Assembly (NCBI GenBank): GCA_964558415.1
Contig: CAZLDI010000004.1
Location: forward strand, 786 to 64,785
Length of the DNA stretch: 64,000 bases
From: an uncultured Dehalococcoidia bacterium
Lineage (GTDB): Bacteria > Chloroflexota > Dehalococcoidia > SM23-28-2 > RBG-16-64-32
Direction of reading: 5' to 3'
Part shown: positions 1-64,000 of the stretch, one piece after another
Numbering within the stretch: position 1 is the stretch's first letter
Layout of the letters: every line of letters begins with the position of its first letter
Notes under the pieces: generated by a model
What the model saw: the letters and a program-made list of their open reading frames with translations, nothing else
Database searches by the model: none
Told to the model about the DNA's origin: nothing
Made by a program: the position numbers and the translations under genes

Positions 1-750
1 GTGCCGCGGGTGCGCGTACAGCTCGAGCGCCGTCGCGGATTCGATCACCTGTCCGGCGTACATCACGTTCACCCTGTCGGCGTAACGCGCTACGACGCCC
101 AGGTTGTGGGTAATGACGATGACGGCGGTGCCCAGCTCCTTCGTCAGCCGCGTCAGCAGCTCCAGGATCTGCGCCTGGATCGTCACGTCCAGCGCTGTCG
201 TCGGCTCGTCGGCCAGCACCAGCTTCGGGTTGCAGGCCAGCGCCATCGCGATCATCACGCGCTGGCGCATCCCGCCGGAGAACTGGTGAGGGTAGTCGTT
301 GATGCGCGACTTGGCCTCCGGGATGCCGACTATCTCCAGCAGCTCGATGGCGCGTTGGACGGAGGCGTGCTTGTCCATCTTCAGGTGCAGCTCCAGCGTC
401 TCCGTGAGCTGGCGGCCGATCGTCAGCACCGGGTTGAGCGACGTCATCGGCTCCTGGAAGATCATCGCGATCTTGTTGCCGCGGATGTGGCGGATCTCCT
501 CATCGTCCATCTTGACGATGTCCTCGCCCTCGAACAGGATCTCCCCCTCGATGATCTTACCCGGCGGGTTGGGGATCAGGCGCAGGATCGAAAGCGCGCT
601 GACTGTCTTCCCGCAACCGCTCTCCCCCACCAGGCCCAGGATCTCCCCCGGTAGAATGTCATAGCTGACCCCGTTGACGGCCTTGACAACCCCCTCTTCC
701 GTGTAGAAGTTCGTCTTGAGGTTCTTGACCTGGAGCAGTGGTTCCGCCAA
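1..750 (-). CDS. Oligopeptide/dipeptide ABC transporter ATP-binding protein (OppD/DppD-like). The gene runs off the window start, so its 3' end is missing.
   Basis: Minus-strand translation gives [49 protein letters not shown] (Walker A), then the LSGGMRQR signature and Walker [16 protein letters not shown] start sits at 748-750, preceded by a GGAGGA RBS. The plus-strand ORF 1..654 is its antisense shadow. Confidence 0.85.
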
Positions 751-806
751 AGGTCCTCCTTCAATCCCGCCGGACAGGTCCGCCGTTCGGCAAGATCCAG
801 CCAGAT

Positions 807-840
807 TTCACCCAGCGCACTATTTCACCCAGCGCACTAT
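807..840. repeat. Perfect tandem duplication of a 17-bp unit (ttcacccagcgcactat x2), lying 2 nt beyond the 3' end of tRNA-Leu.
   Basis: Read directly: positions 807-823 and 824-840 are identical. Confidence 0.6.
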
Positions 841-842
841 GG

Positions 843-927
843 TGGTGGGGAAGGGGGGACTCGAACCCCCACGCCCAAAGGCACGTGATCCTAAGTCACG
901 CTCGTCTGCCAATTCCGACACTTCCCC
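843..927 (-). tRNA. tRNA-Leu (anticodon TAG), class II with a long variable arm, CCA encoded
   Basis: Reverse complement GGGGAAGTGTCGGAATTGGCAGACGAGCGTGACTTAGGATCACGTGCCTTTGGGCGTGGGGGTTCGAGTCCCCCCTTCCCCACCA folds as a cloverleaf: 7-bp acceptor stem, anticodon loop CTTAGGA, long extra arm, GTTCGAGTC T-loop. Confidence 0.85.
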
Positions 928-931
928 TGTT

Positions 932-1007
<76 letters not shown>

Positions 1008-1136
1008 GTGGATTGTCTTCCGTTTTCGCTAGGTTCGCGAAGTATATCACGGCGAGAAAAAAGGGAGCAACTAAAGCTCCCGCGACGAGCCCATGTTGTT
1101 GACGGCCTCGGGTGCCGTTGCTAGCATTGGCTCTGC

Positions 1137-1213
1137 GGGCGATTAGCTCAGTTGGTTAGAGCGCAGCGTTGACATCGCTGAGGTCGGAGGTTCAAATCCT
1201 CCATCGCCCACCA
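1137..1213 (+). tRNA. tRNA-Val (anticodon GAC), CCA encoded
   Basis: GGGCGATTAGCTCAGTTGGTTAGAGCGCAGCGTTGACATCGCTGAGGTCGGAGGTTCAAATCCTCCATCGCCCACCA. The anticodon loop is TTGACAT. Confidence 0.85.
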
Positions 1214-1224
1214 TGAAGTTACAA

Positions 1225-1477
1225 AGGCGAAGACCGGGAAGAGTAGCTCAGGCAAGGCGACAGAGAGGCGAGCGACTTCTGAGAGCGAGCCGGCCCGCTG
1301 CCCGAGCGAACACCACCCGCGAGCCGGCTGTCGAACCTGCCTGGGAAACCCGCCCGGCAGCAGAAGGCGGTCCCGGAGGCACCCGTTAGCGGCCAGAACG
1401 AGTCCGCCTCTGGCGGAGAAGATGGGTGGAACCACGGAAATGCCCTCCGTCCCATGGGATGGAGGGCATTTATATTT
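1225..1477 (+). promoter_or_regulatory. T-box riboswitch-like leader (tRNA-sensing antiterminator) ahead of the small-ORF/thrS operon
   Basis: A T-box consensus-like AAGATGGGTGGAACCACGG at 1419-1437 (compare AATTAGGGTGGNACCGCGG) lies immediately 5' of an intrinsic terminator. An F-box-like CCGTTA sits at about 1384-1389, and AGAG/AGTA-containing sequence is present in the presumed stem I. An alternative antiterminator can be drawn: ATGGG/CCCAT and ACGG/CCGT flanking a UGGAACC bulge. Confidence 0.55.
1438..1477 (+). terminator. Rho-independent terminator hairpin: AAATGCCCTCC, a 12-nt loop, GGAGGGCATTT, followed by TATATTT
   Basis: Perfect 11-bp inverted repeat at 1438-1448 and 1461-1471, with a T-rich tail. 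Confidence 0.7.
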
Positions 1478-1492
1478 CGAGCGTGAGGTTGC

Positions 1493-1732
1493 GTGGCGAG
1501 ACAGCAGACTCAGAACTCAGGACCGGGGTTGGTCTTGCGAATATACCTGTGGGGAACGCCGCTGGCTATGCTATTAGCGGCGGCAGTATTCGCGGTCGTG
1601 GCGGCGGTGGACGAGCGCTGGGGGTTGCTCGCGGCGATGGTGGTGCTGGCGTTTGCAGCGGTCGGCCTCCTGGGATTTCACTGGTGGCTGATCTATCGTT
1701 TCGGGGCGACGCAAGGTGGTCGCGAGAGTTGA
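1493..1732 (+). CDS. Small hypothetical membrane protein with two predicted TM helices
   Basis: The ORF has G/C-rich third positions and hydrophobic stretches LAMLLAAAVFAVVAAV and AAMVVLAFAAVGLLGF. The true start may be the internal ATG (MLLAAA...). Confidence 0.3.
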   Translation: MARQQTQNSGPGLVLRIYLWGTPLAMLLAAAVFAVVAAVDERWGLLAAMVVLAFAAVGLLGFHWWLIYRFGATQGGRES

Positions 1733-2004
1733 GGTGGGTTAATCGGTGGCTGGGCGCGGAGATTATCTTCGTGCACGTGGGCCACGGCCTCCTCGGAGCT
1801 CTGGGAGTCGGCATTGTCGCTGCTTACGCGCCGTGGTGGTTCCTGGCGCTGCTCCTTCCAATCATCGCCTTCTCACTGGCTTACTGGCTGATGGAAGCGC
1901 GCTTTGTGATGCCGGTCGCCCGGCGGCTTTTGACGGGAGATCAGCCGCCTACTCGGGACAACTACAACGATCTCGGTGATCGATGCGAGGAGAAAGATGA
2001 CTGA
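1729..2004 (+). CDS. Small hypothetical membrane protein with two predicted TM helices
   Basis: A TTG at 1729 overlaps the preceding stop (TTGA), and this ORF's own stop overlaps the thrS ATG (ATGACTGA), consistent with translational coupling. Alternative GTG starts lie at 1771 and 1777. The N-terminal part of the tracked ORF 1426..2004 covers the terminator hairpin and is not coding. Confidence 0.3.
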   Translation: MRWVNRWLGAEIIFVHVGHGLLGALGVGIVAAYAPWWFLALLLPIIAFSLAYWLMEARFVMPVARRLLTGDQPPTRDNYNDLGDRCEEKDD

Positions 2005-3754
2005 TTTGGCGCAAATGACCAAAGAAGAGCGATTGGAGCGTATGCGTCATTCGGCGGCGCACATCATGGCAGAGGCGGTGCTCGAGATGTTTCCGGAGGC
2101 GAAGCTGGGGATCGGGCCGCCGATAGACACGGGGTTCTACTACGACTTCGGGCTGCCGCGGCCGCTGACCCTGGATGACCTGCCGCTGATAGAGGAGAGC
2201 ATGCGCAGCCGGATCGCTTCAGACCTCCCATTCGAGCCCTCAGCCATAAGCAAGGAGCAGGCGCGGGAAGTGTTCCACGATCAGCCATACAAACTGGAGC
2301 TGATCGACGCGATTGAAGACGCCGAGGTCGGGTTGTACCAGCAAGGGAGCTTCAGGGACCTCTGCCAGGGGCCGCACGTCGATCGCTGCGGCGAGGTGCC
2401 GGTCTTCAAGCTGATGAGTGTCGCCGGGGCGTACTGGCGTGGCAACGAGGCGAACCCGATGTTGCAACGCATCTACGGCGCCCTGTTCGACACGCAGGAG
2501 GAGTTAGACGCCCACCTGGCGCTCATAGAGGAAGCAGCGAGGCGCGATCACCGACGTGTTGGGAGGGAACTGGACCTATTCTCCTTCCACGAAGAATTCG
2601 GGCCCGGACTCGTGTACTGGCACCCGAAGGGCGGACGCATGCGCTCAATCATCGAAGACTTCTGGCGCAAGGAGCACTATCGCGCGGGCTACGAGCTCGT
2701 CTACTCCCCTCACATCGGCAAGTCCACGCTCTGGGAGACGAGCGGACACCTGAGCTTCTACAACGAGAACATGTACTCGCCGATGGACATCGATGGGCAG
2801 GACTACTATGTGAAACCGATGAACTGCCCCTTCCACATCCAGATATATAAGAACTCACTGCGCAGCTATCGCGAGCTGCCGATACGGATGGGCGAGCTGG
2901 GTACCGTCTATCGCTACGAGCGCTCTGGTGTGCTGCACGGCCTGTTGCGCGTTCGTGGCTTTACGCAAGACGATGCCCACATCTTTTGCCGTCCGGACCA
3001 GGTGAAGGAGGAGATTGAGCGCTGCGTGGATTTCATGCAGTTCTTCCTGGGCGCGTTCGGATTCGAGCGGTTTCACGTGTACCTCTCGACTCGCACCGAG
3101 GATGGGAAGTACGCAGGGTCAATCGAGGACTGGGGGATGGCGACGAACGTCCTTCGTGACGTCATCCAGGAACGTGGATTGCCCTACGACATCGATGAAG
3201 GGGGCGCCGTGTTCTACGGTCCCAAGATCGACGTGAAGATGCTGGATACCCTGGGGCGGGAGTGGCAGTGTACGACGATCCAGTTCGACTTCAATCTGCC
3301 GGAACGGTTCGACGTCAGCTATATCGGTGAAGACGGTCGCGAGCACCGGCCGTATATGGTGCACAGAGCCCTGCTTGGTTCCATGGAACGCTTCTTCGGC
3401 GTGCTGATCGAGCACTATGCAGGGGCGTTCCCGCTATGGCTGGCCCCGGTGCAGGCGATGGTGATTCCGATTGCCGACCGGCACCTGGAGTACGCGCGCA
3501 CCGTTGCGTCGGAAATCCGTTCGGCAGACCTGCGCGTCGAGATAGACGACCGTAACGAAAGGATGCAGGCGAAGATCAGGGACGCGCAGCTCCAGAAGAT
3601 TCCCTACATGCTTGTCGTCGGCGACCGGGAGCGGGAAGCCGCGTCTGCCGCCGTGCGGCTGCGCAGCGGCGAGGACCTGGGCGCGCGTGCCGTCTCTGAG
3701 ATCGTCACGCGGATGCGGCGCGAGGTCGACGAGAGGGTGGGGTTATCGAAGTAG
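1997..3754 (+). CDS. thrS: Threonine--tRNA ligase (ThrRS) lacking the N-terminal TGS/N1 domain
   Basis: The N2 editing-domain motif RHSAAHIMAEAV and IGPPIDTGFYYDF are present, along with class II catalytic motifs and the anticodon-binding region. The ATG at 1997 is preceded by GAGGAG. The protein begins at the N2 domain. Confidence 0.9.
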   Translation: MTDLAQMTKEERLERMRHSAAHIMAEAVLEMFPEAKLGIGPPIDTGFYYDFGLPRPLTLDDLPLIEESMRSRIASDLPFEPSAISKEQAREVFHDQPYKLELIDAIEDAEVGLYQQGSFRDLCQGPHVDRCGEVPVFKLMSVAGAYWRGNEANPMLQRIYGALFDTQEELDAHLALIEEAARRDHRRVGRELDLFSFHEEFGPGLVYWHPKGGRMRSIIEDFWRKEHYRAGYELVYSPHIGKSTLWETSGHLSFYNENMYSPMDIDGQDYYVKPMNCPFHIQIYKNSLRSYRELPIRMGELGTVYRYERSGVLHGLLRVRGFTQDDAHIFCRPDQVKEEIERCVDFMQFFLGAFGFERFHVYLSTRTEDGKYAGSIEDWGMATNVLRDVIQERGLPYDIDEGGAVFYGPKIDVKMLDTLGREWQCTTIQFDFNLPERFDVSYIGEDGREHRPYMVHRALLGSMERFFGVLIEHYAGAFPLWLAPVQAMVIPIADRHLEYARTVASEIRSADLRVEIDDRNERMQAKIRDAQLQKIPYMLVVGDREREAASAAVRLRSGEDLGARAVSEIVTRMRREVDERVGLSK

Positions 3755-4045
3755 GGACACCAGGTGAGGGACCTTCCGGTCGCGTTGGCCTTTGCCTGTC
3801 GTGCCAGTACGCTCGCGCGATAACGAGTGCGAAGGGAAGCACCTTTCATCTCTGCGGCTTGTCCGAACGTGACAAGCGGTTCCCGAGGTACCCAGGACTA
3901 CCCGTTCTGGAGTGCGACGGGTACCGTCGGCGCCATATCAAGGCAACGATTGGACGGCAGCGACCGTCAGACCATTGATGGAGCAGAAGCGTTGTGCTAA
4001 CATTGCGCTAATTGTGGCGCAAGACGTGACCAAGAGGGGCTGACT

Positions 4046-4654
4046 ATTCTCCGAGAGCTTCGGATTAACGAACGAATCCGGGCGCGGGAAGTCCGTCTGA
4101 TTGGTGGCGACGGCGAGAACTACGGCGTCCTGCCCTACCCGGATGCCATGTCTCGCGCTCGCGAGTCCGGGCTGGATCTGGTGGAAGTGGACGGGAACAG
4201 CTCGCCCCCTGTCTGCAGGTTGCTTGACTACGGTAAGTTCAAGTATGAGCAGGCTAAGAAAGAACGCGATGCGCGCAAACACCAGCGCGGGACCATACTG
4301 CACGAGGTACGTATGAGGCCGCGAACCGGCCAGCACGATATAGACTTGAAAGTACGGACCGCGGAACGGCTTCTGGCGGAAGGGGACAAAGTTAAGATGA
4401 CGGTGATGTTCCGGGGGCGGGAGATGTCTCACCAGGAACTGGGCCACGAGGTCCTGGACAGGGCGCTTTCGAAGTTGACCGAGGTGGCGGTGGTCGAGAA
4501 GCCTGCCGGCATGGAGGGACGTTTCCTGAGCGCCATTCTCTCGCCCACGTTGAAGAAGCCTGCGAAGCCCACCATCGAGGTGAACTCCGAAAACGGCGGC
4601 GCTCCGGCAGGCAACGAGGCCGTATCGGCAGAGCCGGTGCAGGCGAGCGAATAG
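4046..4654 (+). CDS. infC: Translation initiation factor IF-3, with a probable AUU start codon
   Basis: Upstream of the tracked ATG (4148) the frame stays open and encodes ILRELRINERIRAREVRLIGGDGENYGVLPYPDA, the conserved IF-3 N-terminus. The only plausible start is ATT at 4046, which has a GAGGGG RBS 6 nt upstream. An AUU start is the classic infC autoregulatory feature. Confidence 0.8.
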   Translation: MLRELRINERIRAREVRLIGGDGENYGVLPYPDAMSRARESGLDLVEVDGNSSPPVCRLLDYGKFKYEQAKKERDARKHQRGTILHEVRMRPRTGQHDIDLKVRTAERLLAEGDKVKMTVMFRGREMSHQELGHEVLDRALSKLTEVAVVEKPAGMEGRFLSAILSPTLKKPAKPTIEVNSENGGAPAGNEAVSAEPVQASE

Positions 4655-4682
4655 CGTCATCGCTGAGGGAGGGTAATCGCCG

Positions 4683-4886
4683 GTGGCGAAGTTCAAAATG
4701 AAGACGCACTCTGGTGCGAAGAAGCGGATCTATGTAACCGGTAGCGGGAGGCTTCTACGCCGCAAGTGCAACATCAACAACTTCCGGCGGAAGAAGCGGG
4801 GCGAGTCGCTGCGACAGTTCTCGCGCAAGCTATCGGTGTCACCGGCCATCGTCAAGCACCTGCGCCGGTTGATGCCCTACGCCTAG
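4683..4886 (+). CDS. rpmI: 50S ribosomal protein L35
   Basis: KFKMKTHSGAKKRIYVTGSG...LMPYA matches the L35 family. A GTG start is preceded by GAGGGAGGG. Confidence 0.85.
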   Translation: MAKFKMKTHSGAKKRIYVTGSGRLLRRKCNINNFRRKKRGESLRQFSRKLSVSPAIVKHLRRLMPYA

Positions 4887-4898
4887 GGGGAGCGAGAG

Positions 4899-5258
4899 AT
4901 GCCTAGAGTTAAGGGAGGGGTAGTAGCCCGCCGTCGCCACAAGAAGGTAATTCGCCTGGCGAAGGGTCATCGCGGCCTGCGCCACAAGCTGTTCCGTCGC
5001 GCCAACGAGTCAGTGATGCACGCGTTGCGCTACGCGTACGAACATCGCAGAGACCGCAAGGGCGACTTTCGCAAGCTGTGGATCACGCGGATCAACGCGG
5101 CGGCCAGGCTGCATGGGTTGAGCTATTCCCGATTGATTGACGGCTTGCACAAGGCGGGCGTCGCTCTGGACCGCAAGGTGCTGGCCGACATGGCTGTGCG
5201 CGACGAGGCGGCGTTCGGGCGCGTCGCTGCCCAGGCGAAGGCTGCTCTGGCACCCTGA
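4899..5258 (+). CDS. rplT: 50S ribosomal protein L20
   Basis: [26 protein letters not shown]...[13 protein letters not shown] is canonical L20. Confidence 0.9.
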
Positions 5259-5307
5259 CGCCCACGCGCCTCATCCAGACTCTTCGCGAACCTAGATCCG
5301 ATCCGGG

Positions 5308-7728
5308 CTAACCCCGGAGTTCTGCCCCGACCTCTTCTTTCAACCGAGAGATGATGCGGTCGCGCTCTCGCTGCACGTCCGAGTCGGTGAGCGTCTTACT
5401 GCTGGACTGAAAAGATATCGAGAAAGCCAGGGACTTGCGGTCGGGCGGTATCGGGGGCCCGCTGTAGATGTCGAAGATCGAGGCTGACTGAACGAGGCTA
5501 GAGTTGCGAATTATCTTCAGAGCCTCGTTCGCAGGAACGTCGACCGGGACGACGATGGCAATGTCCTGCTCCACCGCCGGATACGGTGACGCGGGCGCAA
5601 AGTGGACCTGATCGCCGAGGTGCTTGATGAGGGCATCGAGATCCACTTCGAATAGCCCGACGTCGGTGTCGATATCGAACGCACCCGCGACTCTGGGGTG
5701 AACCTGGCCCACTATCCCGATCTGCTGCCCATCGGCGACGATCTCGGCCGTGCGCCCGGGCAGGTAGCAGAAGTCGGAAGTCGGCCGGAAGGTGGCCTCC
5801 ACGCGCAGAGCTGCTAGAAGATTCTCAGCGTAGGCCTTGGCATCGTAGAAGATGCCGTCGTAAACGCTGTCCGAAAGGCCGGCCGTCTGTCCCCAGCGGT
5901 TCGGCCGACGCCCGGCGACGGCGCCGCAAAGTGATTCGATCTCTTCCGGCAGGTCGTCTTGCCGTGGCAGATAGACGCGTCCGGTTTCGAATAACGCCAA
6001 ATGCGGCCCGGCGGCGCGGCGGTTTGCCGAAACGGACCTAAGAAGGGCTGCTCTGAGGGTAGTCCGTGCGTACTCGAAGTCGCGACTCATTGGATTGGCG
6101 ACCCGCAGAGGCGGCTTCGTGGCGATGTCCTCCGGGCTGAGCACTTTCCGCAGCGTTTCCAGGTCGGTCAAGGAGTAGTTGATGACCTCCTGGATGCCCG
6201 CCGAAGCGAGAACGTCGCGAACGCGCTCTCGAAGCGCGAGCATCGGCTGTGGTGTGACCGCCGGTATCTCGCCACGGAGCCGGCTGGTCGGAAGTTGGTC
6301 GTAACCGATGATACGCGCTATCTCCTCGATCACATCGTCCGGGATGGAGACGTCTGTGCGCCAGGGAGGCACGCGTACAATGAAGTGGTCAGGCGGAACC
6401 CAGCGGCAGCTAAAGCCGAGCGACGTCAGGACCTGTCTGACCTGTGAAATGGGTAGGCTAACACCCAGCACGCGCTCCAGGCGCTCCTGAGTCAGGGTGA
6501 CGCGGATGTCTTTGCTCTTAGAGGCCGCTACGTCAATAAAGTCGCGTGCCGGGCGCCCGCCGCATATCTCGACAATCAGCTTGACCGCGCGCTGAGCAGC
6601 AGTGGCTGGGAGCTGCGGGCTAAGCCCCTTTTCAAAGCGAATCGATGCATCTGTGCGCGCCTTCAACTCCCGGCTCGTACGCCGAATGCTGGGCGCGTCA
6701 AAGTTCGCCGACTCCAGCAAGATGCTGGTTGTCCTGTCCGAGACCTCGGTGTCGCTTCCACCCATGACACCGGCCACGGCTACCGCACGCTCAGCGTCGG
6801 CGATGACCAGCATCTGCGGGGTCAGGTCGCGCTCACTGCCGTCGATGAGAACGAGCTTCTCTCCCACCGCCCCACGCCGCACAATGATTCGTCCGCCCCT
6901 TAGCATTTTGAAGTCGAACGCGTGGAGGGGCTGACCCATCTCGAGCATCACATAGTTGGTTATGTCGACCACATTGTTAATGGGGCGCATGCCGGCTGCT
7001 GCCAGACGTTGCTGAAGCCACGCGGGAGATTCGTCGATCTTGACGTTTTCGACGAGAGCAGCCACATAGCGAGGACACAGGGTGGGCTCCAGGACATCCA
7101 CCTGGGTCCGCGATTTGACGGGTGGGCCAACGTTCGGATATTCGATTGACGGCTCGCGCACCTGGCTGCCGGAAAGCGCTGCGACCTCACGGGCAACGCC
7201 GAGGATGGAGAGAAGGTCCGGGCGGTTAGGCGTGAGGTCCAGATCAAAGATCGTCTCGCCGAGGACGGATGCGAGAGGCGCTCCCACCGGCGCGGCATCA
7301 TCAAGCACGAGGATTCCTTCGTGCTCGCCCGAGAGGCCGAGCTCTTTCTCAGAGCAGACCATGCCGGCGGACTCGATGCCGCGAATTACTGCGGCCTTCA
7401 GGACGGTCGGCTTGCCGGTGCGCCCATCGATCAGGGGTGTTCCGGCGCGGGCGAAAGCGATTCTCTGGCCCGTGGCGACGTTGGGCGCCCCACAGACGAC
7501 GGTCTGCCGCTCGCCGCCCCCCAGGTCGACGGTCACCAGCACGAGCCGGTCAGCGTTCGGATGCCGCCGGACTTCGGTAACCTGCGCGACGGTGATGCCG
7601 TCCCAGTCCCCCGCGGTGTTGATGATCTCGGCGACCTCCGCGCCGGCGATGGTGAGGCGCCGGGCGAGTTCATGGGGCTCGATAGCGATATCGACGTATT
7701 CGGCCAGCCAGCGCAATGGGATTCGCAT
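5308..7728 (-). CDS. pheT: Phenylalanine--tRNA ligase beta subunit
   Basis: 806 aa with the characteristic PheT N-terminal tRNA-binding region, B3/4 domain, B5 domain and C-terminal FDX-ACB domain. It ends 9 nt downstream of the pheS stop. Confidence 0.9.
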   Translation of the reverse strand: MRIPLRWLAEYVDIAIEPHELARRLTIAGAEVAEIINTAGDWDGITVAQVTEVRRHPNADRLVLVTVDLGGGERQTVVCGAPNVATGQRIAFARAGTPLIDGRTGKPTVLKAAVIRGIESAGMVCSEKELGLSGEHEGILVLDDAAPVGAPLASVLGETIFDLDLTPNRPDLLSILGVAREVAALSGSQVREPSIEYPNVGPPVKSRTQVDVLEPTLCPRYVAALVENVKIDESPAWLQQRLAAAGMRPINNVVDITNYVMLEMGQPLHAFDFKMLRGGRIIVRRGAVGEKLVLIDGSERDLTPQMLVIADAERAVAVAGVMGGSDTEVSDRTTSILLESANFDAPSIRRTSRELKARTDASIRFEKGLSPQLPATAAQRAVKLIVEICGGRPARDFIDVAASKSKDIRVTLTQERLERVLGVSLPISQVRQVLTSLGFSCRWVPPDHFIVRVPPWRTDVSIPDDVIEEIARIIGYDQLPTSRLRGEIPAVTPQPMLALRERVRDVLASAGIQEVINYSLTDLETLRKVLSPEDIATKPPLRVANPMSRDFEYARTTLRAALLRSVSANRRAAGPHLALFETGRVYLPRQDDLPEEIESLCGAVAGRRPNRWGQTAGLSDSVYDGIFYDAKAYAENLLAALRVEATFRPTSDFCYLPGRTAEIVADGQQIGIVGQVHPRVAGAFDIDTDVGLFEVDLDALIKHLGDQVHFAPASPYPAVEQDIAIVVPVDVPANEALKIIRNSSLVQSASIFDIYSGPPIPPDRKSLAFSISFQSSSKTLTDSDVQRERDRIISRLKEEVGAELRG

Positions 7729-7736
7729 GACCAGAC

Positions 7737-8783
7737 TCAGAACTGCCGCAGAAAGCGAATATCGTTAGCGTAGAAATGACGAATGTCGTCTACGCCGTGG
7801 CGGAGGAGAGCGATGCGTTCGATGCCCATGCCGAAGGCAAAGCCTGTGTGCCGCTCTGCGTCGTACCCGGCGTTAGCGATGATCTCGGGGTGGACCATGC
7901 CGGCTCCGAGAATCTCTATCCAGCCGGTGCGATGGCAGGTGCGGCACCCGTCCCCTCGGCAGATGAAGCAGTCGATTCGCATCTCCATGCCGGGCTCGAC
8001 GAAGGGGAAGTAGTCGCAGCGGAACGCGACGCGCCGGTCGAGGCCGAAGATACGCCGGGCGAATTCGGCAAGGGTGCCCTTCAGGTCCGCGAGGCTGATG
8101 CCGTCATCGATCGCGAGGCCTTCAACCTGGGTCATCATCCATTCGTGGGTGGGGTCTGTCGCCTCGAACCGATAGCACTTGCCCGGGACGACCACGCGAA
8201 TGGGCGGGCTCGAGCGCTCCATGATCCGGATCTGGTTTGGCGACGTGTGGGTGCGGAGGAGCATCGGCCGCACTCCGTCACGCTCGTAGTCGATCCAGAG
8301 GGTGTCCCACATATCCCGCGCCGGGTGGTCAGCCGGTATTCGCAGGGCTTCAAAGTTGTAGTGGTCCCACTCGATCTCGGGCCCCTCAGCCGTTTGGAAC
8401 CCCATGTCGGCGAAGGCTCGCAAGACGTCGCGCAGGGTCTGAGTGATGGGGTGGAGGCGTCCGCGTGGCAAGGGTGGCCCGGGAAGCGTCACGTCCAGCC
8501 GCTCGCCCTCGATGACGCGAGCGAGTTGGAGTTCTTCGATTTCCGCCTTCCGCCTCGCATAGGCGTCCTCGAGCCGGTCTTTGAGCTGGTTGGCGGGTCT
8601 TCCAAGGGCGCGCCGTTGTTCAAGTGGGAGGTCCGATAAGGCGCGGAGGACGGCCGTGAGGCGGCCCTTACGGCCCATATATTCGATGCGCCAGGCCTCC
8701 AGGGCCTCGGCGCCGGTGCTGGCGGCGAGATCCCTCAAGGCTGACGGCTCGAGGCTGGTGATTTCGTCAGTAATGGCGGTCAT
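7737..8783 (-). CDS. pheS: Phenylalanine--tRNA ligase alpha subunit
   Basis: 348 aa containing class II motifs FRCDYFPFVEPGMEMRI and GWIEILGAGMVHPE. Confidence 0.9.
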   Translation of the reverse strand: MTAITDEITSLEPSALRDLAASTGAEALEAWRIEYMGRKGRLTAVLRALSDLPLEQRRALGRPANQLKDRLEDAYARRKAEIEELQLARVIEGERLDVTLPGPPLPRGRLHPITQTLRDVLRAFADMGFQTAEGPEIEWDHYNFEALRIPADHPARDMWDTLWIDYERDGVRPMLLRTHTSPNQIRIMERSSPPIRVVVPGKCYRFEATDPTHEWMMTQVEGLAIDDGISLADLKGTLAEFARRIFGLDRRVAFRCDYFPFVEPGMEMRIDCFICRGDGCRTCHRTGWIEILGAGMVHPEIIANAGYDAERHTGFAFGMGIERIALLRHGVDDIRHFYANDIRFLRQF

Positions 8784-8868
8784 GTTGCCAGTGTCGCGAT
8801 GCGGGGTCGGGGGCTATTATAGGCATCGCCAGAGAGCGCGGGCAACGAAACCTGACTCGCGCCGCGAC

Positions 8869-8896
8869 TTGACTTGTACGGGAGGCGCGCTATGAT
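8869..8896 (+). promoter_or_regulatory. Near-consensus sigma-70-type promoter: TTGACT, a 16-nt spacer, TATGAT
   Basis: The -35 element TTGACT is at 8869-8874 and the -10 element TATGAT at 8891-8896. It lies upstream of an AGGAGG RBS (8933-8938) and the ATG at 8947. Confidence 0.45.
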
Positions 8897-8946
8897 TTGG
8901 CACACGCGCACCGGAATCCATGATGGACCAGAAGGAGGCCCGCTGA

Positions 8947-9192
8947 ATGATGCGAGCGTATGTGCTCATTGAGTCCGCGGTTGGCAAGGCTAGCTCAGTC
9001 GGTGAAGGTGTGAAGAAGGCAAGCTTCGCGGACGCGAAGGTGCTTTCGGTGGATGCAGTTACCGGGCCATTCGACGTCATTGCCCTCCTGGAATCAGACG
9101 ACCTGGACAAGCTTGGCCGGGCGATCACTGAGGGCATCCAGACGGTGGAGGGCGTGCAGCGCACGACCACCTGCCTGGTGGTGCGGCTGTAG
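8947..9192 (+). CDS. Stand-alone Lrp/AsnC-type ligand-binding (RAM) domain protein
   Basis: The 81-aa product MMRAYVLIESAVGKASSVGEGVKK...VTGPFDVIALLESDDLDKL resembles the C-terminal RAM domain of Lrp/AsnC regulators. No helix-turn-helix is present. Confidence 0.7.
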   Translation: MMRAYVLIESAVGKASSVGEGVKKASFADAKVLSVDAVTGPFDVIALLESDDLDKLGRAITEGIQTVEGVQRTTTCLVVRL

Positions 9193-9264
9193 CTCTCGAC
9201 CGTACGCTGACAACCCGGCATCGGTACACCCTGCCGTGAAGCTGATGCCGGGACACTGGGCGCG

Positions 9265-10560
9265 ATGATAGCCATCGAGGAGGCGCTCGAGAGAATTCTT
9301 CAGCACGTGGAGGTGATGCCTGCCGAAGATCGCGCGTTGCACGAGGCGCTGGGGCAGGTGTTGGCTGAGGACGTCGTGGCGGGGTTCGACATCCCGCCGC
9401 TGGACAACACCGCGATGGACGGATACGCCGTGCGGGCCACCGACACGAAGGGGGCGTCTGAGGCGGACCCGATCGAGCTGGAGGTGATCGGCGAAGTGGC
9501 CGCCGGGTACGTCTTTGACGGAGATGTGCGGCCAGGGACAGCCGTACGCATAATGACCGGGGCGCCGCTGCCAACGGGAAGTGATTCGATCGTGCCGTTC
9601 GAGGAAACGGACGAGCCGTTCGAGAAGCCCCCCGAAGGCAGCCGAAGCCTGGCAGCAAGCGTCCGCGTATTCAAGGCCGCCCAGCCGGGAGCTAACATCC
9701 GGCGCGCGGCGGAGGATATCGCTGCGGGTCAGACCGTAGTCAGGCGTGGCACCGTGCTACGGGCGCCCGAGATCGGCGTGATCGCTTCGGTCGGGCAAGC
9801 CAGGGTGATGGTGATCCGGCGGCCGGTCGTGGCGGTGCTGTCCACAGGAGACGAGTTGCTGGAACCGGGTCAGCCCCGGAGCGCGGCGCAGATTTACGAC
9901 GCTAACGCGGAGAGCGTAAGCGCCCTGGTGCGGCGCTACGGAGGTGTCCCGCGGCCGTTGGGAATCGCGAGAGACACCGTGGACGCGCTGACCGCCAAGA
10001 TCCACGAGGGGCTTGATGCAGACATGCTGATCACGTCCGCGGGGGTCTCGCGAGGCGACTACGACGTAGTCAAGGACGTGCTGATGCGAGAGGGAGAGAT
10101 CGACTTCTGGACCGTCGCAATGAAGCCGGGAAAGCCTCTCGCCTTCGGTTGCTTTGATCGCGACGGAAGGAAAATCCCGCACATTGGGCTGCCGGGGAAC
10201 CCCGTCAGCGCGATGGTGGCTTTCGAACTGTTCGGACGCCCGGCGATGTACAAGATGATGGGGAAGAGAGACTGGCGGCGGCCAACGGTGCGGGCGATCA
10301 CGCGGGACCGGATAGTCAATCGGAACGACCCGAGGGTGTTCCTGGCCCGCTGCATCGTGAGTGAGCGAGACGGACGCTACTACGCGTCTCTCACCGGCGA
10401 GCAGGGCTCTGGAATCCTGACCTCAATGATGAGAGCAAACGCCCTCACGCTAATCCCCGCCGAAGTAGACGTGGTCGAAGCCGGGGAGGAGATCGAAGTG
10501 TTGATGCTGGACTGGAGCCGCGGTGAGGAGTGGGGGTCCTATATCACCGAGCCGGTCTGA
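9265..10560 (+). CDS. moeA: Molybdopterin molybdenumtransferase MoeA
   Basis: 431 aa with PPLDNTAMDGYAV and the MoeA domain organisation. Confidence 0.85.
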   Translation: MIAIEEALERILQHVEVMPAEDRALHEALGQVLAEDVVAGFDIPPLDNTAMDGYAVRATDTKGASEADPIELEVIGEVAAGYVFDGDVRPGTAVRIMTGAPLPTGSDSIVPFEETDEPFEKPPEGSRSLAASVRVFKAAQPGANIRRAAEDIAAGQTVVRRGTVLRAPEIGVIASVGQARVMVIRRPVVAVLSTGDELLEPGQPRSAAQIYDANAESVSALVRRYGGVPRPLGIARDTVDALTAKIHEGLDADMLITSAGVSRGDYDVVKDVLMREGEIDFWTVAMKPGKPLAFGCFDRDGRKIPHIGLPGNPVSAMVAFELFGRPAMYKMMGKRDWRRPTVRAITRDRIVNRNDPRVFLARCIVSERDGRYYASLTGEQGSGILTSMMRANALTLIPAEVDVVEAGEEIEVLMLDWSRGEEWGSYITEPV

Positions 10561-10574
10561 GGGTTCGCGCTGGG

Positions 10575-10742
10575 CTAGAATCCAGACATTATGCTGCCAA
10601 ACCCGCCGGCGATGGCCAGTCCCAGAATTGCAACGACTATGACGCACACGGCGGCGATGAAGGCAAGTATCAGAGTGTATTCCGCCAGGTCCTGGCCGGC
10701 CTCGTCATGCAGTCGGGCGAAAAGTTGTCGCGTCGTTACCAT
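10575..10742 (-). CDS. flp: Flp/Fap family type IVb pilin (Tad pilus subunit)
   Basis: MVTTRQLFARLHDEAGQDLAEYTLILAFIAAVCVIVVAILG carries the G-x4-EY prepilin motif and a hydrophobic helix. The internal ATG at 10742 has a GAGGAAG RBS, while the tracked start at 10763 has none. Confidence 0.65.
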   Translation of the reverse strand: MVTTRQLFARLHDEAGQDLAEYTLILAFIAAVCVIVVAILGLAIAGGFGSIMSGF

Positions 10743-10867
10743 AACTTCCTCGTATCTCCCCATCCGCTATCGCCGCGGGTCACATCGATAGCCAGTTCAA
10801 CCAGTAAGACGGCTCGCACAAACGCATATCTCACGCGGACTGGTAAACAATCGGGAGAAATGCGACA

Positions 10868-11785
10868 TCAACTCGCAGTCAGGTTCACCACCTCCCCGCC
10901 CCGGCGAGCCGACTCGTAAACGGCGTCGACGACTCGGTGCGCCGCCAGAGCGGTCGCGAAGTCGGGGAAGGGGTCAGCTCCAGCGGTGACCGTCTTGAGA
11001 AAGAAATAGTCCTCAAGCGAATAGCGGAGCGCTCGATCAAAGTCCGGGATATTGAGACCGAGCGACGACCGATAGCGGCTACGCACCTCCTCCTCGCTGA
11101 TCACTTCAGGGATGTTGGCATGGACCTGAAAGTTGATGGGACCCAGGAAGTCGTTCTCTATGTGAAAGAAGCCGTTCTCGAAGAACAGCTCAAGGCGACG
11201 CGCGGAAGGGCGCCCGATTACGCTGTGCCAGACCGACACCAACTCCGCCTGACCGCCGCCGGCAAACTCCAGGTGAGCGATGGCGAGATCCTCCACACCT
11301 TCGTGCCCGGCGAAGTTCCGCACCGAGCCGCGGACCGTCGCGATCTCCCCGCAGAACCAACGGAGCAGATCGATGTCATGAATGGAGTGCTCCAGCAAAG
11401 TGCCAGCGCCGACGAGTTCGCGCTCCCCCGCGGCTGCCACTGCCTCCACCATCTCCTCGACGTCGGCTAGGTTCGTTGCCAGCGGCTTCTCGCAGAATAC
11501 GTGCTTGCCCCGTTCGACAGCGCGTAGCACCAGGGACTTGTGCATGGCCGTCGGAACACAGACGTAGACGATGTCGATATCCGGCGAATCGATCAGTTGG
11601 TTCGGATCGGCTAAGGCGCGCTCAACCCCCGCCGCCTCCGCGAAGGAGCGTGCCCGCGCAGCGTCTACGTGGCAGACGGCGACATAGCGCGCGTCCACCA
11701 GCCCTCGCGTGGTCACGTGGCGAATGGCTGCCGAGTGAAACCTGCCGATGAACCCGCAGCCGATGAGGCCGACGCCGAGCGTCAC
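10868..11785 (-). CDS. Gfo/Idh/MocA family NAD(P)-dependent oxidoreductase
   Basis: N-terminal Rossmann motif LGVGLIGCGFIGRFH followed by a C-terminal alpha/beta domain. Confidence 0.8.
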   Translation of the reverse strand: MTLGVGLIGCGFIGRFHSAAIRHVTTRGLVDARYVAVCHVDAARARSFAEAAGVERALADPNQLIDSPDIDIVYVCVPTAMHKSLVLRAVERGKHVFCEKPLATNLADVEEMVEAVAAAGERELVGAGTLLEHSIHDIDLLRWFCGEIATVRGSVRNFAGHEGVEDLAIAHLEFAGGGQAELVSVWHSVIGRPSARRLELFFENGFFHIENDFLGPINFQVHANIPEVISEEEVRSRYRSSLGLNIPDFDRALRYSLEDYFFLKTVTAGADPFPDFATALAAHRVVDAVYESARRGGEVVNLTAS

Positions 11786-11790
11786 CGCGA

Positions 11791-12444
11791 CTAAGGCTTC
11801 GCGTTGAGCCCGAAGAGGATACGGTCTACAGCGGGCACCACGAAGGAGCCGAAGGCATCTCGCCGCTCCTCGGGAGTGGCTTTCAGGGAGATGTGGCGTC
11901 CCAGAAGGCCCTCCTCGAACGTCATCAAGATCGTGTAGATCACCTGACGCGCCAGCGGCCCCGCAGCAGCTTCAGGAACCTCATTCTTTTCCTGGTAGCG
12001 TCGCAACACTGTCGTCAGCGCGTTCTCCCACAGGCTGATGAGGCGATCGTATTGTTCCAGCGCCGCGGAGTCGCCTCCCAGGCCCTCCATGAAGATGAGC
12101 CGCAGGAAGTCCCGGTTCTCCTCCATCATGTTCAGAGCGCCACGCGCCATCCAGTGCAACGTCTCCTGAAGCGGAAGCTCGGCCTGAACCCTCTCCAGGT
12201 CCTGCAGACGGCTCAGGAAGCCGCGCTCTTCCACCAACGCCTCCAGGAGTTCTCGCTTGGACTCGAAATGGTAGTAGATGGCGGCGTCGGTGATGCCCGC
12301 GCGCCGCGCGATATCCCTGACTGTGGTGCGAGCGAACCCGCGCTCGGAGAAGAGCCGGAGGGCAGCATCCAGGATCTGTTTTCGGGTATGGGGCCCCCGG
12401 CGGGTGCGCTTGGCGCCCTGGGCGTTGGCGATAGTCTTTTGCAT
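11791..12444 (-). CDS. TetR/AcrR family transcriptional regulator
   Basis: The helix-turn-helix ILDAALRLFSERGFARTTVRDIARRAGITDAAIYYHF is present. Starting at the ATG for MQKTIANAQ (12444) avoids overlap with the upstream gene. The track begins at 12567. Confidence 0.8.
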   Translation of the reverse strand: MQKTIANAQGAKRTRRGPHTRKQILDAALRLFSERGFARTTVRDIARRAGITDAAIYYHFESKRELLEALVEERGFLSRLQDLERVQAELPLQETLHWMARGALNMMEENRDFLRLIFMEGLGGDSAALEQYDRLISLWENALTTVLRRYQEKNEVPEAAAGPLARQVIYTILMTFEEGLLGRHISLKATPEERRDAFGSFVVPAVDRILFGLNAKP

Positions 12445-12515
12445 CTTATCCTGCTCTAGAGTGATTGTACCGGAACGTAGCACCGGTGGCGTGGCGGGGT
12501 CAATGAGATGCCGGT

Positions 12516-13247
12516 TCAGTAGGGCATCACGAAGCGCGCCAGCGGAAACTCTGTGTTGAGAACGCAATAGACAGCTGAGATGATGTTCCGCACTGGAAAC
12601 AGCCCCCAGGGATTTTCCGTCGACGGTTCCAGGCTGACCCCACCCCGACCTCGAATCGCTTCGATGACCTCGTACTCGGGATCGATCTGCACCATCTGTA
12701 CCAGATCGTGACGCTTCCCTTCCTCCAGCGACGGCGTGAGGCGAACGCTCAACGTTGGATCAAGACGGACTGCTTCGCCGTCAATCGCGTTGCCGGCGGT
12801 CAGGGTCACTTCGACCAGAGTCGAGTCGCCGCTGGACACGCCGGCGGATGCGGCGTCCGGCTTTGTTTCCAGGTGGACCTGCCCCAGTTTGCAAGGAATT
12901 CCCCACAGCTCACGCAGGCCAGAGAACGCCAGCGGGTTGTCTACTACCGACTGAACCACGAACGCCCGGACAAAGAAACCCGCGCGGCAGCCGATGTACT
13001 GCGTCGCCAGTGAGAACGGCCCAACCGGGGATGCGGGGTAGTCGGCTACGGTGACGATAGCGTAGGCGGGGGCGGACCGGGTGAGCTTCGGCGGCAGCCA
13101 TTGCAAGACCGGCTCAGCATCCGTTTCATAGACCACCTTGAGAACGCGCGCGCCGGGCGTGTTCCACGGCGGGGCGGGGTACGGCGGGGACATGGCGGGG
13201 ACGGTGTGCGGGAGCCTCTCCTGAGTGAGGCGGCCGGAGTCTGGCAT
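12516..13247 (-). CDS. Acetoacetate decarboxylase (ADC) family protein
   Basis: An N-terminal PPYPAPPW motif and a length of about 240 aa are typical of the ADC-like family. The start may be the ATG at 13193. Confidence 0.55.
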   Translation of the reverse strand: MPDSGRLTQERLPHTVPAMSPPYPAPPWNTPGARVLKVVYETDAEPVLQWLPPKLTRSAPAYAIVTVADYPASPVGPFSLATQYIGCRAGFFVRAFVVQSVVDNPLAFSGLRELWGIPCKLGQVHLETKPDAASAGVSSGDSTLVEVTLTAGNAIDGEAVRLDPTLSVRLTPSLEEGKRHDLVQMVQIDPEYEVIEAIRGRGGVSLEPSTENPWGLFPVRNIISAVYCVLNTEFPLARFVMPY

Positions 13248-13250
13248 CGA

Positions 13251-14393
13251 TCAGGGCGTTGCCGACTGGGAGACAACCGGAGGGGCGGCCAGGGCGCTTG
13301 CGGCTGCGCCATCTTTGTCGAAGGCAGGCATGACTTGCTCAGCGAAGAGGCGCAGCGAGCGCAGGACGCGTTCCTGTGGGATCTGTTCGGCGGTGTTGAT
13401 GATCATGACCATGCGGTCGACGCCGATCTCTTCCCACATCTTGATGTTCTTGATGACGGTCTCGGGGCTCCCCACCGCCATGCCCTCGCGGACCGCGCCG
13501 CCGCCGCCGGGAGCTCGGTCCTCGGTGCCCTGCCGCACGGCGAAGAGGAGGCCGGGGGTCTTGTACGCAGGGCTGGGGTAGATCGAGCTGATGCCGACGA
13601 GGTGCGCGGCGAGATAAGCGAAGGTGTAGGCGAGCTTCGTGCCCCAGACGCCGGCCTCCTCGTCGGTCTCATCCACGTACATGAAAGTAACGCCGTTCAC
13701 TTGGTTGTTTACGAACGAGCCGACGGGTTCGCACGACTTGATCACGCGGCGGTAGTCCTCAACACGCTTGCGATACTCCTGAGGTGTGCCGATCGAGACA
13801 CCAAGACAGCCGATGCCGCGTTCCGCGGCCTGGATCGCGGTTTCCGGGCTGGATACAGCAACCCACATTGGGGGATGTGGCTTCTGCACAGGCTTCGGGA
13901 GGATGCTTCGTTCCGGCGTGGAGAAGTACTTCCCTTGCCAGGAGAACGTTTCCTGCGTCCACATTTTGGGGATTGCCGCCACCGCCTCTGCCCACATCTC
14001 CTTTGTCAGGTCAGGGTCGCACCCGAATCCGCCAAGTTCGGTCCACGTTGCGGACCTGCCCGTGCCGAACTCGAGGCGGCCGTTCGAGATGATGTCGAGC
14101 GCTGCTGCTCGCTCGGCGCAGCGGATGGGGTGATTGAAGGGTGGCAATACCACCGAGATCCCCTGGCCCAGACGGATGCGTTTTGTACGCGCGGCGGCCG
14201 CGGCAAGGAAGACCTCCGGCGCGGAGCAATGAGAATACTCCTCCAGGAAGTGGTGTTCGACGGCCCAGGTCTGATCAAACCCGAGCTGGTCGGCCAGCTC
14301 TATCTGCTCCAGCGCGTTGTGGTAGACCTCATGCTCGGACAGCGCATGCCACGGTCTGCCGACCGAGAGTTCGTGAAAGATGCCGAATTTCAT
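13251..14393 (-). CDS. LLM-class (luciferase-like) flavin/F420-dependent oxidoreductase
   Basis: MKFGIFHELSVGRPW... follows the bacterial luciferase-like TIM-barrel pattern. The N-terminus was trimmed to the ATG at 14393. Confidence 0.8.
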   Translation of the reverse strand: MKFGIFHELSVGRPWHALSEHEVYHNALEQIELADQLGFDQTWAVEHHFLEEYSHCSAPEVFLAAAAARTKRIRLGQGISVVLPPFNHPIRCAERAAALDIISNGRLEFGTGRSATWTELGGFGCDPDLTKEMWAEAVAAIPKMWTQETFSWQGKYFSTPERSILPKPVQKPHPPMWVAVSSPETAIQAAERGIGCLGVSIGTPQEYRKRVEDYRRVIKSCEPVGSFVNNQVNGVTFMYVDETDEEAGVWGTKLAYTFAYLAAHLVGISSIYPSPAYKTPGLLFAVRQGTEDRAPGGGGAVREGMAVGSPETVIKNIKMWEEIGVDRMVMIINTAEQIPQERVLRSLRLFAEQVMPAFDKDGAAASALAAPPVVSQSATP

Positions 14394-14453
14394 GCTCGAA
14401 TATGGTAGCACAGGCGGGGCCTGGCCACGCCCGGACCGGGCGTCGGTGGCCCG

Positions 14454-15665
14454 TTAGCGGATGACTTCTCGGGTCTTGAGCTCTTCTATCTGCTGCGCGG
14501 AGAAACCGAGGAGCTCGCCGAAGACGTAATCGTTGTCCTGGCCCATGACGGGCGCCGCGCGCCAGACCTCGTTCGGAGTCTCGGACATGCGCCACGGGAT
14601 GCCCGCGTGCTTGCGGACACCTACTTCAAGGTGCTCCTTCTCCACGAAGAAGCCCCGCTCTGCCAGGTGCGGGTCCGCATCGAGCTCGCGGTTCATCAAC
14701 GGGGCAAAGGCGGCGATGCCCGCCTTCTGGAGTCGGTGTGTGGCCTCGATGGCATCTTGTCCGCCCGACCACGCCTCCACGGCTGCGTCTAGCGCGTCCT
14801 CGTTCGCCTTGCGGTCGTCGAGCGTTCGGTAACGCGCATCGTCGGCGAGTGCCGGTGTTCCCATGACTTCGCAAAGCGCGCGCCACTCGGCATCGGATCC
14901 GCAGGCGATGCTGATCCAGCGGTCCTCGCCCGCGCAGCGGAACACTCCGTGTGGGGCCATGTTGGGCACCCGATTGCCGCTGCGAGGCGGCGGCGCGCCG
15001 TTCATCGCCTGCTCCATGAAACCCGCGCCGAGGAGGGTCATCGTGGCCTCCCACTGAGACATGTCGATGTACTGTCCCTTTCCGGTCCGCTCCCGATAAA
15101 GGAGGGCGGCGAGGACCGCGAAAGCGGCGTGCAACCCTGCGTTCGGATCGCCATAGGACATGCCGACGTGCATCGGCTGCCAGCCCGCGTATCCGGTGAG
15201 CTGGGACATGCCGGACAGCGGGACCTGCGCCGGACCGTAGGACACGAAGCCGGAGTCCGGGCCCGTCTGACCGTACCCGCCCATGCTGATCATGACCAGG
15301 TCCGGCTTCAGCTTGCGGAGGGCCTCGTAACCAACACCGAGTCGATTGGCGATGCCGCCGGCGAAGTTCTCCGCGGCCACATCGCTCATCACGACAATCT
15401 TGCGGGCGATCTCGATGCCTTCGGGCTTCGATATGTCGAGCGTCACGCTGCGCTTGCCCTGGTTGTACTGGTTGAAGTAGCCCGAGCGGTTCGGATTCGG
15501 CTGGCCGCCCGGCCAGGGCGGCAGCATCCGCAGCGTGCAGATCCGGCGCGTGGACTCCATCCGAATCACTTCCGCTCCCATGTGAGCAAGCTGCATCGTG
15601 CAGGTGGGACCCGCCCAGACCCAGGTGAAATCAGCGACGCGGACGCCCGCGAGTGGGCCGGGCAT
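14454..15665 (-). CDS. CoA-transferase family III (CaiB/BaiF)
   Basis: GPLAGVRVADFTWVWAGPTCTMQLAHMGAEVIRMES is the family III signature. Confidence 0.85.
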   Translation of the reverse strand: MPGPLAGVRVADFTWVWAGPTCTMQLAHMGAEVIRMESTRRICTLRMLPPWPGGQPNPNRSGYFNQYNQGKRSVTLDISKPEGIEIARKIVVMSDVAAENFAGGIANRLGVGYEALRKLKPDLVMISMGGYGQTGPDSGFVSYGPAQVPLSGMSQLTGYAGWQPMHVGMSYGDPNAGLHAAFAVLAALLYRERTGKGQYIDMSQWEATMTLLGAGFMEQAMNGAPPPRSGNRVPNMAPHGVFRCAGEDRWISIACGSDAEWRALCEVMGTPALADDARYRTLDDRKANEDALDAAVEAWSGGQDAIEATHRLQKAGIAAFAPLMNRELDADPHLAERGFFVEKEHLEVGVRKHAGIPWRMSETPNEVWRAAPVMGQDNDYVFGELLGFSAQQIEELKTREVIR

Positions 15666-15666
15666 G

Positions 15667-16875
15667 CTAGATGATCCCTTCCGCCTGCAGTGCGGCCATC
15701 TCCGACGACGATAGGCCGAGCCGCCCGCCGAATACGGCTTCGTTGTGTTGGCCGAGCGTGGGCGCTGGAGAGCGGATCTCCCAGGGCGTCTGGCTGAGCT
15801 TGTAGGGGGCGCCGGGCTGCGTGATCGTCCCCGCCTGCGGGTAAGCGATGTTGACGAAGAATCCGCGCGCCTTCAGGTGCTCCGAGTTCACGAGGTCGGA
15901 CAACGTGGAAGCAGGGGCAAACGGCACGCGCTTCGCCTGCGCGGCGCGGTAGAGGTCATCGGTGTTCCACTGGCTCACCCACTCCTCCATGAACGGCCGC
16001 AGCGCGTCCCAGCTGGCGGCGCGGATGAAGCGGTTGGCGGCGACGTCCCACTGGGTCCACTCCGGGGTCTCCATCAGCTCCACCAGCGCTTGCCACTGGT
16101 GTTCTTCGATGCAGAGGGTGAATATCCAGCCCCCGTCCTTGCACTGGAAGAAGTCGATCGGTTGTATGGGCCGCTGGCCCCAGCGGACGACCGGGATCTC
16201 CAGGTACGACCACATGGCGAACGTCATTTCGAGGATGGCAGTGATGCACTCCTGCGCGGACACTTCGACGTGCTGGCCCTTGCCGGTTCGCCCGCGCGAG
16301 AACAGCGCGCCCATCGTGGCGACGGCGGCGTTGACGCCGGCCTGCAGCGCGCCCTGGTCGCCGAACGGGCGCAACGGCGGCATCTCTGGGTGGCCCGGCC
16401 AGCCGTTAAGCCACATCCAACCACCGGCGCTGAGCGTCGTGATGTCGTACGCCTTGTAGTCACGGTACGGGCCCGTTTCGCCGAACGGCGAGATGCAAGT
16501 CATCACTGCGTTCGGGTTGAGCGAGCGGAGCCGGTCGTGGTCCAGGCCGAGCGCCGATAGTTGCAGCGGCGGGAAGTCGTGCACGAAGACATCCACCTGC
16601 TTCAGCAAGCGCTCAAGGATGTCGCGACCCTTCGCCTGCGTCAGGTCCAGAGTGACACCCTGCTTATTGCAGTTGAAGTAGAGAAAGGTGCCGCTCTTCT
16701 CCAGATGTGGCCGGCCCCCTGGGAACGGACCAAGGGAGCGCGCCGGGTCGCCGGCCGGTGGTTCGATCTTGATCACGTCGGCGCCGAGGTCGGCCATGAG
16801 CTTCGCGGAATATGCGGCGGCGCCGGCGCCGCCGGCCTCGACGACGGTGAGGCCTTCGAGTGCTCGCTCTGCCAT
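15667..16875 (-). CDS. CoA-transferase family III (CaiB/BaiF)
   Basis: LEGLTVVEAGGAGAAAYSAKLMADLGADVIKIEPP. It lies 1 nt upstream of its paralog. Confidence 0.85.
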   Translation of the reverse strand: MAERALEGLTVVEAGGAGAAAYSAKLMADLGADVIKIEPPAGDPARSLGPFPGGRPHLEKSGTFLYFNCNKQGVTLDLTQAKGRDILERLLKQVDVFVHDFPPLQLSALGLDHDRLRSLNPNAVMTCISPFGETGPYRDYKAYDITTLSAGGWMWLNGWPGHPEMPPLRPFGDQGALQAGVNAAVATMGALFSRGRTGKGQHVEVSAQECITAILEMTFAMWSYLEIPVVRWGQRPIQPIDFFQCKDGGWIFTLCIEEHQWQALVELMETPEWTQWDVAANRFIRAASWDALRPFMEEWVSQWNTDDLYRAAQAKRVPFAPASTLSDLVNSEHLKARGFFVNIAYPQAGTITQPGAPYKLSQTPWEIRSPAPTLGQHNEAVFGGRLGLSSSEMAALQAEGII

Positions 16876-17071
16876 TAGTGGGACATATCATATTGGCGGC
16901 GCAGGGGACAAGCAATGCCACGATCAGGAAGTATTGCCTACAAAGTCGCTGACAGGTCCCGCACATCCTACCGACGCATGCCGGACTCCGGCCTCCCCCT
17001 ACCTGTGGCGCCTCGAAGGCGAAGAAGACACGGGCTGGCGGAAGGTCGCCACTCTTCGGTCATAACGCCGT

Positions 17072-17797
17072 CTACGAATAGGTCTGTTTGCCCAATTCTT
17101 CATCCTTAAGGAACAGAAACGGCGCGATGGTTCCAGTGTGCTTTTTCGCCACTGCGCCCAAGCTCCCAATCGTAAATAGCCTCGTGAGGGCACGGGCGAA
17201 CTTTTCGAGCCTAGCCACCAGGTCAGTCGCAATCGTCTCGTAGAGTTCGTCCCACCTGGTTGGGTCAACAAGCGTGCCCACCCATTCGCTGTCTTCCTTG
17301 AGCACGTCAAGTTCCAACTTCTTCCACTCTCGTTCAGGTGACGCTATATCGCTGGGCCGCCCAAGCACCACATTGAGGTCGTGGTATCGGGCGGCCTGCC
17401 CGAAATTCGATAGCATCTCCACCAACCTACGGAGCCGAGGGTCGCCCCTCAAATACTCGATGTCCTTTAGAGCGGCTGGAACACTCTCCACGTAGGCTGG
17501 GTTGAAGCAATGCATCGTTATCTTGTCCAGAAGGCGAACTAGGTCGTGGCCCTTGCTGCCACCGCGAAAAGTCGGGTCCCTTGGAGATGGGTACTCCCCT
17601 GTTTCCTGCAGCGCATGCAAGCAGATGATTGTCTTCATCAGCCGCTCAAAGCCGCTCGCCAGTAAGAGCATTGGCAGGTGATAGAAATCATTGGCCGCAC
17701 CCATTCGCTGAAGGCGTCCAAGACCTGCCTTGATCAGCTCAACCGAAGTCCTAATCTCTTCGCCGAGAGCCACGTGCTGCTCCACCGTCGCTGTCAT
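17072..17797 (-). CDS. Hypothetical all-alpha protein, partner of the SIR2-like gene. It carries a possible HEPN-like R-x5-H motif (FRGGSKGH).
   Basis: The 241-aa ORF is co-directional with the SIR2-like gene and 55 nt downstream of it, preceded by a GGAAGGA RBS. A/T-ending codons are frequent compared with neighbouring genes. Confidence 0.6.
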   Translation of the reverse strand: MTATVEQHVALGEEIRTSVELIKAGLGRLQRMGAANDFYHLPMLLLASGFERLMKTIICLHALQETGEYPSPRDPTFRGGSKGHDLVRLLDKITMHCFNPAYVESVPAALKDIEYLRGDPRLRRLVEMLSNFGQAARYHDLNVVLGRPSDIASPEREWKKLELDVLKEDSEWVGTLVDPTRWDELYETIATDLVARLEKFARALTRLFTIGSLGAVAKKHTGTIAPFLFLKDEELGKQTYS

Positions 17798-17851
17798 CTA
17801 GCTCTGAGTCCTTCCCGTCTTGCTGTCTCAACAATCCTCAAACGTTGGTCG

Positions 17852-18964
17852 CTATTCAGCCCTCAGATACGACTGACATGAGCGGTAGTAGCTGGCTGCC
17901 TTCAAGTTCGCTAGCTGGACATACCGGAGAACCACCCCAGGTTCGGGGTCAATAATCGACACCTCTTTCAATTTGTCATTAGCGGCAATTGTCCGAGACA
18001 GTAGGTTAGCGCTCTCCCAGTCGTTATTGGGGCAGGAGTAACCAAAGATGACGACTCTGTCTGCTTGGCGAAGGCACGCCTCGGCTACTGCCCAAACTTC
18101 CTGAAGGTCGCGATGCAGGATACCCGATTTATGCACGATTGGCGGCACTATAACGGGAAATGCGAAGCGCCGCCGTTCGTCCGGCCATCTCAACGTCATC
18201 GTTGGAAGTAGGTGCTGTCGCCTGGTCACGTAGATAGGGCGCTTGTCATCGAACAACGCTCGGCGTCCAGGATTCCTAGAATTATGCCTGGAATACCAAT
18301 TGAGCGAACCATGCAGTTTCAATACGGCTATGCCAACGAAATCACGATTCTCGCCGAATTGGGCGTCCCCTTTTGGCGGGGCAGTTAGCCGCCCCTTGAA
18401 GGGAAGGCGATAGCATCCTGGGAAAGCAAACGTCTGCCGACCCAGACGCCCTTGGGTCGTTGCGATCTGATGGAGCGCTTTCTCGATCTGAATGTCCTGG
18501 TTGAAACTAATGATTGACAGATTGCCTGGCTGGACGCCTCGATTTAGATGCTGTGTGACGATGCGGTAAAGGAGCGATAGACGGGTCATGGGAACTTTGT
18601 TGGTCGTATCCGCCAACCTACCCACAAATGCCTTCACGAGCGCGAGGAAGGCGTCGAAGGCTGGAGCCTCAAGGTTCCCTCCATAAACGTCGGTGTAGAT
18701 GGCTGCCATTACTCGTTCGAGGGAATCGTAAGCATCCTCCTCGATATCTTGCCTGTAGTTCCATCGCATGTAGTCGATGACGGGGCGAAGGGCGGCACTA
18801 TGCGTCTGAGACGCGGACTTGAAGAAGCCTCGGTCAAGCGGCGGGCGGCGGCGCATAGACTTGCTCATGCAGTCTGCAACCGTGGACCCCGCCCCCAGGA
18901 CAAGGGCTACTCTGTCGTTCCGCATGGCGCGCATTGGGAATTGCCGCTGATACGACTCTGGCAC
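17852..18964 (-). CDS. SIR2-like (SIR2_2/DHS-like NAD-binding) domain protein, a candidate NADase-type defence effector
   Basis: Motifs RVALVLGAGSTV (GAGxS), LKLHGSLNWY and RVVIFGYSCPNNDW match the SIR2_2 family used by ThsA, DSR and SIR2-HerA effectors. It has a GTG start and lower GC3 than flanking genes. Confidence 0.7.
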   Translation of the reverse strand: MPESYQRQFPMRAMRNDRVALVLGAGSTVADCMSKSMRRRPPLDRGFFKSASQTHSAALRPVIDYMRWNYRQDIEEDAYDSLERVMAAIYTDVYGGNLEAPAFDAFLALVKAFVGRLADTTNKVPMTRLSLLYRIVTQHLNRGVQPGNLSIISFNQDIQIEKALHQIATTQGRLGRQTFAFPGCYRLPFKGRLTAPPKGDAQFGENRDFVGIAVLKLHGSLNWYSRHNSRNPGRRALFDDKRPIYVTRRQHLLPTMTLRWPDERRRFAFPVIVPPIVHKSGILHRDLQEVWAVAEACLRQADRVVIFGYSCPNNDWESANLLSRTIAANDKLKEVSIIDPEPGVVLRYVQLANLKAASYYRSCQSYLRAE

Positions 18965-19059
18965 TGATCCGGGGGTCTGTCAAGACGGATGAAGCGACGC
19001 CTGCGCAGCCGGAACCGCTTGGACGAGATCGCGTGGCCACATCTATACTGGCCGCAGCC

Positions 19060-20214
19060 ATGAGTGCCGACCAGGGCGCCCTTAAACGCTTATTTTCAGC
19101 GGAGTTTGGCCGGGCGCCCGAACTGGTCGCCGCAGCGCCGGGACGCGTGAACCTGATCGGCGAGCACACGGACTATAACGAAGGGTTCGTCCTGCCCATC
19201 GCCATCGATCGCAGCGTCGCCGTAGCCGCCACGTCACGAGAGGATGGGCGAGTGTGCGTCAGCGCGCTCGACCTCGGCGAGAAGGACGAGTTTCACACGG
19301 AGGCACTCGAACCGGCTCGCGGCACTGGATGGCAGGCGTATGTTCGCGGAGTTGCGTGGGCGCTGCGGGAGCACGGTGTAAGCCTGCGCGGCGCGGACCT
19401 GGCGATCAGCGGCGACGTGCCGCCGGAGGCAGGCCTGTCGTCCTCCGCTGCGCTGGAAGTGGCGGTCGCCGGTGCGCTCGTGGCTGTTTCCGGTCAGACT
19501 GTGGAGCCGCAGGACCTCGCGTTGCTGTGCCAGCGTGCTGAAAACGCGTTCGCGGGGGTGCAATGCGGGATCATGGACCAACTGGCTGCGGTCTTCGGCC
19601 GCGCCGGCCACGCACTATTGATTGACTGCCGTTCATTCGACGTCACGCCTGTCCCATTCGAGCCGGCTGATGAGATGGCTATCGTAGTCGTGGACTCCGG
19701 TGTCGCCCGCGATCTGGCGCAAACGGCCTACAACTCACGGCGTGAGGAATGCCAGGAGGCGGCCCGCCGGCTCGGAATCGCCTCGCTCCGCGATGTCAGC
19801 GCGGACTGGCTCAAGCAACACTCTGCCCGCCTTCCCGAGACGCTCTTTCGGCGTGCACAGCATGTAGTGACGGAAAACGCCCGGGTTCTGGCCGCGGCCG
19901 CAGCGCTGCGCGAACGCGACCTGGAGCGCGTGGGCCGTCTGATGAACGAATCACACGAAAGCCTCAGAGACGGCTTCGAGGTGTCCTGCCCGGAGCTGGA
20001 CCTGCTGGTCGAGGTCGCGCGGAAGAGCGCCGGCGTCCTGGGCTCCCGGCTGACCGGCGCCGGCTTCGGCGGCTGCACCGTGAACCTTGTGCGCCTCGAC
20101 GCTATACACGTTTTTTGCGAAACGACGGTCGAGGCTTATAGCGCGCAAACGGGTCTTGGCGCTGCCATGTTCGTCTGCCGTCCCAGCGCCGGTCTGAGGG
20201 TCCAACGTGTCTGA
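19060..20214 (+). CDS. galK: Galactokinase
   Basis: APGRVNLIGEHTDYNEGFVLP and GLSSSAALEVAVAGAL are the GHMP kinase motifs. The start was moved to the ATG at 19060 (MSADQG). Confidence 0.85.
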   Translation: MSADQGALKRLFSAEFGRAPELVAAAPGRVNLIGEHTDYNEGFVLPIAIDRSVAVAATSREDGRVCVSALDLGEKDEFHTEALEPARGTGWQAYVRGVAWALREHGVSLRGADLAISGDVPPEAGLSSSAALEVAVAGALVAVSGQTVEPQDLALLCQRAENAFAGVQCGIMDQLAAVFGRAGHALLIDCRSFDVTPVPFEPADEMAIVVVDSGVARDLAQTAYNSRREECQEAARRLGIASLRDVSADWLKQHSARLPETLFRRAQHVVTENARVLAAAAALRERDLERVGRLMNESHESLRDGFEVSCPELDLLVEVARKSAGVLGSRLTGAGFGGCTVNLVRLDAIHVFCETTVEAYSAQTGLGAAMFVCRPSAGLRVQRV

Positions 20215-22492
20215 CCTGCGCTTCGAGCATAGCTCACGTGGGCCGTTATTGGAGAACCGCCACCTGCGCGTGACGACGAACCTCCTAAAGGGAACGTTTG
20301 ACGTCGTGAGCGCAGGGGCAGAGCGTCCAGCCGTGTGGGAGATAGCGTCCTCCTTCTCCGTTGTAGACGGCGGCGTGCTCTCCAGTCTCGACTCGGGATT
20401 CGAATTCGTCGACGCGGGAGCGATCGAAGACGCCCACGGTCCCGGTCTTGAGATGCGCGTCCGGCGGGCCGGAGCGGATGGTCTCGAGCTGACGGCCTCC
20501 ATCGCCATGTACGAGGAGGTTCCGTTTGCCCTAGCGTCGCTTGAACTGAGGAACGACACGAGCGATGCCGTGCGCGTGGCCTGGTTCCGGCCCCTGGATG
20601 CGGGCCGGGTGGACCTGGGAACCCCGGCGCGAGGCTGGCGCTTCTACAAAGAGGGCTGGCAGAACTGGTCCCCGGCGCTCGTGCTCGCCTGCTCCGGCGA
20701 AGATATCAACGTTTCGCCGCCAATCGTGGCGCCGGCGACGCGGCCACCACAGCGAGAGGGACGCTTCGTCTCCGAGCTTGTGACTGCCGTCGTCGATCCG
20801 GCGACGAATCTTGGCGTCGTGGCCGGCTTCGTCTCGACGGCCGACCAGTTCTCGCAAGTATGGCTCGACCGTGACGACGGCACCTTGACCGCAGCCAGCT
20901 ATGCGGATGGCATCGAGGTGCCGGCGGGAGGACGCCTCGCCTCCGAGCGGTTGGCTATCGGCCTTACCAGTTCGCCGGTGGCGGCGCTGCCTCTGTTCGG
21001 CGACGTCCTGGCGCGTGAGGCGCACGCGACACTGTGGCCACAGCCGGTAAGCGGGTGGTGCTCCTGGTATTGCTTCTGGCAAGGGGTCAGTGAGAAGGAC
21101 ATCATCGCGAACCTGGACTTCCTGGCGGCGAACCGCGGGGAGTTGCCGGTGGACTACGTGCAGGTAGACGATGGCTACCAGGCCAGCATCGGCGACTGGC
21201 TGACGCCCAATGAGAAATTCCCTCACGGAATGGGCTGGGTCGCCAACCAGATACGCGAGGCCGGGTTCAAAGCCGGGCTGTGGTTGGCGCCGTTCCTTAT
21301 CGGCGCGGACTCCCGGCTCTGGAAAGACCACCCGGAGTGGGCCGTGCAGTACACCCCCGGGCGGCCGTACGTAGCGATGATCAACTGGAATCAAAACTGT
21401 TACGCGCTGGACCTGACCCGGGCCGACGTGATGGCGTGGTTGGAGCAGGTCTTTCGCACGGTGTTCGATGAGTGGGGCTACGATTACGTGAAGATCGATT
21501 TCACGTATGCGGGCGCGGTTGACGGCATCCGCGCTGACCCGAACGTAACACGAGCGCAGGCCTACCGCCGGGCCCTCGAGATGATCCGGCAGGTCGCCGG
21601 AGACAGGTTCATCCTCGGCTGCGGCAATCCCATAGGGCCCAGCATCGGAGTCGTCAATGCCTCGCGCATCGGCCCGGACGTCGCGCCTTTCTGGCATCCA
21701 CAGGTCACCGGCGATCTCAGCGCCGTCTCCACCTTCAACGCCATCCGCAACGTGATCAGCCGCTACTGGATGCACCAGCGGCTATGGCTGAACGACCCGG
21801 ACTGCCTCATGGTCCGCGACTCCGACACTTCCCTGACCCCAGAAGAGATACGCACCCTCGCCACCGTCGTCGCGATGAGCGGTGGGATGGTGCTGAACAG
21901 CGACAGCCTGCCGCAGCTGATAGATGAGCGTCGGGATATTGTGTCGATGATGCTGCCGGTGTACGGACGGGCAGCAGCGCCGTTGGACTTATTCGAGAGT
22001 GAGATACCCCAAGTTCTGGACCTGGGCTGCGGTTCTCACCGCATGGTGGCCCTTTTCAATTGGGCGGACGAGGCGGTGGACGTCCGAATGCCCATTAGCT
22101 ACGAAGAGACTGCGCTCGCGTTCGACGTTTGGGAGCGGCGATTCGTCGCCGATTCGGGCAACGACCGCGCGTTCCATCTGCCGGCTCATGGATGTAAGCT
22201 TCTCGCCGTGAGAGACAAGATGTCGCGCCCGCAAGTTGTTGGCAGTAGCTTCCATCTCCTTCAGGGTGCATGCGAGATCGAGGCAGAGCAATGGGACGGC
22301 AACGCTCTTCGGGTCACCCTGGCGCCGGTGGCGCGCAAGGAAGGCGCGTTGTACGTGCGGGTTCCCTCGTCGTTCGGTCCTCCTGTGAACGACGGGATGG
22401 GAATCGAGCAGATATCAGACGAAATCTGGGCGGTGCGGCTGAAGCTGACCGATCGCCACGAGCTGCGCCTCACATTCGGGGAGGCTCGCTAG
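20207..22492 (+). CDS. Alpha-galactosidase, glycoside hydrolase family 36
   Basis: CSWYCFW...DYVQVDDGY...KFPHGMGW...GLWLAPF is the GH36 catalytic core. The GTG start overlaps the galK stop. Confidence 0.8.
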   Translation: MSDLRFEHSSRGPLLENRHLRVTTNLLKGTFDVVSAGAERPAVWEIASSFSVVDGGVLSSLDSGFEFVDAGAIEDAHGPGLEMRVRRAGADGLELTASIAMYEEVPFALASLELRNDTSDAVRVAWFRPLDAGRVDLGTPARGWRFYKEGWQNWSPALVLACSGEDINVSPPIVAPATRPPQREGRFVSELVTAVVDPATNLGVVAGFVSTADQFSQVWLDRDDGTLTAASYADGIEVPAGGRLASERLAIGLTSSPVAALPLFGDVLAREAHATLWPQPVSGWCSWYCFWQGVSEKDIIANLDFLAANRGELPVDYVQVDDGYQASIGDWLTPNEKFPHGMGWVANQIREAGFKAGLWLAPFLIGADSRLWKDHPEWAVQYTPGRPYVAMINWNQNCYALDLTRADVMAWLEQVFRTVFDEWGYDYVKIDFTYAGAVDGIRADPNVTRAQAYRRALEMIRQVAGDRFILGCGNPIGPSIGVVNASRIGPDVAPFWHPQVTGDLSAVSTFNAIRNVISRYWMHQRLWLNDPDCLMVRDSDTSLTPEEIRTLATVVAMSGGMVLNSDSLPQLIDERRDIVSMMLPVYGRAAAPLDLFESEIPQVLDLGCGSHRMVALFNWADEAVDVRMPISYEETALAFDVWERRFVADSGNDRAFHLPAHGCKLLAVRDKMSRPQVVGSSFHLLQGACEIEAEQWDGNALRVTLAPVARKEGALYVRVPSSFGPPVNDGMGIEQISDEIWAVRLKLTDRHELRLTFGEAR

Positions 22493-22496
22493 ATTC

Positions 22497-22832
22497 GTGG
22501 CGGCGCCAAGAGCTCTATCTGATAAAGAGGTCGGAGACGGCCTGGCTGAGTTGGACGGCTGGGAACTGCGTGACGGGAGGTTGCGCAAGCAGTATACGTT
22601 CCGGACTTTCCTTCGGGCAGTCGCATTCGTCAACAGCGTGGCTTACATCGCTGAGTCAGCGGGCCACCATCCCGACATCACCATCAACTACAATCGCGTC
22701 ACGTTGCGCTTGATCACTCATAGCGAGAGCGCGCTGACCGACCGGGACTTTTCGCTCGCCGGGCAGATCGACGTCAAACTGGGATCCGGCCTGATGATTG
22801 CCCCGGAGCACGACGAGTCTAAGGACCGTTGA
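22497..22832 (+). CDS. 4a-hydroxytetrahydrobiopterin dehydratase (PCD/DCoH)
   Basis: The 111-aa product contains ...AESAGHHPDI... typical of pterin-4a-carbinolamine dehydratase. Confidence 0.75.
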   Translation: MAAPRALSDKEVGDGLAELDGWELRDGRLRKQYTFRTFLRAVAFVNSVAYIAESAGHHPDITINYNRVTLRLITHSESALTDRDFSLAGQIDVKLGSGLMIAPEHDESKDR

Positions 22833-23697
22833 GCGACCAATCGTAGGGCTGGAAGGCCAATCGCGGGGCCTTGCCGCCACCCTTAAGGCGCTGCCTGACG
22901 GGACCTTCTTCGAGGTAGCTGAGAGCGAATTCGCGCACGCCTCCAGGACCGCCAAAGTCCTTCCCGTACCAGTGAAAGATACGCGAGAAACGCAGGGTCC
23001 CTTGCTGGGCGGTCACGCCGCCGGCGTTGACGAAATTACGTGCGGCCAGTTCAAGCTGGCTGTCAATAGACGGCGCTTCGTAAGCGGCGATTGGGGGACA
23101 GGACCGCGACGCGCAAACAAGAGCGCAGTGGATGCGCGGATCGAGTTCGGTGATGACGAAGGAGCATCTCGGGTCATCAGCCGCGAACTGTCGAAATGGG
23201 ATGGCAGGATGAAAATGGCGCCGGTTACCGCGGAGAACCCCGTGTTCGATATCGTCAGCCGAGTAGCGCATACCGCCTACTCGATAGGCTGCGCGGCGGA
23301 AGAATCCACTATCTTCTCGCACCGACTTCTTGATAGCGAACGCAATCACCGCGTCCGCTATCAACGCGTTGTAAAGATTGATCCAAAAAGCCAGCTTCTC
23401 CGCGCGGGAAGTAAGTGTAGCGGGATCGAAGGCCGTTAGAGATGCTGCGCGTTCGCGGTAGCGCCGGTAGCTGCCGCTCGCCCGCAGCGCGCGATAGTCG
23501 AAGCACCTGCGGCGTGTGTCATAAGCTTCAGCGGCCATCTCTTTGATCGATATGGAGAGTGCGGCCGCGATCTGAGCGCCCGCGACGGGACCGGCTTCGG
23601 TTCCGTCGTTCAGACAGGTCCGGCGATCGATTCCAAGGATCCGGTCGAGCGAGGAGTGGTACAGGCGAGCGATGGCGGCGGCGCGTAGAGCCAACAT
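22819..23697 (-). CDS. DUF547 domain protein
   Basis: AFWINLYNALIADAVI is the DUF547 hallmark. Confidence 0.7.
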   Translation of the reverse strand: MLALRAAAIARLYHSSLDRILGIDRRTCLNDGTEAGPVAGAQIAAALSISIKEMAAEAYDTRRRCFDYRALRASGSYRRYRERAASLTAFDPATLTSRAEKLAFWINLYNALIADAVIAFAIKKSVREDSGFFRRAAYRVGGMRYSADDIEHGVLRGNRRHFHPAIPFRQFAADDPRCSFVITELDPRIHCALVCASRSCPPIAAYEAPSIDSQLELAARNFVNAGGVTAQQGTLRFSRIFHWYGKDFGGPGGVREFALSYLEEGPVRQRLKGGGKAPRLAFQPYDWSLNGP

Positions 23698-24061
23698 GCA
23701 TTACGCGAATACGATGACGGCTGGTTAGCGGGTTGGGCCCAACCACCGGCGGGACAACGAAAGCGCTCCCCGGTCGGCCCGTCGTCGGTTCCGGCCTTCA
23801 GGTCTCGCCTGGGCTTCGGGTCGCCCTTCCGCTCCGGCAAGTCCCTTTGTCCTGATCCGCCTCTGGATCGCCCGGGAAGCAAGGCTCATTCTCCCTCTGA
23901 TCGGCAAACCTGTCAAGAATCCTGAGACGGCCAGTCGGGTGGTAGAGCACCTCACCTGCATCATTCTCCAACATACTCGCACCAGCTCCTTCATCATGGT
24001 CAGGCACGAGCGAATAATAATTTGTTCACAAATCCACACAGTCCACCGCCCGTGGATCGGG

Positions 24062-25570
24062 TCAGGGGAGCAGTTCGTGCCGGAGGATGGCGATGAACGG
24101 CAGGTTGCGGAAGCGCTGATGGAAGTCGAGGCCGTAGCCGACGACGAACTCGTCAGGGATCTCAAAGCCGACGTAGTCCAAAGGCACGTTGATGATTCGT
24201 CTCGCTCGCTTGTCGAGCAGGGTGCAAATCTTGATGGAAGCCGGGCGCTTCGTGTTCAGGTAGTCAGTGATGTGATTGAGCGTCATGCCGGTATCGACGA
24301 TGTCCTCTACCAGGATCACGTCCCGCCCCTTGATATTCTCATCCAGGTCCTTGAGAATGCGCACGGCTGCTGAGCCGTTTCCCTCGTACGAAGATATCGC
24401 CATCAGGTCCACGGCGCACGGGACGGAGATATGGCGCATCAAGTCAGCGACAAAACAGAGCACGCCGCGCAAGACACCGATAAGGACAATCTCTTTACCG
24501 GCGTAGTCGCGGCTGATCTGAGCGCCGAGCTGCCCGATGCGTTGCTGGAGCCTGCTGTTGGTGATGAGAACGCGGTCGATGTCCGGGACCTGTCCGGGAG
24601 AGAGCGGGCCGTAGCCATACTTGGCCAGGAGGCGTAGGTAGTCGCGCTTCTTGAGCATGATTATGTTGACTTCTGGGTGCAGCTCCTTAATCAGCCGCAA
24701 TTTTCGGTTTTTCTCGGCGGTCAGGTTCGCCTTGAGCGTGGTTAGCTCGACGAAGAGGTTCAGGTCCGGGAGGTAGAAGTCCGGAGTGAAACCTTCCGTG
24801 ACGTGGCCGTTGTCCCAGCGCAGAGGGAAGGAGCGGGGCTCATACTGCCATTCGATCCCGTAGAAGTCGAGGATTCGAGCGAATTCGTATTCGGCGTTGT
24901 GAGCGAATGGTTCTGGCACCTGGTCCGTGGGCGCCCCCGTGACGGGGATGCGGGCGCGTGCCCTGGCTAACGTCGACCGCGTCCTGGTTACGGTCTGTGC
25001 CTGCCGCGCCCTCCGATCTCCGGAGGCGGATGCGCTCCCGGTTCCGCGCCTGGTGCGGGGTTGCAGCTGCCGTTCGGATGCGCGGAGACCCGTTTGTGCC
25101 GTCGCCTCGGCCTGTCTGCTCCGGCCCGACGGCCTGCGATCGGGAGAAGTCGGCTTGGGGGCGTTCGCGCGTGATCGGGGCGGGCGGATATCGGAAGGTG
25201 GGGGAGCCGGGACTGGGCCAGCGGACGCGTCGAGGCTGTCTTGTTGCTGAGCAGCACCAGCCTTTCGGTGTCGTCGACCCCCTCGGCTGCCGCGACGGCG
25301 TTTCGGCTTTTCGGCTTCGGGTGAAGCGCTGGCGACTGGTCGATTCTCCTCCGGTGGGTCGGCAGCAGGACGGACGCGCCGTCCCCTTGCGGCACCGCTG
25401 GAACCGTTGGTCGATGTAGCCGGGGGTATGGGATCCGGGTGCGACGAATCTGCTTGAGGATTCGCGGGAGGCGCAGCAAGGAAGGGGAGGATGGAGCGGA
25501 ACGTGCGGGCACCCCTGTTACTGCGGGGCGGCGCGTCCTCCGGGGACGGTTGCTTCGTGGCCCGTGGCAT
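24062..25570 (-). CDS. hpt: Hypoxanthine-guanine phosphoribosyltransferase fused to an N-terminal DUF559/Vsr-like endonuclease-fold domain, itself preceded by a long Pro/Arg/Ser-rich low-complexity region
   Basis: The C-terminal ~180 aa read VLIGVLRGVLCFVADL...ILVEDIVDTGMTL...DEFVVGYGLDF, a canonical HPRT. The middle region YEFARILDFYGIEWQYEP...FTPDFYLPDLNLFVEL resembles the DUF559/PD-(D/E)xK fold and has strong G/C codon bias. The N-terminal ~240 aa have weaker codon bias, so the true start is uncertain. Confidence 0.7.
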   Translation of the reverse strand: MPRATKQPSPEDAPPRSNRGARTFRSILPFLAAPPANPQADSSHPDPIPPATSTNGSSGAARGRRVRPAADPPEENRPVASASPEAEKPKRRRGSRGGRRHRKAGAAQQQDSLDASAGPVPAPPPSDIRPPRSRANAPKPTSPDRRPSGRSRQAEATAQTGLRASERQLQPRTRRGTGSASASGDRRARQAQTVTRTRSTLARARARIPVTGAPTDQVPEPFAHNAEYEFARILDFYGIEWQYEPRSFPLRWDNGHVTEGFTPDFYLPDLNLFVELTTLKANLTAEKNRKLRLIKELHPEVNIIMLKKRDYLRLLAKYGYGPLSPGQVPDIDRVLITNSRLQQRIGQLGAQISRDYAGKEIVLIGVLRGVLCFVADLMRHISVPCAVDLMAISSYEGNGSAAVRILKDLDENIKGRDVILVEDIVDTGMTLNHITDYLNTKRPASIKICTLLDKRARRIINVPLDYVGFEIPDEFVVGYGLDFHQRFRNLPFIAILRHELLP

Positions 25571-25682
25571 CTGACTTCATTGTATGGTATCAGTGGGGTA
25601 ATTGCTATAACTCATGCCTAGAAGTTATCCACAGATGTGGGGAGACGGCGCTTCCAATGGGGGCGCGGGGTGAGCTGATACT

Positions 25683-26510
25683 GTGCCTTTCGCGAACGTA
25701 AACGGGATCGAACTCTACTATGAGGAGCAAGGGAAGGGATTCCCGGTCGTGTTGGCGCACGGCGCTGGAGGCAACCACATTAGCTGGTGGCAGCAGGTGC
25801 CGGAGTTCAGCCGGCGTTACCGCTGCATAACGTTTGACCAGCGAGGCTGGGGATTGTCCGTGGACCGAGACGATTGGGGTCCGGCAGCATTCAGCGACGA
25901 TCTGGCTGGTCTGTTGAGGCATTTGGAGATCGGCGAGGCGTTCCTGGTGGGTCAGTCCATGGGCGGGTTTACCTGCCTAGCATTCGCGCTTGCGAACTCT
26001 CTGCGAGTGCGGGGGCTGGTCATGGCCAACACGTTCGCCGGGATGCGCAGGGAAGTGTGGTTGGCGTCCAGTGACGACGTGCGCTCACAGGCACAATCGG
26101 TGTGGCAGCGCCGAAGGGAGGACGGGGTGAAGCGGGCGCTGGCGCGGGATTTCTCCGGTAAACATAAGGACCGGGCGTTCCTGTACAAGCAGATCCGACT
26201 GCTGAATGAGCACGGCCCGAGCAGATTACAGTCAGACGCGCAAGTGCAACGACTGCGCGCGCTTGAGCGGGCGCCTGATACCGGGGCGACACGGGAGGCG
26301 TTGGGTGCCCTGACGACACCCGTCCTGTTCGTTGGCGGAGAGCATGACGAGGTAATGCCGGTATCACTGATGGAGGTGGCGCAAGGGCTGCTCCCGAACG
26401 CTCGCATGATCGTAGTGCCGGGCGCGGGGCATTCGGTCCACTTCGAGCAGCCGGAGATCTTCAACCATGCAGCCCTGGAGTTTTTCGCGTCTTGTGGTCC
26501 TGACGGGTAA
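25683..26510 (+). CDS. Alpha/beta-fold hydrolase
   Basis: HGAGGNHISW and the nucleophile elbow GQSMGG are present. A TTGTAT...TATAAC promoter-like element lies upstream. Confidence 0.8.
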   Translation: MPFANVNGIELYYEEQGKGFPVVLAHGAGGNHISWWQQVPEFSRRYRCITFDQRGWGLSVDRDDWGPAAFSDDLAGLLRHLEIGEAFLVGQSMGGFTCLAFALANSLRVRGLVMANTFAGMRREVWLASSDDVRSQAQSVWQRRREDGVKRALARDFSGKHKDRAFLYKQIRLLNEHGPSRLQSDAQVQRLRALERAPDTGATREALGALTTPVLFVGGEHDEVMPVSLMEVAQGLLPNARMIVVPGAGHSVHFEQPEIFNHAALEFFASCGPDG

Positions 26511-26567
26511 GTCTCTGCCTAGCTTAGCTCGACGCTTTGGGCCATAATGTTACGTAAAGGGGGTGCG

Positions 26568-27686
26568 ATGACGGACGGCGGATCGGGGGATTATCAGGAG
26601 CGGGAGAACACAGCGTTCGCGCCGACGCCCCGCAACGTTGAGGCGTACGTGCACCAGGAGAGAGTGCGCACGATCCACTATGGCATCGGCGCGATCGGCG
26701 CGGAGGTCGTACGGGCCGTCCTGGAGGGGCCCGAGGTTGAGATCGTGGGCGCCATCGATGCGAACCCGGCGGTCGCCGGACGGGACCTGGGGGACGTCGC
26801 CGGATTGGGTCGCAGCCTGGGCGTCACGGTGTCCTACGACGCGGACGCGCTCCTGAACGATGTGTATGCCGACGTTGTAGTGCACTGCACGGGGTCATCT
26901 CTGACGGAGGTGTACCCGCAGATGATGGCGATCCTTGCGGCCGAAAAGAGCATTGTCTCAAGCTGTGAGGAGCTGTCGTTCCCCTTTACGAGGTATCCCG
27001 AAATCTCGCAGAAGCTGGACCGGCGGGCCCGCGATCACGGGGTGCGAGTCCTGGGCACGGGCGTCAATCCGGGCTTTGTGATGGACCTGCTGCCGCTTGC
27101 GCTGGCGACGGTTAGCCGGCAAGTCAAGTCCGTTCACGTTCAGCGAGTGGTTGACACCTCGACGCGACGAATGCAGTTGCAGCGGAAGACCGGTGTGGGG
27201 CTGAGTGTGAAGGCGTTCCAGCAGGGGGCGAATTCCGGCGGCATCGGCCATGTGGGCCTGCGGGAGTCCGCGCTGATGGTTGCCGACACGATGGGATGGA
27301 AGCTGGACGACGTTTCAGAGACGCTGGAGCCGGTGATCGCGCCGGAGCGGCGTCAGAACGAGTACTTCTCAGTGGAGAAGGGCTTCGTGATGGGGCTACG
27401 GCAGTCGGCGGTGGGCGTGATGGGGCGGCGCGAGGTGGTGAGGCTGGACCTGGAGATGTCCCTCGGGGCAAAGGACCCGAGGGACATCATCGAGATTGAC
27501 GGCCGCCCGCCCGTGAAAGTGATGATCCCCGGGGGAATCGCCGGAGATACCGCCACGGCTTCGATCATTGCGAACTGTGTGCCGGCGCTGGCTCGCAGCA
27601 GGTCTGTGGGTCTGCTGACGATGAGAGACCTCCCGCTGGCACCATACTACCGCCCACGCTCCCAATCGCGCGACGACCTGCGTTAA
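26568..27686 (+). CDS. Dihydrodipicolinate reductase-like NAD(P)-binding protein (DapB N-terminal domain family, amine dehydrogenase-like)
   Basis: IHYGIGAIGAEVVRAV Rossmann motif. The ~370-aa architecture is typical of the DapB-like family. Confidence 0.7.
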   Translation: MTDGGSGDYQERENTAFAPTPRNVEAYVHQERVRTIHYGIGAIGAEVVRAVLEGPEVEIVGAIDANPAVAGRDLGDVAGLGRSLGVTVSYDADALLNDVYADVVVHCTGSSLTEVYPQMMAILAAEKSIVSSCEELSFPFTRYPEISQKLDRRARDHGVRVLGTGVNPGFVMDLLPLALATVSRQVKSVHVQRVVDTSTRRMQLQRKTGVGLSVKAFQQGANSGGIGHVGLRESALMVADTMGWKLDDVSETLEPVIAPERRQNEYFSVEKGFVMGLRQSAVGVMGRREVVRLDLEMSLGAKDPRDIIEIDGRPPVKVMIPGGIAGDTATASIIANCVPALARSRSVGLLTMRDLPLAPYYRPRSQSRDDLR

Positions 27687-27712
27687 TTCGCGGGAAATTT
27701 CCTTCGCCGATC

Positions 27713-27976
27713 GTGTATCCGACTGACGGTTCGAGCGTCTTACTTGCTAGGATGTGTCGTCATCGCGGGGAGCTCGGCGTTCGTTGGGACTACTTGACCC
27801 AGGATGAGACCGTGGGGACAGGCTGGATAGTCTGCCTCGGCTGCGAGTCACGCGTGGAGCGCATAACTGTGGCGGGGGGCAGATTTCGCGGTAGCGGGCG
27901 GTTCCTGGCGGCGTTTCAGGAGCAGATTTCGGAACAGAACGCCTTTGCGGGCCTGCGCGAGCTGGAGGTGGACTAG
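27713..27976 (+). CDS. Hypothetical small protein
   Basis: ORF only. WIVCLGCESRVE hints at a Cys pair. Confidence 0.25.
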   Translation: MYPTDGSSVLLARMCRHRGELGVRWDYLTQDETVGTGWIVCLGCESRVERITVAGGRFRGSGRFLAAFQEQISEQNAFAGLRELEVD

Positions 27977-28242
27977 TCGGGGTCCGGCAGCTGACTCTCG
28001 CTGCCGACCAGGTCGGGCATGGCGACCTCTTCCACCTCGTCCAATACTGATGAGTCGTCCTTGGCGCCGTTGGTGAAGATCCGGATGCCGACTATCGCCG
28101 CGCCAGTACTGACGACAATGGCGAGGGTCAGCGCGCCATTCCATTCAAGTGCCATCTATTTCGCAGCTTAGCCCTGCGCTAGTGACCCGTCAACGAATCC
28201 TCATGTAGCCGCGCGACTCGTGGCTCTGCTATTCTCTGTGCC

Positions 28243-29601
28243 GTGGCCAGGCCAAAGACGATACTCGGCACCTACAACCGCCTGCACCGGATTTCGCGGC
28301 GTTTGTACGAAGAGGCGCAGCAGCTGTTCCCATCTGGGGTCACTCATGACGTTCGTTATGTATCTCCGTTCCCGATCTACGTCGATCGCGCTCACGGCAG
28401 CCGCAAGTGGGACGTGGACGGGAACGAGTACGTCGACTACACGATGGGACACGGCGCGCTCTTCTTAGGGCATGCCCACCCGCGCGTCACGCAGGCCGTG
28501 GCGGAGCAGGCGTGGAAGGGGACGCACTATGGAGCCAATCACCGCCTGGAGATGGCATGGGGGCGGCTGGTCAGCGAGATAGTGCCGAGCGCGCAGGTCG
28601 TGCGCTTCACCAGCTCCGGCACGGAGGCGACGCTGATGGCGATCCGGCTGGCACGCGCGTACACCGGACGCGACAAAGTACTCAAGTTCGATCACCACTT
28701 CCACGGATGGCATGACGCAGTCTCCGGCGCGCGCTCCGCGGAGTCCGATTCTCCTCACGCAGCAGGGGTCCCCGAGAGCGTCTCTGGCAACACGCTGAGT
28801 GTGCCGCAAAACGACGTTGGCGCGGTGAACGAAAAACTTGCCGTCGGCGACGTCGCCGCCGTCATCATCGAGCCGACGGGCGCGTCCTGGGGGACGCTAC
28901 CGCTGGATGGTCAATTCCTGGCAGACCTGCGGGACGTGACCGAGCGACATCATACGGTGCTAATCTTCGATGAGGTTGTCACCGGCTTCCGCGTCGCGCC
29001 CGGGGGAGCCCAGGAGCGCTATGGCGTCACGCCCGATCTGACTACTCTTGCAAAGATCCTGGCGGGCGGGCTTCCGGGCGGGGCGGTCGCCGGGAAGGCG
29101 GACATCATCTCAATGATCGAGTTCCGCGATGACGCGGCGTGGAACGCCGAGCGTCGCGTGCAGCATCCGGGGACGTTCAACGCGAACCCACTTTCCGCAG
29201 CGGCCGGAGTCGCGATGCTCTCGATGGTCCAGACGGGCGAGCACCACGAGCATGCGGACGCCCTGGCGGGTCGCCTCGTGCCCGCGCTCAACAAGGTACT
29301 TGCGCGGACCGGGGTTGCGGGAGCGGTGTACGGCCTGGCGTCCTATTTCCACATCGTGCTCGGTCATGAGGTTGCCCGGCCCAGCGACAGCATCGAATGG
29401 CCCTCGACCAACGGCACACCACCGCGGATGTCCGGTGCAATCGCAATGGCGCTCAAGAAGGCGATGCTCAACCGCGGCGTTGACCTGATGGGCGGAGCCG
29501 GAGGATTTGTCTCCGGCGTGCATACAGAGACCGACACCGACCTAACAGTAGACGCGTTTGAGGGCGCCGTGACGGACCTTCGGAGAGAAGGACTACTCTA
29601 A
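28243..29601 (+). CDS. Class III (GSA-aminomutase-like) PLP-dependent aminotransferase
   Basis: DVDGNEYVDYTMGHGALFLGHAHP and the VIFDEVVTGFR PLP-binding region. Confidence 0.85.
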   Translation: MARPKTILGTYNRLHRISRRLYEEAQQLFPSGVTHDVRYVSPFPIYVDRAHGSRKWDVDGNEYVDYTMGHGALFLGHAHPRVTQAVAEQAWKGTHYGANHRLEMAWGRLVSEIVPSAQVVRFTSSGTEATLMAIRLARAYTGRDKVLKFDHHFHGWHDAVSGARSAESDSPHAAGVPESVSGNTLSVPQNDVGAVNEKLAVGDVAAVIIEPTGASWGTLPLDGQFLADLRDVTERHHTVLIFDEVVTGFRVAPGGAQERYGVTPDLTTLAKILAGGLPGGAVAGKADIISMIEFRDDAAWNAERRVQHPGTFNANPLSAAAGVAMLSMVQTGEHHEHADALAGRLVPALNKVLARTGVAGAVYGLASYFHIVLGHEVARPSDSIEWPSTNGTPPRMSGAIAMALKKAMLNRGVDLMGGAGGFVSGVHTETDTDLTVDAFEGAVTDLRREGLL

Positions 29602-29646
29602 GCACTCGGTATCGCCGATTATCGTGCCGTATAATCGGCGATACCG

Positions 29647-30864
29647 ATGAACCCGAACGAACGCCGCCTGATCGGTCACGTCGCCACGGCGCACGCCCTC
29701 GTCCACATCATGGAGCTTACGTATCCGGCTCTGCTGACACGCATCGAGGACGATTTCGGGGTCCGGGCCGTGATCAGCGGAGCGATCGCTTCCGTCTTCG
29801 GCTGGGCGTTCGGGAGCAGCGCCATTCCAGCGGGGTTCCTGACGGACCGGCTGGGCTCGCGCCGCGTTCTCGTGTACGCGTTCAGCAGCGCGACGGTGAT
29901 GGCGGTCTGTGTCGCACTGGCGCCGAACGAGTGGTTTCTCGCGGCAGCGCTGGCGGGCCTCGGGCTGTCGATTGGTCTCTACCATCCGGCGGGTCTTTCG
30001 GCGATGGCCCAAGGGGTGCAGCAACGCGGCCTGGCGCTCGGGCTACACGGGGTGGCCGGCAACCTTGGTCAAGCCATAGCCCCGGCGATCGCGATAGGAC
30101 TGGCGCTCGCTGTCGACTGGCGGCTCGCGTTCTTCGCCGTGGCCGCTCTCTCTGCAGTCCTCGCCTTCATCCTCGCAACCGCGCATCTACCGGTACACGG
30201 AGAGAGCGAGGTGTTGGAGCGCGGGCAACCGCTTCGGGCCGCGGAGAATGGCTCGAAGCGAAACCAACTCTGGGCGCCGCTGCTACTGGTCTACGCCGCA
30301 TTCGTGGTCAGCGGCGTCGTCTATCGCGGAGTGATCACGTTCCTGCCCAAGCACCTGGAGGAGATGGTCGATAAGGACTTCGGCGCGGCGTTCGTTACCG
30401 TAGCGCTGATCATGGGCGCCGTTGGCCAGATAGTGGGCGGGGCGATTTCGCAGGGTATCCGCCTTGAGCGCATGGCCCCGGTGATCGGCATCCTGACGCT
30501 GCCGGCGCTGGTCCTGACAGCCGTGAGCGGGGGAGCCGCCCTGGTGTTGTTCGCTTCGCTGTTCATCTTCCTCTACTTCGCGAACCAGCCCGTATTCACA
30601 GGGCTCATAGCGGACTACTCACCGGCGGGCGCGGTGGGTCGCAGTTACGGTATCTCCTTCTTCGCCGGCTTCGGGCTCGGCTCTACAGGTGGGGTGATCG
30701 CGGGCGCCCTCGTCGACTGGCGGGACACGCAGACGGCGTTCCTTGGCCTGACCGGTTTCCTTGCTGTTGTTGTCCTGCTAAGCCTCGTCCTGTGGTCACT
30801 GGCTGAGCGGCGAGGACTGGGAGGGCAACTGGTGGTTCCACCGGCGCCGGAGGCGGCCGGCTAA
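29647..30864 (+). CDS. MFS transporter
   Basis: 405 aa with about 12 predicted TM segments and an MFS loop motif. Confidence 0.8.
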   Translation: MNPNERRLIGHVATAHALVHIMELTYPALLTRIEDDFGVRAVISGAIASVFGWAFGSSAIPAGFLTDRLGSRRVLVYAFSSATVMAVCVALAPNEWFLAAALAGLGLSIGLYHPAGLSAMAQGVQQRGLALGLHGVAGNLGQAIAPAIAIGLALAVDWRLAFFAVAALSAVLAFILATAHLPVHGESEVLERGQPLRAAENGSKRNQLWAPLLLVYAAFVVSGVVYRGVITFLPKHLEEMVDKDFGAAFVTVALIMGAVGQIVGGAISQGIRLERMAPVIGILTLPALVLTAVSGGAALVLFASLFIFLYFANQPVFTGLIADYSPAGAVGRSYGISFFAGFGLGSTGGVIAGALVDWRDTQTAFLGLTGFLAVVVLLSLVLWSLAERRGLGGQLVVPPAPEAAG

Positions 30865-31703
30865 TGGGTGCGCTCGCCGGCAAGGTCGCCATCGTGACAG
30901 GCGCCGCCCGGATGCGCGGAATTGGACGGGCGATCGCGTTGCGTCTGGCGGAAGACGGCGCGGACGTAGCGGTGACCGCGCTGAAGCGGGCGCCCAAGTC
31001 GTTCCCGCCGCATGAACGCGAGGCCGGGTGGTCTGGTCTGGAGTCGGTCGCCGAAGAGATCAGCGCGCTGGGCCGCCGCACGCTGGCGCTGGACGTTGAT
31101 GTTACGAAGCCGGTCGAGGCACGCGGTATGGTGGATGCCGCACGGCGCGAGTTTGGGCGAGTCGATATACTCGTCAACAACGCTGGATTAGCTCTCGTTT
31201 CAGGCAAGAAGAGCCTATGGGAGATGGACGATGACGAGTGGTACCGCGAGATCGACGTCAACCTGCATGGCGTTTATCACTGCTGCAAGGCGGCGGCAAA
31301 GGTCCTGGTGGAGCAGGACGAGGGCGGACGCATAATCAACATATCCTCGCTCGCCGGGCGTGAGGGGCAGGCGCAGTACGGCGGTTATACGCCCGCAAAG
31401 TTCGCCGTGGTTGGCTTGACCCAAATGCTGGCCAAAGAGCTCGCGCCGCATAAGGTGACCGTGAACGCGCTCTGCCCGGGCTCCACGGACACCGACATGA
31501 TGGATGGGACGTTCCAGCGCACCGGCGATCGCATGGGCATCCCGTTCGACGCGATCAAACAGGGAGTCCGGTTCTTCATCCCGCTCGGCCGTCAGGCGGA
31601 GCCGCGCGAGATGGCTTCTGTCGTCGCCTTTCTAGCGTCCCCGGCCGCCGACTACATCACCGGCCAGTCGGTCAACGTGGACGGCGGAATTTTGATGAGA
31701 TAG
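30864..31703 (+). CDS. SDR family oxidoreductase
   Basis: Rossmann motif TGAARMRGIGRA, NNAG, and the active-site YTPAKFA (YxxxK). Confidence 0.85.
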   Translation: MGALAGKVAIVTGAARMRGIGRAIALRLAEDGADVAVTALKRAPKSFPPHEREAGWSGLESVAEEISALGRRTLALDVDVTKPVEARGMVDAARREFGRVDILVNNAGLALVSGKKSLWEMDDDEWYREIDVNLHGVYHCCKAAAKVLVEQDEGGRIINISSLAGREGQAQYGGYTPAKFAVVGLTQMLAKELAPHKVTVNALCPGSTDTDMMDGTFQRTGDRMGIPFDAIKQGVRFFIPLGRQAEPREMASVVAFLASPAADYITGQSVNVDGGILMR

Positions 31704-31729
31704 CGCGCTGTTATTCCAAGGAGCACCTG

Positions 31730-32533
31730 ATGTACGAACAGATCACCTACGAAAAATCAGACGGTATCGCTACGATCACTCTGAACCGGCCGGAGCGGAT
31801 GAACGCCTTCACGCCGCTGATGCTCAACGAGTGGCTCGATGCCTTAAGCGACGCGCACACGGACGACGGGATCCGCGCCGTAATCCTGACCGGCACCGGG
31901 CGGGGGTTCTGCACGGGTGCGGACGTTGCCCGTGGCGGCGAGGGCATCTCCCTGGTGGACCGCAGCCGTTCGCCTGTCGACAACCGTAACTTTCTGCGCG
32001 ACAGCGTCCAGCGCATCCCGCGCCTCGTCTCGATCATGGAGAAGCCGTACCTCGCCGCAGTGAACGGCGCAGCGGTGGGGGCCGGGATGGACATGGCTTC
32101 GATGTGCGACATGCGCTTCGCAGCGGAGAGCGCCCGCTTCGGAATGACCTACGTCCGCATGGGGCTCATCCCGGGCGACGGGGGCTGTTACTTCCTCCCC
32201 CGCATCGTCGGCATGGCGAAGGCGCTCGACCTGATCTGGACCGGCCGCCTTTTCGACGCTAAAGAGGCCCTCGAGATGGGTTACGTGAGCGCAGTGGTTC
32301 CGGACGAGCAGCTGATCACATACACACGAGAATACGCTGCCAGGCTGGTGAGCGGACCCGCCGTGGCTATCCAGCAGGCGAAGCGGCTGGCCTATCGCTC
32401 GCAGGACGTCACGCTGGATTCCGCGCTCGACCTGGCGCAGCAGGCGATGTTCATCGCGCAGAGCACCGAAGACTCGCGGGAGGGTCCCCGTGCGTTCGCG
32501 GAGAAGCGGGAACCGGAGTTCAAGGGGCGCTAG
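31730..32533 (+). CDS. Enoyl-CoA hydratase/isomerase (crotonase family)
   Basis: ITLNRPERMNAF, GTGRGFCTGADV and AAVNGAAVGAGMDMA. Confidence 0.85.
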   Translation: MYEQITYEKSDGIATITLNRPERMNAFTPLMLNEWLDALSDAHTDDGIRAVILTGTGRGFCTGADVARGGEGISLVDRSRSPVDNRNFLRDSVQRIPRLVSIMEKPYLAAVNGAAVGAGMDMASMCDMRFAAESARFGMTYVRMGLIPGDGGCYFLPRIVGMAKALDLIWTGRLFDAKEALEMGYVSAVVPDEQLITYTREYAARLVSGPAVAIQQAKRLAYRSQDVTLDSALDLAQQAMFIAQSTEDSREGPRAFAEKREPEFKGR

Positions 32534-33647
32534 AAGGCGCTGGCGATCTGCGGGCCGCCAGTTGCTCACTCGCCGCCTTCATTCCATCCAGCACCGCCTG
32601 CGCCTCCGCGCCTGCCATTGGCCCTGGCTGCGCATAATCCTCAATTAGAGTCGGGACGAACTCCACGCCCACGAGCGTGTCGTCGTAGAAGGTGTACCGA
32701 CCGATGACGCTGACGCGCGTCTCGTAACTCCACATCTGATCGAAGATGAAGTTCCCGTGCGCGTAGGCGATGAACTTCCCCTTGTACAACTCCGCTGCCT
32801 GCACCCAGTGCGGGTGGTTGCCGATGATCAGGTCCGCGCCGTTGTCGACCGCCAGGTGCGCGATCTCGATCGGGTCGTCAGGCGCGACGCCGCCCGCCGC
32901 CTGCGGCAGCGACACGTACTCCGCGCCCCAGTGGAAGGAGACCGTCAAAACGTCCACTTGAGGCCGCAGCGCCGCGATCTGTGCCGCCATCGCCTTCCGG
33001 TCGATCGCTTCGCCGACGCCGTTGAAAGCGAGGAAGCCGAACGTGAGGCCACGTACGCCGATCATCGCCGCTGATGTACGGTCCGCCCAGGCGATGTCGG
33101 CAGCATCGAGGTGCGCGATCGTCTCGTCGATTCCGGCGGCACCGTAGTTACCGGTGTGATTGTTCTCCAGCGTCACAACGTCCACGCCCGCTGCCTGGAG
33201 CGCGGCGGTGAACCCGGGCCGCCCGCAGAACACGAAGCCGGAGTCATGATACGGGCAGCTCGCGATGAGGGGCGCCTCAAGGTTGATCAGCGTGATGTCC
33301 CCGGTGGACGTGATGTCCCTGGTTGCCACGACTGGATACAGGAAATCGTCGCCGCGATTGCGAATCGTCACGTCCGTGTAGCGCGCCGGAATCACGTCGC
33401 CTGTGGCAATCAGTACGCGGAGACGGGAAGGGTCGAGCCCCAGGACCGAGAGATCACGCGGCGGAAACACGTCTGCCAGGCCCAGCGCCCGCTGTGGCGT
33501 CGGCGATGGCGACGCCGCGGGCGACGGTGTGCGCCGAGGCGTGGAGGCGGGTGAAGGCGTTCGGCGGCCGTCCTGCGACTGACCATCGGCACACGATGGC
33601 CCGAGCACGGCGATGGCAATTAGCAAGGGCACAAAGAAGCTCTTCAT
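32520..33647 (-). CDS. CapA family metallophosphatase-like protein (poly-gamma-glutamate capsule synthesis-type), a likely lipoprotein
   Basis: The signal and lipobox-like sequence MKSFFVPLLIAIAVLGPSC is followed by a PGA_cap domain (GNHPHW). The N-terminus was trimmed to the ATG at 33647. Confidence 0.75.
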   Translation of the reverse strand: MKSFFVPLLIAIAVLGPSCADGQSQDGRRTPSPASTPRRTPSPAASPSPTPQRALGLADVFPPRDLSVLGLDPSRLRVLIATGDVIPARYTDVTIRNRGDDFLYPVVATRDITSTGDITLINLEAPLIASCPYHDSGFVFCGRPGFTAALQAAGVDVVTLENNHTGNYGAAGIDETIAHLDAADIAWADRTSAAMIGVRGLTFGFLAFNGVGEAIDRKAMAAQIAALRPQVDVLTVSFHWGAEYVSLPQAAGGVAPDDPIEIAHLAVDNGADLIIGNHPHWVQAAELYKGKFIAYAHGNFIFDQMWSYETRVSVIGRYTFYDDTLVGVEFVPTLIEDYAQPGPMAGAEAQAVLDGMKAASEQLAARRSPAPSSAP

Positions 33648-33752
33648 TACGCGGTCCACTATCAGATAACGCTCGTTGGGTCGCTCCGGCATCTCGCCGG
33701 ACGCGTCACGGAGGCTGCTGTTGTATACTGTCGCCGTTTCAGGGAGAGCAAC

Positions 33753-34937
33753 ATGGAGTTCAGTTTTACCCGCGAAGAAGAGGCCTTCCGCCAGGAGATC
33801 CGGGGGTTTCTCCGCGACGAGATGCCGGACCAGGAGGGCGGTGTCCTCGGCGCGCTAGGGGAGGGCGGCGAAGAACGCTGGGCCGCGCAACTTGTCTTTC
33901 AGAAGAAGCTCGCCGCGAAGGGGTATCTGACGCTCGGCTGGCCGCAGGACCATGGGGGGATGGGCGCGTCACACATGATGCAGGTCATCTACAACGAGGA
34001 GATGACCTACCACCGCGCGCCCACGCAGCTCGGCGTTGGCCCTGACCGCGTGGGGCCGACGATTATCCTGTATGGCTCTGACGAGCAGAAAGCCCGGTAC
34101 CTGCCGGGCATCACGGCGGCCGAAGAGGTCTGGTGCCAGGGGTTCAGCGAGCCCGGCGCGGGGTCGGACCTCGCCTCACTGGAGACGAGAGCCGTGGCGG
34201 ATGCAGACGAGTTCGTCGTCAACGGGCAGAAGATCTGGACGTCGTTCGCGCACAAAGCGGACTACTGCATCCTGCTGGCCCGCACCGACCAGGACGCCCC
34301 GAAACACAAGGGGATCAGCTACTTCATCCTGGACATGAAGACGCCCGGTATCGAGATCCGGCCGCTGGTCGACATGCTGGGTCGCCACACGTTCAACCAG
34401 CTCTTCTTCGAGAACGTGCGCATCCCGCGCGACTGTCTGATGGGCGAACTGAATCGCGGCTGGTACGTCGCCGCCGCCACGCTGGACTTCGAACGATCAG
34501 GAATCAACCGCGTGGTCGCGGGCTATCGAACGCTCGAGGAGCTGCTGGAGTGGGCGGCGCAGGCTAGTCGCAACGGCGGGCGTGTCATCGAAGAAGGGCC
34601 GGTCCGCAACAAGCTGGCCGAACTGGCAATCGAGTTCCAGACCGGACGGATGCTGGCCTATCGAGTCGCCTCGATGCAGGCGAAGGGGCAGATACCAAAC
34701 GCGGAGGCTTCGATGTCCAAGCTGTTCGGCTCGGAGCTACAACAGCGACTGGGGGGTGCGGGGATGCAGATCCTGGGCACGGCGGGGATGCTGGAGCCGG
34801 GCAGTGGCTGGGCGCCGCTGGGCGGGCGCCTTGAGCAGTATTACCTGTTCGCCGCCGCGCTGACCGTTGCGGCCGGCACCAGTGAGATTCAGCGCGGCAT
34901 CATAGCCGGGCGCGGCCTGTCGCTGCCGCGCGGTTAA
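33753..34937 (+). CDS. Acyl-CoA dehydrogenase
   Basis: The ACAD N-terminal, middle and C-terminal domains are present (GFSEPGAGSDLASLETRA...). Confidence 0.85.
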   Translation: MEFSFTREEEAFRQEIRGFLRDEMPDQEGGVLGALGEGGEERWAAQLVFQKKLAAKGYLTLGWPQDHGGMGASHMMQVIYNEEMTYHRAPTQLGVGPDRVGPTIILYGSDEQKARYLPGITAAEEVWCQGFSEPGAGSDLASLETRAVADADEFVVNGQKIWTSFAHKADYCILLARTDQDAPKHKGISYFILDMKTPGIEIRPLVDMLGRHTFNQLFFENVRIPRDCLMGELNRGWYVAAATLDFERSGINRVVAGYRTLEELLEWAAQASRNGGRVIEEGPVRNKLAELAIEFQTGRMLAYRVASMQAKGQIPNAEASMSKLFGSELQQRLGGAGMQILGTAGMLEPGSGWAPLGGRLEQYYLFAAALTVAAGTSEIQRGIIAGRGLSLPRG

Positions 34938-34950
34938 TCAAAGTTCTCGC

Positions 34951-35517
34951 GTGGGCGCTGCATACCCGGACACGCCACCTGCGGATCAGCAACAAAGACG
35001 AGCGCGTGCCTACCAGTACATCTTCGCGGTGGCCCTGGCCGCTGTCGGCGGGCTCATGGGCATCGCCGGGGCGTTCGTCGAGGAATCTCAGAGCCTCAAC
35101 TTCCTCCTGGTACTTGTGATCGGCGCGCCGGTTATCGAAGAGGCGCTCAAACCGACGGGTGTATACATCGCACTCATCCGCTGGCCCCAAGCGCTAAGGA
35201 GCCAGGTCTTTACTGCTCTGCTGGCCGCACTCGGTGGTCTCGTCTTCGGGATCATCGAAAGCATCGTTTATGTGACGGTCTACGTGGACGATCCTGAGGA
35301 CTGGTTCGTCCTGTACCGGTTTTCGGTGACCCTCGGACTGCACGCGGTAGCGAGCTACATAGTTGGACTCGGGATCAATTACGCTGTCATTGACTGGGCG
35401 CAGGGCCGTGCGCCATTGCCCAGGGCGAGCCGCAACTTCTACATCGCCGGCGTGGCCCTGCATGCTGTGTACAATACCGTAGCCCTGGGACTTGGCATCG
35501 CCGGCGTGTTCGACTGA
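34951..35517 (+). CDS. PrsW family intramembrane glutamic-type metalloprotease
   Basis: EEALK (EExxK), FGIIES and HAVYN motifs on a polytopic membrane scaffold. Confidence 0.7.
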   Translation: MGAAYPDTPPADQQQRRARAYQYIFAVALAAVGGLMGIAGAFVEESQSLNFLLVLVIGAPVIEEALKPTGVYIALIRWPQALRSQVFTALLAALGGLVFGIIESIVYVTVYVDDPEDWFVLYRFSVTLGLHAVASYIVGLGINYAVIDWAQGRAPLPRASRNFYIAGVALHAVYNTVALGLGIAGVFD

Positions 35518-35535
35518 GTTTCCGGGAGGAGGATA

Positions 35536-36021
35536 GTGATGGATATCGAGACGATCAGACGGCACTGCGCCATCTGTGGAGTAGACACGGAGATGCCCAG
35601 GGACACGCTGGGAGGGATGGCCATCGCGCCGGCAATGATCGCGAAGGCGCTGAGCGAAGCCGGCCTGGCGGCCGCCGAAGGCTGGTCCGCAGGGGAAGTA
35701 GCGGTCCATCTGGCGGACACCGAGGTGGTTACAGGCTGGCGCATTCGCCAGACGCTGGCTGAAGACACGCCCGAACTGCAGCCCTACGACCAGGAGAAGT
35801 GGGCGGCCGCGCTGCACTACCGACAGCGAGACGCCACCGCAGCGCTCGAAGCCTTTTCCGCGGCACGTCGTGCGAATCTGGAGATCTTGCGGCTGCTGAC
35901 GGACGAGGACTGGGAGCGCACCTACATTCAGCCTGAATATGGCCGGATGACGCTACGAGCGCTGATTCGCCACAAGTCGGACCACGACCTGGCGCACCTC
36001 AAGCAGATACGTGGGGTGTAA
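35536..36021 (+). CDS. DinB/YfiT-like (DinB_2) family protein
   Basis: Four-helix-bundle metal-dependent family pattern with C-terminal HDLAH. Confidence 0.65.
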   Translation: MMDIETIRRHCAICGVDTEMPRDTLGGMAIAPAMIAKALSEAGLAAAEGWSAGEVAVHLADTEVVTGWRIRQTLAEDTPELQPYDQEKWAAALHYRQRDATAALEAFSAARRANLEILRLLTDEDWERTYIQPEYGRMTLRALIRHKSDHDLAHLKQIRGV

Positions 36022-36031
36022 CAGCGCGAGC

Positions 36032-37126
36032 CTAAGCCTCGCGCAGGCGCCGGAACTCCTCGCCGATGATCCGCCAGACGACATCCGGCCGCGCGCAGCG
36101 AATCTGCGACATCGACTCGGTCGCACGAAAGCTCCACGCCGCGACATGAGTGGCGCCCACGTCCTCGGCCACACGCAGTCCGGTCCTCAACTCCTCCTCA
36201 CGCCCGTCAGGCACGGAGAACGCCTGCACCCAGAGCTGCAGGCCGAGTTTGCGCCGCTGCGCGGCTTTCGCCGCAGCCTCGCTGAATGTATGCATGAATG
36301 GTTCCGCCTCGGTGCCGAACAGGTACCAGTACGGATCGCAACCGAAGACGTCGAGGTCCGGAATCGCCGCTGCTGACTCGAAGTCGGCGACACCGATGTG
36401 CATCATCGCTTCGATCGCTCCCTCCGAAGCGTTCGTCAAGCGCCGCTCAAGCGCGCGCCGCAGCCGTTGCTCGGGCTCGGGGAAGCCATGCGCGCCGACA
36501 TCGGTGGGTATCAGGCAGAGCGCGTTGCGCAGCCCCTGTTCGCGTCCGTGGCGGCATAGCTCCGTCAGCAGTTCGAGGAGCGACGCCTCTCTAAACGTGC
36601 GAACGTCCGGCGTGAACTCCGACGGCATCGCGTGACCCAAGCGATCATGGAAGAGCTGGAGGCAGACCTGACATCGGCATGCCCACGCGCCCGAAAGGTC
36701 GCCCCGCCAGAGCGTCGCATAGAAGTGAGGCTCGTCCCAGAAGAGCACGTCCCCGCCCGCCGCTGCGCAGGCATCGATCCATCCCCGCAGGAACGCGCGG
36801 GTTTCCGGATGGTTCGGACACGCGGCACCGACGCGCCGACCGTCCGAAAGGACCTGCCACGTCTCCGGATGCTCCAGCGGAAAGCGCGTGAACGTCTCGC
36901 CTGAAAAGATCCCGGCCAGACCCCACGGGTCGTACCAGACTTCCAGCCCGGCGTCCTTGGTCGCCGTAGAGATATCGCCCATCGTGTCGCGGTAGTACGC
37001 GAGGTCGGTCTCGGTGAAGCATTGAACAACGTAGCTGCACCCGTGATCGGCCATCTCTCGCAGGTCCGGGCGCACTTGCCTAAGGTCGCGGGTGGAGAAG
37101 TAGCTCACGCCGGTCTGAATCGCCAC
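36032..37126 (-). CDS. Hypothetical protein, possibly a TIM-barrel hydrolase-like fold
   Basis: A 364-aa ORF with good codon bias. No confident family assignment. Confidence 0.6.
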   Translation of the reverse strand: MAIQTGVSYFSTRDLRQVRPDLREMADHGCSYVVQCFTETDLAYYRDTMGDISTATKDAGLEVWYDPWGLAGIFSGETFTRFPLEHPETWQVLSDGRRVGAACPNHPETRAFLRGWIDACAAAGGDVLFWDEPHFYATLWRGDLSGAWACRCQVCLQLFHDRLGHAMPSEFTPDVRTFREASLLELLTELCRHGREQGLRNALCLIPTDVGAHGFPEPEQRLRRALERRLTNASEGAIEAMMHIGVADFESAAAIPDLDVFGCDPYWYLFGTEAEPFMHTFSEAAAKAAQRRKLGLQLWVQAFSVPDGREEELRTGLRVAEDVGATHVAAWSFRATESMSQIRCARPDVVWRIIGEEFRRLREA

Positions 37127-37179
37127 GGCTCATCACAATAGCAGCATCTGCACCATCGAAGCTATCCGGTGCACGGAAT

Positions 37180-37896
37180 ATGATGGGCGGCACTATGTCC
37201 GCGCGCCCCGAACCGGCCGGCGACCCGATCAACGCTTTCTTTCGCGCGGCGTTGCTTATCGGCGGTGAGGCGACCCGTCTCTACCTGGTGCGGCACGCGC
37301 AGTCCCAGGGCAACACCGGGGAGGACCTGACGAGCGGCGATCCGGATCTGACCGATGTGGGCCGTGAGCACGCCAGACGGCTGGGAGTGCGCTTGGCAGG
37401 CCAGCGGCTTGACGCCGTGTACGCCAGCCCCCTGCGGCGAACGCAGCAGACGGCAGCTGCCATCGCCGACCCCGCTGGACTCGGCGTGATGTCCAAGGCG
37501 GACCTCAGGGAAGTGGATTTGGGACAAGCCGACTTCGATATCCGTCTACTGCCGGCCCGGGAGCAGACCGCCGTCGCGGAGCGCATCATCTCAGAAGGGA
37601 CGTGGGATGCCTTTCCCGGCAGCGAAGGCAGCGTGAACGCCCGTAGGCGTGTACGCGCAGCGGTCGACGAGATCGTCGCCGCGAACGAAGGAAAGCGCGT
37701 GGCGATCGTCACCCACGCGGGATTTATCCAGACGTATGTCAGCCTGGTCCTGGGTCTAGAACGCGACTACGCGTTTTATCCCTTCAACGCCAGCATCACG
37801 TCGATCCGCGCGAAGGGAGACCGGCGGATCCTCTGGCGCCTGAACGACATCGCCCATCTGGAGGGCATGGCGACAGGATTCGGCGGAATATCGTAG
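37180..37896 (+). CDS. Histidine phosphatase family protein (phosphoglycerate mutase-like)
   Basis: RLYLVRHAQSQGN is the RHG motif. Confidence 0.8.
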   Translation: MMGGTMSARPEPAGDPINAFFRAALLIGGEATRLYLVRHAQSQGNTGEDLTSGDPDLTDVGREHARRLGVRLAGQRLDAVYASPLRRTQQTAAAIADPAGLGVMSKADLREVDLGQADFDIRLLPAREQTAVAERIISEGTWDAFPGSEGSVNARRRVRAAVDEIVAANEGKRVAIVTHAGFIQTYVSLVLGLERDYAFYPFNASITSIRAKGDRRILWRLNDIAHLEGMATGFGGIS

Positions 37897-37909
37897 GCGT
37901 GGAGCCGGT

Positions 37910-38128
37910 CTAGTACTCGAACGAAGGGGCGACGGTCGCGCGAGTGGCGCGCACGCTCTGAGTCCGGTACACGCGAATGTTCTCCGCGGGCACCCCCTGG
38001 TCACGAAGTCCCTGCGCGTAGGCCTGGGCCGTCCAGGTGTCCGGCCAGATCATTCGCGAGATGTCGTCCCCCTGGAGCACAACCACGACGAACTGCGCGT
38101 CGGTTTGGCGATCCGTTTCTGTCATCAC
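37910..38128 (-). CDS. Hypothetical small protein
   Basis: A 72-aa ORF with strong G/C third-position bias. Confidence 0.45.
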   Translation of the reverse strand: MMTETDRQTDAQFVVVVLQGDDISRMIWPDTWTAQAYAQGLRDQGVPAENIRVYRTQSVRATRATVAPSFEY

Positions 38129-38202
38129 ATCACAAGACTACAGTTACCAGGTTACGAGATGGGTAAACGCCGGCGCCCAAGTCAGTGAAGGATCGGTAAA
38201 GT

Positions 38203-39336
38203 CTAGACCAACTGACCCCGCTCTGGCACCTCGTAGCGATCGAGCTTCTCCTCATCTAGCTCAATCCCCAAGCCGGGGCCCTGTGGCAGCTGCACGTATC
38301 CCTCGGAGTCAATACGCAAAGGCTCCTTGAAGATGAAATCGCGGTCCTCCGGCATCCAGTTCGGTGGGTCGTAAGGGAATTCGATGTACGGGACACGTTC
38401 CCCGGCCGCTGCGCAGTGCAGATTGGCGACCATGCCGATGCCGTTGGTCCATGTGTGCGGAGTGAAGACCTTGCCCGCACTCTGCACCATCGCGGCGATC
38501 TTGCGGGTCGTAGAGATGCCCCCGATGAACGTGCAGTCCGGTTGGTAGACGTCGAAGCAGCCCTTCTCCAGATAGATCCTGATCTCTTCCGGGCCGCGGT
38601 TCAGCTCACCGCCCGCCAGCCGCAGGGTAGTCAGCCGGGACCGCAGTTCCGCGAGCCCTTCGTAGTCGTAGGCGTCCAGCGGTTCCTCCAACCAGTACAC
38701 GCCGTAGTCCTCCATCGCCTTTGCGGCGTAAATCGCTGTCTTGAGGTCCCAGCGGTGGGGCTGCCGGTCAGGTACAATGCGCCAACCCCAGTTGGCGTCC
38801 ACCATGATATCGATGTCGTTGCCGACGGACTTACGCACCGCCGCCAGAGTCTTGATGTCGTCGCGCACGTCCGGGCTGTGAAAGCGCAGCTTCATTGCCT
38901 TGAATCCCGCTGCCACCGTTTGCTGAGCCGCGTCTACCCGCGGGCCGGTCGTTCGGCACTCGCCGCTGGAGGCGTACGCCTTGAGCTTCGACGAACCGCC
39001 GCCCAACAGCTTGTAGATCGGTTGGCCCGTCGCTTTGCCGATGATGTCCCACAAAGCGATCTCGACCGGCCACGGTCGCCCGACGAAGAACGCCATGGAG
39101 CGGAGATTCGCCACGTGCTGCTCGATGTCGAACGGGTCCTGCCCAGCAAGAAACAGACCCGCCACCTCCCAGCGCACGGGCACGCCGCCCGAGCCGATGC
39201 CGACGATACCCTCGTCAGTGTGCACCTCAACCATGTGGATGCGTGCGTTAACGGTCGGAAGCGGCTGCCACGTTGGATGGAAGGGTTTCGGCATCGGATA
39301 TTCGAAGAGACGGACCTTGACCTGAGTGATCTTCAT
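38203..39336 (-). CDS. Mandelate racemase/muconate lactonizing enzyme family (enolase superfamily) protein
   Basis: An N-terminal capping domain and a TIM barrel with conserved metal-ligand spacing. Confidence 0.85.
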   Translation of the reverse strand: MKITQVKVRLFEYPMPKPFHPTWQPLPTVNARIHMVEVHTDEGIVGIGSGGVPVRWEVAGLFLAGQDPFDIEQHVANLRSMAFFVGRPWPVEIALWDIIGKATGQPIYKLLGGGSSKLKAYASSGECRTTGPRVDAAQQTVAAGFKAMKLRFHSPDVRDDIKTLAAVRKSVGNDIDIMVDANWGWRIVPDRQPHRWDLKTAIYAAKAMEDYGVYWLEEPLDAYDYEGLAELRSRLTTLRLAGGELNRGPEEIRIYLEKGCFDVYQPDCTFIGGISTTRKIAAMVQSAGKVFTPHTWTNGIGMVANLHCAAAGERVPYIEFPYDPPNWMPEDRDFIFKEPLRIDSEGYVQLPQGPGLGIELDEEKLDRYEVPERGQLV

Positions 39337-39467
39337 GGGCGGCTCCTTGGTCTTCGCAGATCGTATGGAATGGCCGAGCGCGGGTCAAACCTGTCAGGGG
39401 ATGAGGAAGGCACTAACGGATCGGCCTCCGCCGCGCCTCTTGCCCAGGGGCGCCGCTGTGGTCGCAC

Positions 39468-40397
39468 CTAACCCTTCGACGACTCCAGCTTGGCCTTGAA
39501 CACCGCCTTCTGGGTATCGAATTCCTCGCGCGCTTTCGCGATTTGCTCGGGCGTCAGGTCCAGGCGGTAGAAGTCCTCCTTCCACAACGAGTCTTCGGAC
39601 CAACGGTAAGGCGATTGCACCGTCGTACGAGGCGCGCGCGCCGCTTCAAGCAGGTCGAGCGCCATCGCGACCAAGCCTCGTTGGCTTTCCAGATCGCCCG
39701 GCTTCCCGCAGGAGTTCCCCAGCGGGAAGTCGCTGAAGAGGAATCGGGCAACACCGGCGTGCTCGACAATGTCGCGGGCGCAGCCCATCACCACCGTGGG
39801 GATGCCGTTTGCTTCGAGGTGGCGGGCAGTCAGACTCACGGTCTGGTGGCAAACCGGTCAGGTCGCAACCAAAATCGCCACATCTATGCCATCCTCACGG
39901 CACATGTCGAGAATTTTCGGGGCGTCGCGTTCGGTGGTAAGACGCCGACTGCGGAGCGTGGGTACTGCGTAGAACCGGCTGTTGAGCCCACCCATTCGCC
40001 CGGCGGCCGCCGCTTCCTTGAGCCGCTGGAGGGGAAAGTAAGAGTTGATATCTTCGGCTGAGGTGTGCTTGCGATCGTAGCCGAGGTGGGCGATCCGGAG
40101 GTCCGGCGAGGAGTCGATGGGCATGCTGTAGACCTCGGTGAACTTCGCCGAAGCGTTATAGGGAGCCCATGGACCCTGGTCGCCGGCGTCCGGCTTGAAA
40201 GGCGCAGCAGTGGTGATCAGGCCCACATGGCTGCGAGTCAGAGGCCTGGTCAAGGCTACGAATGGCACGTCCCGGTTCTGCGCCCAGCGGTACGGGTTGT
40301 CGTAGCCCAGAGCCAGGTAATAGGCGCGGGAACGGTCGATGTAGCGAATAGGCAGGTCAAGGACGGCTTCGATTGGTTTCCCGGAAAGCTGGACCAT
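39468..40397 (-). CDS. Glycine/sarcosine/betaine/D-proline reductase selenoprotein B (GrdB/PrdB) family protein, with an in-frame TGA (putative selenocysteine) at 39858-39860
   Basis: The two tracked ORFs (39858..40397 and 39468..39839) are in the same frame. The only thing separating them is the TGA. The joined sequence reads ...GIDVAILVAT-U-PVCHQTVSL..., giving a U-x-x-C redox motif. The downstream ORF has no RBS of its own. Confidence 0.6.
39837..39857 (-). promoter_or_regulatory. Candidate SECIS-like hairpin immediately 3' of the UGA: CGGUUUG-CCAC-CAGACCG
   Basis: A 7-bp stem (including one G-U pair) with a 4-nt loop begins 1 nt after the TGA on the mRNA strand. It is a weak match to the bacterial SECIS element. 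Confidence 0.25.
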
Positions 40398-40495
40398 CAG
40401 CGCAACCTCCGTGCGACAACAAATATACTGCAGGCAGGCGGGTCAGACTAATCCGCTAAAGTAGCGCGAACAGGTTAAAAGAAGGAGACCGTCTC

Positions 40496-41611
40496 ATGCC
40501 CGGACCACTGGATGGCATCCGCGTTCTGGACTTCACGATCGCCCAGCAGGGCCCGTACGCGACGCTCCTGCTGGCGGATATGGGAGCGGAGGTGATTAAG
40601 GTGGAACGCCCCGACTGGGGAGAAGTCGGACGCCTCCTGGGCAAAGCCTATTTCCTGGCGATCAACCGGGGGAAGAAGAGCCTGGCCCTGGACGTGACCA
40701 CGGAAGCAGGGAGGGACACGGCGCTCCGCCTCGCCCGCGGGTGCGACGTAGTGGCGCACAACTTCCGGCCGGGGGTGATGGAGAGGCTTGGCCTCGGCTA
40801 CGACGCGTTCCGCGCCGAAAACTCGGGCATCGTCTACGCCGGTGCGTCCGCCTTCGGGACCAGGGGGCCGATGGGCAAGAAGCCCGGGAACGACATCCTC
40901 GCGCAGGCGATGAGCGGCCTTATGAGCGTCACCGGCGAGACTGAAGCGCCGAACGCCGCCGGGGCGGCCATTGCTGACCACGTTGGGGCGTTGACCTTCG
41001 CGCTTGGCATCGTCTCTGCTCTTGTCTGTCGTGAGCGAACCGGCATCGGACAGCAGGTCGAGACATCTCTGCTGGGAAGCATGCTCGCAGCCCAATCGTG
41101 GGAGCTTACCAGCTTCATGATGTCCGGTCAGAAGCTACCCAAGGCGGGCCGCGGACATACGCACCTCTTCTGGCAGTGGTACACCTATCGCACCGCCGAT
41201 GGCTGGCTGGCCATCGGCGGTGTGGACCCGTCACGCTGGCCGGCGTTCTGCCGCGCGATCGATGCTCCGGAACTCGAAACGGACGAGAAATGGGACGGCC
41301 CGGGGAAGCGTATACGTGACCGCGACGAGCTAAACGCGCTCCTGGACGGGCACCTCTCGACGCGAGCGACCGCGGCGTGGCTTCCGGCGCTCGAGGCGGC
41401 CGACATCTTCTGCGCGCCGGTGCTGGACTACGAACAGGTGGCGCGTGACGAGCAGGTTGCCGCTAACGAATACCTGGCGACGATGGACCATCCGCGAATG
41501 GGCCAAACGCGCGTAGTCTCGTGCCCGATAACCTTCAGCGAGACGCCCGTAGGCCCGCCGGTCCCGGAGCCCGAACTGGGCGAGCACACGGAAGAGGTGC
41601 TGCGCCTGTAG
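40496..41611 (+). CDS. CoA-transferase family III (CaiB/BaiF)
   Basis: MPGPLDGIRVLDFTIAQQGPYATLLLADMGAEVIKVERP. Confidence 0.85.
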   Translation: MPGPLDGIRVLDFTIAQQGPYATLLLADMGAEVIKVERPDWGEVGRLLGKAYFLAINRGKKSLALDVTTEAGRDTALRLARGCDVVAHNFRPGVMERLGLGYDAFRAENSGIVYAGASAFGTRGPMGKKPGNDILAQAMSGLMSVTGETEAPNAAGAAIADHVGALTFALGIVSALVCRERTGIGQQVETSLLGSMLAAQSWELTSFMMSGQKLPKAGRGHTHLFWQWYTYRTADGWLAIGGVDPSRWPAFCRAIDAPELETDEKWDGPGKRIRDRDELNALLDGHLSTRATAAWLPALEAADIFCAPVLDYEQVARDEQVAANEYLATMDHPRMGQTRVVSCPITFSETPVGPPVPEPELGEHTEEVLRL

Positions 41612-41653
41612 AGCTATGGAAATGGCGAGACGGGGCGGCTGAACAACTCGCCT

Positions 41654-42916
41654 CTAACGTTCCTCTCGCTCGCGCACCAGGGGCACCGGGCTCGGGAGCG
41701 GGCCGAAGGCCACCTGCGCCTGCCGCAGCGCCGCTATCTCCGCGTCCGCCAGCCCTAGGAGCTTGCGCAAGACCTCGTCGGTGTGAGCCCCGGCGGTGGG
41801 CGGCGGACCGGAGATGCCGCCGCGGGTGCGGCTCAGCCTCACCGGCGTGTCCGCTATGCGCAGACTGAAGCCGTCCGGATGCGGCACATCCACCAGCATC
41901 TCGCGCGCCTTCACCTGGGGGTGCTCGGCGGCGTGCGGGATGTCGTTCAGAGGGCCGCAGGGCAGGCCAATCGCATCGAACTCACGCAGCCACTCGCCTG
42001 TTGTCTTCTGGCGCAGGGCATCGCTGAGCAGCGGCTCCAGCTCCGCGTGGTGACGAGTGCGCAGGCCGGGCGTCTCGAAACGGGTGTCCCCGATCAGGTC
42101 GCTGCGTCCGATCAGGGCGCAGAAGAGCTCCCACTGGTTCTCGACGCCCCACGACAGCGCGATGACGATCCAGCCGTCCTTTGTGGGGAACGCCTGAAAC
42201 GGCGTCGCCGCGGGGTGGCGCGTGCCGATCGCGCTTGGAACTTCGCCTGTCGCGAAGTAGCGCGCGAAGGCGTTCTCGAGGACGGCGATCTGGCAGTCCA
42301 GCATGCTTATGTCGACCATCTGGCCCGTGTGGCTGTGCACACGCTCATGCAGCGCTGAAAGGATGCCGATGGCGGTATAGAGTCCGGCCGTAATGTCCCC
42401 CTGCGAGTTGCCCGGACGGACCGGGTTGCCACCCGGCTCTCCGGTGATGCTCATAATGCCACCCATGCCCTGGACGATGATGTCTAGCGCGGGGCGGCCG
42501 CGATCCGGGCCGGTCTGGCCAAAGCCGGAGGTCGCCGCGTAGACGAGACGTGGGTTGCGCGCGCTCAACACCTCGTAGCCCAGCCCGAGCCCGTCCATGG
42601 TCCCGGGGGTGAAGTTCTCCATGACCACGTCGGCCTTCTCAACCAAACGCAGGAACAGGTCCTTGCCCTCTACCTTCTTCAGGTCGAGGCAAACGCTTTT
42701 CTTACCACGGTTGATCGAGAAGAAATAGGCGCTCTCATCGCCGATGTACGGTCCCGTCGTTCGAGCGACATCGCCATACGGCGGCTTTTCGATCTTGATG
42801 ACGTTCGCGCCGAGGTCGCAGAGGATCATTGACGCGAACGGGCCGGCAAGGACCCACGTGAGGTCCAGCACAGTGACATCCGTAAGGGGGCCGCGGCGGG
42901 CAATGGGCGGCTTCAT
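41654..42916 (-). CDS. CoA-transferase family III (CaiB/BaiF)
   Basis: GPLTDVTVLDLTWVLAGPFASMILCDLGANVIKIEKPP. Confidence 0.85.
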   Translation of the reverse strand: MKPPIARRGPLTDVTVLDLTWVLAGPFASMILCDLGANVIKIEKPPYGDVARTTGPYIGDESAYFFSINRGKKSVCLDLKKVEGKDLFLRLVEKADVVMENFTPGTMDGLGLGYEVLSARNPRLVYAATSGFGQTGPDRGRPALDIIVQGMGGIMSITGEPGGNPVRPGNSQGDITAGLYTAIGILSALHERVHSHTGQMVDISMLDCQIAVLENAFARYFATGEVPSAIGTRHPAATPFQAFPTKDGWIVIALSWGVENQWELFCALIGRSDLIGDTRFETPGLRTRHHAELEPLLSDALRQKTTGEWLREFDAIGLPCGPLNDIPHAAEHPQVKAREMLVDVPHPDGFSLRIADTPVRLSRTRGGISGPPPTAGAHTDEVLRKLLGLADAEIAALRQAQVAFGPLPSPVPLVREREER

Positions 42917-43011
42917 ATCATAGTGAATGATATCCGCGCGGCCGCGTCAGGCCAAAGGGCACAGACGGCAACGTATGCCGGTGAACTTACGGCGAGAAGT
43001 CTAGTCCGGGT

Positions 43012-43341
43012 CTACCAGCGACCCCCGCCGCCTCCGGAGGAGCGCTGCGGCTTCATTTTGGAGAAGCAATCGCTGCAGTACACCGGCCTGTCCTGGCGGG
43101 GCATAAACGGGACCTGCGTTTGGGCGCCGCAGTTATCGCAAGTTACGTCGTACATCTGGCGGGCGCCGCCGCCGTATCCACCGCCGCCGTCACCCCGGGA
43201 CCCTCGCCGGGCCTGCCGGCAGTTCGGGCACCTCTTCGGTTCCTGGTACCCCTTCTTGGCGTGGAACTCCTGGTCGTCCGCGCTGAACGTGAATTCGGAG
43301 TTGCACTCGACGCACGTGAGTGTGCGGTCTGTGTACGCCAC
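43012..43341 (-). CDS. Zinc-ribbon protein with two CxxC...CxxC units and Gly-rich linker and tail
   Basis: TCVECNSEF...CPNCRQ and CDNCGAQ...CSDCF, with GGGG runs between and after them. Confidence 0.55.
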   Translation of the reverse strand: MAYTDRTLTCVECNSEFTFSADDQEFHAKKGYQEPKRCPNCRQARRGSRGDGGGGYGGGARQMYDVTCDNCGAQTQVPFMPRQDRPVYCSDCFSKMKPQRSSGGGGGRW

Positions 43342-43557
43342 TCGATGACCCTCCTTAATGGCTGCGGGTTAACGTCCGGTCATCGAGCCTGAACGGAGCC
43401 GACACCTGACTTACCCTCATCCGCAGGTGGGTGATCCTGCGGAAGCTGGAAAACCTTTTCACGTGAGGTTAGCATACCACAAGAACATGAGCTATACCCA
43501 AAATTAGGTACGTCACGGTGGCTACGATCGCCCAACTGGGCGCAAGTGGCGCGGGCT

Positions 43558-44043
43558 TCAGCCGGGCTTGAAAGGTGGCCTGCCGTCGTCCAGCGGGGCA
43601 ATTGTCACGGCCTCCACATCCACTCCGAATGCGATCCGTCGAGAGATCTCATTGAGGTCGTCTTTCGCGAAGCCGTGGGTGACGAATTCCGTGCGGCTGC
43701 CCTGATCCAGCAGGAAGAGTGTGGGGGTTGCCGCAGGGTCGTAGAGGCGCGAGACGTCGTAACCAGGGGCGTCAATCAACACCGGGCATTCAATCCGCTG
43801 GCGGCGGGCGTACTCGCGCGCCGCATCGGGCGCGTCTTGGGCGATTGCCCACATCTGCCAGCCTGTGGGATATTCCTCAGTCAGGCGATTCAGGTACGGA
43901 AACGTGAGGTCGCACGTGGCGCAGGTGCTCTTGAAGAACACCAGCAAGGCCGGTTCTCCGACGACGGAGTTCGGCAAACGGTATTCACGACCGTCGATGC
44001 CCAGGAGTGTGAAGTGCGGCGCCATGGCGCCGACTTCTAACAA
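43558..44043 (-). CDS. Redoxin/TlpA-like thioredoxin-fold protein
   Basis: ALLVFFKSTCATCDL is a CxxC motif in a thioredoxin fold. Confidence 0.7.
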   Translation of the reverse strand: MLEVGAMAPHFTLLGIDGREYRLPNSVVGEPALLVFFKSTCATCDLTFPYLNRLTEEYPTGWQMWAIAQDAPDAAREYARRQRIECPVLIDAPGYDVSRLYDPAATPTLFLLDQGSRTEFVTHGFAKDDLNEISRRIAFGVDVEAVTIAPLDDGRPPFKPG

Positions 44044-44117
44044 GGTCCAGTCTCGGCCGCTATCATCTCAACCCCTCGCATATAATACCCAGCGAACTCT
44101 CCCATCGGGAAGGCAGG

Positions 44118-45119
44118 ATGACACAAGAGCCCGCGCAGGTGCATGCCCCGGAACTGGCCGGCGGATACTGGGCCAACAGCGAGCAAGTCTCGATAGAGTC
44201 GCTCCGAGGTCAGGCTGTGCTCATCGACTTCTGGGACTACACCTGCGTGAACTGCATCCGGACGCTTCCTTATGTCACAGAATGGCATCGCCGTTACAAG
44301 CAGCACGGCCTTGCCGTGATAGGCGTCCACGCCCCGGAGTTCTCCTTCGCGAAGGAACTGGACGGCGTCAAGCGCGCCATCGAGTCTTTCGGCATCGAGT
44401 ACCCGGTCGTGATGGACAACGGGTATTCCATCTGGCAGGCTTACGCAAACCGCTACTGGCCCGCGAAATACCTGGTGGACAAGGACGGCTACATCCGTTA
44501 CTACCACTTCGGTGAGGGCGGCTACGACGAGACAGAACAGGCCATCCAGACGTTGCTGCGAGAGATCCAACCCGATGCGCAGCTTCCCGATGCGATGCCC
44601 CCCGTGCGTGATTCCGACGCTTCGGGCGCGGTCTGCTATCGCGTCACTCCGGAGCTCTATCTTGGCTACAAGAGGGGCCGCATCGGGAATCCAACCGGGT
44701 ATGTCGAGAAAGAAACGGCAGTCTACAGCGACCCGGGCGCTCACGCCGAGGGTCATTTCTACCTTTCCGGCGAGTGGCGCGCCGACGAGGAGCACGTGAT
44801 GAAGCCGTGGGGTAGCGAGACCGCGAGCGACGTCACTGTGCGATACATGGCCAAGGAAGTCAACCTGGTCATGAACCCGCTCCTGGGGCGGACGTGCCGC
44901 GCTTACCTATCCCAGGATGGGCAGCATCTGCATAAAGAAGACGCGGGCCAAGACGTGGTGTTTGATCAAAACGGCAAAGCGTTCGTCGATGTGGACGCCC
45001 CACGAATGTACCGCTTGGTCAACAATCGCGAAATCGGCAACCACGAGCTGACGGTGTCCACTAGCACGCCGGGCCTCGCGCTCTACGCCTACACCTTCGC
45101 GTCGTGCGTCGTCCCCTAA
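44118..45119 (+). CDS. Thioredoxin-like (redoxin) domain protein with a C-terminal extension
   Basis: VLIDFWDYTCVNCIRTLPYV CxxC motif, followed by a ~180-aa C-terminal domain. Confidence 0.7.
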   Translation: MTQEPAQVHAPELAGGYWANSEQVSIESLRGQAVLIDFWDYTCVNCIRTLPYVTEWHRRYKQHGLAVIGVHAPEFSFAKELDGVKRAIESFGIEYPVVMDNGYSIWQAYANRYWPAKYLVDKDGYIRYYHFGEGGYDETEQAIQTLLREIQPDAQLPDAMPPVRDSDASGAVCYRVTPELYLGYKRGRIGNPTGYVEKETAVYSDPGAHAEGHFYLSGEWRADEEHVMKPWGSETASDVTVRYMAKEVNLVMNPLLGRTCRAYLSQDGQHLHKEDAGQDVVFDQNGKAFVDVDAPRMYRLVNNREIGNHELTVSTSTPGLALYAYTFASCVVP

Positions 45120-46126
45120 GTCGCGAACGCGTCAATTAACGCCTCCCTGTACGATGCCGACTCTCGCGGGTCGATCAGTTGATCCGGCGGCGTCAGGCAG
45201 ATGCTGTCCGCCAGCGCGAGGTATGGTTCCAGCAGCCGGCGCGCGTCATCGCGCGTTCCCACCACCGCCAGGAAGTCGATCATCTCGTCGCTCACCGCGT
45301 CCGCCATCGCAGCTTCGTCTCCGCGTAGGAGCGCCGCCTGAATCGCCGCGACTTCTTTCGGGAACGCGGCGAACAGAGGCTCGTAAGTGTTTACGGTGGC
45401 GTAAAATGCGATGGTTGCCGCCGCGGCGCGCCGCGCCGCCCGCACGTCATCGCTAACGGCACAGCATACTGAAAGGCAGAGGTGGAAATCCTCTCGCTTA
45501 CCTCCGCTCTCCGTCAGCCCGCGTGTCAGGGACGGCAGCACAACGTCCTGGATCCAGCGCAGCGAGTAGATAGGATGCCCCAGCAGCCCATCGGCGACCT
45601 GCGCCGCCGTCCGGATCATCCCTTCGCGCACCCCTGCGAGGTAGATGGGAATGCGCTCGCGGACGGGTTGCAGGGGCCGCCGCCAGCCCTGGATGTCGAT
45701 ATCGTAGTACTGGCCGGAAAAGCGAATGCGGTCGCCGGCGTGCGCGCGCTCCGTAATCAGGCGGACCACCTGGATACACTCGCGGATGTGCGGCGTCGGC
45801 TTCCCGTAGGCAACGCCATGCCAGCGCTCGTTCAGGCGCTTGAGGCCGGTCCCCAGTCCCAGCACGAAACGCCCGCCGGACAGGACGTCGAGGTCCAGCG
45901 CCGAAAGCGCAGTTACCCACGGGCTACGAACAAACGCCAGCGCGATCGAACTGCCGAGTCGAATACGCGACGTGCCGGTCGCGGCCGCAGCGAGCGGCAG
46001 GAACGGATCATGGAACATTTCGGACGTCCAGACCGCGTCGAAGCCTGCGGACTCCGCGCGAGCCGCGACGCTGGCGACTTCCTTCGCTGTCGCTACGCCG
46101 ATGCCCAACGAGAACCGGCTCGTCAT
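45116..46126 (-). CDS. LLM-class F420/flavin-dependent oxidoreductase
   Basis: FDAVWTSEMF...GRFVLGLGTG is the luciferase-like monooxygenase pattern. Confidence 0.8.
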   Translation of the reverse strand: MTSRFSLGIGVATAKEVASVAARAESAGFDAVWTSEMFHDPFLPLAAAATGTSRIRLGSSIALAFVRSPWVTALSALDLDVLSGGRFVLGLGTGLKRLNERWHGVAYGKPTPHIRECIQVVRLITERAHAGDRIRFSGQYYDIDIQGWRRPLQPVRERIPIYLAGVREGMIRTAAQVADGLLGHPIYSLRWIQDVVLPSLTRGLTESGGKREDFHLCLSVCCAVSDDVRAARRAAAATIAFYATVNTYEPLFAAFPKEVAAIQAALLRGDEAAMADAVSDEMIDFLAVVGTRDDARRLLEPYLALADSICLTPPDQLIDPRESASYREALIDAFAT

Positions 46127-46210
46127 GTCCCTCTTCCTTCTTCCACCAGTGTTGTATATTGGTCGCGTTCAGCCCAATGCGCCAGTTCAGACGAAATCCG
46201 TGACCCGCCC

Positions 46211-46702
46211 ATGCCAACGACACTTGAACAGCTCGCGGTGGATATCGTACGACTGCTCCAGAGACGTGGATTGACGCTCGCCGTCGCGGAATCGAGCACG
46301 GGCGGGCTGTTGGGCCAGGCGATCACAGAGGTCGCCGGAGCGTCCCAGGTCTTCGCCGGTGGCGTTATCGCCTACGACAACCACCTGAAGGAACGGATCG
46401 GCGTAGCGTCCGAAACGATCGAAGCCTTCGGAGCTGTAAGCGCGGAGGTCGCCCAGGAGATGGCGCAGTCGATCCGGGAGTGGTCAGGTAGCGAGATGGG
46501 TCTCGCGGTAACCGGCATCGCCGGGCCGGGAGGTGGCACCGATGCAAAGCCCGTGGGGACAACGTACGTTGCGGTCGCGGACGCTCGCGGCGTCGCAGAC
46601 GAACGACACTTCCTCGGTGGCGGCCGCTCCGACATCAGGCGACATTCTGCTCAGGCGGCCCTTGAACTGTTGCGCGCGAGACTGGAGTCCGAGGAGCGAT
46701 AA
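46211..46702 (+). CDS. pncC: CinA C-terminal domain protein (PncC-type nicotinamide-nucleotide amidohydrolase)
   Basis: LTLAVAESSTGGLLGQAIT...GIAGPGGGT. Only the last 163 codons of the tracked ORF 45482..46702 show codon bias and homology. Confidence 0.8.
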   Translation: MPTTLEQLAVDIVRLLQRRGLTLAVAESSTGGLLGQAITEVAGASQVFAGGVIAYDNHLKERIGVASETIEAFGAVSAEVAQEMAQSIREWSGSEMGLAVTGIAGPGGGTDAKPVGTTYVAVADARGVADERHFLGGGRSDIRRHSAQAALELLRARLESEER

Positions 46703-47187
46703 TGCCGCCGACCAAGGACGAGTTCAGGGGCGCGATGGGCCGCTTCGCGACGGGCGTGACTGTCATCACGACGCGCCTCGGAAACGACCTGCACGGTATG
46801 ACGGCGAACGCTGTGACGGCGCTCTCTCTAGAGCCGCTGATGGTGCTGGTTTGCGTGGACAAAGCAGCGGACACCCACGATATCCTGCTGCAGGCCGGCG
46901 TCTTCGCGGTTAACATCCTGAGCGAGGACCAGGCCGAGATATCGGACCGCTTCGCCAAGAAAGAGTTCGATGGGGCGCACGGGCTGGACGGCCTTCCGCA
47001 CCACCTGGCAGGCAGCGGCGCGCCGATCATCGATGGGGCACTCGCCTACCTTGACTGCCGCACGATCACAGAGCACCACGGCGGCGACCACACGATCTTC
47101 ATCGGCGAGGTGATGGAAGCGTGGGAGGCGGCCGAAGGCGACCCCCTGCTCTTCTATCGCGGCAAGTACTCCCGCGTCGCCGAATAG
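46702..47187 (+). CDS. Flavin reductase family protein (NADH:flavin oxidoreductase component)
   Basis: FRGAMGRFATGVTVITT...LAYLDC. The ATG overlaps the cinA stop (TAATG). Confidence 0.8.
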   Translation: MPPTKDEFRGAMGRFATGVTVITTRLGNDLHGMTANAVTALSLEPLMVLVCVDKAADTHDILLQAGVFAVNILSEDQAEISDRFAKKEFDGAHGLDGLPHHLAGSGAPIIDGALAYLDCRTITEHHGGDHTIFIGEVMEAWEAAEGDPLLFYRGKYSRVAE

Positions 47188-47199
47188 GCGCGGCGACTG

Positions 47200-48063
47200 C
47201 TACCCGGGCTCCGTCGCGGGTGCGATCAGAGGCTTCACCAGCCCATCAGCCACCAGACAAACGAAGTCCAGCCCCGCGTACACCGCAGGGTCGTAGCCCC
47301 GCATAGCCGTCGTCGCACCCTCCTGCTCCATACGAGCGTAGTGCCCCAGCAAGACCAGCGCACGCAGATCAGCCTGGCGTGCGCGTAGCTCCTGCCCGGC
47401 CTCGGTCAGAATCAGCCGGAGGTTGCGACGGACGGCCAAGCCGACATCCTCCGCTGCAGCGGGAGGGCGGGCAATCAGCGTCAATCCCACGTCGCCGTCG
47501 AGACGCTGCACTGTCCACGCGTCAATCGTCTCGATCTCCGCCACTCGCCCCACCTCTAGCGCCGCCGCGCGCTCGACCACTGCGTCGAGCAGTTGCTCGA
47601 GCTGCTCGTCGGACTCCGGCAGCCGGTGCAAGCGCGTGGAGTCTAGGTCATATGTGCCGATCACGCGCTCGGTGAACCGAGCCCAATGGGGGTTCAATCC
47701 GCCGGTGACGGACACGACCCCGCCGGAGTCCGCGGCCTTGCGCAGGCGTAAGGTGATTGGCAAATGGACATACGATCGCTCGTGCGGTCCCAGTGCCACG
47801 GCAACCGCGCGTACGTGGTCAATGAACTGGGACATCGCTGGTTCACCGGCGGGGAGCCCCGCCCCGAAAGGCGCCCAGAGCGCGATGCGCGCCGGGATGG
47901 CGTTGGTGACCTGCTCCTCCAGACGGCTGACGGCAGAGATCCAGGCACCATCGTCCGGCGGCGGGAGCAGCGGCCGGACTTCGACCGCCGGCTGTAAACG
48001 GCGGGGGTACGACTCGCTTATCCAGCGGAGGAATAGCTCGGCGGCGACGTCACATTCGGGCAC
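47200..48063 (-). CDS. Hypothetical protein
   Basis: The ORF has strong codon bias. The N-terminus was trimmed to the GTG at 48063 to avoid a 52-nt overlap with the thiolase. No family was recognised. Confidence 0.5.
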   Translation of the reverse strand: MPECDVAAELFLRWISESYPRRLQPAVEVRPLLPPPDDGAWISAVSRLEEQVTNAIPARIALWAPFGAGLPAGEPAMSQFIDHVRAVAVALGPHERSYVHLPITLRLRKAADSGGVVSVTGGLNPHWARFTERVIGTYDLDSTRLHRLPESDEQLEQLLDAVVERAAALEVGRVAEIETIDAWTVQRLDGDVGLTLIARPPAAAEDVGLAVRRNLRLILTEAGQELRARQADLRALVLLGHYARMEQEGATTAMRGYDPAVYAGLDFVCLVADGLVKPLIAPATEPG

Positions 48064-48125
48064 TGCGCACCTACACCCAGACCAACCAGGCCTGTTCTGG
48101 GTTCTCGGTTCCCGGCTCTCTAGGG

Positions 48126-49307
48126 CTAGTTGACGCTCTCCACCACCATCGCGATGCCCTGGCCACCGCCGATGCACAGCGTCGCGAGGCCTCGTCTTGC
48201 GTCCCGGCGCCTCATCTCGTGGAGCAGTGTCACCAGGATGCGCGTGCCGCTCGCGCCGATCGGGTGACCGAGCGCGATCGCGCCGCCGTTGACATTGACC
48301 CGTTCCCAGTCCCAGCCGAGCTCGCGCCCGACGGCGAGAGACTGAGCGGCAAACGCCTCGTTCGCTTCGATCAGGTCCATGTCTCCGATGCTGAGGCCGG
48401 ACTTCGCGAGCGCTTTCTGCGACGCCGGCACTGGCCCTATGCCCATTACCCGCGGCGGCACACCGGCGCTGGCGTAAGAGCGGATGGAGGCCATCGGCGT
48501 GATCCCCAACTCCTCGGCCTTCTTGCGGGACATCACCACCATAGCCGCCGCACCGTCGTTGATACCGGACGCGTTGCCAGCCGTCACCGAGCCGTCGGGC
48601 TTGAAGGCCGCTCGCAGCGTCGATAGTCCCTCAATGTTTGTGTCCGCGCGGAAGTGCTCGTCGCGGTCGATGATGACGTCGCCCTTGCGCTGCTTCACCG
48701 TGACCGCGACGACCTCCTCGGCGAAGCGGCCGCTATCCCACGCCGCGGCCGCCTTCTGCTGGCTCTGGACGGAGAACTCGTCCTGGTCTATCCGGGAGAC
48801 TTCGTGGTCGGCGGCGACGTTTTCCGCCGTGATGCCCATGTGACAGTCGCCGAGCGCGCACCAGAGGCCGTCCTTGATCATGTGGTCCCACATCTCTCCG
48901 TGGCCCATGCGATAGCCGTAGCGCGCCTTCGGCAGCAGGTAGGGCGAGCCGGACATGCTCTCCATTCCACCGGCGACGACTACATCAGCATCGCCGAGCA
49001 TGATCGCCTGCGCGGCGAGGGCGACTGTCTTGAGGCCGGAGCCGCAGACCTTGTTCACCGCCGTCGCGGGCACGTTGTCGGGAAGTCCCGCCGCGATTGA
49101 TGCCTGCCGCGCGGAATTCATGCCGAGGCCGGCGGAGAGGACGTTGCCCATGATCACCTCGTCTACCTGGTCCGGCATCACCTTCGCGCGGCTCAGCGCC
49201 TCTCGGATCGCGATCGCTCCCAGCTCTGTGGCCGGCGTGTCGGCGAACGCGCCGCCGAACGTCCCGATGGGGGTTCGTACTGCGCCAGCGATGACGACTT
49301 CGTTCAT
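48126..49307 (-). CDS. Acetyl-CoA C-acetyltransferase (thiolase II)
   Basis: [15 protein letters not shown], the NKVCGSG active-site Cys, and the C-terminal GHPIGASG and CIGGGQG. Confidence 0.9.
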
Positions 49308-49681
49308 ATTGGGCCTCCTTCGTCGTAGTAAAGCAGCAGGTCCGCCTCTTTTAGCTGACCGGAGACTGGATCAACGCTGAGGGCGAGCGTCTCGAGCGTG
49401 AAGACACCAAGCAGGGTCTGGTCGAGGGTTTCACTTACGAGCACCGGATTGATCTCGCTCTTACCATCGATCTCGAGGAGGGCGAATGTGCGGCGGAGCT
49501 CAACTTCGTGTGTGGCGGTCTTCACGCGGCGGGTGCCCATCTCCGGAAGTTGCAGCGAGTCGGCAAGGGGCCGAGGTATGACCGTGAACGTCGCGCCGGT
49601 ATCAACCAGGGCCTCAACTGTCGCAGTTAGGTCCCCATTGTTCGGATTGGAAATGGTGAGACTAACGCGAATATGCCCCAT
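49304..49681 (-). CDS. Retropepsin-like (clan AA) aspartic protease
   Basis: [18 protein letters not shown] motif in a 125-aa product. Its stop overlaps the thiolase start by 4 nt. Confidence 0.65.
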
Positions 49682-49727
49682 TCAGGTAACTCCTGCACGA
49701 GTAGCATAACATGCGAGGGCAGGCGTC

Positions 49728-50393
49728 TTAGCGACCGTCCTCCGCCTTGTACCCACGCCCCTGCTCAGGCACCTCAACGTCGAGCGCCCGCCACATGTAC
49801 CACGAGCCCACACTCCGGTACGGCTGCCACGGCTCGGCGATCCGGCGCATCTTGTCCGGCTTCGGGGGCTCGCTCAGCCCGTAAGTGATCTGCATCCCCT
49901 TCCGCACTCCCAGGTCGTCGACGGGTAGGACGTCGGGCCGCCCCAGCGAGAACATCAGAAGCATCTCCGCCGTCCAGCGACCGATCCCTTTCACCGATGA
50001 CGCCTTCGCGATCACCTCCTCGTCGTCGAGGTGGTGGAAGCCGTCCTCGTCCAACTCGCCCGAGGCGAACTTCTCGGCCAGGTCTCGCAGATAGACGAGC
50101 TTCTGCCGCGACAGGCCCGCCCCCCGCAGCTCCTCCTCGCTTGCCGCGAGGAACTGCTGCGGCCGGTACCAGTCGTCCTCCTCGACGCCCAGGACAGCGA
50201 GCGTGCGCCTCAGGATCGCGCGGGCGGCCGGTCCTGCCAGCTGCTGAAAGAAGATCGCGCGCGCCAGGTTGCGGAACATCCCGGCCCGCGGCTCCAGCGT
50301 GAACGCGCCGTAGGTGTCGATCACGCGCGCCAGCGCCGGATCAGCGCCGCGCAAGTGCGCGACGGCGGTCTCAGGATCGTAGGTTAGAGGCAT
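49728..50393 (-). CDS. DNA-3-methyladenine glycosylase II (AlkA-like), HhH-GPD superfamily
   Basis: GIGRWTAEMLLMFSLGRPDVLPVDDLGVRKG is a helix-hairpin-helix with the catalytic Asp. Confidence 0.8.
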   Translation of the reverse strand: MPLTYDPETAVAHLRGADPALARVIDTYGAFTLEPRAGMFRNLARAIFFQQLAGPAARAILRRTLAVLGVEEDDWYRPQQFLAASEEELRGAGLSRQKLVYLRDLAEKFASGELDEDGFHHLDDEEVIAKASSVKGIGRWTAEMLLMFSLGRPDVLPVDDLGVRKGMQITYGLSEPPKPDKMRRIAEPWQPYRSVGSWYMWRALDVEVPEQGRGYKAEDGR

Positions 50394-51154
50394 TGGCTAT
50401 CCGCTGCGTCAGCCAACCCATCCAGATCGTTGTCCACGCCATCTGAGCAGGTTAGACCGACAACGCGGTGCTCGGGGGTGCTGCCTGCACTCCGCGGGTC
50501 AGACCCGCGATTCTCCTCGACATATGTTAACCAGCCGTCACCGTCAGCATCTGAGCAGGCGTCCGTCAGACCAAAATCCTGGCAGCCGAGGCGGCATCCC
50601 GCGTCTGGCCGATCCGCATGTCCGTCGCCGTCGTTGTCCATGCCATCGCTACATATGTTGGTGCCGCGCTGTTCATCTGTGGCCAAGAGCTCGGGAATGC
50701 TGAGAGGACTCTGAGGATCGGATCCATAATATGACTCGAATCCGTCAGAATACCCATCGCCATCTACATCAGGCGGAGGGCAGTGCGATGATGGACTAAA
50801 GTCGATGCAATCCCCCGGGAACGGAACGACACGCGGGCCGAGGATACAGCCTCGAACGGCCAGATAGTCTTTGACTCCGGTATAAACGAGAAAGCGCTCT
50901 GCGCCTGCCGAACCCCTGAATACTCCAGGGTTGAAGCTTCCGCTGAACCGTGGTCCAAACTCTATCTGCTCGCCGGTAACGTCATCGCGACGACTATGCC
51001 CGTCGAGCGCGCCTCTGGCGATCGCACTACGGAGATGTCCAAGACAATCGCTTTCTATCTCCATCGCCTCTGCCGCCGACTGTGGAAGCCCAAGGGAACT
51101 GACAGCCACCGCAATCCACACGAATATTGGCAACGCACTCCAAGCTTGGCGCAT
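50384..51154 (-). CDS. Secreted protein with thrombospondin type-3-like Ca-binding repeats (D-x-D-x-D-G-x-x-D-x-x-D/C)
   Basis: Signal peptide MRQAWSALPIFVWIAVAVSSLGLPQSAAEA, followed by repeated CSDGMDNDGDGHAD and CSDGVDNDLDGLADAAD modules. Confidence 0.6.
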   Translation of the reverse strand: MRQAWSALPIFVWIAVAVSSLGLPQSAAEAMEIESDCLGHLRSAIARGALDGHSRRDDVTGEQIEFGPRFSGSFNPGVFRGSAGAERFLVYTGVKDYLAVRGCILGPRVVPFPGDCIDFSPSSHCPPPDVDGDGYSDGFESYYGSDPQSPLSIPELLATDEQRGTNICSDGMDNDGDGHADRPDAGCRLGCQDFGLTDACSDADGDGWLTYVEENRGSDPRSAGSTPEHRVVGLTCSDGVDNDLDGLADAADSQCL

Positions 51155-51187
51155 AGTGTATGGATTATAGGTGACGTCGGGTAAAAG

Positions 51188-51721
51188 TCAAACCGTCTCC
51201 CACGCCCAGCCGTCGTTGCGCTGACGTAGCGCGCGGATGTGGTTGATCTCGCCGGCGTGGTAGAGGTCGTGCCCGATCAGCACGCCGATGATCCAGCGTG
51301 TCTCCCTGGTCCCGCCTTCTGGCCGGCGGCGCGGCGTCAGCAGATCGCTGTCATCAAGAGAGGCGACATGCTCTCGCAAGCGGGCATGGCCCTCGCGCAC
51401 CCAGGCCAACACATCGGCCATGGGCGGCTCACCGCCGGGGACGGGATCGCGACTCTGGAGGTCCTCCATCGTGCACGCGAGGCCGCCCGCCGGGTGGTCC
51501 CACGTCAGGCTCGCATCGCCGAACGCGAAGTTGTCGTACGTGAACTTACTCGCGCCCACGTGGCCCATGATCTTGCGGATTGAGCGCGTGGCCTCCGGGG
51601 GCGTCCAGCGCCAGATGTCCTCGTCGACGTCCCGCAGATTCGCCAGCAGTGAATGCTCGCCGTGCTATTCAAACGCCTCGTCCATCATGTAGACGAAGGC
51701 TTCAACTGCGGAACGGCTCAT
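51188..51721 (-). pseudogene. DinB_2-family gene, copy 1, interrupted by an in-frame TAG after codon 18
   Basis: The ATG at 51721 gives MSRSAVEAFVYMMDEAFE-TAG (51665..51667)-HGEHSLLANL...IRKIMGHVGASKF.... The same frame continues into tracked ORF 51188..51568. No start codon lies between the TAG and the MGHV ATG. Confidence 0.55.
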
Positions 51722-51857
51722 CGCAATGTCCAATATTACCTCAGGCCGGACGGCGGGCTCACCCTGCGATGACACCCGGCCCTCGGAGTTCGGGGCGCTT
51801 CTGAGATACGATCATTGAGGTGGCAGCGCAGGTGATGGACGAGGTTCACGGAGCAAG

Positions 51858-51969
51858 ACAATCATGTCGAAGTCAATCAAGACCAAGGCGCCAAGCCAAA
51901 CGTGCGACGGCCCCAAGAACAGAGATTTTCTGAAACACAATCAAGATCTGAGGGGCAACAATCAAGATC
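51858..51969. repeat. Four spaced copies of a CAATCA(AGATC) motif in the intergenic region between the two DinB-like copies. The last two are 11-mers, CAATCAAGATC, spaced 21 nt apart.
   Basis: CAATCA is at 51858, CAATCAAGAC at 51874, and CAATCAAGATC at 51938 and 51959. Confidence 0.4.
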
Positions 51970-51980
51970 GGCTCGGCCTG

Positions 51981-52455
51981 CTACGACCACTTGTCGTCGC
52001 CCTGGTGCAGGGCGCGGATCAGGTTGATCTCGCCGGCGTGATAAACGCCGTGCTCGGTCATCGAGGCGATGATCCGGCGCGTCTCTCGCAGCTCGCCCCA
52101 GTGCGTCCGCCGCGGCTCCAAGAGCTGGTCGTCGCTTAGCTTCGCCACGTGCTCACGGAAGGCGCCATGGGCCTCGCGCAGCCAGGCGGTCATCTCCTCG
52201 ATCGAGCGTTGCTGGCGCCACCGTGAATCCTCCCAAGTCAGCGCCCCATCGCCGAACGCGTGGTTCTCGAACATGAACAGCGCGCCCGCAACGTGATTGG
52301 CTATCTCCAGGATGGTGCGCCCGCCGCCGGGCGGCAGCCACGTCCAGTCCTCCGGCCCAACTGCCTCCAAGGTTGGACATTAGAGACTGCGCGTGTTCGG
52401 ACTCGAAAGCCTCGTCCAGGAGGTAGAGGATCTGCTCGACGGCGGTGCCGCTCAT
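51981..52455 (-). pseudogene. DinB_2-family gene, copy 2, with a 1-nt frameshift near codon 30
   Basis: The N-terminal frame (MSGTAVEQILYLLDEAFESEHAQSLMSNL) and the body frame (EAVGPEDWTWLPPGGGRTILEIANHV...) are offset by one nucleotide at ~52355-52365. This is the same place as the lesion in copy 1. Confidence 0.5.
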
Positions 52456-53318
52456 AGCGCCTGCCAGTAGCGCCGCCCCTCCAGGCGAACGATACTCCCG
52501 AAGCCTCCGCCGGGGAAATGTCCGGCGGCGACAGCTTTCATGCCTTCCGCCTCGATGCGCTCAAGGAGCGCCGTTCGCGTGCGCACAGCCAGCGCCTCGT
52601 CGGAATCGAAAGGCTCGCTCCAATCCGGGTTCGTGATCTGGGCCGGGTTGCCCACCACATCGCCCGTGATCAACGCCTTCTCGCCGCCGGAAGCGATTAG
52701 CAGGCTCATGTGTCCGAGCGTGTGGCCGGGCGTGCAGAGCGCGGTGACTTCTGGGCCCAGGGCGTGGTCGCCTTCCAGGAGATCGAGCACGCCCTGCGCC
52801 TTCAGTGGCTCGACCGAGGCTTTGATCGCCGGGCCGAAGACCGGGTTCGCGAGTACCTGCGGCGACGTGAACTCCTCCCAGTCCGCGCGGTGCACGACAT
52901 AGCGCGCGTTCGGGAAGCGCGGCCTGCCCGCCCCATCGACGTTCCAGCCGATGTGGTCGAGGTGCAGGTGCGTCATGAAGACGGTGTCGATTTCGCCGGG
53001 CCGCACGCCAGCCGAGGCGAGGCCGCCCATCAGGAGTCCTCCGGCGCTGCCCAGGATGGGGTTCGGGCTCTCACCGATGCCGGTGTCGACCAATAGCATC
53101 GCGCCCGGCGAGCGCACGAGGTACGAGTTGAACTGGAACCGGACGCCCTCACCGGCGAAAGCGTCGGGATATCGCTCGCGGAACGGCCTCCAGTCTTCAG
53201 CCGTCACGCCCGGGTAGAGCTGGTCGAGACGCATCGGGAACTCGGCGTCGCCGTCCGATGCGGCCGTGATCGTCACCTTGCCAACGGTGATCGTGCGTGT
53301 TACCGACGGAATCGTCAC
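52452..53318 (-). CDS. MBL-fold metallo-hydrolase
   Basis: HLHLDHIGW (HxHxDH) motif. A GTG start at 53318 with an AGGAG RBS avoids overlap with the upstream SDR gene. Confidence 0.75.
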   Translation of the reverse strand: MTIPSVTRTITVGKVTITAASDGDAEFPMRLDQLYPGVTAEDWRPFRERYPDAFAGEGVRFQFNSYLVRSPGAMLLVDTGIGESPNPILGSAGGLLMGGLASAGVRPGEIDTVFMTHLHLDHIGWNVDGAGRPRFPNARYVVHRADWEEFTSPQVLANPVFGPAIKASVEPLKAQGVLDLLEGDHALGPEVTALCTPGHTLGHMSLLIASGGEKALITGDVVGNPAQITNPDWSEPFDSDEALAVRTRTALLERIEAEGMKAVAAGHFPGGGFGSIVRLEGRRYWQAL

Positions 53319-53364
53319 GTCTACTTGCTCCTGACTCCCGGCTCTTAGCTCCTTGCTCCCGGCC

Positions 53365-54111
53365 CTACTGCATGTACATCCCGCCATTGATGCTGATCTG
53401 CGCTCCGGTCACGTAGCCTCCCTCGGTGCAGAGGAAGCGGGTGATCTGCGCCACCTCCTCCGGCTTGCCGAAGCGGCCGAGCGGAATCTTCGCCAGCAGC
53501 GCCTTCTGAACGTCCTCCGTGAGGTTGGTCACCATTTCCGTCTCGATGAAGCCGGGACAGAGCGCGTTCACGGTGATGTTGAAACGGGCGAACTCCTGCG
53601 CGGCCGATTTCGAGAAGCCGATGATCCCTGCCTTCGCGGCTGAGTAGTTGGACTGCCCGAGGTTTCCCATCTGCCCGACGATCGAGGCCATGTTTACGAT
53701 GCGGCCGCCACCGCGCTCGATCATGTGCGGCAGCGCAGCGTAGGTGCAGTAGAAGACGCTATCGAGGTCCGTCGAGAGCACTTCGCGCCACTCCTCCACG
53801 GTCATGCGCCGGACAGTGCGGTCGCGATTAACGCCGGCGTTGTTGACCAGGATGTCGATCCCTCCGAAAGCCTTCACGGCCTCCTCGATCAGCCGGTTGC
53901 AGTCATCGGGGTGTGCCACGCCGGCCTGCACGCAGATCGCCTCCTGCCCCTTACCCTGTATCTCCGCCAGCAACTGGTCCGCGGCCTCCTTGTTCGTGTA
54001 GTAGTTCAGGACGACCTTGCAGCCGTGGTCCGCCAGCTCAATGGCGATGGCGCGGCCGAGACCACGCGAGCTGCCGGTGACGATGGCGACTTTGTCTTGC
54101 AGACAGGACAC
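53365..54111 (-). CDS. 3-oxoacyl-ACP reductase-like SDR (FabG family)
   Basis: TGSSRGLGRAIA, NNAG and YSAAKAG (YxxxK). Confidence 0.85.
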   Translation of the reverse strand: MSCLQDKVAIVTGSSRGLGRAIAIELADHGCKVVLNYYTNKEAADQLLAEIQGKGQEAICVQAGVAHPDDCNRLIEEAVKAFGGIDILVNNAGVNRDRTVRRMTVEEWREVLSTDLDSVFYCTYAALPHMIERGGGRIVNMASIVGQMGNLGQSNYSAAKAGIIGFSKSAAQEFARFNITVNALCPGFIETEMVTNLTEDVQKALLAKIPLGRFGKPEEVAQITRFLCTEGGYVTGAQISINGGMYMQ

Positions 54112-54198
54112 GGGCGAGCCTCGATTCAGTGGTTAGAGGTAAGGACAGTGCAGAGTTTTATACCACGTCCGCGGGCGTCGGGACAGTGATGGCGGTTC

Positions 54199-55866
54199 TC
54201 AGACCGCCGTCGGCGCGCGGTAGTCACCGAAGACCACACGCATGACGCCGCAGATCTCGCCGACAGAGGCGTACGCCTTTACCGCCTCGACGATTGAGGG
54301 CATCAGGCTCTCGGTCCCCCGGCAGGCGTCCTCGAGTCGACGGAGCGAGGCCTCGACGGCTGACTGGTCGCGCCCGGTCCTGACGCGTTTCAGCCGTTCG
54401 ATCTGAGCGCGCTCAGCCTCCGGGTTCACGCGGAAGATCATCTGCGGCTCTTCGTCCTCCTGGCGGAAGCGATTGACGCCGACGATCACCTTCTTGCCGG
54501 CGTCGATTGCCGTCTGGTAGGCGTACGAGGCCTCCTGGATCTCGCGCTGGACGAAGCCCGACTCGATCGCGGCGACTGCGCCGCCCATGTCGAGCACGCG
54601 GTCGAGGTACTCCCAGGCCCTTTGCTCCAGTTCGTCCGTCAGGGCCTCGATGTAGTACGAGCCGGCGAAGGGATCGATCGTGCTGGCGACGCCGCTCTCG
54701 TAGGCGATCACCTGCTGGGTGCGCACAGCAATGCGTTGGGCCTCTTCGGTCGGCAGGGCGAGCGCTTCATCGTAGCAGGAGAGGGCCAGCGACTGCACGC
54801 CGCCGAGAACGGTGGAGAGCGCCTGGAGCGCGGTGCGGATGATGTTCACCTCCGGCTGCTGCGCGGTGAGGGTGGCGCCGCCCGTCTGGACGTGCGTGCG
54901 GAACATCCAGGAGCGCGGGTCCTCGGCCTTGAAGCGCTCACGCATGATCTTCGCCCACATGCGGCGGAGGGCGCGGTACTTGGCGACCTCCTCGAGGAAG
55001 TTGTTCTGTGTATTGAATATCCAGGAGATGCGCGGACCGACTTCATCGACGCTTACGCCCCGTTCCACAGCGGCCTCGATGTAGGCGATCGCGTTGGCGA
55101 AGGTGAAGGCCATCTCCTGGACCGCCGTCGAGCCCGCGTCGCGGATGTGGTAGCCGCTGATGCTGATCGGGTTGAAGCGGGGCAATTCGCGGGCGCAGTA
55201 GGCCATCAGGTCGGCCGCGAGACGGAGGGACGGTTTCGGCGGGTAGATGTAAGTGCCCCTGGCGACGTACTCCTTGAGCACGTCGTTCTGCGCCGTGCCC
55301 GAAACCTGGTCACTAGGCACGCCCTGTTTCTCGCCGACGACGGCGTACATCGCGACCAGCACCGCAGCAGGGGCGTTGATGGTCATCGAAGTGCTGACCT
55401 GATCCAGCGGAATCCCCTCGAACATCGCTTCCATGTCGGCGAGGGTGTCAATAGCCACCCCCACCTTACCGACCTCGCCTTCGGACAGTGGGTCATCGGA
55501 GTCGTAGCCCAGCTGCGTGGGGAGGTCGAAGGCGACTGAAAGGCCGGGTTGGCCCTCCTTCAGCAGGAACTTGAAGCGCTGGTTCGTCTCGTCAGGAGTC
55601 CCAAAGCCGGCGTACTGACGGATGGACCAGAGGCGGCCGCGGTACATGGTCGGCTGAACGCCGCGGGTGTACGGATATTCGCCCGGGTAGCCGATGTCGC
55701 CGTCGTAGTCGCGGCCGTCGTCCCAGGGACCGTAGAGAGGCTTCGATTCAGTTGAGCTGGTGCAGAAGTCAGTGTCCGCACGCTCGCCACCGCGCTCCAC
55801 CGCCTTGCGGTAGCCAGAGTCGAGCCAGCTATCGTGGTCTTGCTTTGGACCGTTGTCCTGTGACAT
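54199..55866 (-). CDS. Methylmalonyl-CoA mutase-family catalytic (large) subunit with no fused B12-binding domain
   Basis: [26 protein letters not shown]...[16 protein letters not shown] is the MCM TIM-barrel domain. The start was moved to the ATG for MSQDNG at 55866. Confidence 0.85.
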
Positions 55867-55954
55867 CTGCGTACCCCCATTAAAGCCCAGCAACAGCAAA
55901 GTTTCAAGGCGACGCCACACCCAAGGAGTATTGTTGAGCTTACGAGGCCTCCGC

Positions 55955-56545
55955 ATGGAACCCACGATAGGCCGACGCCGAAGGATGAGGACCGGAGTCG
56001 TTGTTGCCCTGATGGTTCCACTGATGGTTGCCTTCGTCGCAGCGATACTGGCAGCGCAGGCCGGTCCTCACGACCTTGTGCTGGCGGGGGTGCCGCGGAG
56101 TGTCGTGCAGGGAGTTGAAGTCGTGTCGGACCGCGACGTGGCGGTGACGGCGGATGCAGCCCTGGCGCTGGCCCGAGAAAGGGCGGGGGACCCGAATGCC
56201 GATGTGCGCCAGGTTGTGCTGGGGCGTTACAGCGATCGGTCGTCAGCCGAGCAATGGCGAGAGATGGTGGTATGGTTCGTAAACTTTGCCGATCCCGGAA
56301 GCTTGTCGATGTCGGCTCATTGCGGATTCGAGGCGGATTACTGCAATTGCAACTGGGCCTACCACGCCGGATATGTCGTCGTAGAGATCGATGCAACAGA
56401 CGGGAGCGTGCTCGGCTTATCCTCGGGAGGCGGTTTCATAGATCCGTCGATACCTGCGACCGGCGGTTACCAGCCGACCGATAACGTGCGCGAGCGATGC
56501 CAGCGTCTCCTTGAGGAGCAGCAAGAGATCGGTAACTCTCCTTGA
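55955..56545 (+). CDS. Hypothetical membrane-anchored or secreted protein
   Basis: An N-terminal TM/signal segment [23 protein letters not shown], and a Cys-rich C-terminal part ([12 protein letters not shown]). Confidence 0.45.
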
Positions 56546-56600
56546 CCGCGCGTTCGCGCGCTCAATATAATCCGCCTCGTCACCGCCCGAAGGAGCCTTC

Positions 56601-57629
56601 ATGTACATACTGCAGAAGCTAGGCCGCTTCGTCATCCCGCGCACGGAGCTAACGTATCCCTGCCACCAACTCAAAATGCACCAGAACGCGGCTGTCGCAC
56701 CCGTTGACCAGGTGATGGCCGACTTCGAGGACGCCTGCCCGTACGAATTCAAGGGAGAGGCGAGCCGGGCGACGATGGTGGAGGCGCTGAACAGCGTGGA
56801 CTTCGGCGGGAAGGTGGTTGTGATCCGCCCCAACAATATCCACTCGAAGTACTTCCTTGGAGACATCGAAGCGATCATGCTCGGCGCGGTGGACCGCTTC
56901 CACGGGATAATCCTTCCGAAGACGGAGACGCCGGAGGACATCGTCTTCCTCTCGAGGCTACTCGACGCGATGGAGCAGCGGGCCGGCTGGACGACCCGCG
57001 TTCAGATCGAGGCGCTGATCGAGACGCCGCTGGCAGTGGTGAACGCTTACAGGATCGCGACCGCTTCGGCGCGCATGGCGGGACTGATCTTCGGGATAGC
57101 CGACTTCTCAGCCAGCCTGGGCGTGCGGGAGATGGTGGACGACCAGAACCGCAACTTCCACTACGCCAAGCAGGCGACAGTGGTGGCAGCGAAAGCGGCC
57201 GGGCTGCACGCGGTGGACAACGCTTACCTGCGCATCGTGAGGAAGGACACGCCACCGGACGAGGCGAAGATGATTGAGGCGGGACTCCGAGAAAAGAACG
57301 TGCAGTCGGCAAACCTGGGCTTCGACGGCACGTGGGTGATTCATCCGCAGCAAGCCGAGATCGCTAACGCCTGCTATACCCCCGACGACGAGACGATCGA
57401 GACCCTCAAAGGGGCCGTCGAGGCGTACCACGAGATGGGCGGCGGCTCTATCGTCAATCCGCGCACGGGAGAATTCGACGATGAGGCGACGATAAAAGGC
57501 AAATTGATGGACCTGGCGAAGGCTGCGCAAGGCGGCAAAGTAGATTGGGGCTACCTCTCGGAGATGGCCGCCAAGTCCACCGCCGTGACCGGCTACGACA
57601 TCCTCGCAAAGATGGGCCGTGTGGCGTAG
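56601..57629 (+). CDS. HpcH/HpaI aldolase / CitE family lyase, malyl-CoA (beta-methylmalyl-CoA / citramalyl-CoA) lyase-like
   Basis: AAGGAG RBS then ATG. VDQVMADFEDA...GKVVVIRPNNI...GIILPKTETPEDI aligns with Mcl-type lyases (VDVLCGNLEDA...). Confidence 0.8.
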   Translation: MYILQKLGRFVIPRTELTYPCHQLKMHQNAAVAPVDQVMADFEDACPYEFKGEASRATMVEALNSVDFGGKVVVIRPNNIHSKYFLGDIEAIMLGAVDRFHGIILPKTETPEDIVFLSRLLDAMEQRAGWTTRVQIEALIETPLAVVNAYRIATASARMAGLIFGIADFSASLGVREMVDDQNRNFHYAKQATVVAAKAAGLHAVDNAYLRIVRKDTPPDEAKMIEAGLREKNVQSANLGFDGTWVIHPQQAEIANACYTPDDETIETLKGAVEAYHEMGGGSIVNPRTGEFDDEATIKGKLMDLAKAAQGGKVDWGYLSEMAAKSTAVTGYDILAKMGRVA

Positions 57630-57632
57630 GGC

Positions 57633-58172
57633 GTGGCCGTGACCGAACTGCCGAGGCCGTTGGCGGATATCTCTGAGGCGCTGGCAGGCCAGCGCAGCCG
57701 TCTGATTGACGCGCTGCGGGGCCTGCGCGCGACGGACACAGTCCGGTCACCCGGTGCTGAGGAATGGAGCGCGGCTCAGGTTGTGGACCACCTGCTACTG
57801 GCCGAGGGGTTCACGAACGACCTAACGAAGATGATGGTCGAGAGGGCGGAAGCGTCGGGCGACGCAGCGGGCTTCCCGGCCGACCTTACCGTGTTCGATC
57901 CATTACCGCCACCCCGCGGCATGGAGGCGCCGCCGCCGATCCGGCCCCGGCAGCAGCTCCCACCGGCGGAGCTGATCGCGGCTTTGGAGGCAATGGGCGA
58001 GCGCTCCCGGTCATCGTTCGCGGCGATGGCATCGTTCGACCCGAGGCAATACAGCATGGAGCATCCACTCTTTGGCCTGCTCGACCTTGGGCAGTGGTGG
58101 ATGGTGCACCCAGTGCACTACGAGATGCACATCGCGCAGGCGCAAGAAGCGCTGAAGGCTCGGGGCGAATAA
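57633..58172 (+). CDS. DinB_2 family protein
   Basis: AAQVVDHLLLAEG...WMVHPVHYEMHIAQ shows the His-triad pattern. Confidence 0.65.
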   Translation: MAVTELPRPLADISEALAGQRSRLIDALRGLRATDTVRSPGAEEWSAAQVVDHLLLAEGFTNDLTKMMVERAEASGDAAGFPADLTVFDPLPPPRGMEAPPPIRPRQQLPPAELIAALEAMGERSRSSFAAMASFDPRQYSMEHPLFGLLDLGQWWMVHPVHYEMHIAQAQEALKARGE

Positions 58173-58175
58173 CCG

Positions 58176-59378
58176 GTGCGCTTCTACGAATTCGAAGCGA
58201 AGACCCTGCTCGCGCGGGAAGGCGTGCGCCTGCCAGCCGGTGGTACCGCGAAGACTCCTGCGGAGGCGAAGCGACTGGCGGCGGAGCTCGGCGGGCCGGT
58301 TGTCCTCAAGTCTCAGGTGCTTTCGGGCGGGCGGATGAAAGCCGGCGGCGTGAAGTTTGCGGACACGCCGGAAGAGGCGGCAGACGCCGCCGAAGCGATC
58401 CTGAAGCTGCCGATTCGGGATCAGATGCCGGTCTGCGTCTCCGTTGAAGCAAAGGCCGCAGTCGCGAAGGAATACTACCTGGGTGTGACGTTCGACGGAA
58501 TCGCCAAGCTACCGGTGATGATCTTCAGCGACATGGGTGGCATCGACATCGAGCAGGTCGCAGAGGAGCACCCGGACCACGTCGCGAAGCGCCACTTCAG
58601 CACGTTGACCCCGTTCTCCGATTTCGAGGCGAAGGAGCTCGTGGCTTCGCTGGGGATCAAGGGCAGCGAGCTCACGGCGATCACGGGGACGGTGACGCGG
58701 CTGGTGCAGGCGTTCCTGCGTTACAACCTGACACTGGCAGAGATCAACCCGCTGGGACAGCTAATGGACGGTTCGTTTGTCGCCCTCGACTGCCATCTGG
58801 ATATGGAAGAAGAGGCGCGGGACCGCCACCAGGATGTCCTCGGCGAGCTCGGCATCTCGCCCGATGACGCGAGGCAGGGACGCCCGCCGACGGAGTTCGA
58901 GATGCGGGGCGTGCAAGTGGATACGTCCGATCATCGCGGCGTCGCAGGGCGCGTCGTCGAGTTCGATGGCGATTTGGGCCTGGTGATCGGCGCAGGCGGC
59001 GGTAGCCTGACGATCTTCGACGCTGTGCAGAAGTACGGCGGACGGCCCGCCAACTACTGCGAGATAGGCGGGAACCCGAGTGTGAAGAAGGCGTGCGAGC
59101 TAACGAAGCTGATCCTGAGCAAGCCGGGCGTGAAAAAGATCGCCGTGATCATGAACGTTGTGAGCAACACGCGGGTGGATATAGTGGCCCGGGGAGTGAT
59201 CAAAGGCGTCGTCGAGTCGGGCTTCGAACCGGCCGACAAGATCGCCATCTTCCGCATCCCGGGCGCGTGGGAGCAGGATGGGTTCTCGATCCTGCGGAAG
59301 TACGGAGTGGAGTACTGCGACCGCAGCGTCTCGATGTCGGAGGCGGCGCGACGAGCTGTGGAGAAAGTGGGTGAGTAG
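58176..59378 (+). CDS. Succinyl-CoA synthetase beta-subunit-like ADP-forming acyl-CoA ligase (ATP-grasp)
   Basis: GTG start. The GPVVLKSQVLSGGRMKAGGVKF ATP-grasp domain plus a CoA-ligase domain. Confidence 0.8.
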   Translation: MRFYEFEAKTLLAREGVRLPAGGTAKTPAEAKRLAAELGGPVVLKSQVLSGGRMKAGGVKFADTPEEAADAAEAILKLPIRDQMPVCVSVEAKAAVAKEYYLGVTFDGIAKLPVMIFSDMGGIDIEQVAEEHPDHVAKRHFSTLTPFSDFEAKELVASLGIKGSELTAITGTVTRLVQAFLRYNLTLAEINPLGQLMDGSFVALDCHLDMEEEARDRHQDVLGELGISPDDARQGRPPTEFEMRGVQVDTSDHRGVAGRVVEFDGDLGLVIGAGGGSLTIFDAVQKYGGRPANYCEIGGNPSVKKACELTKLILSKPGVKKIAVIMNVVSNTRVDIVARGVIKGVVESGFEPADKIAIFRIPGAWEQDGFSILRKYGVEYCDRSVSMSEAARRAVEKVGE

Positions 59379-59699
59379 ATGCCGGCCTACGTGATCGCGC
59401 AGATGCAAGTGAACGACCCAGAGAAGTACCGCATGTACGCATCCAGGGTACCGCCGACTGTTGTCGGCTATGGCGGGCGCTTCCTCGTCGCCAGCGACAC
59501 TGCCGACGTCAAAGAAGGCGCGCAGACCTACGCGCGCACCGTGATCGGCGAGTTTCCAACAATGGAGGCGGCCCGAGCCTGGTACGAATCAGCCGATTAC
59601 CAGGCGGTTCTACCGTTGCGGCTAGCATCAACGACCGGAATTCTCTTCATCGTGGAGGGCTTCACGCTGCCTCCCGTAACCGGAGACCAAGTCGAATAA
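59379..59699 (+). CDS. DUF1330 family protein
   Basis: 106 aa reading MPAYVIAQMQVNDPEKYRMYASRVPPTVVGYGGRFL. Confidence 0.65.
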   Translation: MPAYVIAQMQVNDPEKYRMYASRVPPTVVGYGGRFLVASDTADVKEGAQTYARTVIGEFPTMEAARAWYESADYQAVLPLRLASTTGILFIVEGFTLPPVTGDQVE

Positions 59700-59714
59700 C
59701 GCCGCGCTCACGCC

Positions 59715-60635
59715 ATGTCAATTCTGATCGACGAAAACACGACCTTCATCATCCAGGGCATCACCGGCCGCGAGGCGGTGAACATGACGCGCGAGTGCCT
59801 GGACTACGGCTCCAAGGTCGTCGGCGGCGTGACGCCGGGACGCGGCGGCCGCGATGTGTACGGAGTGCCGGTCTACGACACGGTAAAGGAGGTCGTCACG
59901 AAGGAGCGCGTTGATGGCTCCGTGATCACTGTGCCGCCGGCCTTTGTCCGCGACGCCGCGTTCGAGGCGATCGAGAACGGCGTCAAGCTGCTGGTGATCG
60001 TCACGGAGCGTGTGCCGCGCATGGAGATCGCACAGCTCTTGGAATTGGCGCGGCTGCGTGGCACGCGACTCATCGGGCCCAACTGCCTTGGCATGATCAC
60101 GCCGGGTAAGTCGAAGATGGGCGGGATCGGCGGCCCCGCGGCGAACACGCGCCAGGCGTATCGTCCGGGGCACATCGGGGTTATGTCGCGCAGTGGCGGC
60201 ATGACGACGGAGATATCGAACTCACTCACCGCCGCCGGCCTCGGGCAGAGCACTGCGGTTAGCATCGGCGGCGACCCGATCATTGGCTCCACGTACGCAG
60301 AGTTGATGCCGTTGTTCGAGGCGGACCCCGAGACGCACGCTATTGTCATCTACTCCGAGCCGGGCGGTCCCATGGACGCGCAACTAGCTGAGTACGTCAA
60401 GAAGACCAACTCGCGGCTGCCGATCATCGCCTTCATGGCCGGGCGGTTTATGGACAAGATGCCCGGCATGCGCTTCGGCCACGCCGGCACGATCGTCGAG
60501 GGCAAGGCGGACACCGCAGCCGAGAAGATCCGCCGGCTAAATGACGCGGGGATCTCGGTGGCCGAGGAGATCGCGCAGATACCGGAGATGGTCAAATTGA
60601 AGCTGGCATCGACTAAGGAGACTGGAACGAAGTGA
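59715..60635 (+). CDS. Succinyl-CoA synthetase alpha-subunit-like CoA-binding subunit
   Basis: CoA-binding Rossmann domain plus the phosphohistidine-loop region GHAGTIV. Confidence 0.85.
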   Translation: MSILIDENTTFIIQGITGREAVNMTRECLDYGSKVVGGVTPGRGGRDVYGVPVYDTVKEVVTKERVDGSVITVPPAFVRDAAFEAIENGVKLLVIVTERVPRMEIAQLLELARLRGTRLIGPNCLGMITPGKSKMGGIGGPAANTRQAYRPGHIGVMSRSGGMTTEISNSLTAAGLGQSTAVSIGGDPIIGSTYAELMPLFEADPETHAIVIYSEPGGPMDAQLAEYVKKTNSRLPIIAFMAGRFMDKMPGMRFGHAGTIVEGKADTAAEKIRRLNDAGISVAEEIAQIPEMVKLKLASTKETGTK

Positions 60636-61423
60636 GCGTAACCCAGCTCCCATGGCTCCATCGCTATCGCGGCCAGCGATTCCTTAAGGAAATTAGGAAG
60701 GCTGAAGAACGATGCGCGAAGGAAACGTGGGGAACGCTGCCGAAGACCGGCGAGCGCACGCCACGCTCCCTGTCCGCCCTAGGCGACTTGCTTAGGCTGA
60801 CCTACAGCGCCTCCAGTTGCTCGTGGGGGTGTGCAGGCAGTGACCATACAGCGAACTATCTGGCCGGACGCGTGGCAACGCTAACGTCCGCGTCGCTACG
60901 ATGCTTGTCGGCAGGCTATTATGATGAGTCACTGGTGCTGGCGCGATCCGTGGGAGAGTTGGCGAACCTACTTTTGCTATTTGCACGCTATCCAGACGAA
61001 TACGTCCGCTGGAAGACCACCACACCCAAAGAGCGCCGCCAAGCTTTCTCTCCGGTTAATGTGCGGATGTCGTTGGAGCAAGCCCTAGACTTTGTTCCGG
61101 TTGACCACGTTCGTTACGAAGCGCTGAGCGAAATGGGTGTCCACGTAACTCCAGACACTATACCCCAGGCCCACAATCCGGCTCGCCGCGCCGTTCTCGG
61201 GCACATCTTCCAATTGCCGGGAGGCATCATGGCGCTAACGGAGCTCTGCATCGCCACATCAGTGGCCGCCCACTCCGTATCCAAGCTCATGAACATACCA
61301 ATGGGCGTGCGTGACGATTTCGATGCCTGTGCGCGAGAACTCATCGACGCACTTCCCAACATCGACATCTTGAGCATTCCCAAACTTCTGAGATCGCTTG
61401 CTAGGGAGCCATCGCAAGAATGA
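60632..61423 (+). CDS. Hypothetical protein in the lower-GC island
   Basis: The GTG start overlaps the sucD-like stop. 263 aa, with more A/T-ending codons than the core genes. No family was recognised. Confidence 0.5.
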   Translation: MSVTQLPWLHRYRGQRFLKEIRKAEERCAKETWGTLPKTGERTPRSLSALGDLLRLTYSASSCSWGCAGSDHTANYLAGRVATLTSASLRCLSAGYYDESLVLARSVGELANLLLLFARYPDEYVRWKTTTPKERRQAFSPVNVRMSLEQALDFVPVDHVRYEALSEMGVHVTPDTIPQAHNPARRAVLGHIFQLPGGIMALTELCIATSVAAHSVSKLMNIPMGVRDDFDACARELIDALPNIDILSIPKLLRSLAREPSQE

Positions 61424-61460
61424 AGGTCGATTCACGTTCCGAAAGAGAAGATAGGTAGCC

Positions 61461-61697
61461 GTGGCGATGTTCATCCGCGTGGACATGGAGCCATCGGTCG
61501 CGTCGGACCGTGAGCTGGCGAAGAAACTGGTGGAGGTCTGCCCCGTGAACATCTTCGCTCAGGCCGCGGACGGCTCTGCGACCATCGTCGAGGAGAACCT
61601 CGATGAATGCGTTTTATGCGATCTTTGTGTGCAAGCTGCGCCGCCGGGCGGGGTGCGAGTCCACAAGCTGTACGATGGGACAATGCTGAAGCGGTAG
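61461..61697 (+). CDS. Small ferredoxin-like protein with a single CxxCxxC...CP cluster motif
   Basis: VEVCPVNIF and ECVLCDLCVQ. Confidence 0.45.
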   Translation: MAMFIRVDMEPSVASDRELAKKLVEVCPVNIFAQAADGSATIVEENLDECVLCDLCVQAAPPGGVRVHKLYDGTMLKR

Positions 61698-61934
61698 GCC
61701 CGCCTAGTCCCCTCATCCTTCAACATCGCGACAACTCCATGTCGTGATGGCGGCCGCCGTGATACATCGCGCCGCGCTGGGTACCCTCGTGTCTGTACGC
61801 GACCTCTGACACGATCCCGCGCGGCCGGTAGTCTCCGCGGTTGTCCAGATCAAGGTCGATCTCGCGCAGGTAATCGAGGTCTGAGTCGCGGACCGGCCGT
61901 AGGGTCAGGTTTTGCCCTTCAGCAATGCTATCTC

Positions 61935-62999
61935 CTATAGGTTCATCGCTGCTAGTACTGGCCGTCGCGCGCGCACGCCCAGCGTGCCCGGCTGGATCGT
62001 CACGCCCGCGCTCCACTCGTCCATCAGGGCGATCAACTCAGCCTTGCCGATCAGCTTCAGAAGCCAGGTCTCGTGCACTAACATCGTCGCGCTTACGATG
62101 TGTCGCAGTGCCAGATGCACAGCGCGCGACTGATTCGGAGAATCGGGGCCATCTGTAAACATGGTGGCGTCTTCGTAGTTACATCGGATTCTCAGTCGAT
62201 AGAGATAGTCAAGCAGGGTCGCCGGTCTCGTCTTCACTTCGATGTCACGTTTCTCTGCGGCGGTCAATCGGGGGCGCGGAAATTTCGGCATTACCTGCGG
62301 CTGACGACCCCTTGCGACTCTTTGATCCTGCGATTCCGACCACTTCTTGCGGAGCTCAGCCTGCTTTCGATCTCTCTTATCCCTTGTGGCCTCGATTAGT
62401 CGTTCCTCTCTGGTCTTTCGCAACGCTTGGCCCGCTAGGTCCCAGCAATTTCCCCAGTCTGCCTGAGTCCAAGGATTTATGTCGGGCGCAAACACGTGGT
62501 CTCTTGGAGGATTGCAGGATCCAGCGGTACTCCATCCGAAGGACCAGGGTGGAAGAGGGACGGTTTGGTTGACCCAGAAGTCGCAGTATGAGCGTTGAGT
62601 CTTCGCGTGGCTGTCTGGTCGCAACTGTCCGCGCGCCACGAAGACGGCTTGGAAGACGTGGTAAGAGGCATAGTAAGCCTGAACTGAACCCCAATTGTTC
62701 GCCATGCCAACCAATTCATCATCCACCACCTCTCCAGTAACCTCCAATAACAATTCTGTGGTCCATCCATTCTTGAGGATCGCCGCGACTGAGCCAATCG
62801 TTCTTGCATCCAAGCGTCTTGGAGTCAGTCGACCAAACGCAGGCAGATTCGATATCGCACTCGTGATTCCACCGTACACTCGATCCCTCGGCACCATTAG
62901 AGAGCGGCGCGGACTGGCCGCGTACTCGTCGATGATTATATCCAGTGCCGCCAGATAGTTGTGATGCGCGAGAAAGGCACCCCTTGGGTCACTCGCCAC
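61935..62999 (-). CDS. Hypothetical protein in the lower-GC island
   Basis: 354 aa. It starts 9 nt downstream of the MaoC-hydratase stop. A/T-rich third positions. No family was recognised. Confidence 0.55.
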   Translation of the reverse strand: MASDPRGAFLAHHNYLAALDIIIDEYAASPRRSLMVPRDRVYGGITSAISNLPAFGRLTPRRLDARTIGSVAAILKNGWTTELLLEVTGEVVDDELVGMANNWGSVQAYYASYHVFQAVFVARGQLRPDSHAKTQRSYCDFWVNQTVPLPPWSFGWSTAGSCNPPRDHVFAPDINPWTQADWGNCWDLAGQALRKTREERLIEATRDKRDRKQAELRKKWSESQDQRVARGRQPQVMPKFPRPRLTAAEKRDIEVKTRPATLLDYLYRLRIRCNYEDATMFTDGPDSPNQSRAVHLALRHIVSATMLVHETWLLKLIGKAELIALMDEWSAGVTIQPGTLGVRARRPVLAAMNL

Positions 63000-63008
63000 C
63001 AGCGTCCG

Positions 63009-64000
63009 TTATCTCCTTTTCGGCATAAGGACCGTATAGTCCAGATCCAGAACGACGTTCGGATGGTGCGATTCTCGGCCTGATTCGGGGTCCCGTGCCT
63101 TGAGCTCGACGGGTTCCTCGTTGGGGTCCACGTTCTTGATGCCAACGAGGCGCAGGCGCAGCGCCCCGACATCAGTGCGCCCGAGATCGATGCGCTCCAA
63201 TACCTCAGTCCACGCAAAGAGCGTGTCACCGCCCACGGTCGGGTTGGCGTGCGTACCGGCGTTAAAACCGAGGATGCGTATGGCGTTCTCCAGACCGTCA
63301 TTCGAGATCGCGTGGGCGAGGGAGATGATGTGGCCGCCGTAGATTATCCGCGTGCCGAGCTTCGACTTCTTCTGGAGCATCTCGTTGAAATGGACGCGGG
63401 CGTTGTTTTGATACAGACGCGTCGCCATCTGGTGCTCCGCGGACTCTATCGTGAAGCCCTGCGGATGCACGATGCGCTCCCCTGGTTCGTAGTCTTCCCA
63501 GAACGCCTGCCCCCCCGTCGCCGCCGCGTCGAACTTCGACAGATCAAGCTCCTGGGGAATATGCAGGTTTTCGGTGGCCACGCGGGCAGGCAGCTCCGGC
63601 GTATCGTCCGCTTCACTGTTGTCACCAGGTTTCCGCTTGTTTACCATCGCCCAGCGGTAGAACTGAAGCACAGGCTCACCCCGCTGATTGAAGCCGCGCG
63701 TGTGCACCCAGACGATGCCCACGTCTGGCCGGGTGGTGTCGCGGCGGCCAATGACTTCCGTTTCCGCGCGTAACGTGTCCCCTGGGTAGACGGTGTTGAG
63801 GAAACGCATATCGGCGTAACCCAGGTTGGCCGGGGAGTTCAACGATACGTCGGGGACAGCGCGGCCGAAGACGATGTGGAAGACCAGCATATCGTGGGTC
63901 GTCTCTCGCTCGAACCCGAGCGACCGCGCGAACTCTCGCGAGCAGTGCAGCGGCCGCCGGTCGCCGGTGAGGGCGATGTAGAGCGCGAGGTCGCCTTCGG
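63009..64000 (-). CDS. MaoC-like double-hotdog (R)-specific enoyl-CoA hydratase, mesaconyl-CoA/itaconyl-CoA hydratase-like. The 5' end lies beyond the window.
   Basis: The frame remains open to the window end and encodes ALTGDRRPLHCSREFAR (the MaoC GDxNPLH-type motif) upstream of the tracked ATG. Two hotdog halves are visible. Confidence 0.8.
   Translation of the reverse strand, partial: EGDLALYIALTGDRRPLHCSREFARSLGFERETTHDMLVFHIVFGRAVPDVSLNSPANLGYADMRFLNTVYPGDTLRAETEVIGRRDTTRPDVGIVWVHTRGFNQRGEPVLQFYRWAMVNKRKPGDNSEADDTPELPARVATENLHIPQELDLSKFDAAATGGQAFWEDYEPGERIVHPQGFTIESAEHQMATRLYQNNARVHFNEMLQKKSKLGTRIIYGGHIISLAHAISNDGLENAIRILGFNAGTHANPTVGGDTLFAWTEVLERIDLGRTDVGALRLRLVGIKNVDPNEEPVELKARDPESGRESHHPNVVLDLDYTVLMPKRR

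Follow-up and report, generated by a model that had tools for sequence, protein, structure and literature searches.

Is the in-frame TGA at codon 180 of a minus-strand gene from this uncultured Dehalococcoidia bacterium the end of a protein, or does it encode selenocysteine (Sec)? Within the 64,000-nt stretch of DNA that was analysed (hereafter the window), the minus-strand frame 40397..39468 comprises 309 codons with one internal stop, the TGA at 39860-39858. This stop separates an ORF of 179 codons with an ATG start (40397..39858), which is preceded, at a distance of 8 nt from its ATG (40397), by the putative Shine-Dalgarno sequence GGAGG (40406..40410, minus strand), from a second ORF of the same strand and frame (39839..39468). 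The sequence at the interruption reads ...AILVAT-*-PVCHQTVSLTARHLE..., the stop being placed two residues before Cys183 (UxxC). The initial annotation had described this arrangement, namely two ORFs sharing a frame with the TGA as the sole interruption and a putative Sec two residues from a Cys, and had proposed a GrdB/PrdB-family selenoprotein with a U-x-x-C redox pair. The joined translation, in which the Sec-spanning peptide is ...DVAILVAT-U-PVCHQTVSLTAR and U180-P-V-C183 is read, agrees with that description, and the proposal is borne out by column homology, by recurrence of the TGA and by selection downstream of it. Judging from sequence comparison, 40397..39468 is very probably one intact selenoprotein gene of the PrdB/GrdB superfamily (39468..40397, minus strand, around 310 aa, Sec180), whose UGA180 would be decoded as Sec via a SECIS element located within the ORF. 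We give this reading a probability of about 0.93.

What kind of protein does the joined frame encode? It matches the Pfam profile PF07355 (GRDB) with 22 bits, exactly at the gathering cutoff, and the match stops at residue 179, just before the TGA. It also matches the NCBIfam models TIGR04483 for PrdB (E 3.7e-25; 88.8 bits, where the equivalog cutoff is 300; positions 20-235 of the 238 in the model) and TIGR01918 (E 2.3e-09; 36.7 against a cutoff of 65.45). With all NCBIfam scores under the curated cutoffs, these profile matches indicate homology at the superfamily level only, and it is at this level that the proposed GrdB/PrdB assignment holds. A homologue search returned 7750 homologues, with full-length relatives 70-79% identical, and an alignment with 25 full-length homologues places U180 in the column of an invariant Cys, the first of the motif C-P-V-C-H-Q. 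Sec151 of the PGAP-annotated PrdB from Peptoclostridium acidaminophilum shares this same column. The UGA codon (39858..39860, minus strand), first position of U-P-V-C, is read as Sec on the basis of these column matches and of its recurrence in relatives. The UGC codon at 39849..39851 (minus strand) encodes Cys183, invariant in two homologue alignments and presumed to be the resolving Cys of UxxC, a role suggested by the literature on UxxC/CxxC redox motifs (PMC1088965). Searches of the PDB gave no matches to the protein, either with the single sequence or with a profile, and fold comparison gave a generic Rossmann-like match only. In the AlphaFold model of a Cys orthologue, the redox pair falls within a Rossmann-like domain, where a beta-strand meets the N-terminus of an alpha-helix.

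Gene callers split the gene into a 179-aa and a 123-aa ORF, and one could imagine that both are translated independently and that the two products then assemble into a split protein. This is exceedingly unlikely, because the GTG 'start' of the downstream ORF has no Shine-Dalgarno-like sequence ahead of it when the sequence is read, as the initial annotation had pointed out, because this ORF would miss the conserved P-V-C-H-Q residues, because in 200 or more homologues the break coincides exactly with the column of the redox Cys, and because the hairpin described below covaries as an RNA element. Also, TGA is the ordinary stop of 21 of the 61 window genes, and therefore it has not been reassigned genome-wide. 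The only other same-frame ORF pairs of the window that are split by a TGA (13251/13247 and 35517/35536) turned out to be ordinary adjacent genes with their own starts, and were discarded as further selenoprotein candidates.

Any lone in-frame stop in a MAG may be suspected of being a sequencing or assembly error, in this case of a TGC or TGT codon in an ordinary Cys homologue. Nothing specific speaks for such an error here, and it can practically be dismissed: a JGI metagenome contig, which has 3 mismatches in 4424 nt, all at other positions, shows the identical base, as do diverged relatives and a Logan assembly made from a different run, and the codon is accompanied by an AGT typical of TGA forms. 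Indeed, the same TGA is found in L001, L002, L181 and P0122-P0125, and all four sequences that cluster with the N-terminal ORF at 90% identity likewise end in ...AILVAT. A scan with the pattern TGA-CCN-GTN-TGY-CAY-CAR... recovered at least 120 species genomes from many phyla, among them that of the cultured Enhydrobacter aerosaccus ATCC 27094, where a calculated 0.01 or so would be expected by chance; all matches had homologous open frames on both sides of the TGA, save where the fetched stretch ended first. When metagenomes were scanned for TGH, without bias towards any of the three codons, the 120 matches comprised 80 TGA, 30 TGC and 10 TGT. The TGA is real and conserved, and its column is homologous with the Sec column of bona fide PrdB.

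Could the TGA instead be a nonsense mutation that has killed a Cys-type gene, so that a 179-residue fragment or nothing is made? A single C-to-A change in a TGC codon suffices for this. The closest full-length relatives, P0001-P0005 (75-79% identity), are Cys forms, and L243 has TGC; moreover, Sec machinery is not seen in the window and the SECIS core is short. Nevertheless, a pseudogene is very unlikely, as the initial annotation had supposed. Besides the genomes recovered by the pattern scan, no fewer than three diverged lineages within the clade retain the TGA, namely those of the window, of L181 and of P0122-P0125. The part downstream of the TGA is under purifying selection: L181, with 91% amino-acid identity, has kept the TGA together with an identical SECIS, and over the 129 codons that follow it differs from the window by 20 synonymous and 9 non-synonymous changes, with no indel and the same stop position. 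For this downstream part dN/dS comes to 0.12, against 0.13 for the upstream part, and neutrality is rejected with a binomial p of 4e-7. Furthermore, the window has the Sec-type codon set, including the rare AGT, that is missing from the Cys forms. A random nonsense mutation at this site would be roughly a 1-in-309 event, since it would have to hit the one codon of 309 that matches the invariant redox Cys. The Cys forms among the nearest relatives indicate that Sec and Cys interconvert in this clade.

How would the ribosome distinguish this UGA from a stop? RNAalifold found a consensus hairpin in 197 unique TGA forms and none in 40 Cys forms. In the window, the core of this putative SECIS (39831..39845, minus strand) consists of a stem, CAGAC/GUCUG, at nt 16-20 and 26-30 (numbering starts at the U of UGA), and the loop CGUGA at nt 21-25. 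The helix spans nt 14-32 in most family members (39847-39829 in the window, where the two outer pairs are C.A and A.C mismatches), and across 119 Sec forms 93.9% of its cells are paired, compared with 14-35% in slid controls. Double-change cells numbered 59, against 19.9 +/- 3 in shuffled alignments (0/500), and the covariation score of the Sec forms was 0.210, against 0.101 in shuffles (0/500). Compensatory changes were seen at the pairs 15-31 (CG 68, UA 36), 19-27 (AU 95, UA 11) and 18-28 (GC 104, AU 9). In the 40 Cys forms, the same helix is 67.9% paired and there is no excess covariation. The CAGAC-CGUGA-GUCUG hairpin is specific to TGA forms and covaries. Loop nucleotides G22 and U23 are invariant in the 119 aligned Sec forms; two metagenome Sec forms differ.

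The hairpin also leaves its mark on codon choice, as it forces the rare Ser codon AGT in TGA forms. This codon, which makes up only 5% of the Ser codons in the window's own genes, is used by 141/144 Sec forms versus 3/24 Cys forms (p = 1e-20), and the Val codon GTG by 168/197 versus 5/40. The five codons of the window favour the Sec-type pattern by a factor of about 10^3, whereas the syntenic Cys orthologue L243 combines TGC with AGC. The element is conserved across phyla and dictates the peptide H-Q-T-V-S-L.

The bSECIS consensus model for bacterial SECIS elements (Zhang and Gladyshev 2005, summarised in PMC13188914) specifies a loop of 3-9 nt, an upper stem of 4-16 bp, 16-37 nt from the UGA to the loop and a minimum free energy of -7.5 kcal/mol or lower; position 1 or 2 of the loop is to be a G, after which G or U is usual. 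The window hairpin agrees with this model in its 5-nt loop CGUGA, in its stem (5 bp, up to 7 bp in the family), in the G-U at loop positions 2-3 and in the 17 nt (nt 4-20) that separate the UGA from the loop. As to energy, the core taken alone reaches -5.6 kcal/mol, above the -7.5 specified, the family median being -9.2. With only the 5-bp core, it ranks among the weakest 11% or so of Sec forms, because codon 190 is ACT. A lower stem specific to the window (nt 1-12 with nt 49-58) brings the value to -12.2 kcal/mol; as this stem is absent from the family consensus, we do not claim it as part of the SECIS. Rfam reported no SECIS or other family at the site, either with the whole window at gathering thresholds or with 39700-39950 at E up to 10. 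The window element resembles the SECIS of the E. coli fdhF type in being a stem-loop that follows the UGA closely within the ORF and whose small apical loop bears G-U at positions 2-3 (PMC13188914). In sequence, the fdhF element is unrelated to the short, weak core found here. The stem begins 10-12 nt after the UGA, similar to the minimal fdhF element, in which the spacing is 11 nt.

The initial annotation had located a different hairpin, CGGUUUG-CCAC-CAGACCG, right after the UGA, where a SECIS would sit. This structure (39839..39856, minus strand; nt 5-22 after the U of UGA) is indeed part of the minimum free energy fold and competes with the SECIS, with which it shares the CAGAC arm. However, it was rejected as the SECIS itself, because it pairs to a similar extent in Sec forms (84%) and in Cys forms (74%) and does not covary; the fold of this region has no stability beyond that of shuffled sequence (z = -0.08). 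Its pairs come from invariant coding positions, and the hairpin is probably a side effect of encoding the conserved P-V-C-H-Q-T. The true element overlaps it, 12 nt further 3'.

Which machinery would serve this element? As had been remarked from the letters, the window contains no obvious Sel genes: selA, selB, selD and tRNA-Sec were all missing from the 64 kb, ARAGORN and Rfam detecting 3 ordinary tRNAs only and Pfam no Sel protein among 30 suitably sized window proteins. A tRNA scan of 46 related loci likewise found no tRNA-Sec gene nearby in any of them (46/46), and hence the missing genes are uninformative. They would also agree with a loss of selenophosphate synthesis, after which the UGA would be recoded in a SECIS-dependent manner to a residue other than Sec (e.g. 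Cys via a UCA-anticodon tRNA) or passed by low-level near-cognate read-through, and the ready interchange of Sec and Cys forms in the clade fits this too. We consider this highly improbable, since the window has no UCA-anticodon tRNA, selection acts on the SelB-type hairpin and its GU loop, as the standard Sec pathway predicts, and the use of Sec in this family is well established (PMC1088965, PMC2398784). The TGA is almost certainly a real selenocysteine codon.

A model of Sec decoding and of the subsequent chemistry can be outlined. The SECIS hairpin within the coding sequence (stem nt 16-30, loop C-G-U-G-A) would direct decoding of the UGA: once this codon occupies the ribosomal A site, the hairpin would be at the mRNA entry and its GU-containing loop would be bound by SelB-Sec-tRNA(Sec). 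In the protein, Sec180 and Cys183 would form the U-x-x-C pair. By analogy with PrdB and GrdB, the selenol would attack the substrate, Cys would resolve the adduct as a selenenyl-sulfide, and a thiol or thioredoxin system would re-reduce the latter. That this organism actually inserts Sec is inferred, as are the chemistry and the substrate.

To which known selenoproteins does the gene correspond? A 'PrdB, UxxC' selenoprotein family was reported in the Sargasso Sea survey with a Sec:Cys ratio of 42:1 (Zhang, Fomenko and Gladyshev 2005, PMC1088965), and 'PrdB' in the GOS survey with 235 Sec to 110 Cys (Zhang and Gladyshev 2008, PMC2398784), a proportion with which our 80 TGA to 40 TGY agree. That environmental family and the window gene have the same Pfam assignment and U-x-x-C motif, Sec forms outnumber Cys forms in all three scans, and both groups occur in aerobic, non-clostridial bacteria; as far as these accounts describe the family, there is no essential difference. 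By Pfam assignment, motif and Sec:Cys ratio, the window gene is a member of it. The SECIS consensus of the family, the missing PrdA partner and the CoA-transferase neighbourhood are not described in the accounts of the family that we cite from these two surveys.

The resemblance to the D-proline reductase PrdB of Stickland-fermenting clostridia (Kabisch et al. 1999, cited in PMC13188914) is more distant. Homology extends over nearly the whole TIGR04483 model, with Sec in the same column followed by x-x-C-H, but identity is around 28%, the window protein is some 70 residues longer, the SECIS sequences differ and the host is probably an aerobic member of the Chloroflexota. In P. acidaminophilum a PrdA-like ORF lies directly upstream of prdB, whereas no gene for a PrdA pyruvoyl proprotein adjoins the window gene. 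The latter thereby differs from a bona fide PrdAB system, in which prdA is adjacent and prdC/D/E/F lie nearby, and it does so also in its score below the TIGR04483 cutoff. As for GrdB/GrdF/GrdH (PF07355, TIGR01918), the C-terminal 160 or so residues of the models align to window residues ~95-252. Both GrdB and the window protein carry UxxC (PMC2398784), but the latter is devoid of the N-terminal ~260 residues of GrdB and scores below the family cutoffs, and grdA and grdE were not found beside the gene.

What, then, might the protein act upon? Its downstream same-strand neighbour (38203..39336, minus strand) encodes an MR_MLE protein of the enolase superfamily, nearest to acid-sugar dehydratases by Pfam and NCBIfam, below equivalog cutoffs; it is also present in the loci of the Cys orthologues P0001, P0002 and P0004, so that synteny is kept. 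A family III CoA-transferase (40496..41611, plus strand; PF02515, E 1.4e-111) is transcribed divergently, and Pfam and NCBIfam identify a second one in the cluster (41654..42916, minus strand). By NCBIfam, the transferases are nearer to dicarboxylate types (succinyl-CoA:mesaconate, succinate-glutarate, oxalate), below cutoffs. The remaining window neighbours are His_Phos_1, AhpC-TSA and a zinc-finger protein. CoA_transf_3 is the commonest neighbour type of the family (36 of 240 loci; 19 of the 64 whose flanks reach 2.5 kb or more on each side), and operon links to family III CoA-transferases, acyl-CoA dehydrogenases and enoyl-CoA hydratases recur. None of 10 neighbour families checked by Pfam, nine of them among the largest in the 240 loci, was PrdA-, GrdE- or GrdA-like. 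Betaine or proline-betaine reduction, which CaiB-type transferases together with the MR_MLE neighbour might have suggested, was not adopted, given the nearer affinities of these proteins to dicarboxylate transferases and acid-sugar dehydratases. Having no PrdA partner, the protein does not act on D-proline via PrdA, and its neighbourhood points to organic-acid/acyl-CoA metabolism. On account of the recurrent operon links and, in the clade, of the enolase-superfamily enzyme, we offer as a tentative idea, possible though rather unlikely, that the stand-alone 'PrdB-like' proteins of around 310 residues might be a separate class of Sec/Cys-dependent reductases in aerobic bacteria, which would not be proline reductases, would work without a pyruvoyl (PrdA/GrdE) subunit and would take their substrates from organic-acid/acyl-CoA metabolism. 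A literature search found no characterised substrate or reaction for the 'PrdB-like' family, and nothing relevant on 'PrdB-like' or 'GrdB-like' selenoproteins.

The gene is genuine but ordinary, its family having been recognised in metagenomes of ocean and soil as early as 2005; this family is a reasonable target for enzymology, and the present finding opens no new question about it. Annotators should treat the gene as intact and merge its two ORFs over the TGA, with residue 180 given as Sec; gene callers have cut short not only this gene but every member of the cluster that its N-terminal ORF forms at 90% identity. The codon signature TGA ... CAG ACC GTG AGT CTG picks out the Sec forms of the family reliably. 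The finding would imply that the organism uses selenium, and it extends the known carriers of this selenoprotein family, which is among the most abundant in the environment, by what is probably a Tepidiformales-like lineage of Chloroflexota.

The window gene reads as one frame on the minus strand, with 309 codons open from ATG 40397 to TAG 39470-39468 and TGA 39860-39858 (codon 180) as its sole internal stop, as the initial annotation had described. A Shine-Dalgarno-type GGAGG lies 8 nt 5′ of ATG 40397. No GGAGG-like signal precedes GTG 39839, where ORF finders start the second half, in agreement with the earlier view that this downstream ORF has no ribosome binding site of its own. Around the stop, the read-through product is ...DVAILVAT-U-PVCHQTVSLTARHLEANGIPTVVMGCARD... 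Membership of the GrdB/PrdB family is upheld, at the level of homology, by two profile matches: PF07355 (Pfam GRDB), which sits at the gathering cutoff and ends at residue 179, just before the TGA, and TIGR04483 (NCBIfam PrdB), which spans nearly the full model with an E value of 3.7e-25, yet falls far under the equivalog cutoff. A protein collection search returned 7750 homologues, the best being about 310 residues long and 70–79% identical, two of them named Tepidiformaceae (Chloroflexota). Aligned with 25 homologues, the TGA occupies the column of the invariant Cys of C-P-V-C-H-Q. Given the conserved TGA, this Cys/Sec column and the covarying SECIS described below, it is very probable (roughly 0.93) that this is a genuine selenoprotein gene, with Sec two residues from a Cys as first proposed.

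Could the TGA be a read error for TGC or TGT? An identical 179-residue N-terminal ORF with the same TGA end is present in two other assemblies, a JGI metagenome contig (3 of 4424 positions differ from the window) and the Logan assembly of run SRR6155509, and all four further members of its 90%-identity cluster (JGI, ENA) end in ...AILVAT. A sequencing error, the refutation initially envisaged, does not fit this recurrence in other assemblies and relatives. Neither does a recent nonsense mutation leaving a pseudogene, since the TGA is kept in relatives with purifying selection past it. Indeed, in the metagenome contig L181, whose protein is 91% identical to that of the window, the TGA is kept and the next 45 nt are nearly unchanged; over the 129 codons after the TGA there are zero indels, a common stop, and 20 synonymous and 9 non-synonymous differences. 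The dN/dS is 0.12 after the TGA and 0.13 over the 150 codons before it, and a binomial test of the post-TGA part against the neutral expectation gives p = 4e-7. This part is thus under selection and therefore translated in both lineages, which bears out the early doubt about a Cys-to-stop pseudogene. As TGA is the ordinary stop of 21 of the 61 called window genes, the genetic code is not reassigned.

The selenoprotein reading extends to the family. A scan of 185,579 species, each represented by a single genome, with the pattern TGA-CCN-GTN-TGY-CAY-CAR plus the conserved L..R.LE..G positions, for which we calculate about 0.01 chance matches (20 fixed and 7 two-fold positions, 1.2e12 sites), gave at least 120 loci with TGA at the redox codon. 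In 120 of the 120 matches listed a homologous frame is open on both sides, save where the fetched stretch ends first, with an upstream part of about 160–200 residues ending ..D.A.LVP[LVTS] and a downstream part of about 125–135 residues. Hosts among these matches are Gamma-, Alpha- and Deltaproteobacteria, Acidimicrobiia, Dehalococcoidia and other Chloroflexota, Methylomirabilota, Rokubacteria, Binatia and Myxococcota, and include the cultured Enhydrobacter aerosaccus ATCC 27094. When JGI metagenomes were scanned with TGA, TGC and TGT all allowed as the first codon, the first 120 matches comprised 80, 30 and 10 of these, respectively. Just ahead of the redox site (window 39861-39866; alignments A3 and A4, related loci L003-L242), Cys forms almost always carry Asn (V-P-N-C-P-V-C-H-Q), and Sec forms Leu, Val, Thr, Ser or Met; the window's clade has V-A-T ahead of both U and C.

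A SECIS is found directly downstream of the redox motif. The Q-T-V-S-L codons after C-H are nearly fixed in TGA forms as CAG ACC GTG AGT CTG, with AGT for Ser in 141/144 Sec forms against 3/24 Cys forms (Fisher p = 1e-20) and GTG for Val in 168/197 against 5/40. From 197 unique TGA forms RNAalifold predicts a single hairpin with loop C-G-U-G-A, in which nt 15–20 pair with nt 26–31 (numbering starts at the U of UGA); from 40 Cys forms it predicts no structure. In Sec forms (119 genome sequences) 93.9% of cells are paired, against 67.9% in Cys forms, the slid-register controls giving 14–35% and 15–37%, respectively. Cells changed on both sides number 59 in Sec forms (shuffles 19.9 ± 3; 0 of 500 reach 59) and 4, without excess, in Cys forms. 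Compensatory pairs in Sec forms are 15–31 (C-G 68, U-A 36), 19–27 (A-U 95, U-A 11) and 18–28 (G-C 104, A-U 9). Pair 15–31 ties the synonymous choice of His codon (CAC/CAT) to base 1 of the Val/Ile/Thr codon that follows five codons later, and across L003-L242 this His codon covaries with Val/Ala against Ile/Thr there. The exchange of A19-U27 to U19-A27 shows in the protein, as Q-T-V-S-L (CAG ACC GUG AGU CUG) versus Q-S-V-G-L (CAG UCC GUG GGA CUG); in these alignments (window 39831-39845; L003-L242), the SECIS stem shapes the protein sequence. The stem starts 10–12 nt downstream of the UGA; in the minimal fdhF element of E. coli the spacing is much the same, 11 nt.

In the window the consensus core is exact (39845-39831, minus strand), the two outer pairs being mismatched because codon 190 is ACT. 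The core alone folds at -5.6 kcal/mol, among the weakest 11% or so of Sec forms, and this core-only architecture is common to 11 other Sec forms and L181. Only 5% of the Ser codons in window genes are AGT, and the window's five codons favour the Sec-type profile about 10^3-fold over the Cys-type one. The family hairpin agrees with the bacterial SECIS consensus set out in PMC13188914 in its loop G-U, its 5-nt loop and the 17 nt between UGA and loop. The window alone can also form a lower stem, pairing nt 1–12 (UGACCGGUUUGC) with nt 49–58 (GCAAACGGCA) (39803-39860; -12.2 kcal/mol with the hairpin forced), which is absent from the family consensus.

The initial annotation had placed the SECIS in a hairpin at nt 5–22, which shares its CAGAC arm with the real, covarying one 12 nt further downstream. 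It pairs invariant coding positions, G-U-N-U-G (Val-Cys) with C-A-G-A-C (Gln-Thr); its pairing is 84% in Sec forms and 74% in Cys forms, 40–50% of sequences leave its variable third-codon positions unpaired, and its covariation equals the shuffled expectation. The lack of covariation and the similar pairing in Cys forms rule it out as the SECIS. A ribosome with the UGA in its A site would also cover most of its 5′ arm.

A syntenic Cys orthologue (L243, 76% identical) lies in a related genome, where the flanking genes match those of the window from the luciferase-like oxidoreductase through the acyl-CoA dehydrogenase. There (L243:10001-10933; ENA ERZ25039602 contig_3036, 2.78 Mb) CAG ACC GTG ... 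CTG is retained with TGC and AGC, and the stem is thereby broken. This looks like a SECIS starting to decay after a Sec-to-Cys switch, a pattern implying that Sec and Cys forms interconvert within the window's clade. For P0002, the syntenic Cys orthologue, AlphaFold2 gives a confident model (pLDDT 93, pTM 0.92), in which the Cys in place of Sec lies where strand 174–178 ends and helix 182–197 begins, as is usual for CxxC redox motifs.

As first remarked, tRNA-Sec, SelA, SelB and SelD are absent from the 64-kb window, and it contains no further candidate Sec codons; the only RNA genes detected in it are a tRNA cluster (Leu-TAG, Lys-CTT, Val-GAC; 843-1213). The absence of sel genes says little, since 0 of 46 related loci have tRNA-Sec nearby and such genes are therefore not expected beside selenoprotein genes. 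We infer that the organism decodes Sec.

None of PrdA, GrdE and GrdA neighbours the window gene. Downstream of it, on its own strand, lies a gene for an enolase-superfamily protein; upstream are those of two family III CoA-transferases, and at greater distance those of a histidine phosphatase, thiol-disulfide oxidoreductase-like proteins and an F420-type LLM oxidoreductase. In 240 related loci, family III CoA-transferases are the most frequent neighbours (36 loci; 19 of the 64 whose flanks reach at least 2.5 kb on each side), mostly directly downstream on the same strand, followed by acyl-CoA dehydrogenase, enoyl-CoA hydratase, SDR, TctC-type binding protein and AMP-dependent ligase. Genes for organic-acid CoA metabolism are plentiful in the window (14454-16875, 40496-42916, 54199-55965, 56601-57629, 58176-60635, 63009-63890): four family III CoA-transferases, methylmalonyl-CoA mutase, HpcH/malyl-CoA-lyase-like and mesaconyl-CoA-hydratase-like proteins and, judged from sequence only, succinyl-CoA-ligase-like subunits. 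This set calls to mind pathways of the 3-hydroxypropionate or ethylmalonyl type. At a distance of about 10 kb from the selenoprotein gene, a 2,4-diaminopentanoate-dehydrogenase-like gene (DAP_DH_C) adjoins a class III aminotransferase (26547-29601), both enzymes of ornithine/diamino-acid catabolism. Some 3–5 kb away lie two thioredoxin-fold thiol-disulfide oxidoreductase-like genes (AhpC-TSA/Redoxin; 43558-45119), one with a C-terminal Thioredoxin_10 domain; synteny of the AhpC-TSA gene is kept in Cys-orthologue loci, and, speculatively, their products might reduce the U-x-x-C centre. On Roseomonas haemaphysalidis plasmid p546-2 (L246:4968-7353) a Cys-form member of the family and a gene annotated as protein adenylyltransferase SelO are arranged tail-to-tail; the SelO family itself includes selenoproteins in eukaryotes.

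The family has been met before. In Zhang, Fomenko and Gladyshev (2005, PMC1088965), 'Proline reductase PrdB, UXXC' is the third most abundant Sargasso Sea selenoprotein family (42 Sec, 1 Cys forms), and for GOS Zhang and Gladyshev (2008, PMC2398784) give 235 Sec against 110 Cys forms under pfam07355, a ratio of about 2:1 equal to the 80:40 among our JGI metagenome matches listed. The label 'PrdB, UXXC' has also been applied to Anaeromyxobacter and Geobacter genes, and in NCBI and JGI the Cys homologues go by 'glycine/sarcosine/betaine reductase selenoprotein B family protein' or 'PrdB'. The shared label, pfam07355 and Sec:Cys ratio place the window gene in this known selenoprotein family. True prdB genes were recovered by tblastn against annotated plasmid records. 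The PGAP-annotated prdB of Peptoclostridium acidaminophilum has its in-frame TGA at codon 151 (FTAG-U-GTCH), and pairwise alignment puts this Sec151 in the same column as U180 (ILVAT-U-PVCH). However, the proteins are only about 28% identical, a PrdA-like ORF lies directly upstream there whereas the window gene has no PrdA neighbour, and the window gene scores 88.8 bits against the TIGR04483 equivalog cutoff of 300. The window gene is a PrdB homologue that shares the position of the catalytic Sec, and should not be filed as a D-proline reductase.

Follow-up and report, generated by a model that had tools for sequence, protein, structure and literature searches.

The window, the 64-kb stretch of DNA analysed, carries the genes listed below. 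Every gene named in an earlier sequence-only reading was found at or near the place given there.

14454-16887 and 40460-42946: four CoA_transf_3 genes (Pfam)
48126-49370, minus: acetyl-CoA C-acetyltransferase (thiolase; Pfam Thiolase_N/C)
53365-54111, minus: short-chain dehydrogenase (SDR), acetoacetyl-CoA-reductase-like (PhaB-like; Pfam adh_short), directly downstream of the mutase
54199-55866, minus: MM_CoA_mutase catalytic (large) subunit, stand-alone (PF01642, 726 bits; TIGR00641, 729 bits)
55955-56545, plus: orphan protein with hydrophobic N-terminus, earlier a "secreted hypothetical" (local GC 0.58)
56542-56571, plus: sigma-70-like promoter match, TTGACC-18-TATAAT, directly 5' of the lyase gene
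56601-57629, plus: HpcH/CitE lyase, "lyase A" (PF03328, 102 bits)
57633-58172, plus: DinB_2 superfamily protein (PF12867, 38 bits), between lyase and SucC
58176-59378, plus: SucC-like ligase beta subunit (PF08442, 166 bits)
59379-59699, plus: DUF1330 protein (PF07045, 104 bits), between SucC and SucD
59715-60635, plus: SucD-like ligase alpha subunit, CoA-binding, phosphohistidine (CoA_binding and Ligase_CoA domains)
60632-61423, plus: orphan ORF isl1, between SucD and the ferredoxin-like gene
61461-61697, plus: 78-aa single-cluster ferredoxin-like protein (CP...CxxCxxC motif, tblastn, conservation)
61732-62019, minus: GNAT acetyltransferase gene remnant with an internal deletion (tblastn with the L001 GNAT)
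61935-62999, minus: orphan ORF isl2, between the GNAT remnant and the hydratase
63009-64000, minus: double-hotdog MC_hydratase/MaoC (PF19315 and PF01575), ORF open at the window end

The lyase, DinB, SucC, DUF1330 and SucD genes follow one another in that order on the plus strand (56601-60635), with gaps or overlaps of 1-16 nt between neighbors; DUF1330 starts one base after the SucC stop codon. The promoter agrees with the consensus at 11 of 12 positions and is a consensus match only, the region having given 3 matches vs 2.5 expected. From about 60.6 to 63.0 kb the GC content is 0.55-0.60, as against 0.63-0.67. The gene arrangement with this island was found again in three independent metagenome assemblies, and thus is not an assembly artefact; isl1 is present in the independent assemblies L084 and L085, and isl2 in L085. 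The operon is real and is widely conserved among uncultured bacteria of soil and groundwater.

Conservation was assessed in 80 related loci from Chloroflexota/Dehalococcoidia, Binatia, Myxococcota, and Solirubrobacterales MAGs. SucC is followed by SucD in 66 of 67 loci, and SucD by the ferredoxin-like gene, mostly within 60 nt, in 65 of the 66 eligible ones, so that the three genes form a near-universal triad. The ferredoxin-like gene, absent from the earlier list, is its third member. The reported split of SucC and SucD is real, with >250 nt between them in 22 of 73 loci, and DUF1330 does lie between the two, but DinB does not. DUF1330 occupies this position in at least 12 of 73 loci, with 51-63% identity where detected (54-59% to the closest relatives), and DinB is found at its own position in four loci (L006, L017, L029, and L055; 56-65% identity). 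These shared positions in the closest relatives contradict the view that both are unrelated recent insertions, and DinB is an accessory operon member in this subclade. The window holds four DinB_2 genes, including the operon copy.

The orphan protein at 55955-56545, isl1, and isl2 match no Pfam, NCBIfam, or PADLOC family and have no homolog in the 80 loci. In relatives, the position of the first holds a CitE-like lyase of 273-325 aa; the orphan is lineage-specific and stands in place of this second lyase. At the junction of SucD and the ferredoxin-like gene, relatives have SnoaL genes, alpha/beta-hydrolase genes, or nothing. An intact GNAT gene of ~175 aa lies between the ferredoxin-like gene and the hydratase in L001, L006, L008, L010, L029, and L055, while the window's remnant aligns by tblastn only to residues 15-108 and 181-220 of the L001 protein. 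Thus, the "low-GC island" is present as a stretch of lower GC but is not empty filler, since it carries the GNAT remnant and the strongly conserved ferredoxin-like gene.

Lyase A has Mcl enzymes as its best PDB matches (5ugr, 110 bits; 4l9y; 4l7z) and retains all of the Mcl catalytic residues (Glu/Asp, Arg, Glu, Asp, and the lid Asp), which bears out the previous suggestion of an Mcl-like lyase. The lid residue is Asp, as in Mcl, whereas thioesterases have Glu; the MCLC-specific loop is not present in lyase A. Its identity to the lyase that precedes SucC in 23 other loci is 73-80%, and its closest ortholog is in L016. The Mcl ortholog that takes this place in the closest relatives shares 27-28% identity with it. 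We therefore assign lyase A, from its sequence, as a predicted C-C lyase of the malyl-CoA lyase family, a divergent paralog of Chloroflexus-type Mcl. A lyase of the Mcl family lies within 3.5 kb upstream of the ligase genes, on the same strand, in 49 of 73 loci, and the slot is occupied by either of two paralogs, the window type or the Chloroflexus type (497 bits to 4l7z in relatives). The genes flanking the window's lyase are 76-88% identical to those in loci with the other paralog. That one paralog has displaced another while the position stayed the same speaks for lyase and ligase being a functional couple.

The N-terminal ~30-50 residues of the hydratase fall past the window end. The remainder is 81% identical to a 359-aa protein of L001 that scores 383 bits to the MaoC dehydratase of Chloroflexus (4e3e) and 336 bits to beta-methylmalyl-CoA dehydratase (8hgn). 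By these matches it is an ortholog of Chloroflexus Mch (mesaconyl-C1-CoA hydratase / beta-methylmalyl-CoA dehydratase), and of the proposed mesaconyl/itaconyl specificity only the mesaconyl part is supported. Itaconate degradation found no support, since the models for RipB/Ich (84, cut-off 340) and RipC/Ccl (96, cut-off 375) score far below threshold, the hydratase is of the Mch type, and Ict was not identified. The four CoA-transferases, which had been thought to complement the cluster, are parted from it by galactokinase, a melibiase-family glycosidase, redoxins, and other unrelated genes, and fall below every curated equivalog cut-off (44-81 bits vs 725 for the Mct model, TIGR04253). No homologs occur in the neighborhoods of three relatives with precomputed Pfam, nor among gene families recurring across loci; these are unlinked paralogs outside the module.

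The mutase ORF has 588 aa from 55965, the ATG at 55866 being the likelier start. Its best PDB match is HcmA (4r3u, 557 bits; human MCM, 481), and its substrate residues are MCM-like: IRQYAGF (Tyr89), YVARGTY (Arg207), GLSVAFD, and GYH. GLSVAFD has Ala where HCM has Asp117, and the window's enzyme lacks the motifs RTYAGH and NICSYH, which the 653-aa Ecm-like mutase of L066 has. The Tyr89/Arg207 pair points to a dicarboxyl-CoA (methylmalonyl/ethylmalonyl) type of coenzyme-B12 acyl-CoA mutase; the enzyme is not a canonical MCM, nor is it of the Ecm type. The pair of SDR and mutase genes is conserved in 17 loci (66-88% identity). The SDR scores just under threshold for NF009546 (317 bits, cut-off 418) and TIGR01829 (285 bits, cut-off 302). 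The thiolase exceeds the TIGR01930 cut-off (499.7 bits, cut-off 240.55), and its family lies upstream of the pair in L006, L009, L013, and L029, possibly as part of a wider conserved neighborhood.

Among the long loci, 22 of 45 have the mutase, 19 Mch, and 11 a methylsuccinyl-CoA-dehydrogenase-like (Mcd-like) ACAD, which in relatives scores 390 bits to 8ciw. The order in "group 2" loci is mutase, Mch, Mcd, lyase, ligase, ferredoxin-like gene, and in L016 a gene beside the operon is named crotonyl-CoA carboxylase/reductase (Ccr) by NCBI and JGI. Together with the Mcl-like lyase, the Mch ortholog, and the Tyr89/Arg207 mutase, these genes of relatives sustain the suggestion of a partial ethylmalonyl/3-hydroxypropionate-type route, and the core genes are supported as a C4/C5-dicarboxyl-CoA module, linked in function, of the type seen in the ethylmalonyl-CoA pathway or 3-hydroxypropionate bicycle. 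The SDR and thiolase near the mutase were counted in favor of this module. Counted against it were the character of the mutase and the absence from the 64-kb window of Ccr, Mcd, epimerase, the B12-binding small subunit, and MeaB.

What is the substrate of the ligase? The beta subunit, earlier taken as SucC-like, scores 246.6 bits against the SucC equivalog (cut-off 370) and 182.8 bits against MtkA (cut-off 604). Over residues 1-225 it shares 43% identity with Thermus SCS beta and 30% with CcsA, and over residues 226-372 it shares 37% with CcsA of H. thermophilus and 29% with SCS beta, so the acid-binding domain is closer to citryl-CoA synthetase; an RPPTE..DHRG.AG insertion is also common to the subunit and CcsA. 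By these values the subunit is an SCS/CCS hybrid with an SCS-like ATP-grasp half and a citryl-CoA-synthetase-like acid-binding half. In an alignment with a human ACLY sequence, whose numbering matches the published site list, the equivalents of Asn346 and Thr348 (the N..T loop) are kept, and that of Arg379, which we take to bind the third carboxylate of citrate, is Ile. The roles of individual ACLY residues are reportedly those given by Sun and coworkers in 2010. The alpha subunit scores 302 bits against the SucD equivalog (cut-off 336), 258 bits to SCS alpha, and 190 bits to CcsB, and the GHAG phosphohistidine motif (MRFGHAGTIVEG) is kept in its translation, which was counted in favor of a competent ligase. 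A literature search on this ligase family found no paper or enzyme assay for any member.

The ligase may be a housekeeping SCS. It may also act on non-hydroxylated C5 acids (methylsuccinate, mesaconate), which would give an equally linear pathway where the operon holds Mcd and Mch. We predict instead an ADP-forming dicarboxylate-CoA ligase, succinyl/citryl-CoA-synthetase-like and without prior characterization. This thiokinase would derive from succinyl-/citryl-CoA synthetase stock, with an acid-binding domain that still recognizes a 2-hydroxy-2-carboxy center, as in citryl-CoA synthetase, and would no longer have the arginine by which the extra carboxymethyl arm of citrate is held. Because of this loss, we infer that it should take (S)-malate and/or (S)-citramalate, the free acids of the lyase substrates malyl-CoA and citramalyl-CoA. 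The operon probably serves the turnover of malate-like acids in a pathway of the ethylmalonyl-CoA or 3-hydroxypropionate type. The best reading, which we put forward tentatively, is an ATP-coupled malate/citramalate-CoA ligase and lyase within such a module.

The ferredoxin-like gene, which sits inside the lower-GC stretch, is 64% identical by tblastn to an 82-aa gene downstream of SucD in L002. C27, P28, C50, C53, and C56 (C50 xx C53 xx C56) are invariant, and none of the 2432 homologs has a Pfam domain on record. The AlphaFold model (pLDDT 79.6) has its best fold matches in the [4Fe-4S] domain of archaeal RNA polymerase subunit D and in small ferredoxins. We suggest that the protein is a stoichiometric partner of the ligase, as a candidate structural or redox-sensing Fe-S subunit or electron carrier.

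The region would thus be one lineage's form of a conserved module, shared by several phyla besides uncultured Chloroflexota, that would perform the lower steps of a route resembling the ethylmalonyl-CoA pathway or 3-hydroxypropionate bicycle. Its core would be a promoter-proximal Mcl-family lyase followed by a cassette of ligase beta, ligase alpha, and mini-ferredoxin; in this clade, the junctions between genes would have taken up DinB, DUF1330, and orphan ORFs as accessory genes. The lyase and Mch, with Mcd in relatives, would interconvert glyoxylate and propionyl-CoA with beta-methylmalyl-, mesaconyl-, and methylsuccinyl-CoA, and the B12 mutase would tie the module to succinyl-CoA or ethylmalonyl-CoA. 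In one direction, lyase and ligase would convert malate, ATP, and CoA to acetyl-CoA and glyoxylate; in reverse, acetyl-CoA and glyoxylate would give malate and ATP. In this reverse direction the pair would conserve energy while standing in for malyl-CoA thioesterase or malate synthase.

The locus holds a conserved triad, made up of a CCS-like ligase (SucC-like β and SucD-like α subunits) and a mini-ferredoxin, that shows a fixed coupling to Mcl-family lyases and a habit of collecting inserted genes; these are its new features. An ORF listing and family scans bore out the gene list of the sequence-only reading, and the cluster is laid out as follows.

53365–54111, minus strand: short-chain dehydrogenase (SDR), downstream of the mutase
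54199–55866, minus strand: large subunit of a B12 acyl-CoA mutase (ORF listing and family scans)
55955–56545, plus strand: orphan protein with a hydrophobic N-terminus (ORF listing; no family match)
56601–57629, plus strand: HpcH/CitE lyase (family scan)
57633–58172, plus strand: DinB_2 protein (family scan)
58176–59378, plus strand: SucC-like ligase β subunit (family scan)
59379–59699, plus strand: DUF1330 protein (family scan)
59715–60635, plus strand: SucD-like ligase α subunit (family scan)
60632–61423: island orphan ORF (no family match)
61461–61697: ferredoxin-like protein of 78 aa (tblastn with the 82-aa gene that follows SucD in relatives)
61732–62019: GNAT remnant; in relatives this gene sits between the ferredoxin-like gene and the hydratase
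61935–62999: island orphan ORF (no family match)
Continuing past the window end, minus strand: MaoC/MC_hydratase gene, the last gene (family scan)

A metallo-β-lactamase-fold gene was also found downstream of the mutase by the ORF listing and family scans. DinB and DUF1330 had both been thought to split the ligase genes; DUF1330 does so, as the sole gene between SucC and SucD, but DinB sits between the lyase and SucC. The intergenic distances from the lyase to SucD are 1–16 nt, and a near-consensus sigma-70-type promoter match (TTGACC-18-TATAAT) is found at 56542–56571. The stretch between the SucD-like gene and the MaoC/MC_hydratase gene is of lower GC. The three orphan ORFs (55955–56545, 60632–61423, and 61935–62999) gave no family match in PADLOC, NCBIfam, or Pfam, so a defence or phage origin was rejected, and their homologs are absent from all 80 related loci. 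The window arrangement was found again in three independent assemblies, on short contigs, and we therefore regard these ORFs as real lineage-specific insertions. A search for repeats bounding the low-GC island gave only short matches at chance level, and no cobalamin riboswitch or other RNA element was found at E ≤ 0.1 in the 50–64 kb region.

The SucC-like protein has thousands of homologs, the nearest of which are from Dehalococcoidia/Chloroflexota MAGs. A scan of a genome collection with one genome per species gave 269 relatives in 185,579 species genomes, and 80 loci around them (L001, L016, and so on) were fetched. Their SucC identities are 64–86%, and they come from Chloroflexota, Binatia, Myxococcota (‘Deltaproteobacteria’), and Solirubrobacterales. 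SucD follows SucC in 66 of 67 eligible loci, and the ferredoxin-like gene follows SucD in 65 of 66, mostly within 60 nt and at times overlapping it. An HpcH-family lyase gene is present within 3.5 kb upstream on the same strand in 49/73 loci, a linkage to malyl-CoA lyase like that of MtkAB. Among the 45 loci longer than 15 kb, a mutase is present in 22, an Mch-like hydratase in 19, a second CitE-like lyase in 13, and an Mcd-like ACAD in 11.

The ligase carries the domains PF08442, PF02629, and PF00549 (β ATP-grasp and α CoA-binding), and the GHAG phosphohistidine motif is kept in the α subunit. The α subunit is SCS-like, with 258 bits to SCS α versus 190 to CcsB, and its score of 302.2 is just under the SucD equivalog cut-off of 336. 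The β subunit reaches 246.6 bits against a SucC cut-off of 370, and its 182.8 bits with the MtkA model NF010647 (cut-off 604) do not amount to orthology with characterised MtkA. The best PDB match of the β subunit overall is Thermus SCS β, at 201 bits. In pairwise comparison, residues 1–225 are 43% identical to Thermus SCS β versus 30% to CcsA of Hydrogenobacter thermophilus, whereas the acid-binding domain, residues 226–372, is 37% identical to CcsA versus 29% to SCS. A 16–17-residue insertion (RPPTE..DHRG.AG) is common to the ligase β subunit and CcsA, but it is absent from E. coli and Thermus SCS. Furthermore, the acid-binding loops of SCS, NGAG and FGG(I/V), are replaced in the window family by IGAGGG and VVSN-T. 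Pfam Citrate_bind and Citrate_synth_N match the β subunit weakly, and the JGI name for many homologs is ‘succinyl-CoA synthetase beta subunit/citryl-CoA synthetase large subunit’.

The citrate-site residues of human ACLY are 280–281, 307–310, 343–348, and 379 (PMC11365397). When these positions were mapped onto the β-subunit alignment, the equivalents of Asn346 and Thr348 were found to be kept in the ligase family, together with the IGGNP motif of CcsA. At the Arg379 position, by contrast, the window protein and the homologs from loci L072 and L066 have Ile where CcsA and ACLY have Arg. In the work of Sun et al. from 2010, the 343–348 loop of ACLY is reported to bind the hydroxyl and carboxyl of the central carbon of citrate, and Arg379 its pro-R carboxylate. 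An acid site with the loop kept and Arg379 lost would fit malate or citramalate as the substrate, and these are the acids of the CoA esters handled by Mcl. Neither the window nor the annotated neighbourhoods contain a gene of the citrate-synthase family (citryl-CoA lyase fold), and the partner lyase belongs to the CitE/Mcl type. A search for literature on the present ligase family, including its Chloroflexi/Dehalococcoidia and SCS/CCS/malate thiokinase context, found none.

Because the site keeps the hydroxyl/carboxyl loop and loses Arg379, we tentatively suggest a malate/citramalate-CoA ligase. It is possible, though we would not yet call it probable, that the triad is an unrecognised class of ADP-forming hydroxy-dicarboxylate thiokinase, intermediate between SCS and CCS/ACL and with a dedicated Fe-S third subunit. 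Together with the Mcl-type lyase, it would then form an ATP-conserving (or redox-gated) malate/citramalate synthase-lyase that replaces malyl-CoA thioesterase or the CoA-transferases in EMC- or 3HP-bicycle-like pathways.

The partner lyase of the window has the HpcH/CitE TIM-barrel domain (PF03328, 102.5 bits versus a cut-off of 25). The catalytic and Mg-binding residues of Mcl, in MCLC numbering, are Glu60, Asp61, Arg92, Glu157, Asp184, and the lid residue Asp318 (PMC3832036), and all are kept in the window lyase when it is aligned with a Chloroflexus-type ortholog. Its lid residue is Asp, as opposed to the Glu of malyl-CoA thioesterases. The C-terminal lid domain is present: residues 12–313 align with 13–324 of the 333 residues of 5ugr, and the lid of the Mcl ortholog is matched by the C-terminal part of the window lyase. 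Among proteins of solved structure, it comes closest to Mcl enzymes and not to β subunits of citrate lyase, but at only 110 bits for 5ugr and 89 bits for 4l7z. The MCLC-specific loop of about 24 residues is missing, and the protein has an insertion and a tail of its own instead. It belongs to a separate subgroup outside the characterised MCLC and MCLR.

In the loci nearest the window, the gene upstream of SucC encodes an ortholog of the trifunctional malyl-/β-methylmalyl-/citramalyl-CoA lyase, with 497 and 494 bits to the Chloroflexus and Roseiflexus enzymes. Neither this Chloroflexus-type Mcl nor the second CitE-like lyase of the relatives, which has 158 bits to the RipC/Ccl model, is found in the window. 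The window lyase is only 27–28% identical to the Mcl ortholog of these nearest loci, but 23 other loci have a lyase upstream of SucC with which it shares 73–80% identity. By contrast, the SDR, mutase, SucC, SucD, and hydratase of the window group with the Mcl-carrying loci at 76–88% identity, as do the two small accessory proteins, DinB and DUF1330, at 54–65%. Since the flanking genes group with the Mcl loci and the lyase does not, the lyase slot has been refilled by a paralog. Such refilling, as judged from these groupings, argues that the lyase and the ligase act together.

The ferredoxin-like protein has an invariant CP...CxxCxxC pattern. None of its 2432 homologs has a Pfam domain on record, and generic 4Fe-4S profiles match it only weakly. 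An AlphaFold model, based on an alignment of database proteins, has a pLDDT of 79.6 and is similar both to small ferredoxins and to the domain of archaeal RNA polymerase subunit D that carries a single Fe-S cluster. Fusions of SucD with the ferredoxin were sought and none was found; the long ‘SucD’ ORFs that looked like fusions are explained as upstream-extended calls. Because its position after SucD is near-obligatory and it is often translationally coupled, the conservation suggests that this protein is a third ligase subunit or a dedicated partner. To our knowledge, no member of the SCS/CCS/ACL superfamily has a ferredoxin-like third subunit or partner.

The window hydratase, which is cut by the window end, gives 63.8 bits with PF19315, and its full-length ortholog in the related locus L001, to which it is 81% identical, gives 91 bits. 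The L001 protein matches 4e3e, a MaoC dehydratase from Chloroflexus, at 383 bits and 8hgn, a β-methylmalyl-CoA dehydratase, at 336 bits, and the RipB_Ich model reaches 84 bits against its cut-off of 340; therefore, the hydratase is considered to be Mch-type and not Ich-type. The RipC_Ccl model is likewise far under its cut-off for the window proteins (96 versus 375), and no itaconate CoA-transferase was identified. Thus, the itaconate degradation proposed in the sequence-only reading is not supported, although its acyl-CoA chemistry of the EMC/3HP type was right in kind; nor is its use of the CoA-transferases supported, as discussed below. What the locus shares with the itaconate operon (Ict/RipA, Ich/RipB, Ccl/RipC) is a MaoC-type hydratase and a CitE-type lyase acting on C5-dicarboxyl-CoA esters, but the hydratase here is an Mch ortholog, a double hotdog of about 360 aa.

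The best PDB score of the mutase, 557 bits, is with HcmA. A 2-hydroxyisobutyryl-CoA mutase was nevertheless ruled out, as the window protein has Tyr, Arg, and Ala in place of Ile90, Gln208, and Asp117 of HcmA. Alignment with 1req_A shows that Tyr89 and Arg207 (P. shermanii numbering) are kept together with Tyr243/His244, and that residue 117 is Ala. Since Tyr89, Arg207, and Ala117 replace the Ile, Gln, and Asp of HcmA, the mutase is predicted to bind a carboxylated acyl-CoA. Tyr89, Arg207, Tyr243, and His244 are expected in ethylmalonyl-CoA mutase (Ecm) as well, and do not separate MCM from Ecm. The window enzyme has SMTINA and ARGTY where canonical fused MCMs have SMTMNG and VRNTY, and it does not have the RTYAGH and NICSYH motifs of the Ecm-like 653-aa Binatia protein of locus L066, which we take to be the mark of Ecm. 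It could be either a split MCM or a split Ecm-like enzyme. There is no B12-binding subunit, MeaB, carboxylase, or epimerase in the 64-kb window, nor any B12-binding subunit or MeaB in the annotated flanks of relatives; the B12 subunit and MeaB may be elsewhere in the genome. Fused mutases are found beside the triad in L066 (7832–9793, minus strand, 653 aa, RTYAGH, Ecm-like, from Binatia) and in L068 (12478–14685, plus strand, 735 aa, canonical MCM motifs, from Myxococcota), so that different phyla have different types of mutase linked to the triad. The SDR adjoining the window mutase is acetoacetyl-CoA-reductase-like (PhaB-like), and a thiolase lies 4 kb further on.

In loci with the window-type lyase, a frequent gene order is mutase, Mch, an ACAD of about 550 aa, lyase, SucC, SucD, and the ferredoxin-like gene. 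The ACAD of these relatives gives 390 bits with 8ciw and, over its full length, 269 bits with 6es9 ((2S)-methylsuccinyl-CoA dehydrogenase). The window has no Mcd-like ACAD, its only ACAD (33624–34937) being PimC-like, and no crotonyl-CoA carboxylase/reductase (Ccr), which is the signature enzyme of the ethylmalonyl-CoA (EMC) pathway. In L016, the locus with the closest ortholog of the window lyase, the operon adjoins a MaoC gene, an ACAD, a mutase of the same type, a PhaB-like SDR, and an MDR-family gene. This MDR-family gene (L016 13116–14363, minus strand; ADH_N/ADH_zinc_N), two genes downstream of the ferredoxin-like gene, is a Ccr according to both NCBI and JGI naming. MDR-family genes of the same cluster as this Ccr occur before the lyase in L059 and after Mch in L064. 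The context of Mcd-like ACAD, L016 Ccr, PhaB-like SDR, and thiolase points to a predicted route of the ethylmalonyl-CoA type, and the Mcl/Mch part of that route is common to the 3-hydroxypropionate bi-cycle. A ligase with malyl-CoA as its substrate would, in a route of this kind, stand in for malyl-CoA thioesterase or for succinyl-CoA:malate CoA-transferase; the direction of flux is not readable from the sequence. A complete Liv/HAAT-type ABC transporter, with two ATPases, two permeases, and a Peripla_BP_6 binding protein, and with a BioY-family gene alongside, lies upstream of the lyase in L023, L025, L028, and L031; in L049, where no lyase was called, the same transporter is upstream of SucC. 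Such a transporter hints that the subgroup takes up a substrate from outside.

With the 3HP bi-cycle cluster of Chloroflexus aurantiacus (mch-mcl-mct ... smtAB-meh), the locus has in common the malyl-/β-methylmalyl-/citramalyl-/mesaconyl-CoA chemistry, an Mch ortholog carried by both the window and its relatives (4e3e, 383 bits), and, in the closest relatives, an Mcl ortholog (497 bits to 4l7z). However, no Mct was found among the window transferases and no SmtAB beside the lyase, and an ATP-dependent SCS/CCS-like ligase with a mini-ferredoxin is located where one would expect malate activation; the Mcl of the window has been swapped for a 28%-identical paralog, and the carriers are non-phototrophic MAGs. 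Of the EMC gene sets of Rhodobacter sphaeroides, Methylobacterium, and Streptomyces (ccr, ecm, mcd, mch, mcl1, mcl2), the window has Mch, an Mcl-like lyase, a dicarboxyl-CoA mutase, a PhaB-like reductase, and thiolase, to which the relatives add an Mcd-like ACAD and L016 a Ccr. By contrast with these sets, Ccr, Mcd, and epimerase are missing from the window, the RTYAGH of the L066 protein is lacking from the mutase, which is a split large subunit, there is no Mcl2-type thioesterase, as all the lyases have the lid Asp, and an ADP-forming ligase stands where the step from malyl-CoA to malate would be. The two-subunit SCS-like architecture is shared with CcsAB of H. thermophilus (PDB 6hxq) and the CCS module of ACL, as are the RPPTE..DHRG.AG insertion, the IGGNP motif, and the N-T(R) loop of the β C-terminal domain, but the ATP-grasp half is nearer to SCS (43% versus 30%), the Arg379 equivalent is Ile, the partner lyase has the CitE/Mcl fold instead of the citrate-synthase fold, and there is the additional ferredoxin-like gene. 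In serine-cycle methylotrophs, MtkAB and malyl-CoA lyase show the same pairing of an SCS-like ligase gene with an Mcl-family lyase gene, and the reaction proposed here is identical (malate + ATP + CoA = malyl-CoA), although the enzymes are not orthologous (NF010647, 182.8 versus 604), the substrate loops and phyla differ, and the ferredoxin-like partner is added here.

Other assignments for the ligase have to be weighed against a malate/citramalate thiokinase. The enzyme could activate an imported, non-hydroxylated C5 dicarboxylate (methylsuccinate, mesaconate, or itaconate), with a linear operon leading from the acid to its CoA ester, through Mcd to mesaconyl-CoA, through Mch to β-methylmalyl-CoA, and through the lyase to propionyl-CoA and glyoxylate. 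This is close to the mesaconate/itaconate idea of the earlier reading. Mch, Mcd, lyase, and ligase do lie on one strand in L030, L032, L042, L057, L060, and L072, the Mcd-like ACAD matches 8ciw and 6es9, and the second CitE-like lyase of relatives scores with the RipC/Ccl model; the Liv-type transporter (Peripla_BP_6, BPD_transp_2) directly upstream of the lyase in L023, L025, L028, and L031, or before SucC in L049, would also serve such an import. We are doubtful, however, because the hydroxy/carboxy-binding loop residues of CCS/ACL are kept, the RipB/Ich and RipC models are far under their cut-offs for the window proteins, no Mcd is found beside the operon in the window or its closest relatives, and the Ccr of L016 suggests that the EMC route is anabolic and not catabolic. 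The ligase might instead be a divergent but genuine SCS, either the TCA enzyme or a copy for the mutase branch (propionyl-CoA to succinyl-CoA to succinate + ATP), with the ferredoxin-like protein serving 2-oxoglutarate:ferredoxin oxidoreductase (OGOR). The Thermus SCS match of the β subunit, the α score barely short of the SucD cut-off, the dicarboxyl-CoA mutase as a common neighbour, and a ferredoxin beside sucCD, which suits an OGOR-based TCA cycle, all speak for an SCS. We find it unlikely in view of the low SucC score of the β subunit, the change of the succinate-site GG(I/V) loop to VSN-T, and the CcsA-type insertion in the acid-binding domain. Furthermore, the tightest neighbour is an Mcl-type lyase and no TCA gene, and close relatives occur in just 269 places in the 185,579 species genomes.

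A citryl-CoA synthetase, whose product would be cleaved by the CitE/Mcl-like lyase in a two-enzyme ATP-citrate lyase for the reductive TCA cycle or for cytosolic acetyl-CoA, is improbable. CitE-family enzymes cleave citryl thioesters, the C-domain of the ligase is CcsA-like with the insertion in common, and the JGI naming and the weak Citrate_bind and Citrate_synth_N matches agree with citrate. Against this, the family has Ile in place of the Arg found in CcsA, half of the loci have, as the partner lyase, an ortholog of the malyl/β-methylmalyl/citramalyl-CoA lyase characterised from Chloroflexus, and the neighbours are Mch, Mcd, and mutase, not rTCA genes. Least probable of all is that there is no dedicated pathway and that the genes are juxtaposed by chance in an acyl-CoA-rich genome typical of these Chloroflexota. 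The window does hold four CoA-transferases, an ACAD, an enoyl-CoA hydratase, a thiolase, and SDRs, and the cluster is interrupted by orphan genes, but the lyase-ligase-ferredoxin order is kept in at least four phyla at SucC identities down to 64%, and the genes abut so tightly that start and stop codons overlap. Chance is thus contradicted for the core and could apply to no more than the outer genes and the CoA-transferases.

The four family-III CoA-transferases, which had been thought to complement the cluster, lie 12–40 kb from it amid housekeeping and sugar genes. Their assignment as Mct or Smt was rejected, since the NCBIfam scores reach no equivalog cut-off (44–81 bits with the Mct model TIGR04253, cut-off 725). 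No homologs were found in the neighbourhoods of three relatives with precomputed Pfam, nor among the recurring gene families. The distance, the scores, and their absence from the recurrent families of relatives speak against a role in the cluster. They belong to a paralog-rich genome, as do the four DinB_2 genes, two luciferase-like monooxygenases, and an enolase-superfamily gene of the window, and are not evidence of a ‘supercluster’. The coordinates of the two luciferase-like flavin monooxygenases and of a flavin reductase are 13251–14453, 45116–46168, and 46666–47187, and those of the enolase-superfamily gene are 38203–39384; such a set of luciferase-like monooxygenase, CoA-transferase, and enolase paralogs has been reported for marine Chloroflexota that degrade recalcitrant carbon. 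The first CoA-transferase pair is accompanied by two ORFs without a Pfam match, 17852–18964 and 17072–17797, both on the minus strand, the larger of which (17852–18964) has weak SIR2-like PADLOC matches (best E = 6e-5, 21 bits); these may be a small defence or NAD-related island. Upstream of the second pair, an ORF of 194 aa (39858–40442, minus strand) matches weakly the C-terminal end of component B of glycine/sarcosine/betaine reductase (PF07355, E = 4e-5) and adjoins a 129-aa ORF without a family.

The insertion of genes into the ligase operon is not limited to the window. The distance between SucC and SucD exceeds 250 nt in 22/73 loci; DUF1330 fills this gap in at least 12 loci, and unrelated genes for secreted proteins, GNAT, a GIY-YIG protein, or unknowns fill it in others. 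Some loci have DinB, a PIN gene, or a RidA-like gene in the interval from the lyase to SucC, and some have SnoaL or alpha/beta-hydrolase genes in that from SucD to the ferredoxin-like gene. As accessory genes are found at varied junctions of the operon, these junctions are recurrent landing sites. DinB and DUF1330 are 56–65% and 54–59% identical, respectively, to those of subclade relatives, and are inherited members of the subclade of the window. Four separate DinB_2-superfamily genes are present in the window (35518–36021, 51188–51664, 51981–52379, and 57633–58172), two of them adjacent; with four in 64 kb, DinB insertion into operons looks like a habit of the genome rather than something specific to the ligase operon. 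The SucC-SucD spacer of L004 (11203–11510) contains a partial duplicate of the SucD 5′ end (ILVDESTTFIIQGITGREAVNMTR), followed by sequence translating to ‘LCHSERQP’, and ‘CHSER(S/R)’-like translations are also found in the spacers of L045 and L013. This suggests that a small repeat element could be seeding insertions at the SucC-SucD junction.

If our inference holds, uncultured Dehalococcoidia and other Chloroflexota, Binatia, Solirubrobacterales, and some Myxococcota couple malyl-/citramalyl-CoA chemistry to ATP by an undescribed thiokinase, with an obligatory mini-ferredoxin partner that has no known counterpart in the SCS/CCS/ACL superfamily. The current annotations of the ligase as ‘ATP-grasp domain protein’, ‘acetate--CoA ligase family’, or ‘citryl-CoA synthetase’ may lead to false calls of a reductive TCA cycle. 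A thiokinase of this kind would be a living intermediate on the way from SCS to the CCS module of ATP-citrate lyase, and a natural ATP-conserving alternative to malyl-CoA thioesterase, of interest for synthetic CO2-fixation and glyoxylate pathways. The carriers of the triad are abundant uncultured soil and groundwater bacteria, and the genome-based reconstruction of their acetate, glyoxylate, and C5-acid assimilation would change.

Follow-up and report, generated by a model that had tools for sequence, protein, structure and literature searches.

Two genes described as unassignable stand at the ends of acyl-CoA operons in a 64,000-nucleotide stretch of DNA (the window) from an uncultured Dehalococcoidia bacterium, raising the question of what they encode and how they came to be there. 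A preliminary description made from the sequence alone had placed both, together with a small ferredoxin-like reading frame, in one island of foreign appearance, either an inserted accessory or toxin-like module or a set of lineage-specific pathway components. A and B are real genes, and the coordinates given in that description match the sequence (Table 1). The operon genes around them encode a citE-like lyase, a sucCD-like ligase and a MaoC/Ich-like hydratase and form two convergent operons. Direct reading of the sequence bore out the reported geometry: the GTG start of gene A (60632–60634) overlaps the TGA stop of the sucD-like gene (60633–60635), and on the minus strand the GTG start of gene B (62997–62999) lies 9 nt past the TAA stop of the MaoC-like gene (63009–63011).

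Table 1. Features of the locus, with positions in the window
Feature	Position	Strand	Description
Gene A	60632..61423	+	263 aa, all-helical; tentatively a divergent DUF5677 relative
Gene B	61935..62999	-	354 aa, stand-alone protein with predicted HEPN fold
Ferredoxin-like gene	61461..61697	+	78 aa, CP ... CxxCxxC
GNAT (Acetyltransf_3) pseudogene remnant	61732..61926	-	detected by tblastn
Left junction of insertion A	60596..60635	+	new 3' tail of the sucD-like gene
Junction of insertion B	63000..63026	-	new 5-codon tail of the MaoC-like gene

The codon bias of the surrounding genes had been said to collapse across A and B, a term that overstates a deviation that is real but moderate. GC3 amounts to 0.64 in gene A and 0.63 in gene B, versus 0.79–0.85 in the flanking acyl-CoA genes and a window mean of 0.76, and the regional GC content drops from approximately 0.63 to 0.55–0.58 across the A/B region. 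When 61 genes of the window were ranked by codon adaptation, gene B was the fourth lowest and gene A the eighth lowest (z of approximately −1.6 to −2.0). Both genes are atypical in composition relative to the host; that of the ferredoxin-like reading frame is ordinary. The other low-GC3 gene pair of the window (17072–18979) was tested as a pair of A/B paralogues and found not to be paralogous.

Genes A and B gave zero matches in 80 related loci carrying the same gene cluster. In the closest relatives (loci L008 and L009, 89% sucD identity) the sucD, ferredoxin and MaoC genes are contiguous, which answers the synteny question raised in the preliminary description and, together with the absence from all 80 loci, upholds its view of A and B as foreign genes embedded in metabolic operons. 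In about 78 of the 80 loci the ferredoxin-like gene follows the sucD-like gene directly, and loci with this gene order come from Chloroflexota, Myxococcota, Binatia and Thermoleophilia. Family scans of its product gave weak Fer4 matches, and the cysteine pattern would be enough for one putative 4Fe-4S site. Because of its ordinary composition and its conservation as a core gene, it belongs to no island and lies outside the inserted DNA; it is part of the core of the sucCD-like operon and is to be re-read as a partner of this ligase that is conserved widely, rather than as foreign DNA. In relatives, the two slots taken by A and B hold alpha/beta-hydrolases, SnoaL-like proteins, GNATs, a hydrolase-cyclase fusion and one PD-(D/E)XK nuclease. 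These were ruled out as diverged homologues of A or B, being ordinary accessory enzymes and the single nuclease.

A and B are absent at the orthologous position in relatives, the flanking synteny is kept, and the breakpoints can be placed within a few nucleotides, as expected for horizontal insertion. On the left of gene A, nucleotide homology to L008, L009 and a third related locus (L018) stops at approximately 60593–60595, and homology to relatives resumes at 61455; around gene B it breaks at approximately 61704 and resumes at 63019–63022. The sucD-like gene has acquired a new 3' tail ending in TKETGTK, with tblastn matches confined to residues 1–298 of 306, and the Shine–Dalgarno sequence of gene A (AAGGAG, 60615–60620) lies inside this tail, 11 nt before the GTG. 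The MaoC-like gene likewise has a new tail of 5 codons (ending in MPKRR); the window protein terminates in DLDYTVLMPKRR, unlike its L008 counterpart, which terminates in DLDYTVL. Inside this tail, 13 nt before the GTG, lies the AAGGAG of gene B (63013–63018). In 8 related loci MaoC is followed by a GNAT gene; tblastn with these GNATs revealed, directly downstream of gene B, a GNAT remnant, which retains residues 1–47 joined to approximately residues 145–164, with the start codon gone and about 95 codons deleted (65% identity to the GNAT of locus L012, E = 9e-20). As read from these sequences, the insertion of B fell precisely between MaoC and the GNAT gene, and the remnant marks the ancestral state.

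At the junctions of A and B, neither target-site duplications and terminal repeats nor promoters and terminators were found above chance, and the region contains no promoter-like site. No integrase, transposase or tRNA target marking the insertions was found in the window, and the interval from sucD to MaoC contains no recombinase gene. The features of a classical mobile element or genomic island are missing; each insert consists of a single gene. Two other samples show exactly the same arrangement, with both reading frames intact in all three. In the JGI copy the gene calls are shortened (172 aa for A, 118 aa for B); its DNA differs from the window by one base outside both genes, so that the truncation is a gene-calling artefact. 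A phage origin was rejected because the viral contigs searched gave one match for B and none for A.

With regard to function, the term unassignable holds for direct family scans, in which Pfam, NCBIfam, PADLOC and PHROGs returned nothing for either A or B; likewise, no PDB sequence was meaningfully matched by the profile of either family. Fold and profile methods, however, assign B, and A weakly. The predicted structure of B (pLDDT 95.2) contains a four-helix up-and-down HEPN core (residues 65–88, 94–122, 262–276 and 288–317), interrupted between helices alpha-2 and alpha-3 by an insertion of approximately 140 residues with a long charged helix (185–229), and bears N- and C-terminal extensions beyond the core. 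The canonical Rx4-6H motif is absent from the beginning of the final core helix, and catalytic activity of B is therefore not assured. B carries the motif R268-x-R270-x3-N274-Y275-E276-D277 (R-x6-D), with conserved H114 and H131 upstream. R268, R270, H131, E82, E310 and Y275 are invariant in the family and H114, N274 and D277 nearly so; the window A and B proteins have lost none of the residues invariant in their respective families. The HEPN-T/AF0298 group has Asp in the position of the Rx4-6H His, together with a conserved His upstream; in AbiV, too, the motif His is missing and a His occurs upstream (PMC3710099). By this sequence comparison, R270-x6-D277 with H114/H131 corresponds to the HEPN-T/AF0298 variant and would form a putative active site. 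No match of window B to PF05168 was obtained even at E ≤ 1, a threshold passed by 24 of 42 B-family members, the best being P0104 (7.6e-07, 29.7 bits versus a cutoff of 22); these matches span only profile positions of about 25–58, that is, helix alpha-2.

The B family comprises about 1,000 clusters of uniform proteins of approximately 350 aa without a Pfam model and is an architecturally distinct, unmodelled and sizeable branch of the HEPN superfamily. [quoted passage not shown] In type VII HepT/MntA toxin–antitoxin systems (exemplified by Shewanella SO_3166/SO_3165 and by PDB 7ae2 and 8xdj), HepT has the canonical Rx4H and an adjacent AMPylating MNT antitoxin, whereas B has neither. AbiV and other single-protein HEPN abortive-infection genes resemble B in being (nearly) stand-alone and in occurring in variable regions; AbiV has about 200 aa and no sequence-level relationship to A or B was detected.

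Contexts of B homologues include Mrr with a type I restriction-modification system and integrases; Eco29kI, Dcm and Vsr; RepB primase, HTH_17 and an integrase; and transposases. A neighbour census, which was based on crude ORF calls and in which most neighbours had no annotation, returned Mrr, HindVP, type I S subunits, PIN, Cap15, patatin and integrases; no NTP_transf-type family was among the 25 most frequent Pfam families that it listed. Clustering of the neighbours across 83 loci revealed no conserved partner gene, the largest cross-locus cluster having 4 members, and neither an adjacent MNT, another conserved antitoxin nor a sensor gene was found; in the window, the neighbours of B are MaoC and the GNAT remnant. 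The B family thus occurs beside restriction and other defence genes in mobile or variable regions. Since it keeps company with restriction-modification systems, B is a reasonable candidate for defence-system screens. From its predicted fold, B is probably a defence or toxin gene of the HEPN RNase type, which retains the toxin-like part of the original proposal for B, but not the idea that A and B form one module.

Profile searches for relatives of A returned 86 proteins, 5 of which carry PF18928 (DUF5677). Conserved in the family are SCxWGCxGGDH (C63, C67, D71 and H72), Y97-D98-E99, R105, E109, N112 and H171; these Cys, His, Asp, Glu and Arg residues suggest a putative metal-binding or catalytic site. 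The extended family matches the N-terminal approximately 100 positions of the DUF5677 profile with E = 2e-6 to 3e-5. Window A itself does not match PF18928, and its relatives score 24.6–28.3 bits over positions of about 3–100 of 166 with a curated cutoff of 27.1, which was passed by one of the seven relatives tested (P0144); A thus remains below the curated threshold for DUF5677 membership. A genuine DUF5677 protein encoded next to a B homologue is missed by the A-family profile, and a Foldseek search of A against the PDB gave no significant match, AbiV (9bj7) appearing weakly in the list. A and DUF5677 proteins are alike in being helical, in their size of about 200–300 aa and in their occurrence in variable regions; A differs by an additional N-terminal region with the CxxxCxxxDH motif. 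We therefore tentatively regard A as a divergent DUF5677 relative or a sister group, the fold assignment being predicted. We know of no function for DUF5677 itself. Homologues of A lie near ParE/RelB and LmuB, near HerA, and near IS110 and toxin–antitoxin genes; an enrichment of DUF5677 near defence loci linked to serine recombinases has been noted (PMC12632615).

The reading that we favour with moderate confidence is that A and B are unrelated genes that arrived by two separate horizontal single-gene insertions at the 3' ends of the convergent operons, B being probably of the HEPN RNase type. Joint acquisition of both genes, with or without the ferredoxin-like gene, as one toxin–antitoxin-like or defence module is very unlikely: a conserved core gene separates them, they are convergent and sit in different operons, no A-family gene occurs near any of the 83 B homologues and no B-family gene in the single A-homologue locus searched (L001). 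The failure of the A-family profile to recognise the DUF5677 neighbour of a B homologue, the lack of any relationship in a profile–profile comparison of A and B (hhalign), and the disparate family sizes (86 proteins versus more than 1,000 clusters) point in the same direction. The single island of the preliminary description thereby dissolves into two single-gene insertions that flank a core gene, with unrelated families that do not co-occur in the loci searched. That A and B are lineage-specific components of an acyl-CoA pathway of the itaconate or mesaconate type could be argued from their operon embedding, with its geometry reminiscent of translational coupling, and from the accessory enzymes (alpha/beta-hydrolase, SnoaL-like, GNAT) that relatives hold in the same slots. 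Against this stand the absence of both genes from 80 of 80 loci with the cluster, the unrelated defence or mobile contexts of their homologues, a predicted HEPN fold of B that is not a metabolic-enzyme fold, the destruction of the downstream GNAT gene by the B insertion, and the atypical codon usage. This proposal of the preliminary description is extremely improbable, and neither A nor B belongs to the acyl-CoA metabolic pathway.

A further explanation takes A and B as recently acquired, decaying passengers without a role in the host. Codon usage that has not ameliorated, the lack of own promoters, the adjacent GNAT pseudogene and the truncation of both genes by one gene caller are compatible with it; yet three independent samples show the same intact frames, all family-invariant residues are retained, and each gene has a strong AAGGAG Shine–Dalgarno at workable spacing, so that we give this explanation little credence. 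Somewhat more weight, though it is still unlikely, is accorded to B as a non-catalytic HEPN protein, that is, an RNA or nucleotide binder or a regulator comparable to MtlR or KNTase-type substrate-binding domains, perhaps domesticated for the operon. HEPN domains without the motif can be binding or regulatory, and MtlR, encoded in a metabolic operon, is cited as an example (PMC3710099); the missing Rx4-6H motif, the tight coupling to the MaoC operon through the 9-nt gap and the lack of an antitoxin across 83 loci fit such a role. However, B keeps many invariant polar residues in the manner of the HEPN-T type with an alternative active site rather than of a degenerate domain, its homologues adjoin restriction-modification and mobile-element genes rather than metabolic operons, and all 80 relatives with the same operon do without it.

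Under the favoured reading of two separate insertions, each hit precisely the 3' end of one convergent acyl-CoA operon, brought its own Shine–Dalgarno and overwrote the last codons of the upstream gene, which accounts for the GTGA overlap and the 9-nt gap. Transcription of A and B would most likely occur by read-through from the host operon, as the region contains no promoter-like site. B landed between MaoC and GNAT, with GNAT decaying afterwards. Its product would be a stand-alone member of the HEPN-T/2hsb type, with the motif His replaced by Asp and a His upstream, and is most likely a metal-independent endoribonuclease, probably dimeric, predicted to cleave cellular or invader RNA when triggered; such triggered cleavage would make B an abortive-infection or toxin-type defence gene. 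The large insertion and the terminal extensions could serve in sensing or auto-inhibition and so stand in for a separate antitoxin. A would be a divergent DUF5677-like helical protein from a similarly variable genomic neighbourhood.

A bolder view, which we regard as doubtful, is that the B family represents an unrecognised single-gene HEPN defence or abortive-infection system with a built-in sensor or auto-inhibitor, that A is a second effector type with a Cys/His metal site, and that insertion is recombinase-free. If true, single defence genes would enter housekeeping operons at their 3' ends without a recombinase and use host transcription. Two hypothetical, unassignable reading frames are replaced by a concrete, testable picture. 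As an example of gene-sized insertion at the ends of operons the locus is unusually clean: breakpoints, overwritten stops and a decaying downstream gene can all be seen. It helps to understand the spread of accessory and defence genes in uncultured Chloroflexota where no mobile-element machinery is obvious.

The preliminary description had reported a lower-GC island of two uncharacterised genes, A and B, with a ferredoxin-like gene (Fd) between them, and all three ORFs were recovered where it had placed them. Direct reading of the sequence also confirmed the GTG start of A overlapping the TGA stop of the sucD-like gene (GTGA), and the GTG start of B located 9 nt past the TAA stop of the MaoC/mesaconyl-CoA-hydratase-like gene. 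The GC3 values were 0.64 (A) and 0.63 (B) versus 0.79–0.85 in the flanking acyl-CoA genes, the regional GC dropped from ~0.63 to 0.55–0.58 around A/B, and B ranked fourth and A eighth lowest in codon adaptation among 61 putative window genes (z ~ −1.6 to −2.0). Thus, the compositional anomaly is real but moderate: the claimed collapse of codon bias holds as atypical composition, but not in its size. The other low-GC3 pair of the window (17072–18979, minus strand; 241 and 375 aa) gave no Pfam matches and shows no relation to A or B. On visual inspection, the 241-aa protein has a GHDLxxLL-type helix and the 375-aa protein SIR2-like motifs (GAGxS, KLHGSxNW), and the pair could be another defence-type insertion. 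The lowest GC3 of the window (0.57) was found for a 267-aa ORF (50384–51187, minus strand) with a bacterial TSP3-repeat as sole match; it may be another gene of atypical composition.

Coordinates of the ORFs and of the pseudogene remnant at the A/B locus
Feature	Position	Strand	Length	Remark
ORF A	60632-61423	+	263 aa	
Ferredoxin-like ORF (Fd)	61461-61697	+	78 aa	
GNAT (Acetyltransf_3) pseudogene remnant	61732-61926	-		downstream of B; 65% identity to GNAT of related locus L012, E = 9e-20
ORF B	61935-62999	-	354 aa	

Neither A nor B gave a direct match in Pfam, NCBIfam, PADLOC or PHROGs, in line with the previously noted absence of recognisable family signatures. Both are genuine genes despite these empty scans, with 13 close and 86 profile-level homologues for A, and >270 homologues for B, for which an exhaustive search gave 1,026 representative clusters. 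The DNA of this locus recurs in two further samples (identity 100% and 99.99%). In a JGI copy (3300010391, corresponding to window positions 54877–63238), which differs from the window by one base outside A and B, the public gene calls assign 172 aa to A and 118 aa to B. These short calls are an annotation artefact of the atypical codon usage; homology shows the longer frames (263 and 354 aa) to be the real genes.

The neighbours of A and B comprise a citE/malyl-CoA-lyase-like gene (also RipC/Ccl-like), a DinB-family gene, sucC-like, DUF1330 and sucD-like genes and, encoded on the other strand, a MaoC-type hydratase similar to mesaconyl-CoA or itaconyl-CoA hydratase. With its citE-like lyase (RipC/Ccl and malyl-CoA lyase similarity), sucCD-like ligase and MaoC hydratase (RipB/Ich and mesaconyl-CoA-hydratase similarity), this host cluster (56601–60635 and 63009–64000) resembles a C5-dicarboxylate pathway of the itaconate, mesaconate or citramalyl-CoA type; the interleaving of the DinB and DUF1330 genes varies among relatives. 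With the sucD-like protein as query, 80 related loci were fetched; most belong to MAGs of Dehalococcoidia or other Chloroflexota, and some to Myxococcota, Binatia and Thermoleophilia. Nine window proteins were mapped onto these loci. Fd was located directly 3' of sucD in ~78 of the 80 loci (Chloroflexota, Myxococcota, Binatia, Thermoleophilia), and its product contains one CP plus CxxCxxC, sufficient for a single 4Fe-4S cluster. Fd is a native, widely conserved core operon gene outside any island, contrary to its earlier assignment, and looks like a conserved, apparently undescribed small partner of the sucCD-like acyl-CoA ligase.

In the synteny comparison that the preliminary description had proposed, A and B were absent from 80 of 80 loci, and sucD, Fd and MaoC were contiguous, with gaps of 20–30 nt, in the closest relatives (L008 and L009, 89% sucD identity). 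In many relatives, further genes of ordinary accessory type occupy these two slots: an alpha/beta-hydrolase or SnoaL-like gene lies between sucD and Fd, and a GNAT acetyltransferase gene immediately follows MaoC; some relatives have a hydrolase-cyclase fusion and one has a PD-(D/E)XK nuclease. None of these slot genes proved related to A or B. Both slots are therefore evolutionarily flexible, and the lineage of the window filled them differently. In one relative (L034, 9141–10226, minus strand), the Fd–MaoC slot harbours a low-GC3 361-aa protein with weak PD-(D/E)XK, NucS and Shedu SduA_C matches, and thus a different nuclease-type accessory gene where the window has B.

Nucleotide homology with the relatives ends at ~60595 (40 nt before the sucD stop), is back at 61455 (6 nt before the Fd start), is lost again near 61704 and is regained at ~63022. 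The last codons of both host genes are novel (sucD, ...TKETGTK-stop; MaoC, ...MPKRR-stop versus ...TVL-stop in L008), and both novel tails contain an AAGGAG Shine-Dalgarno sequence, 11 nt before the A start and 13 nt before the B start. Both the GTGA overlap and the 9-nt gap are thus most readily understood as side effects of the original stop codons having been overwritten by the insertions; evolved translational coupling is not needed to explain either. The GNAT remnant corresponds to the gene following MaoC in eight relatives; its residues 1–47 are joined in frame to ~145–164 (~20 C-terminal residues), with the start codon lost and ~95 codons deleted. A mechanical ORF at 61720–62016 with a weak 'NarE' match represents the same remnant. 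B was thus inserted precisely at the MaoC–GNAT junction, and GNAT decayed afterwards. No integrase, transposase, tRNA, target-site duplication or terminal repeat was found with either insert. The A/B region contained no promoter-like site and one terminator-like site, no more than chance predicts; A and B are most likely expressed by read-through from the host operons. Two repeat pairs are located at insertion boundaries, both within chance expectation: an imperfect 18-nt inverted repeat (78% complementary; 60652–60669/61395–61412) near both ends of A, and an exact 10-nt direct repeat (GGAGCCATCG) at the A 3' end (61405–61414) and the Fd 5' end (61487–61496).

Individual matches to Pfam HEPN (PF05168) were obtained for 24 of 42 B-family members at E ≤ 1; they span helix α2 only, P0104 exceeds the curated cutoff, and the B protein of the window itself gave no match (E ≤ 1). 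In the family alignment, R268, R270, Y275 and H131 are invariant and N274, D277 and H114 nearly so, and the canonical Rx4-6H motif is not present. The HEPN-T clade (AF0298/2hsb), which clusters with R-M operons, has an R-x6-D variant with a conserved upstream His (Anantharaman et al., PMC3710099). B shares this arrangement (R270-x6-D277, conserved His upstream) but differs from the ~125-aa HEPN-T proteins by a ~140-residue insertion between core helices α2 and α3, which includes a 45-residue Arg/Lys/Glu-rich helix, and by N- and C-terminal extensions; these extra segments could be a source of regulation. All full-length family members have 340–360 aa, without fusions. Homologues of B were found with Mrr, a type I R-M system and integrases; with Eco29kI, C5 methylase and Vsr immediately upstream; with RepB primase, HTH_17 and an integrase; and with transposases. 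A census of 111 immediate neighbours at 83 B loci comprised Mrr, HindVP, type I specificity subunits, Dcm, PIN, Cap15, patatin, DUF4238, integrases and Cro/C1-ImmA pairs, with no recurrent partner gene; one of 2.9 million viral contigs carried a homologue. B has a HEPN fold and these genomic associations, from which we infer a stand-alone HEPN-T-like protein from the defence-island or mobile accessory gene pool. Its most likely activity is that of a metal-independent endoribonuclease, with a predicted role as abortive-infection or toxin-type effector.

Among the A-family proteins collected by profile search, five of 86 carry a precomputed DUF5677 annotation (PF18928). On rescanning, these five scored marginally (24.6–28.3 bits; cutoff 27.1) over the first ~100 of 166 profile positions, and the A-family profile did not detect a genuine DUF5677 protein; A is best regarded as a divergent sister group to DUF5677. 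C63, C67 and H72 (motif SCxWGCxGGDH), Y97-D98-E99, R105, E109, N112, W127, Y162, H171 and P178 are invariant in 40 members, a pattern that suggests a metal or catalytic site; an Rx4-6H motif is not among them. Homologues of A occur close to ParE/RelB and a Lamassu LmuB-like gene, adjoin a HerA-type ATPase, or lie near IS110 and TA genes. Enrichment of DUF5677 has been noted at defence loci linked to serine recombinases, and a tested DUF5677 ORF was not among the five reported protective (PMC12632615). Only tentatively can A be assigned to the same variable or defence-associated gene pool as B.

A and B do not form a pair: the core gene Fd separates them, they terminate different operons in convergent orientation, profile comparison showed unrelated families, and the two families did not co-occur in the loci examined. 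At one locus with a B-family gene, a neighbour is a genuine DUF5677 protein (E = 8.6e-21); since the A-family profile misses it, this co-location in a variable region is probably coincidental. Of the inserted accessory or toxin-like module proposed earlier, the inserted and accessory or toxin-like character stands, but the single island gives way to two independent single-gene insertions; the alternative of lineage-specific pathway components is refuted. Within the HEPN superfamily, B is a new family-level member that lacks a family model. As a rather improbable extension, B would be a self-contained single-gene HEPN defence system, and the locus would exemplify how single defence genes insert at operon ends without a recombinase.
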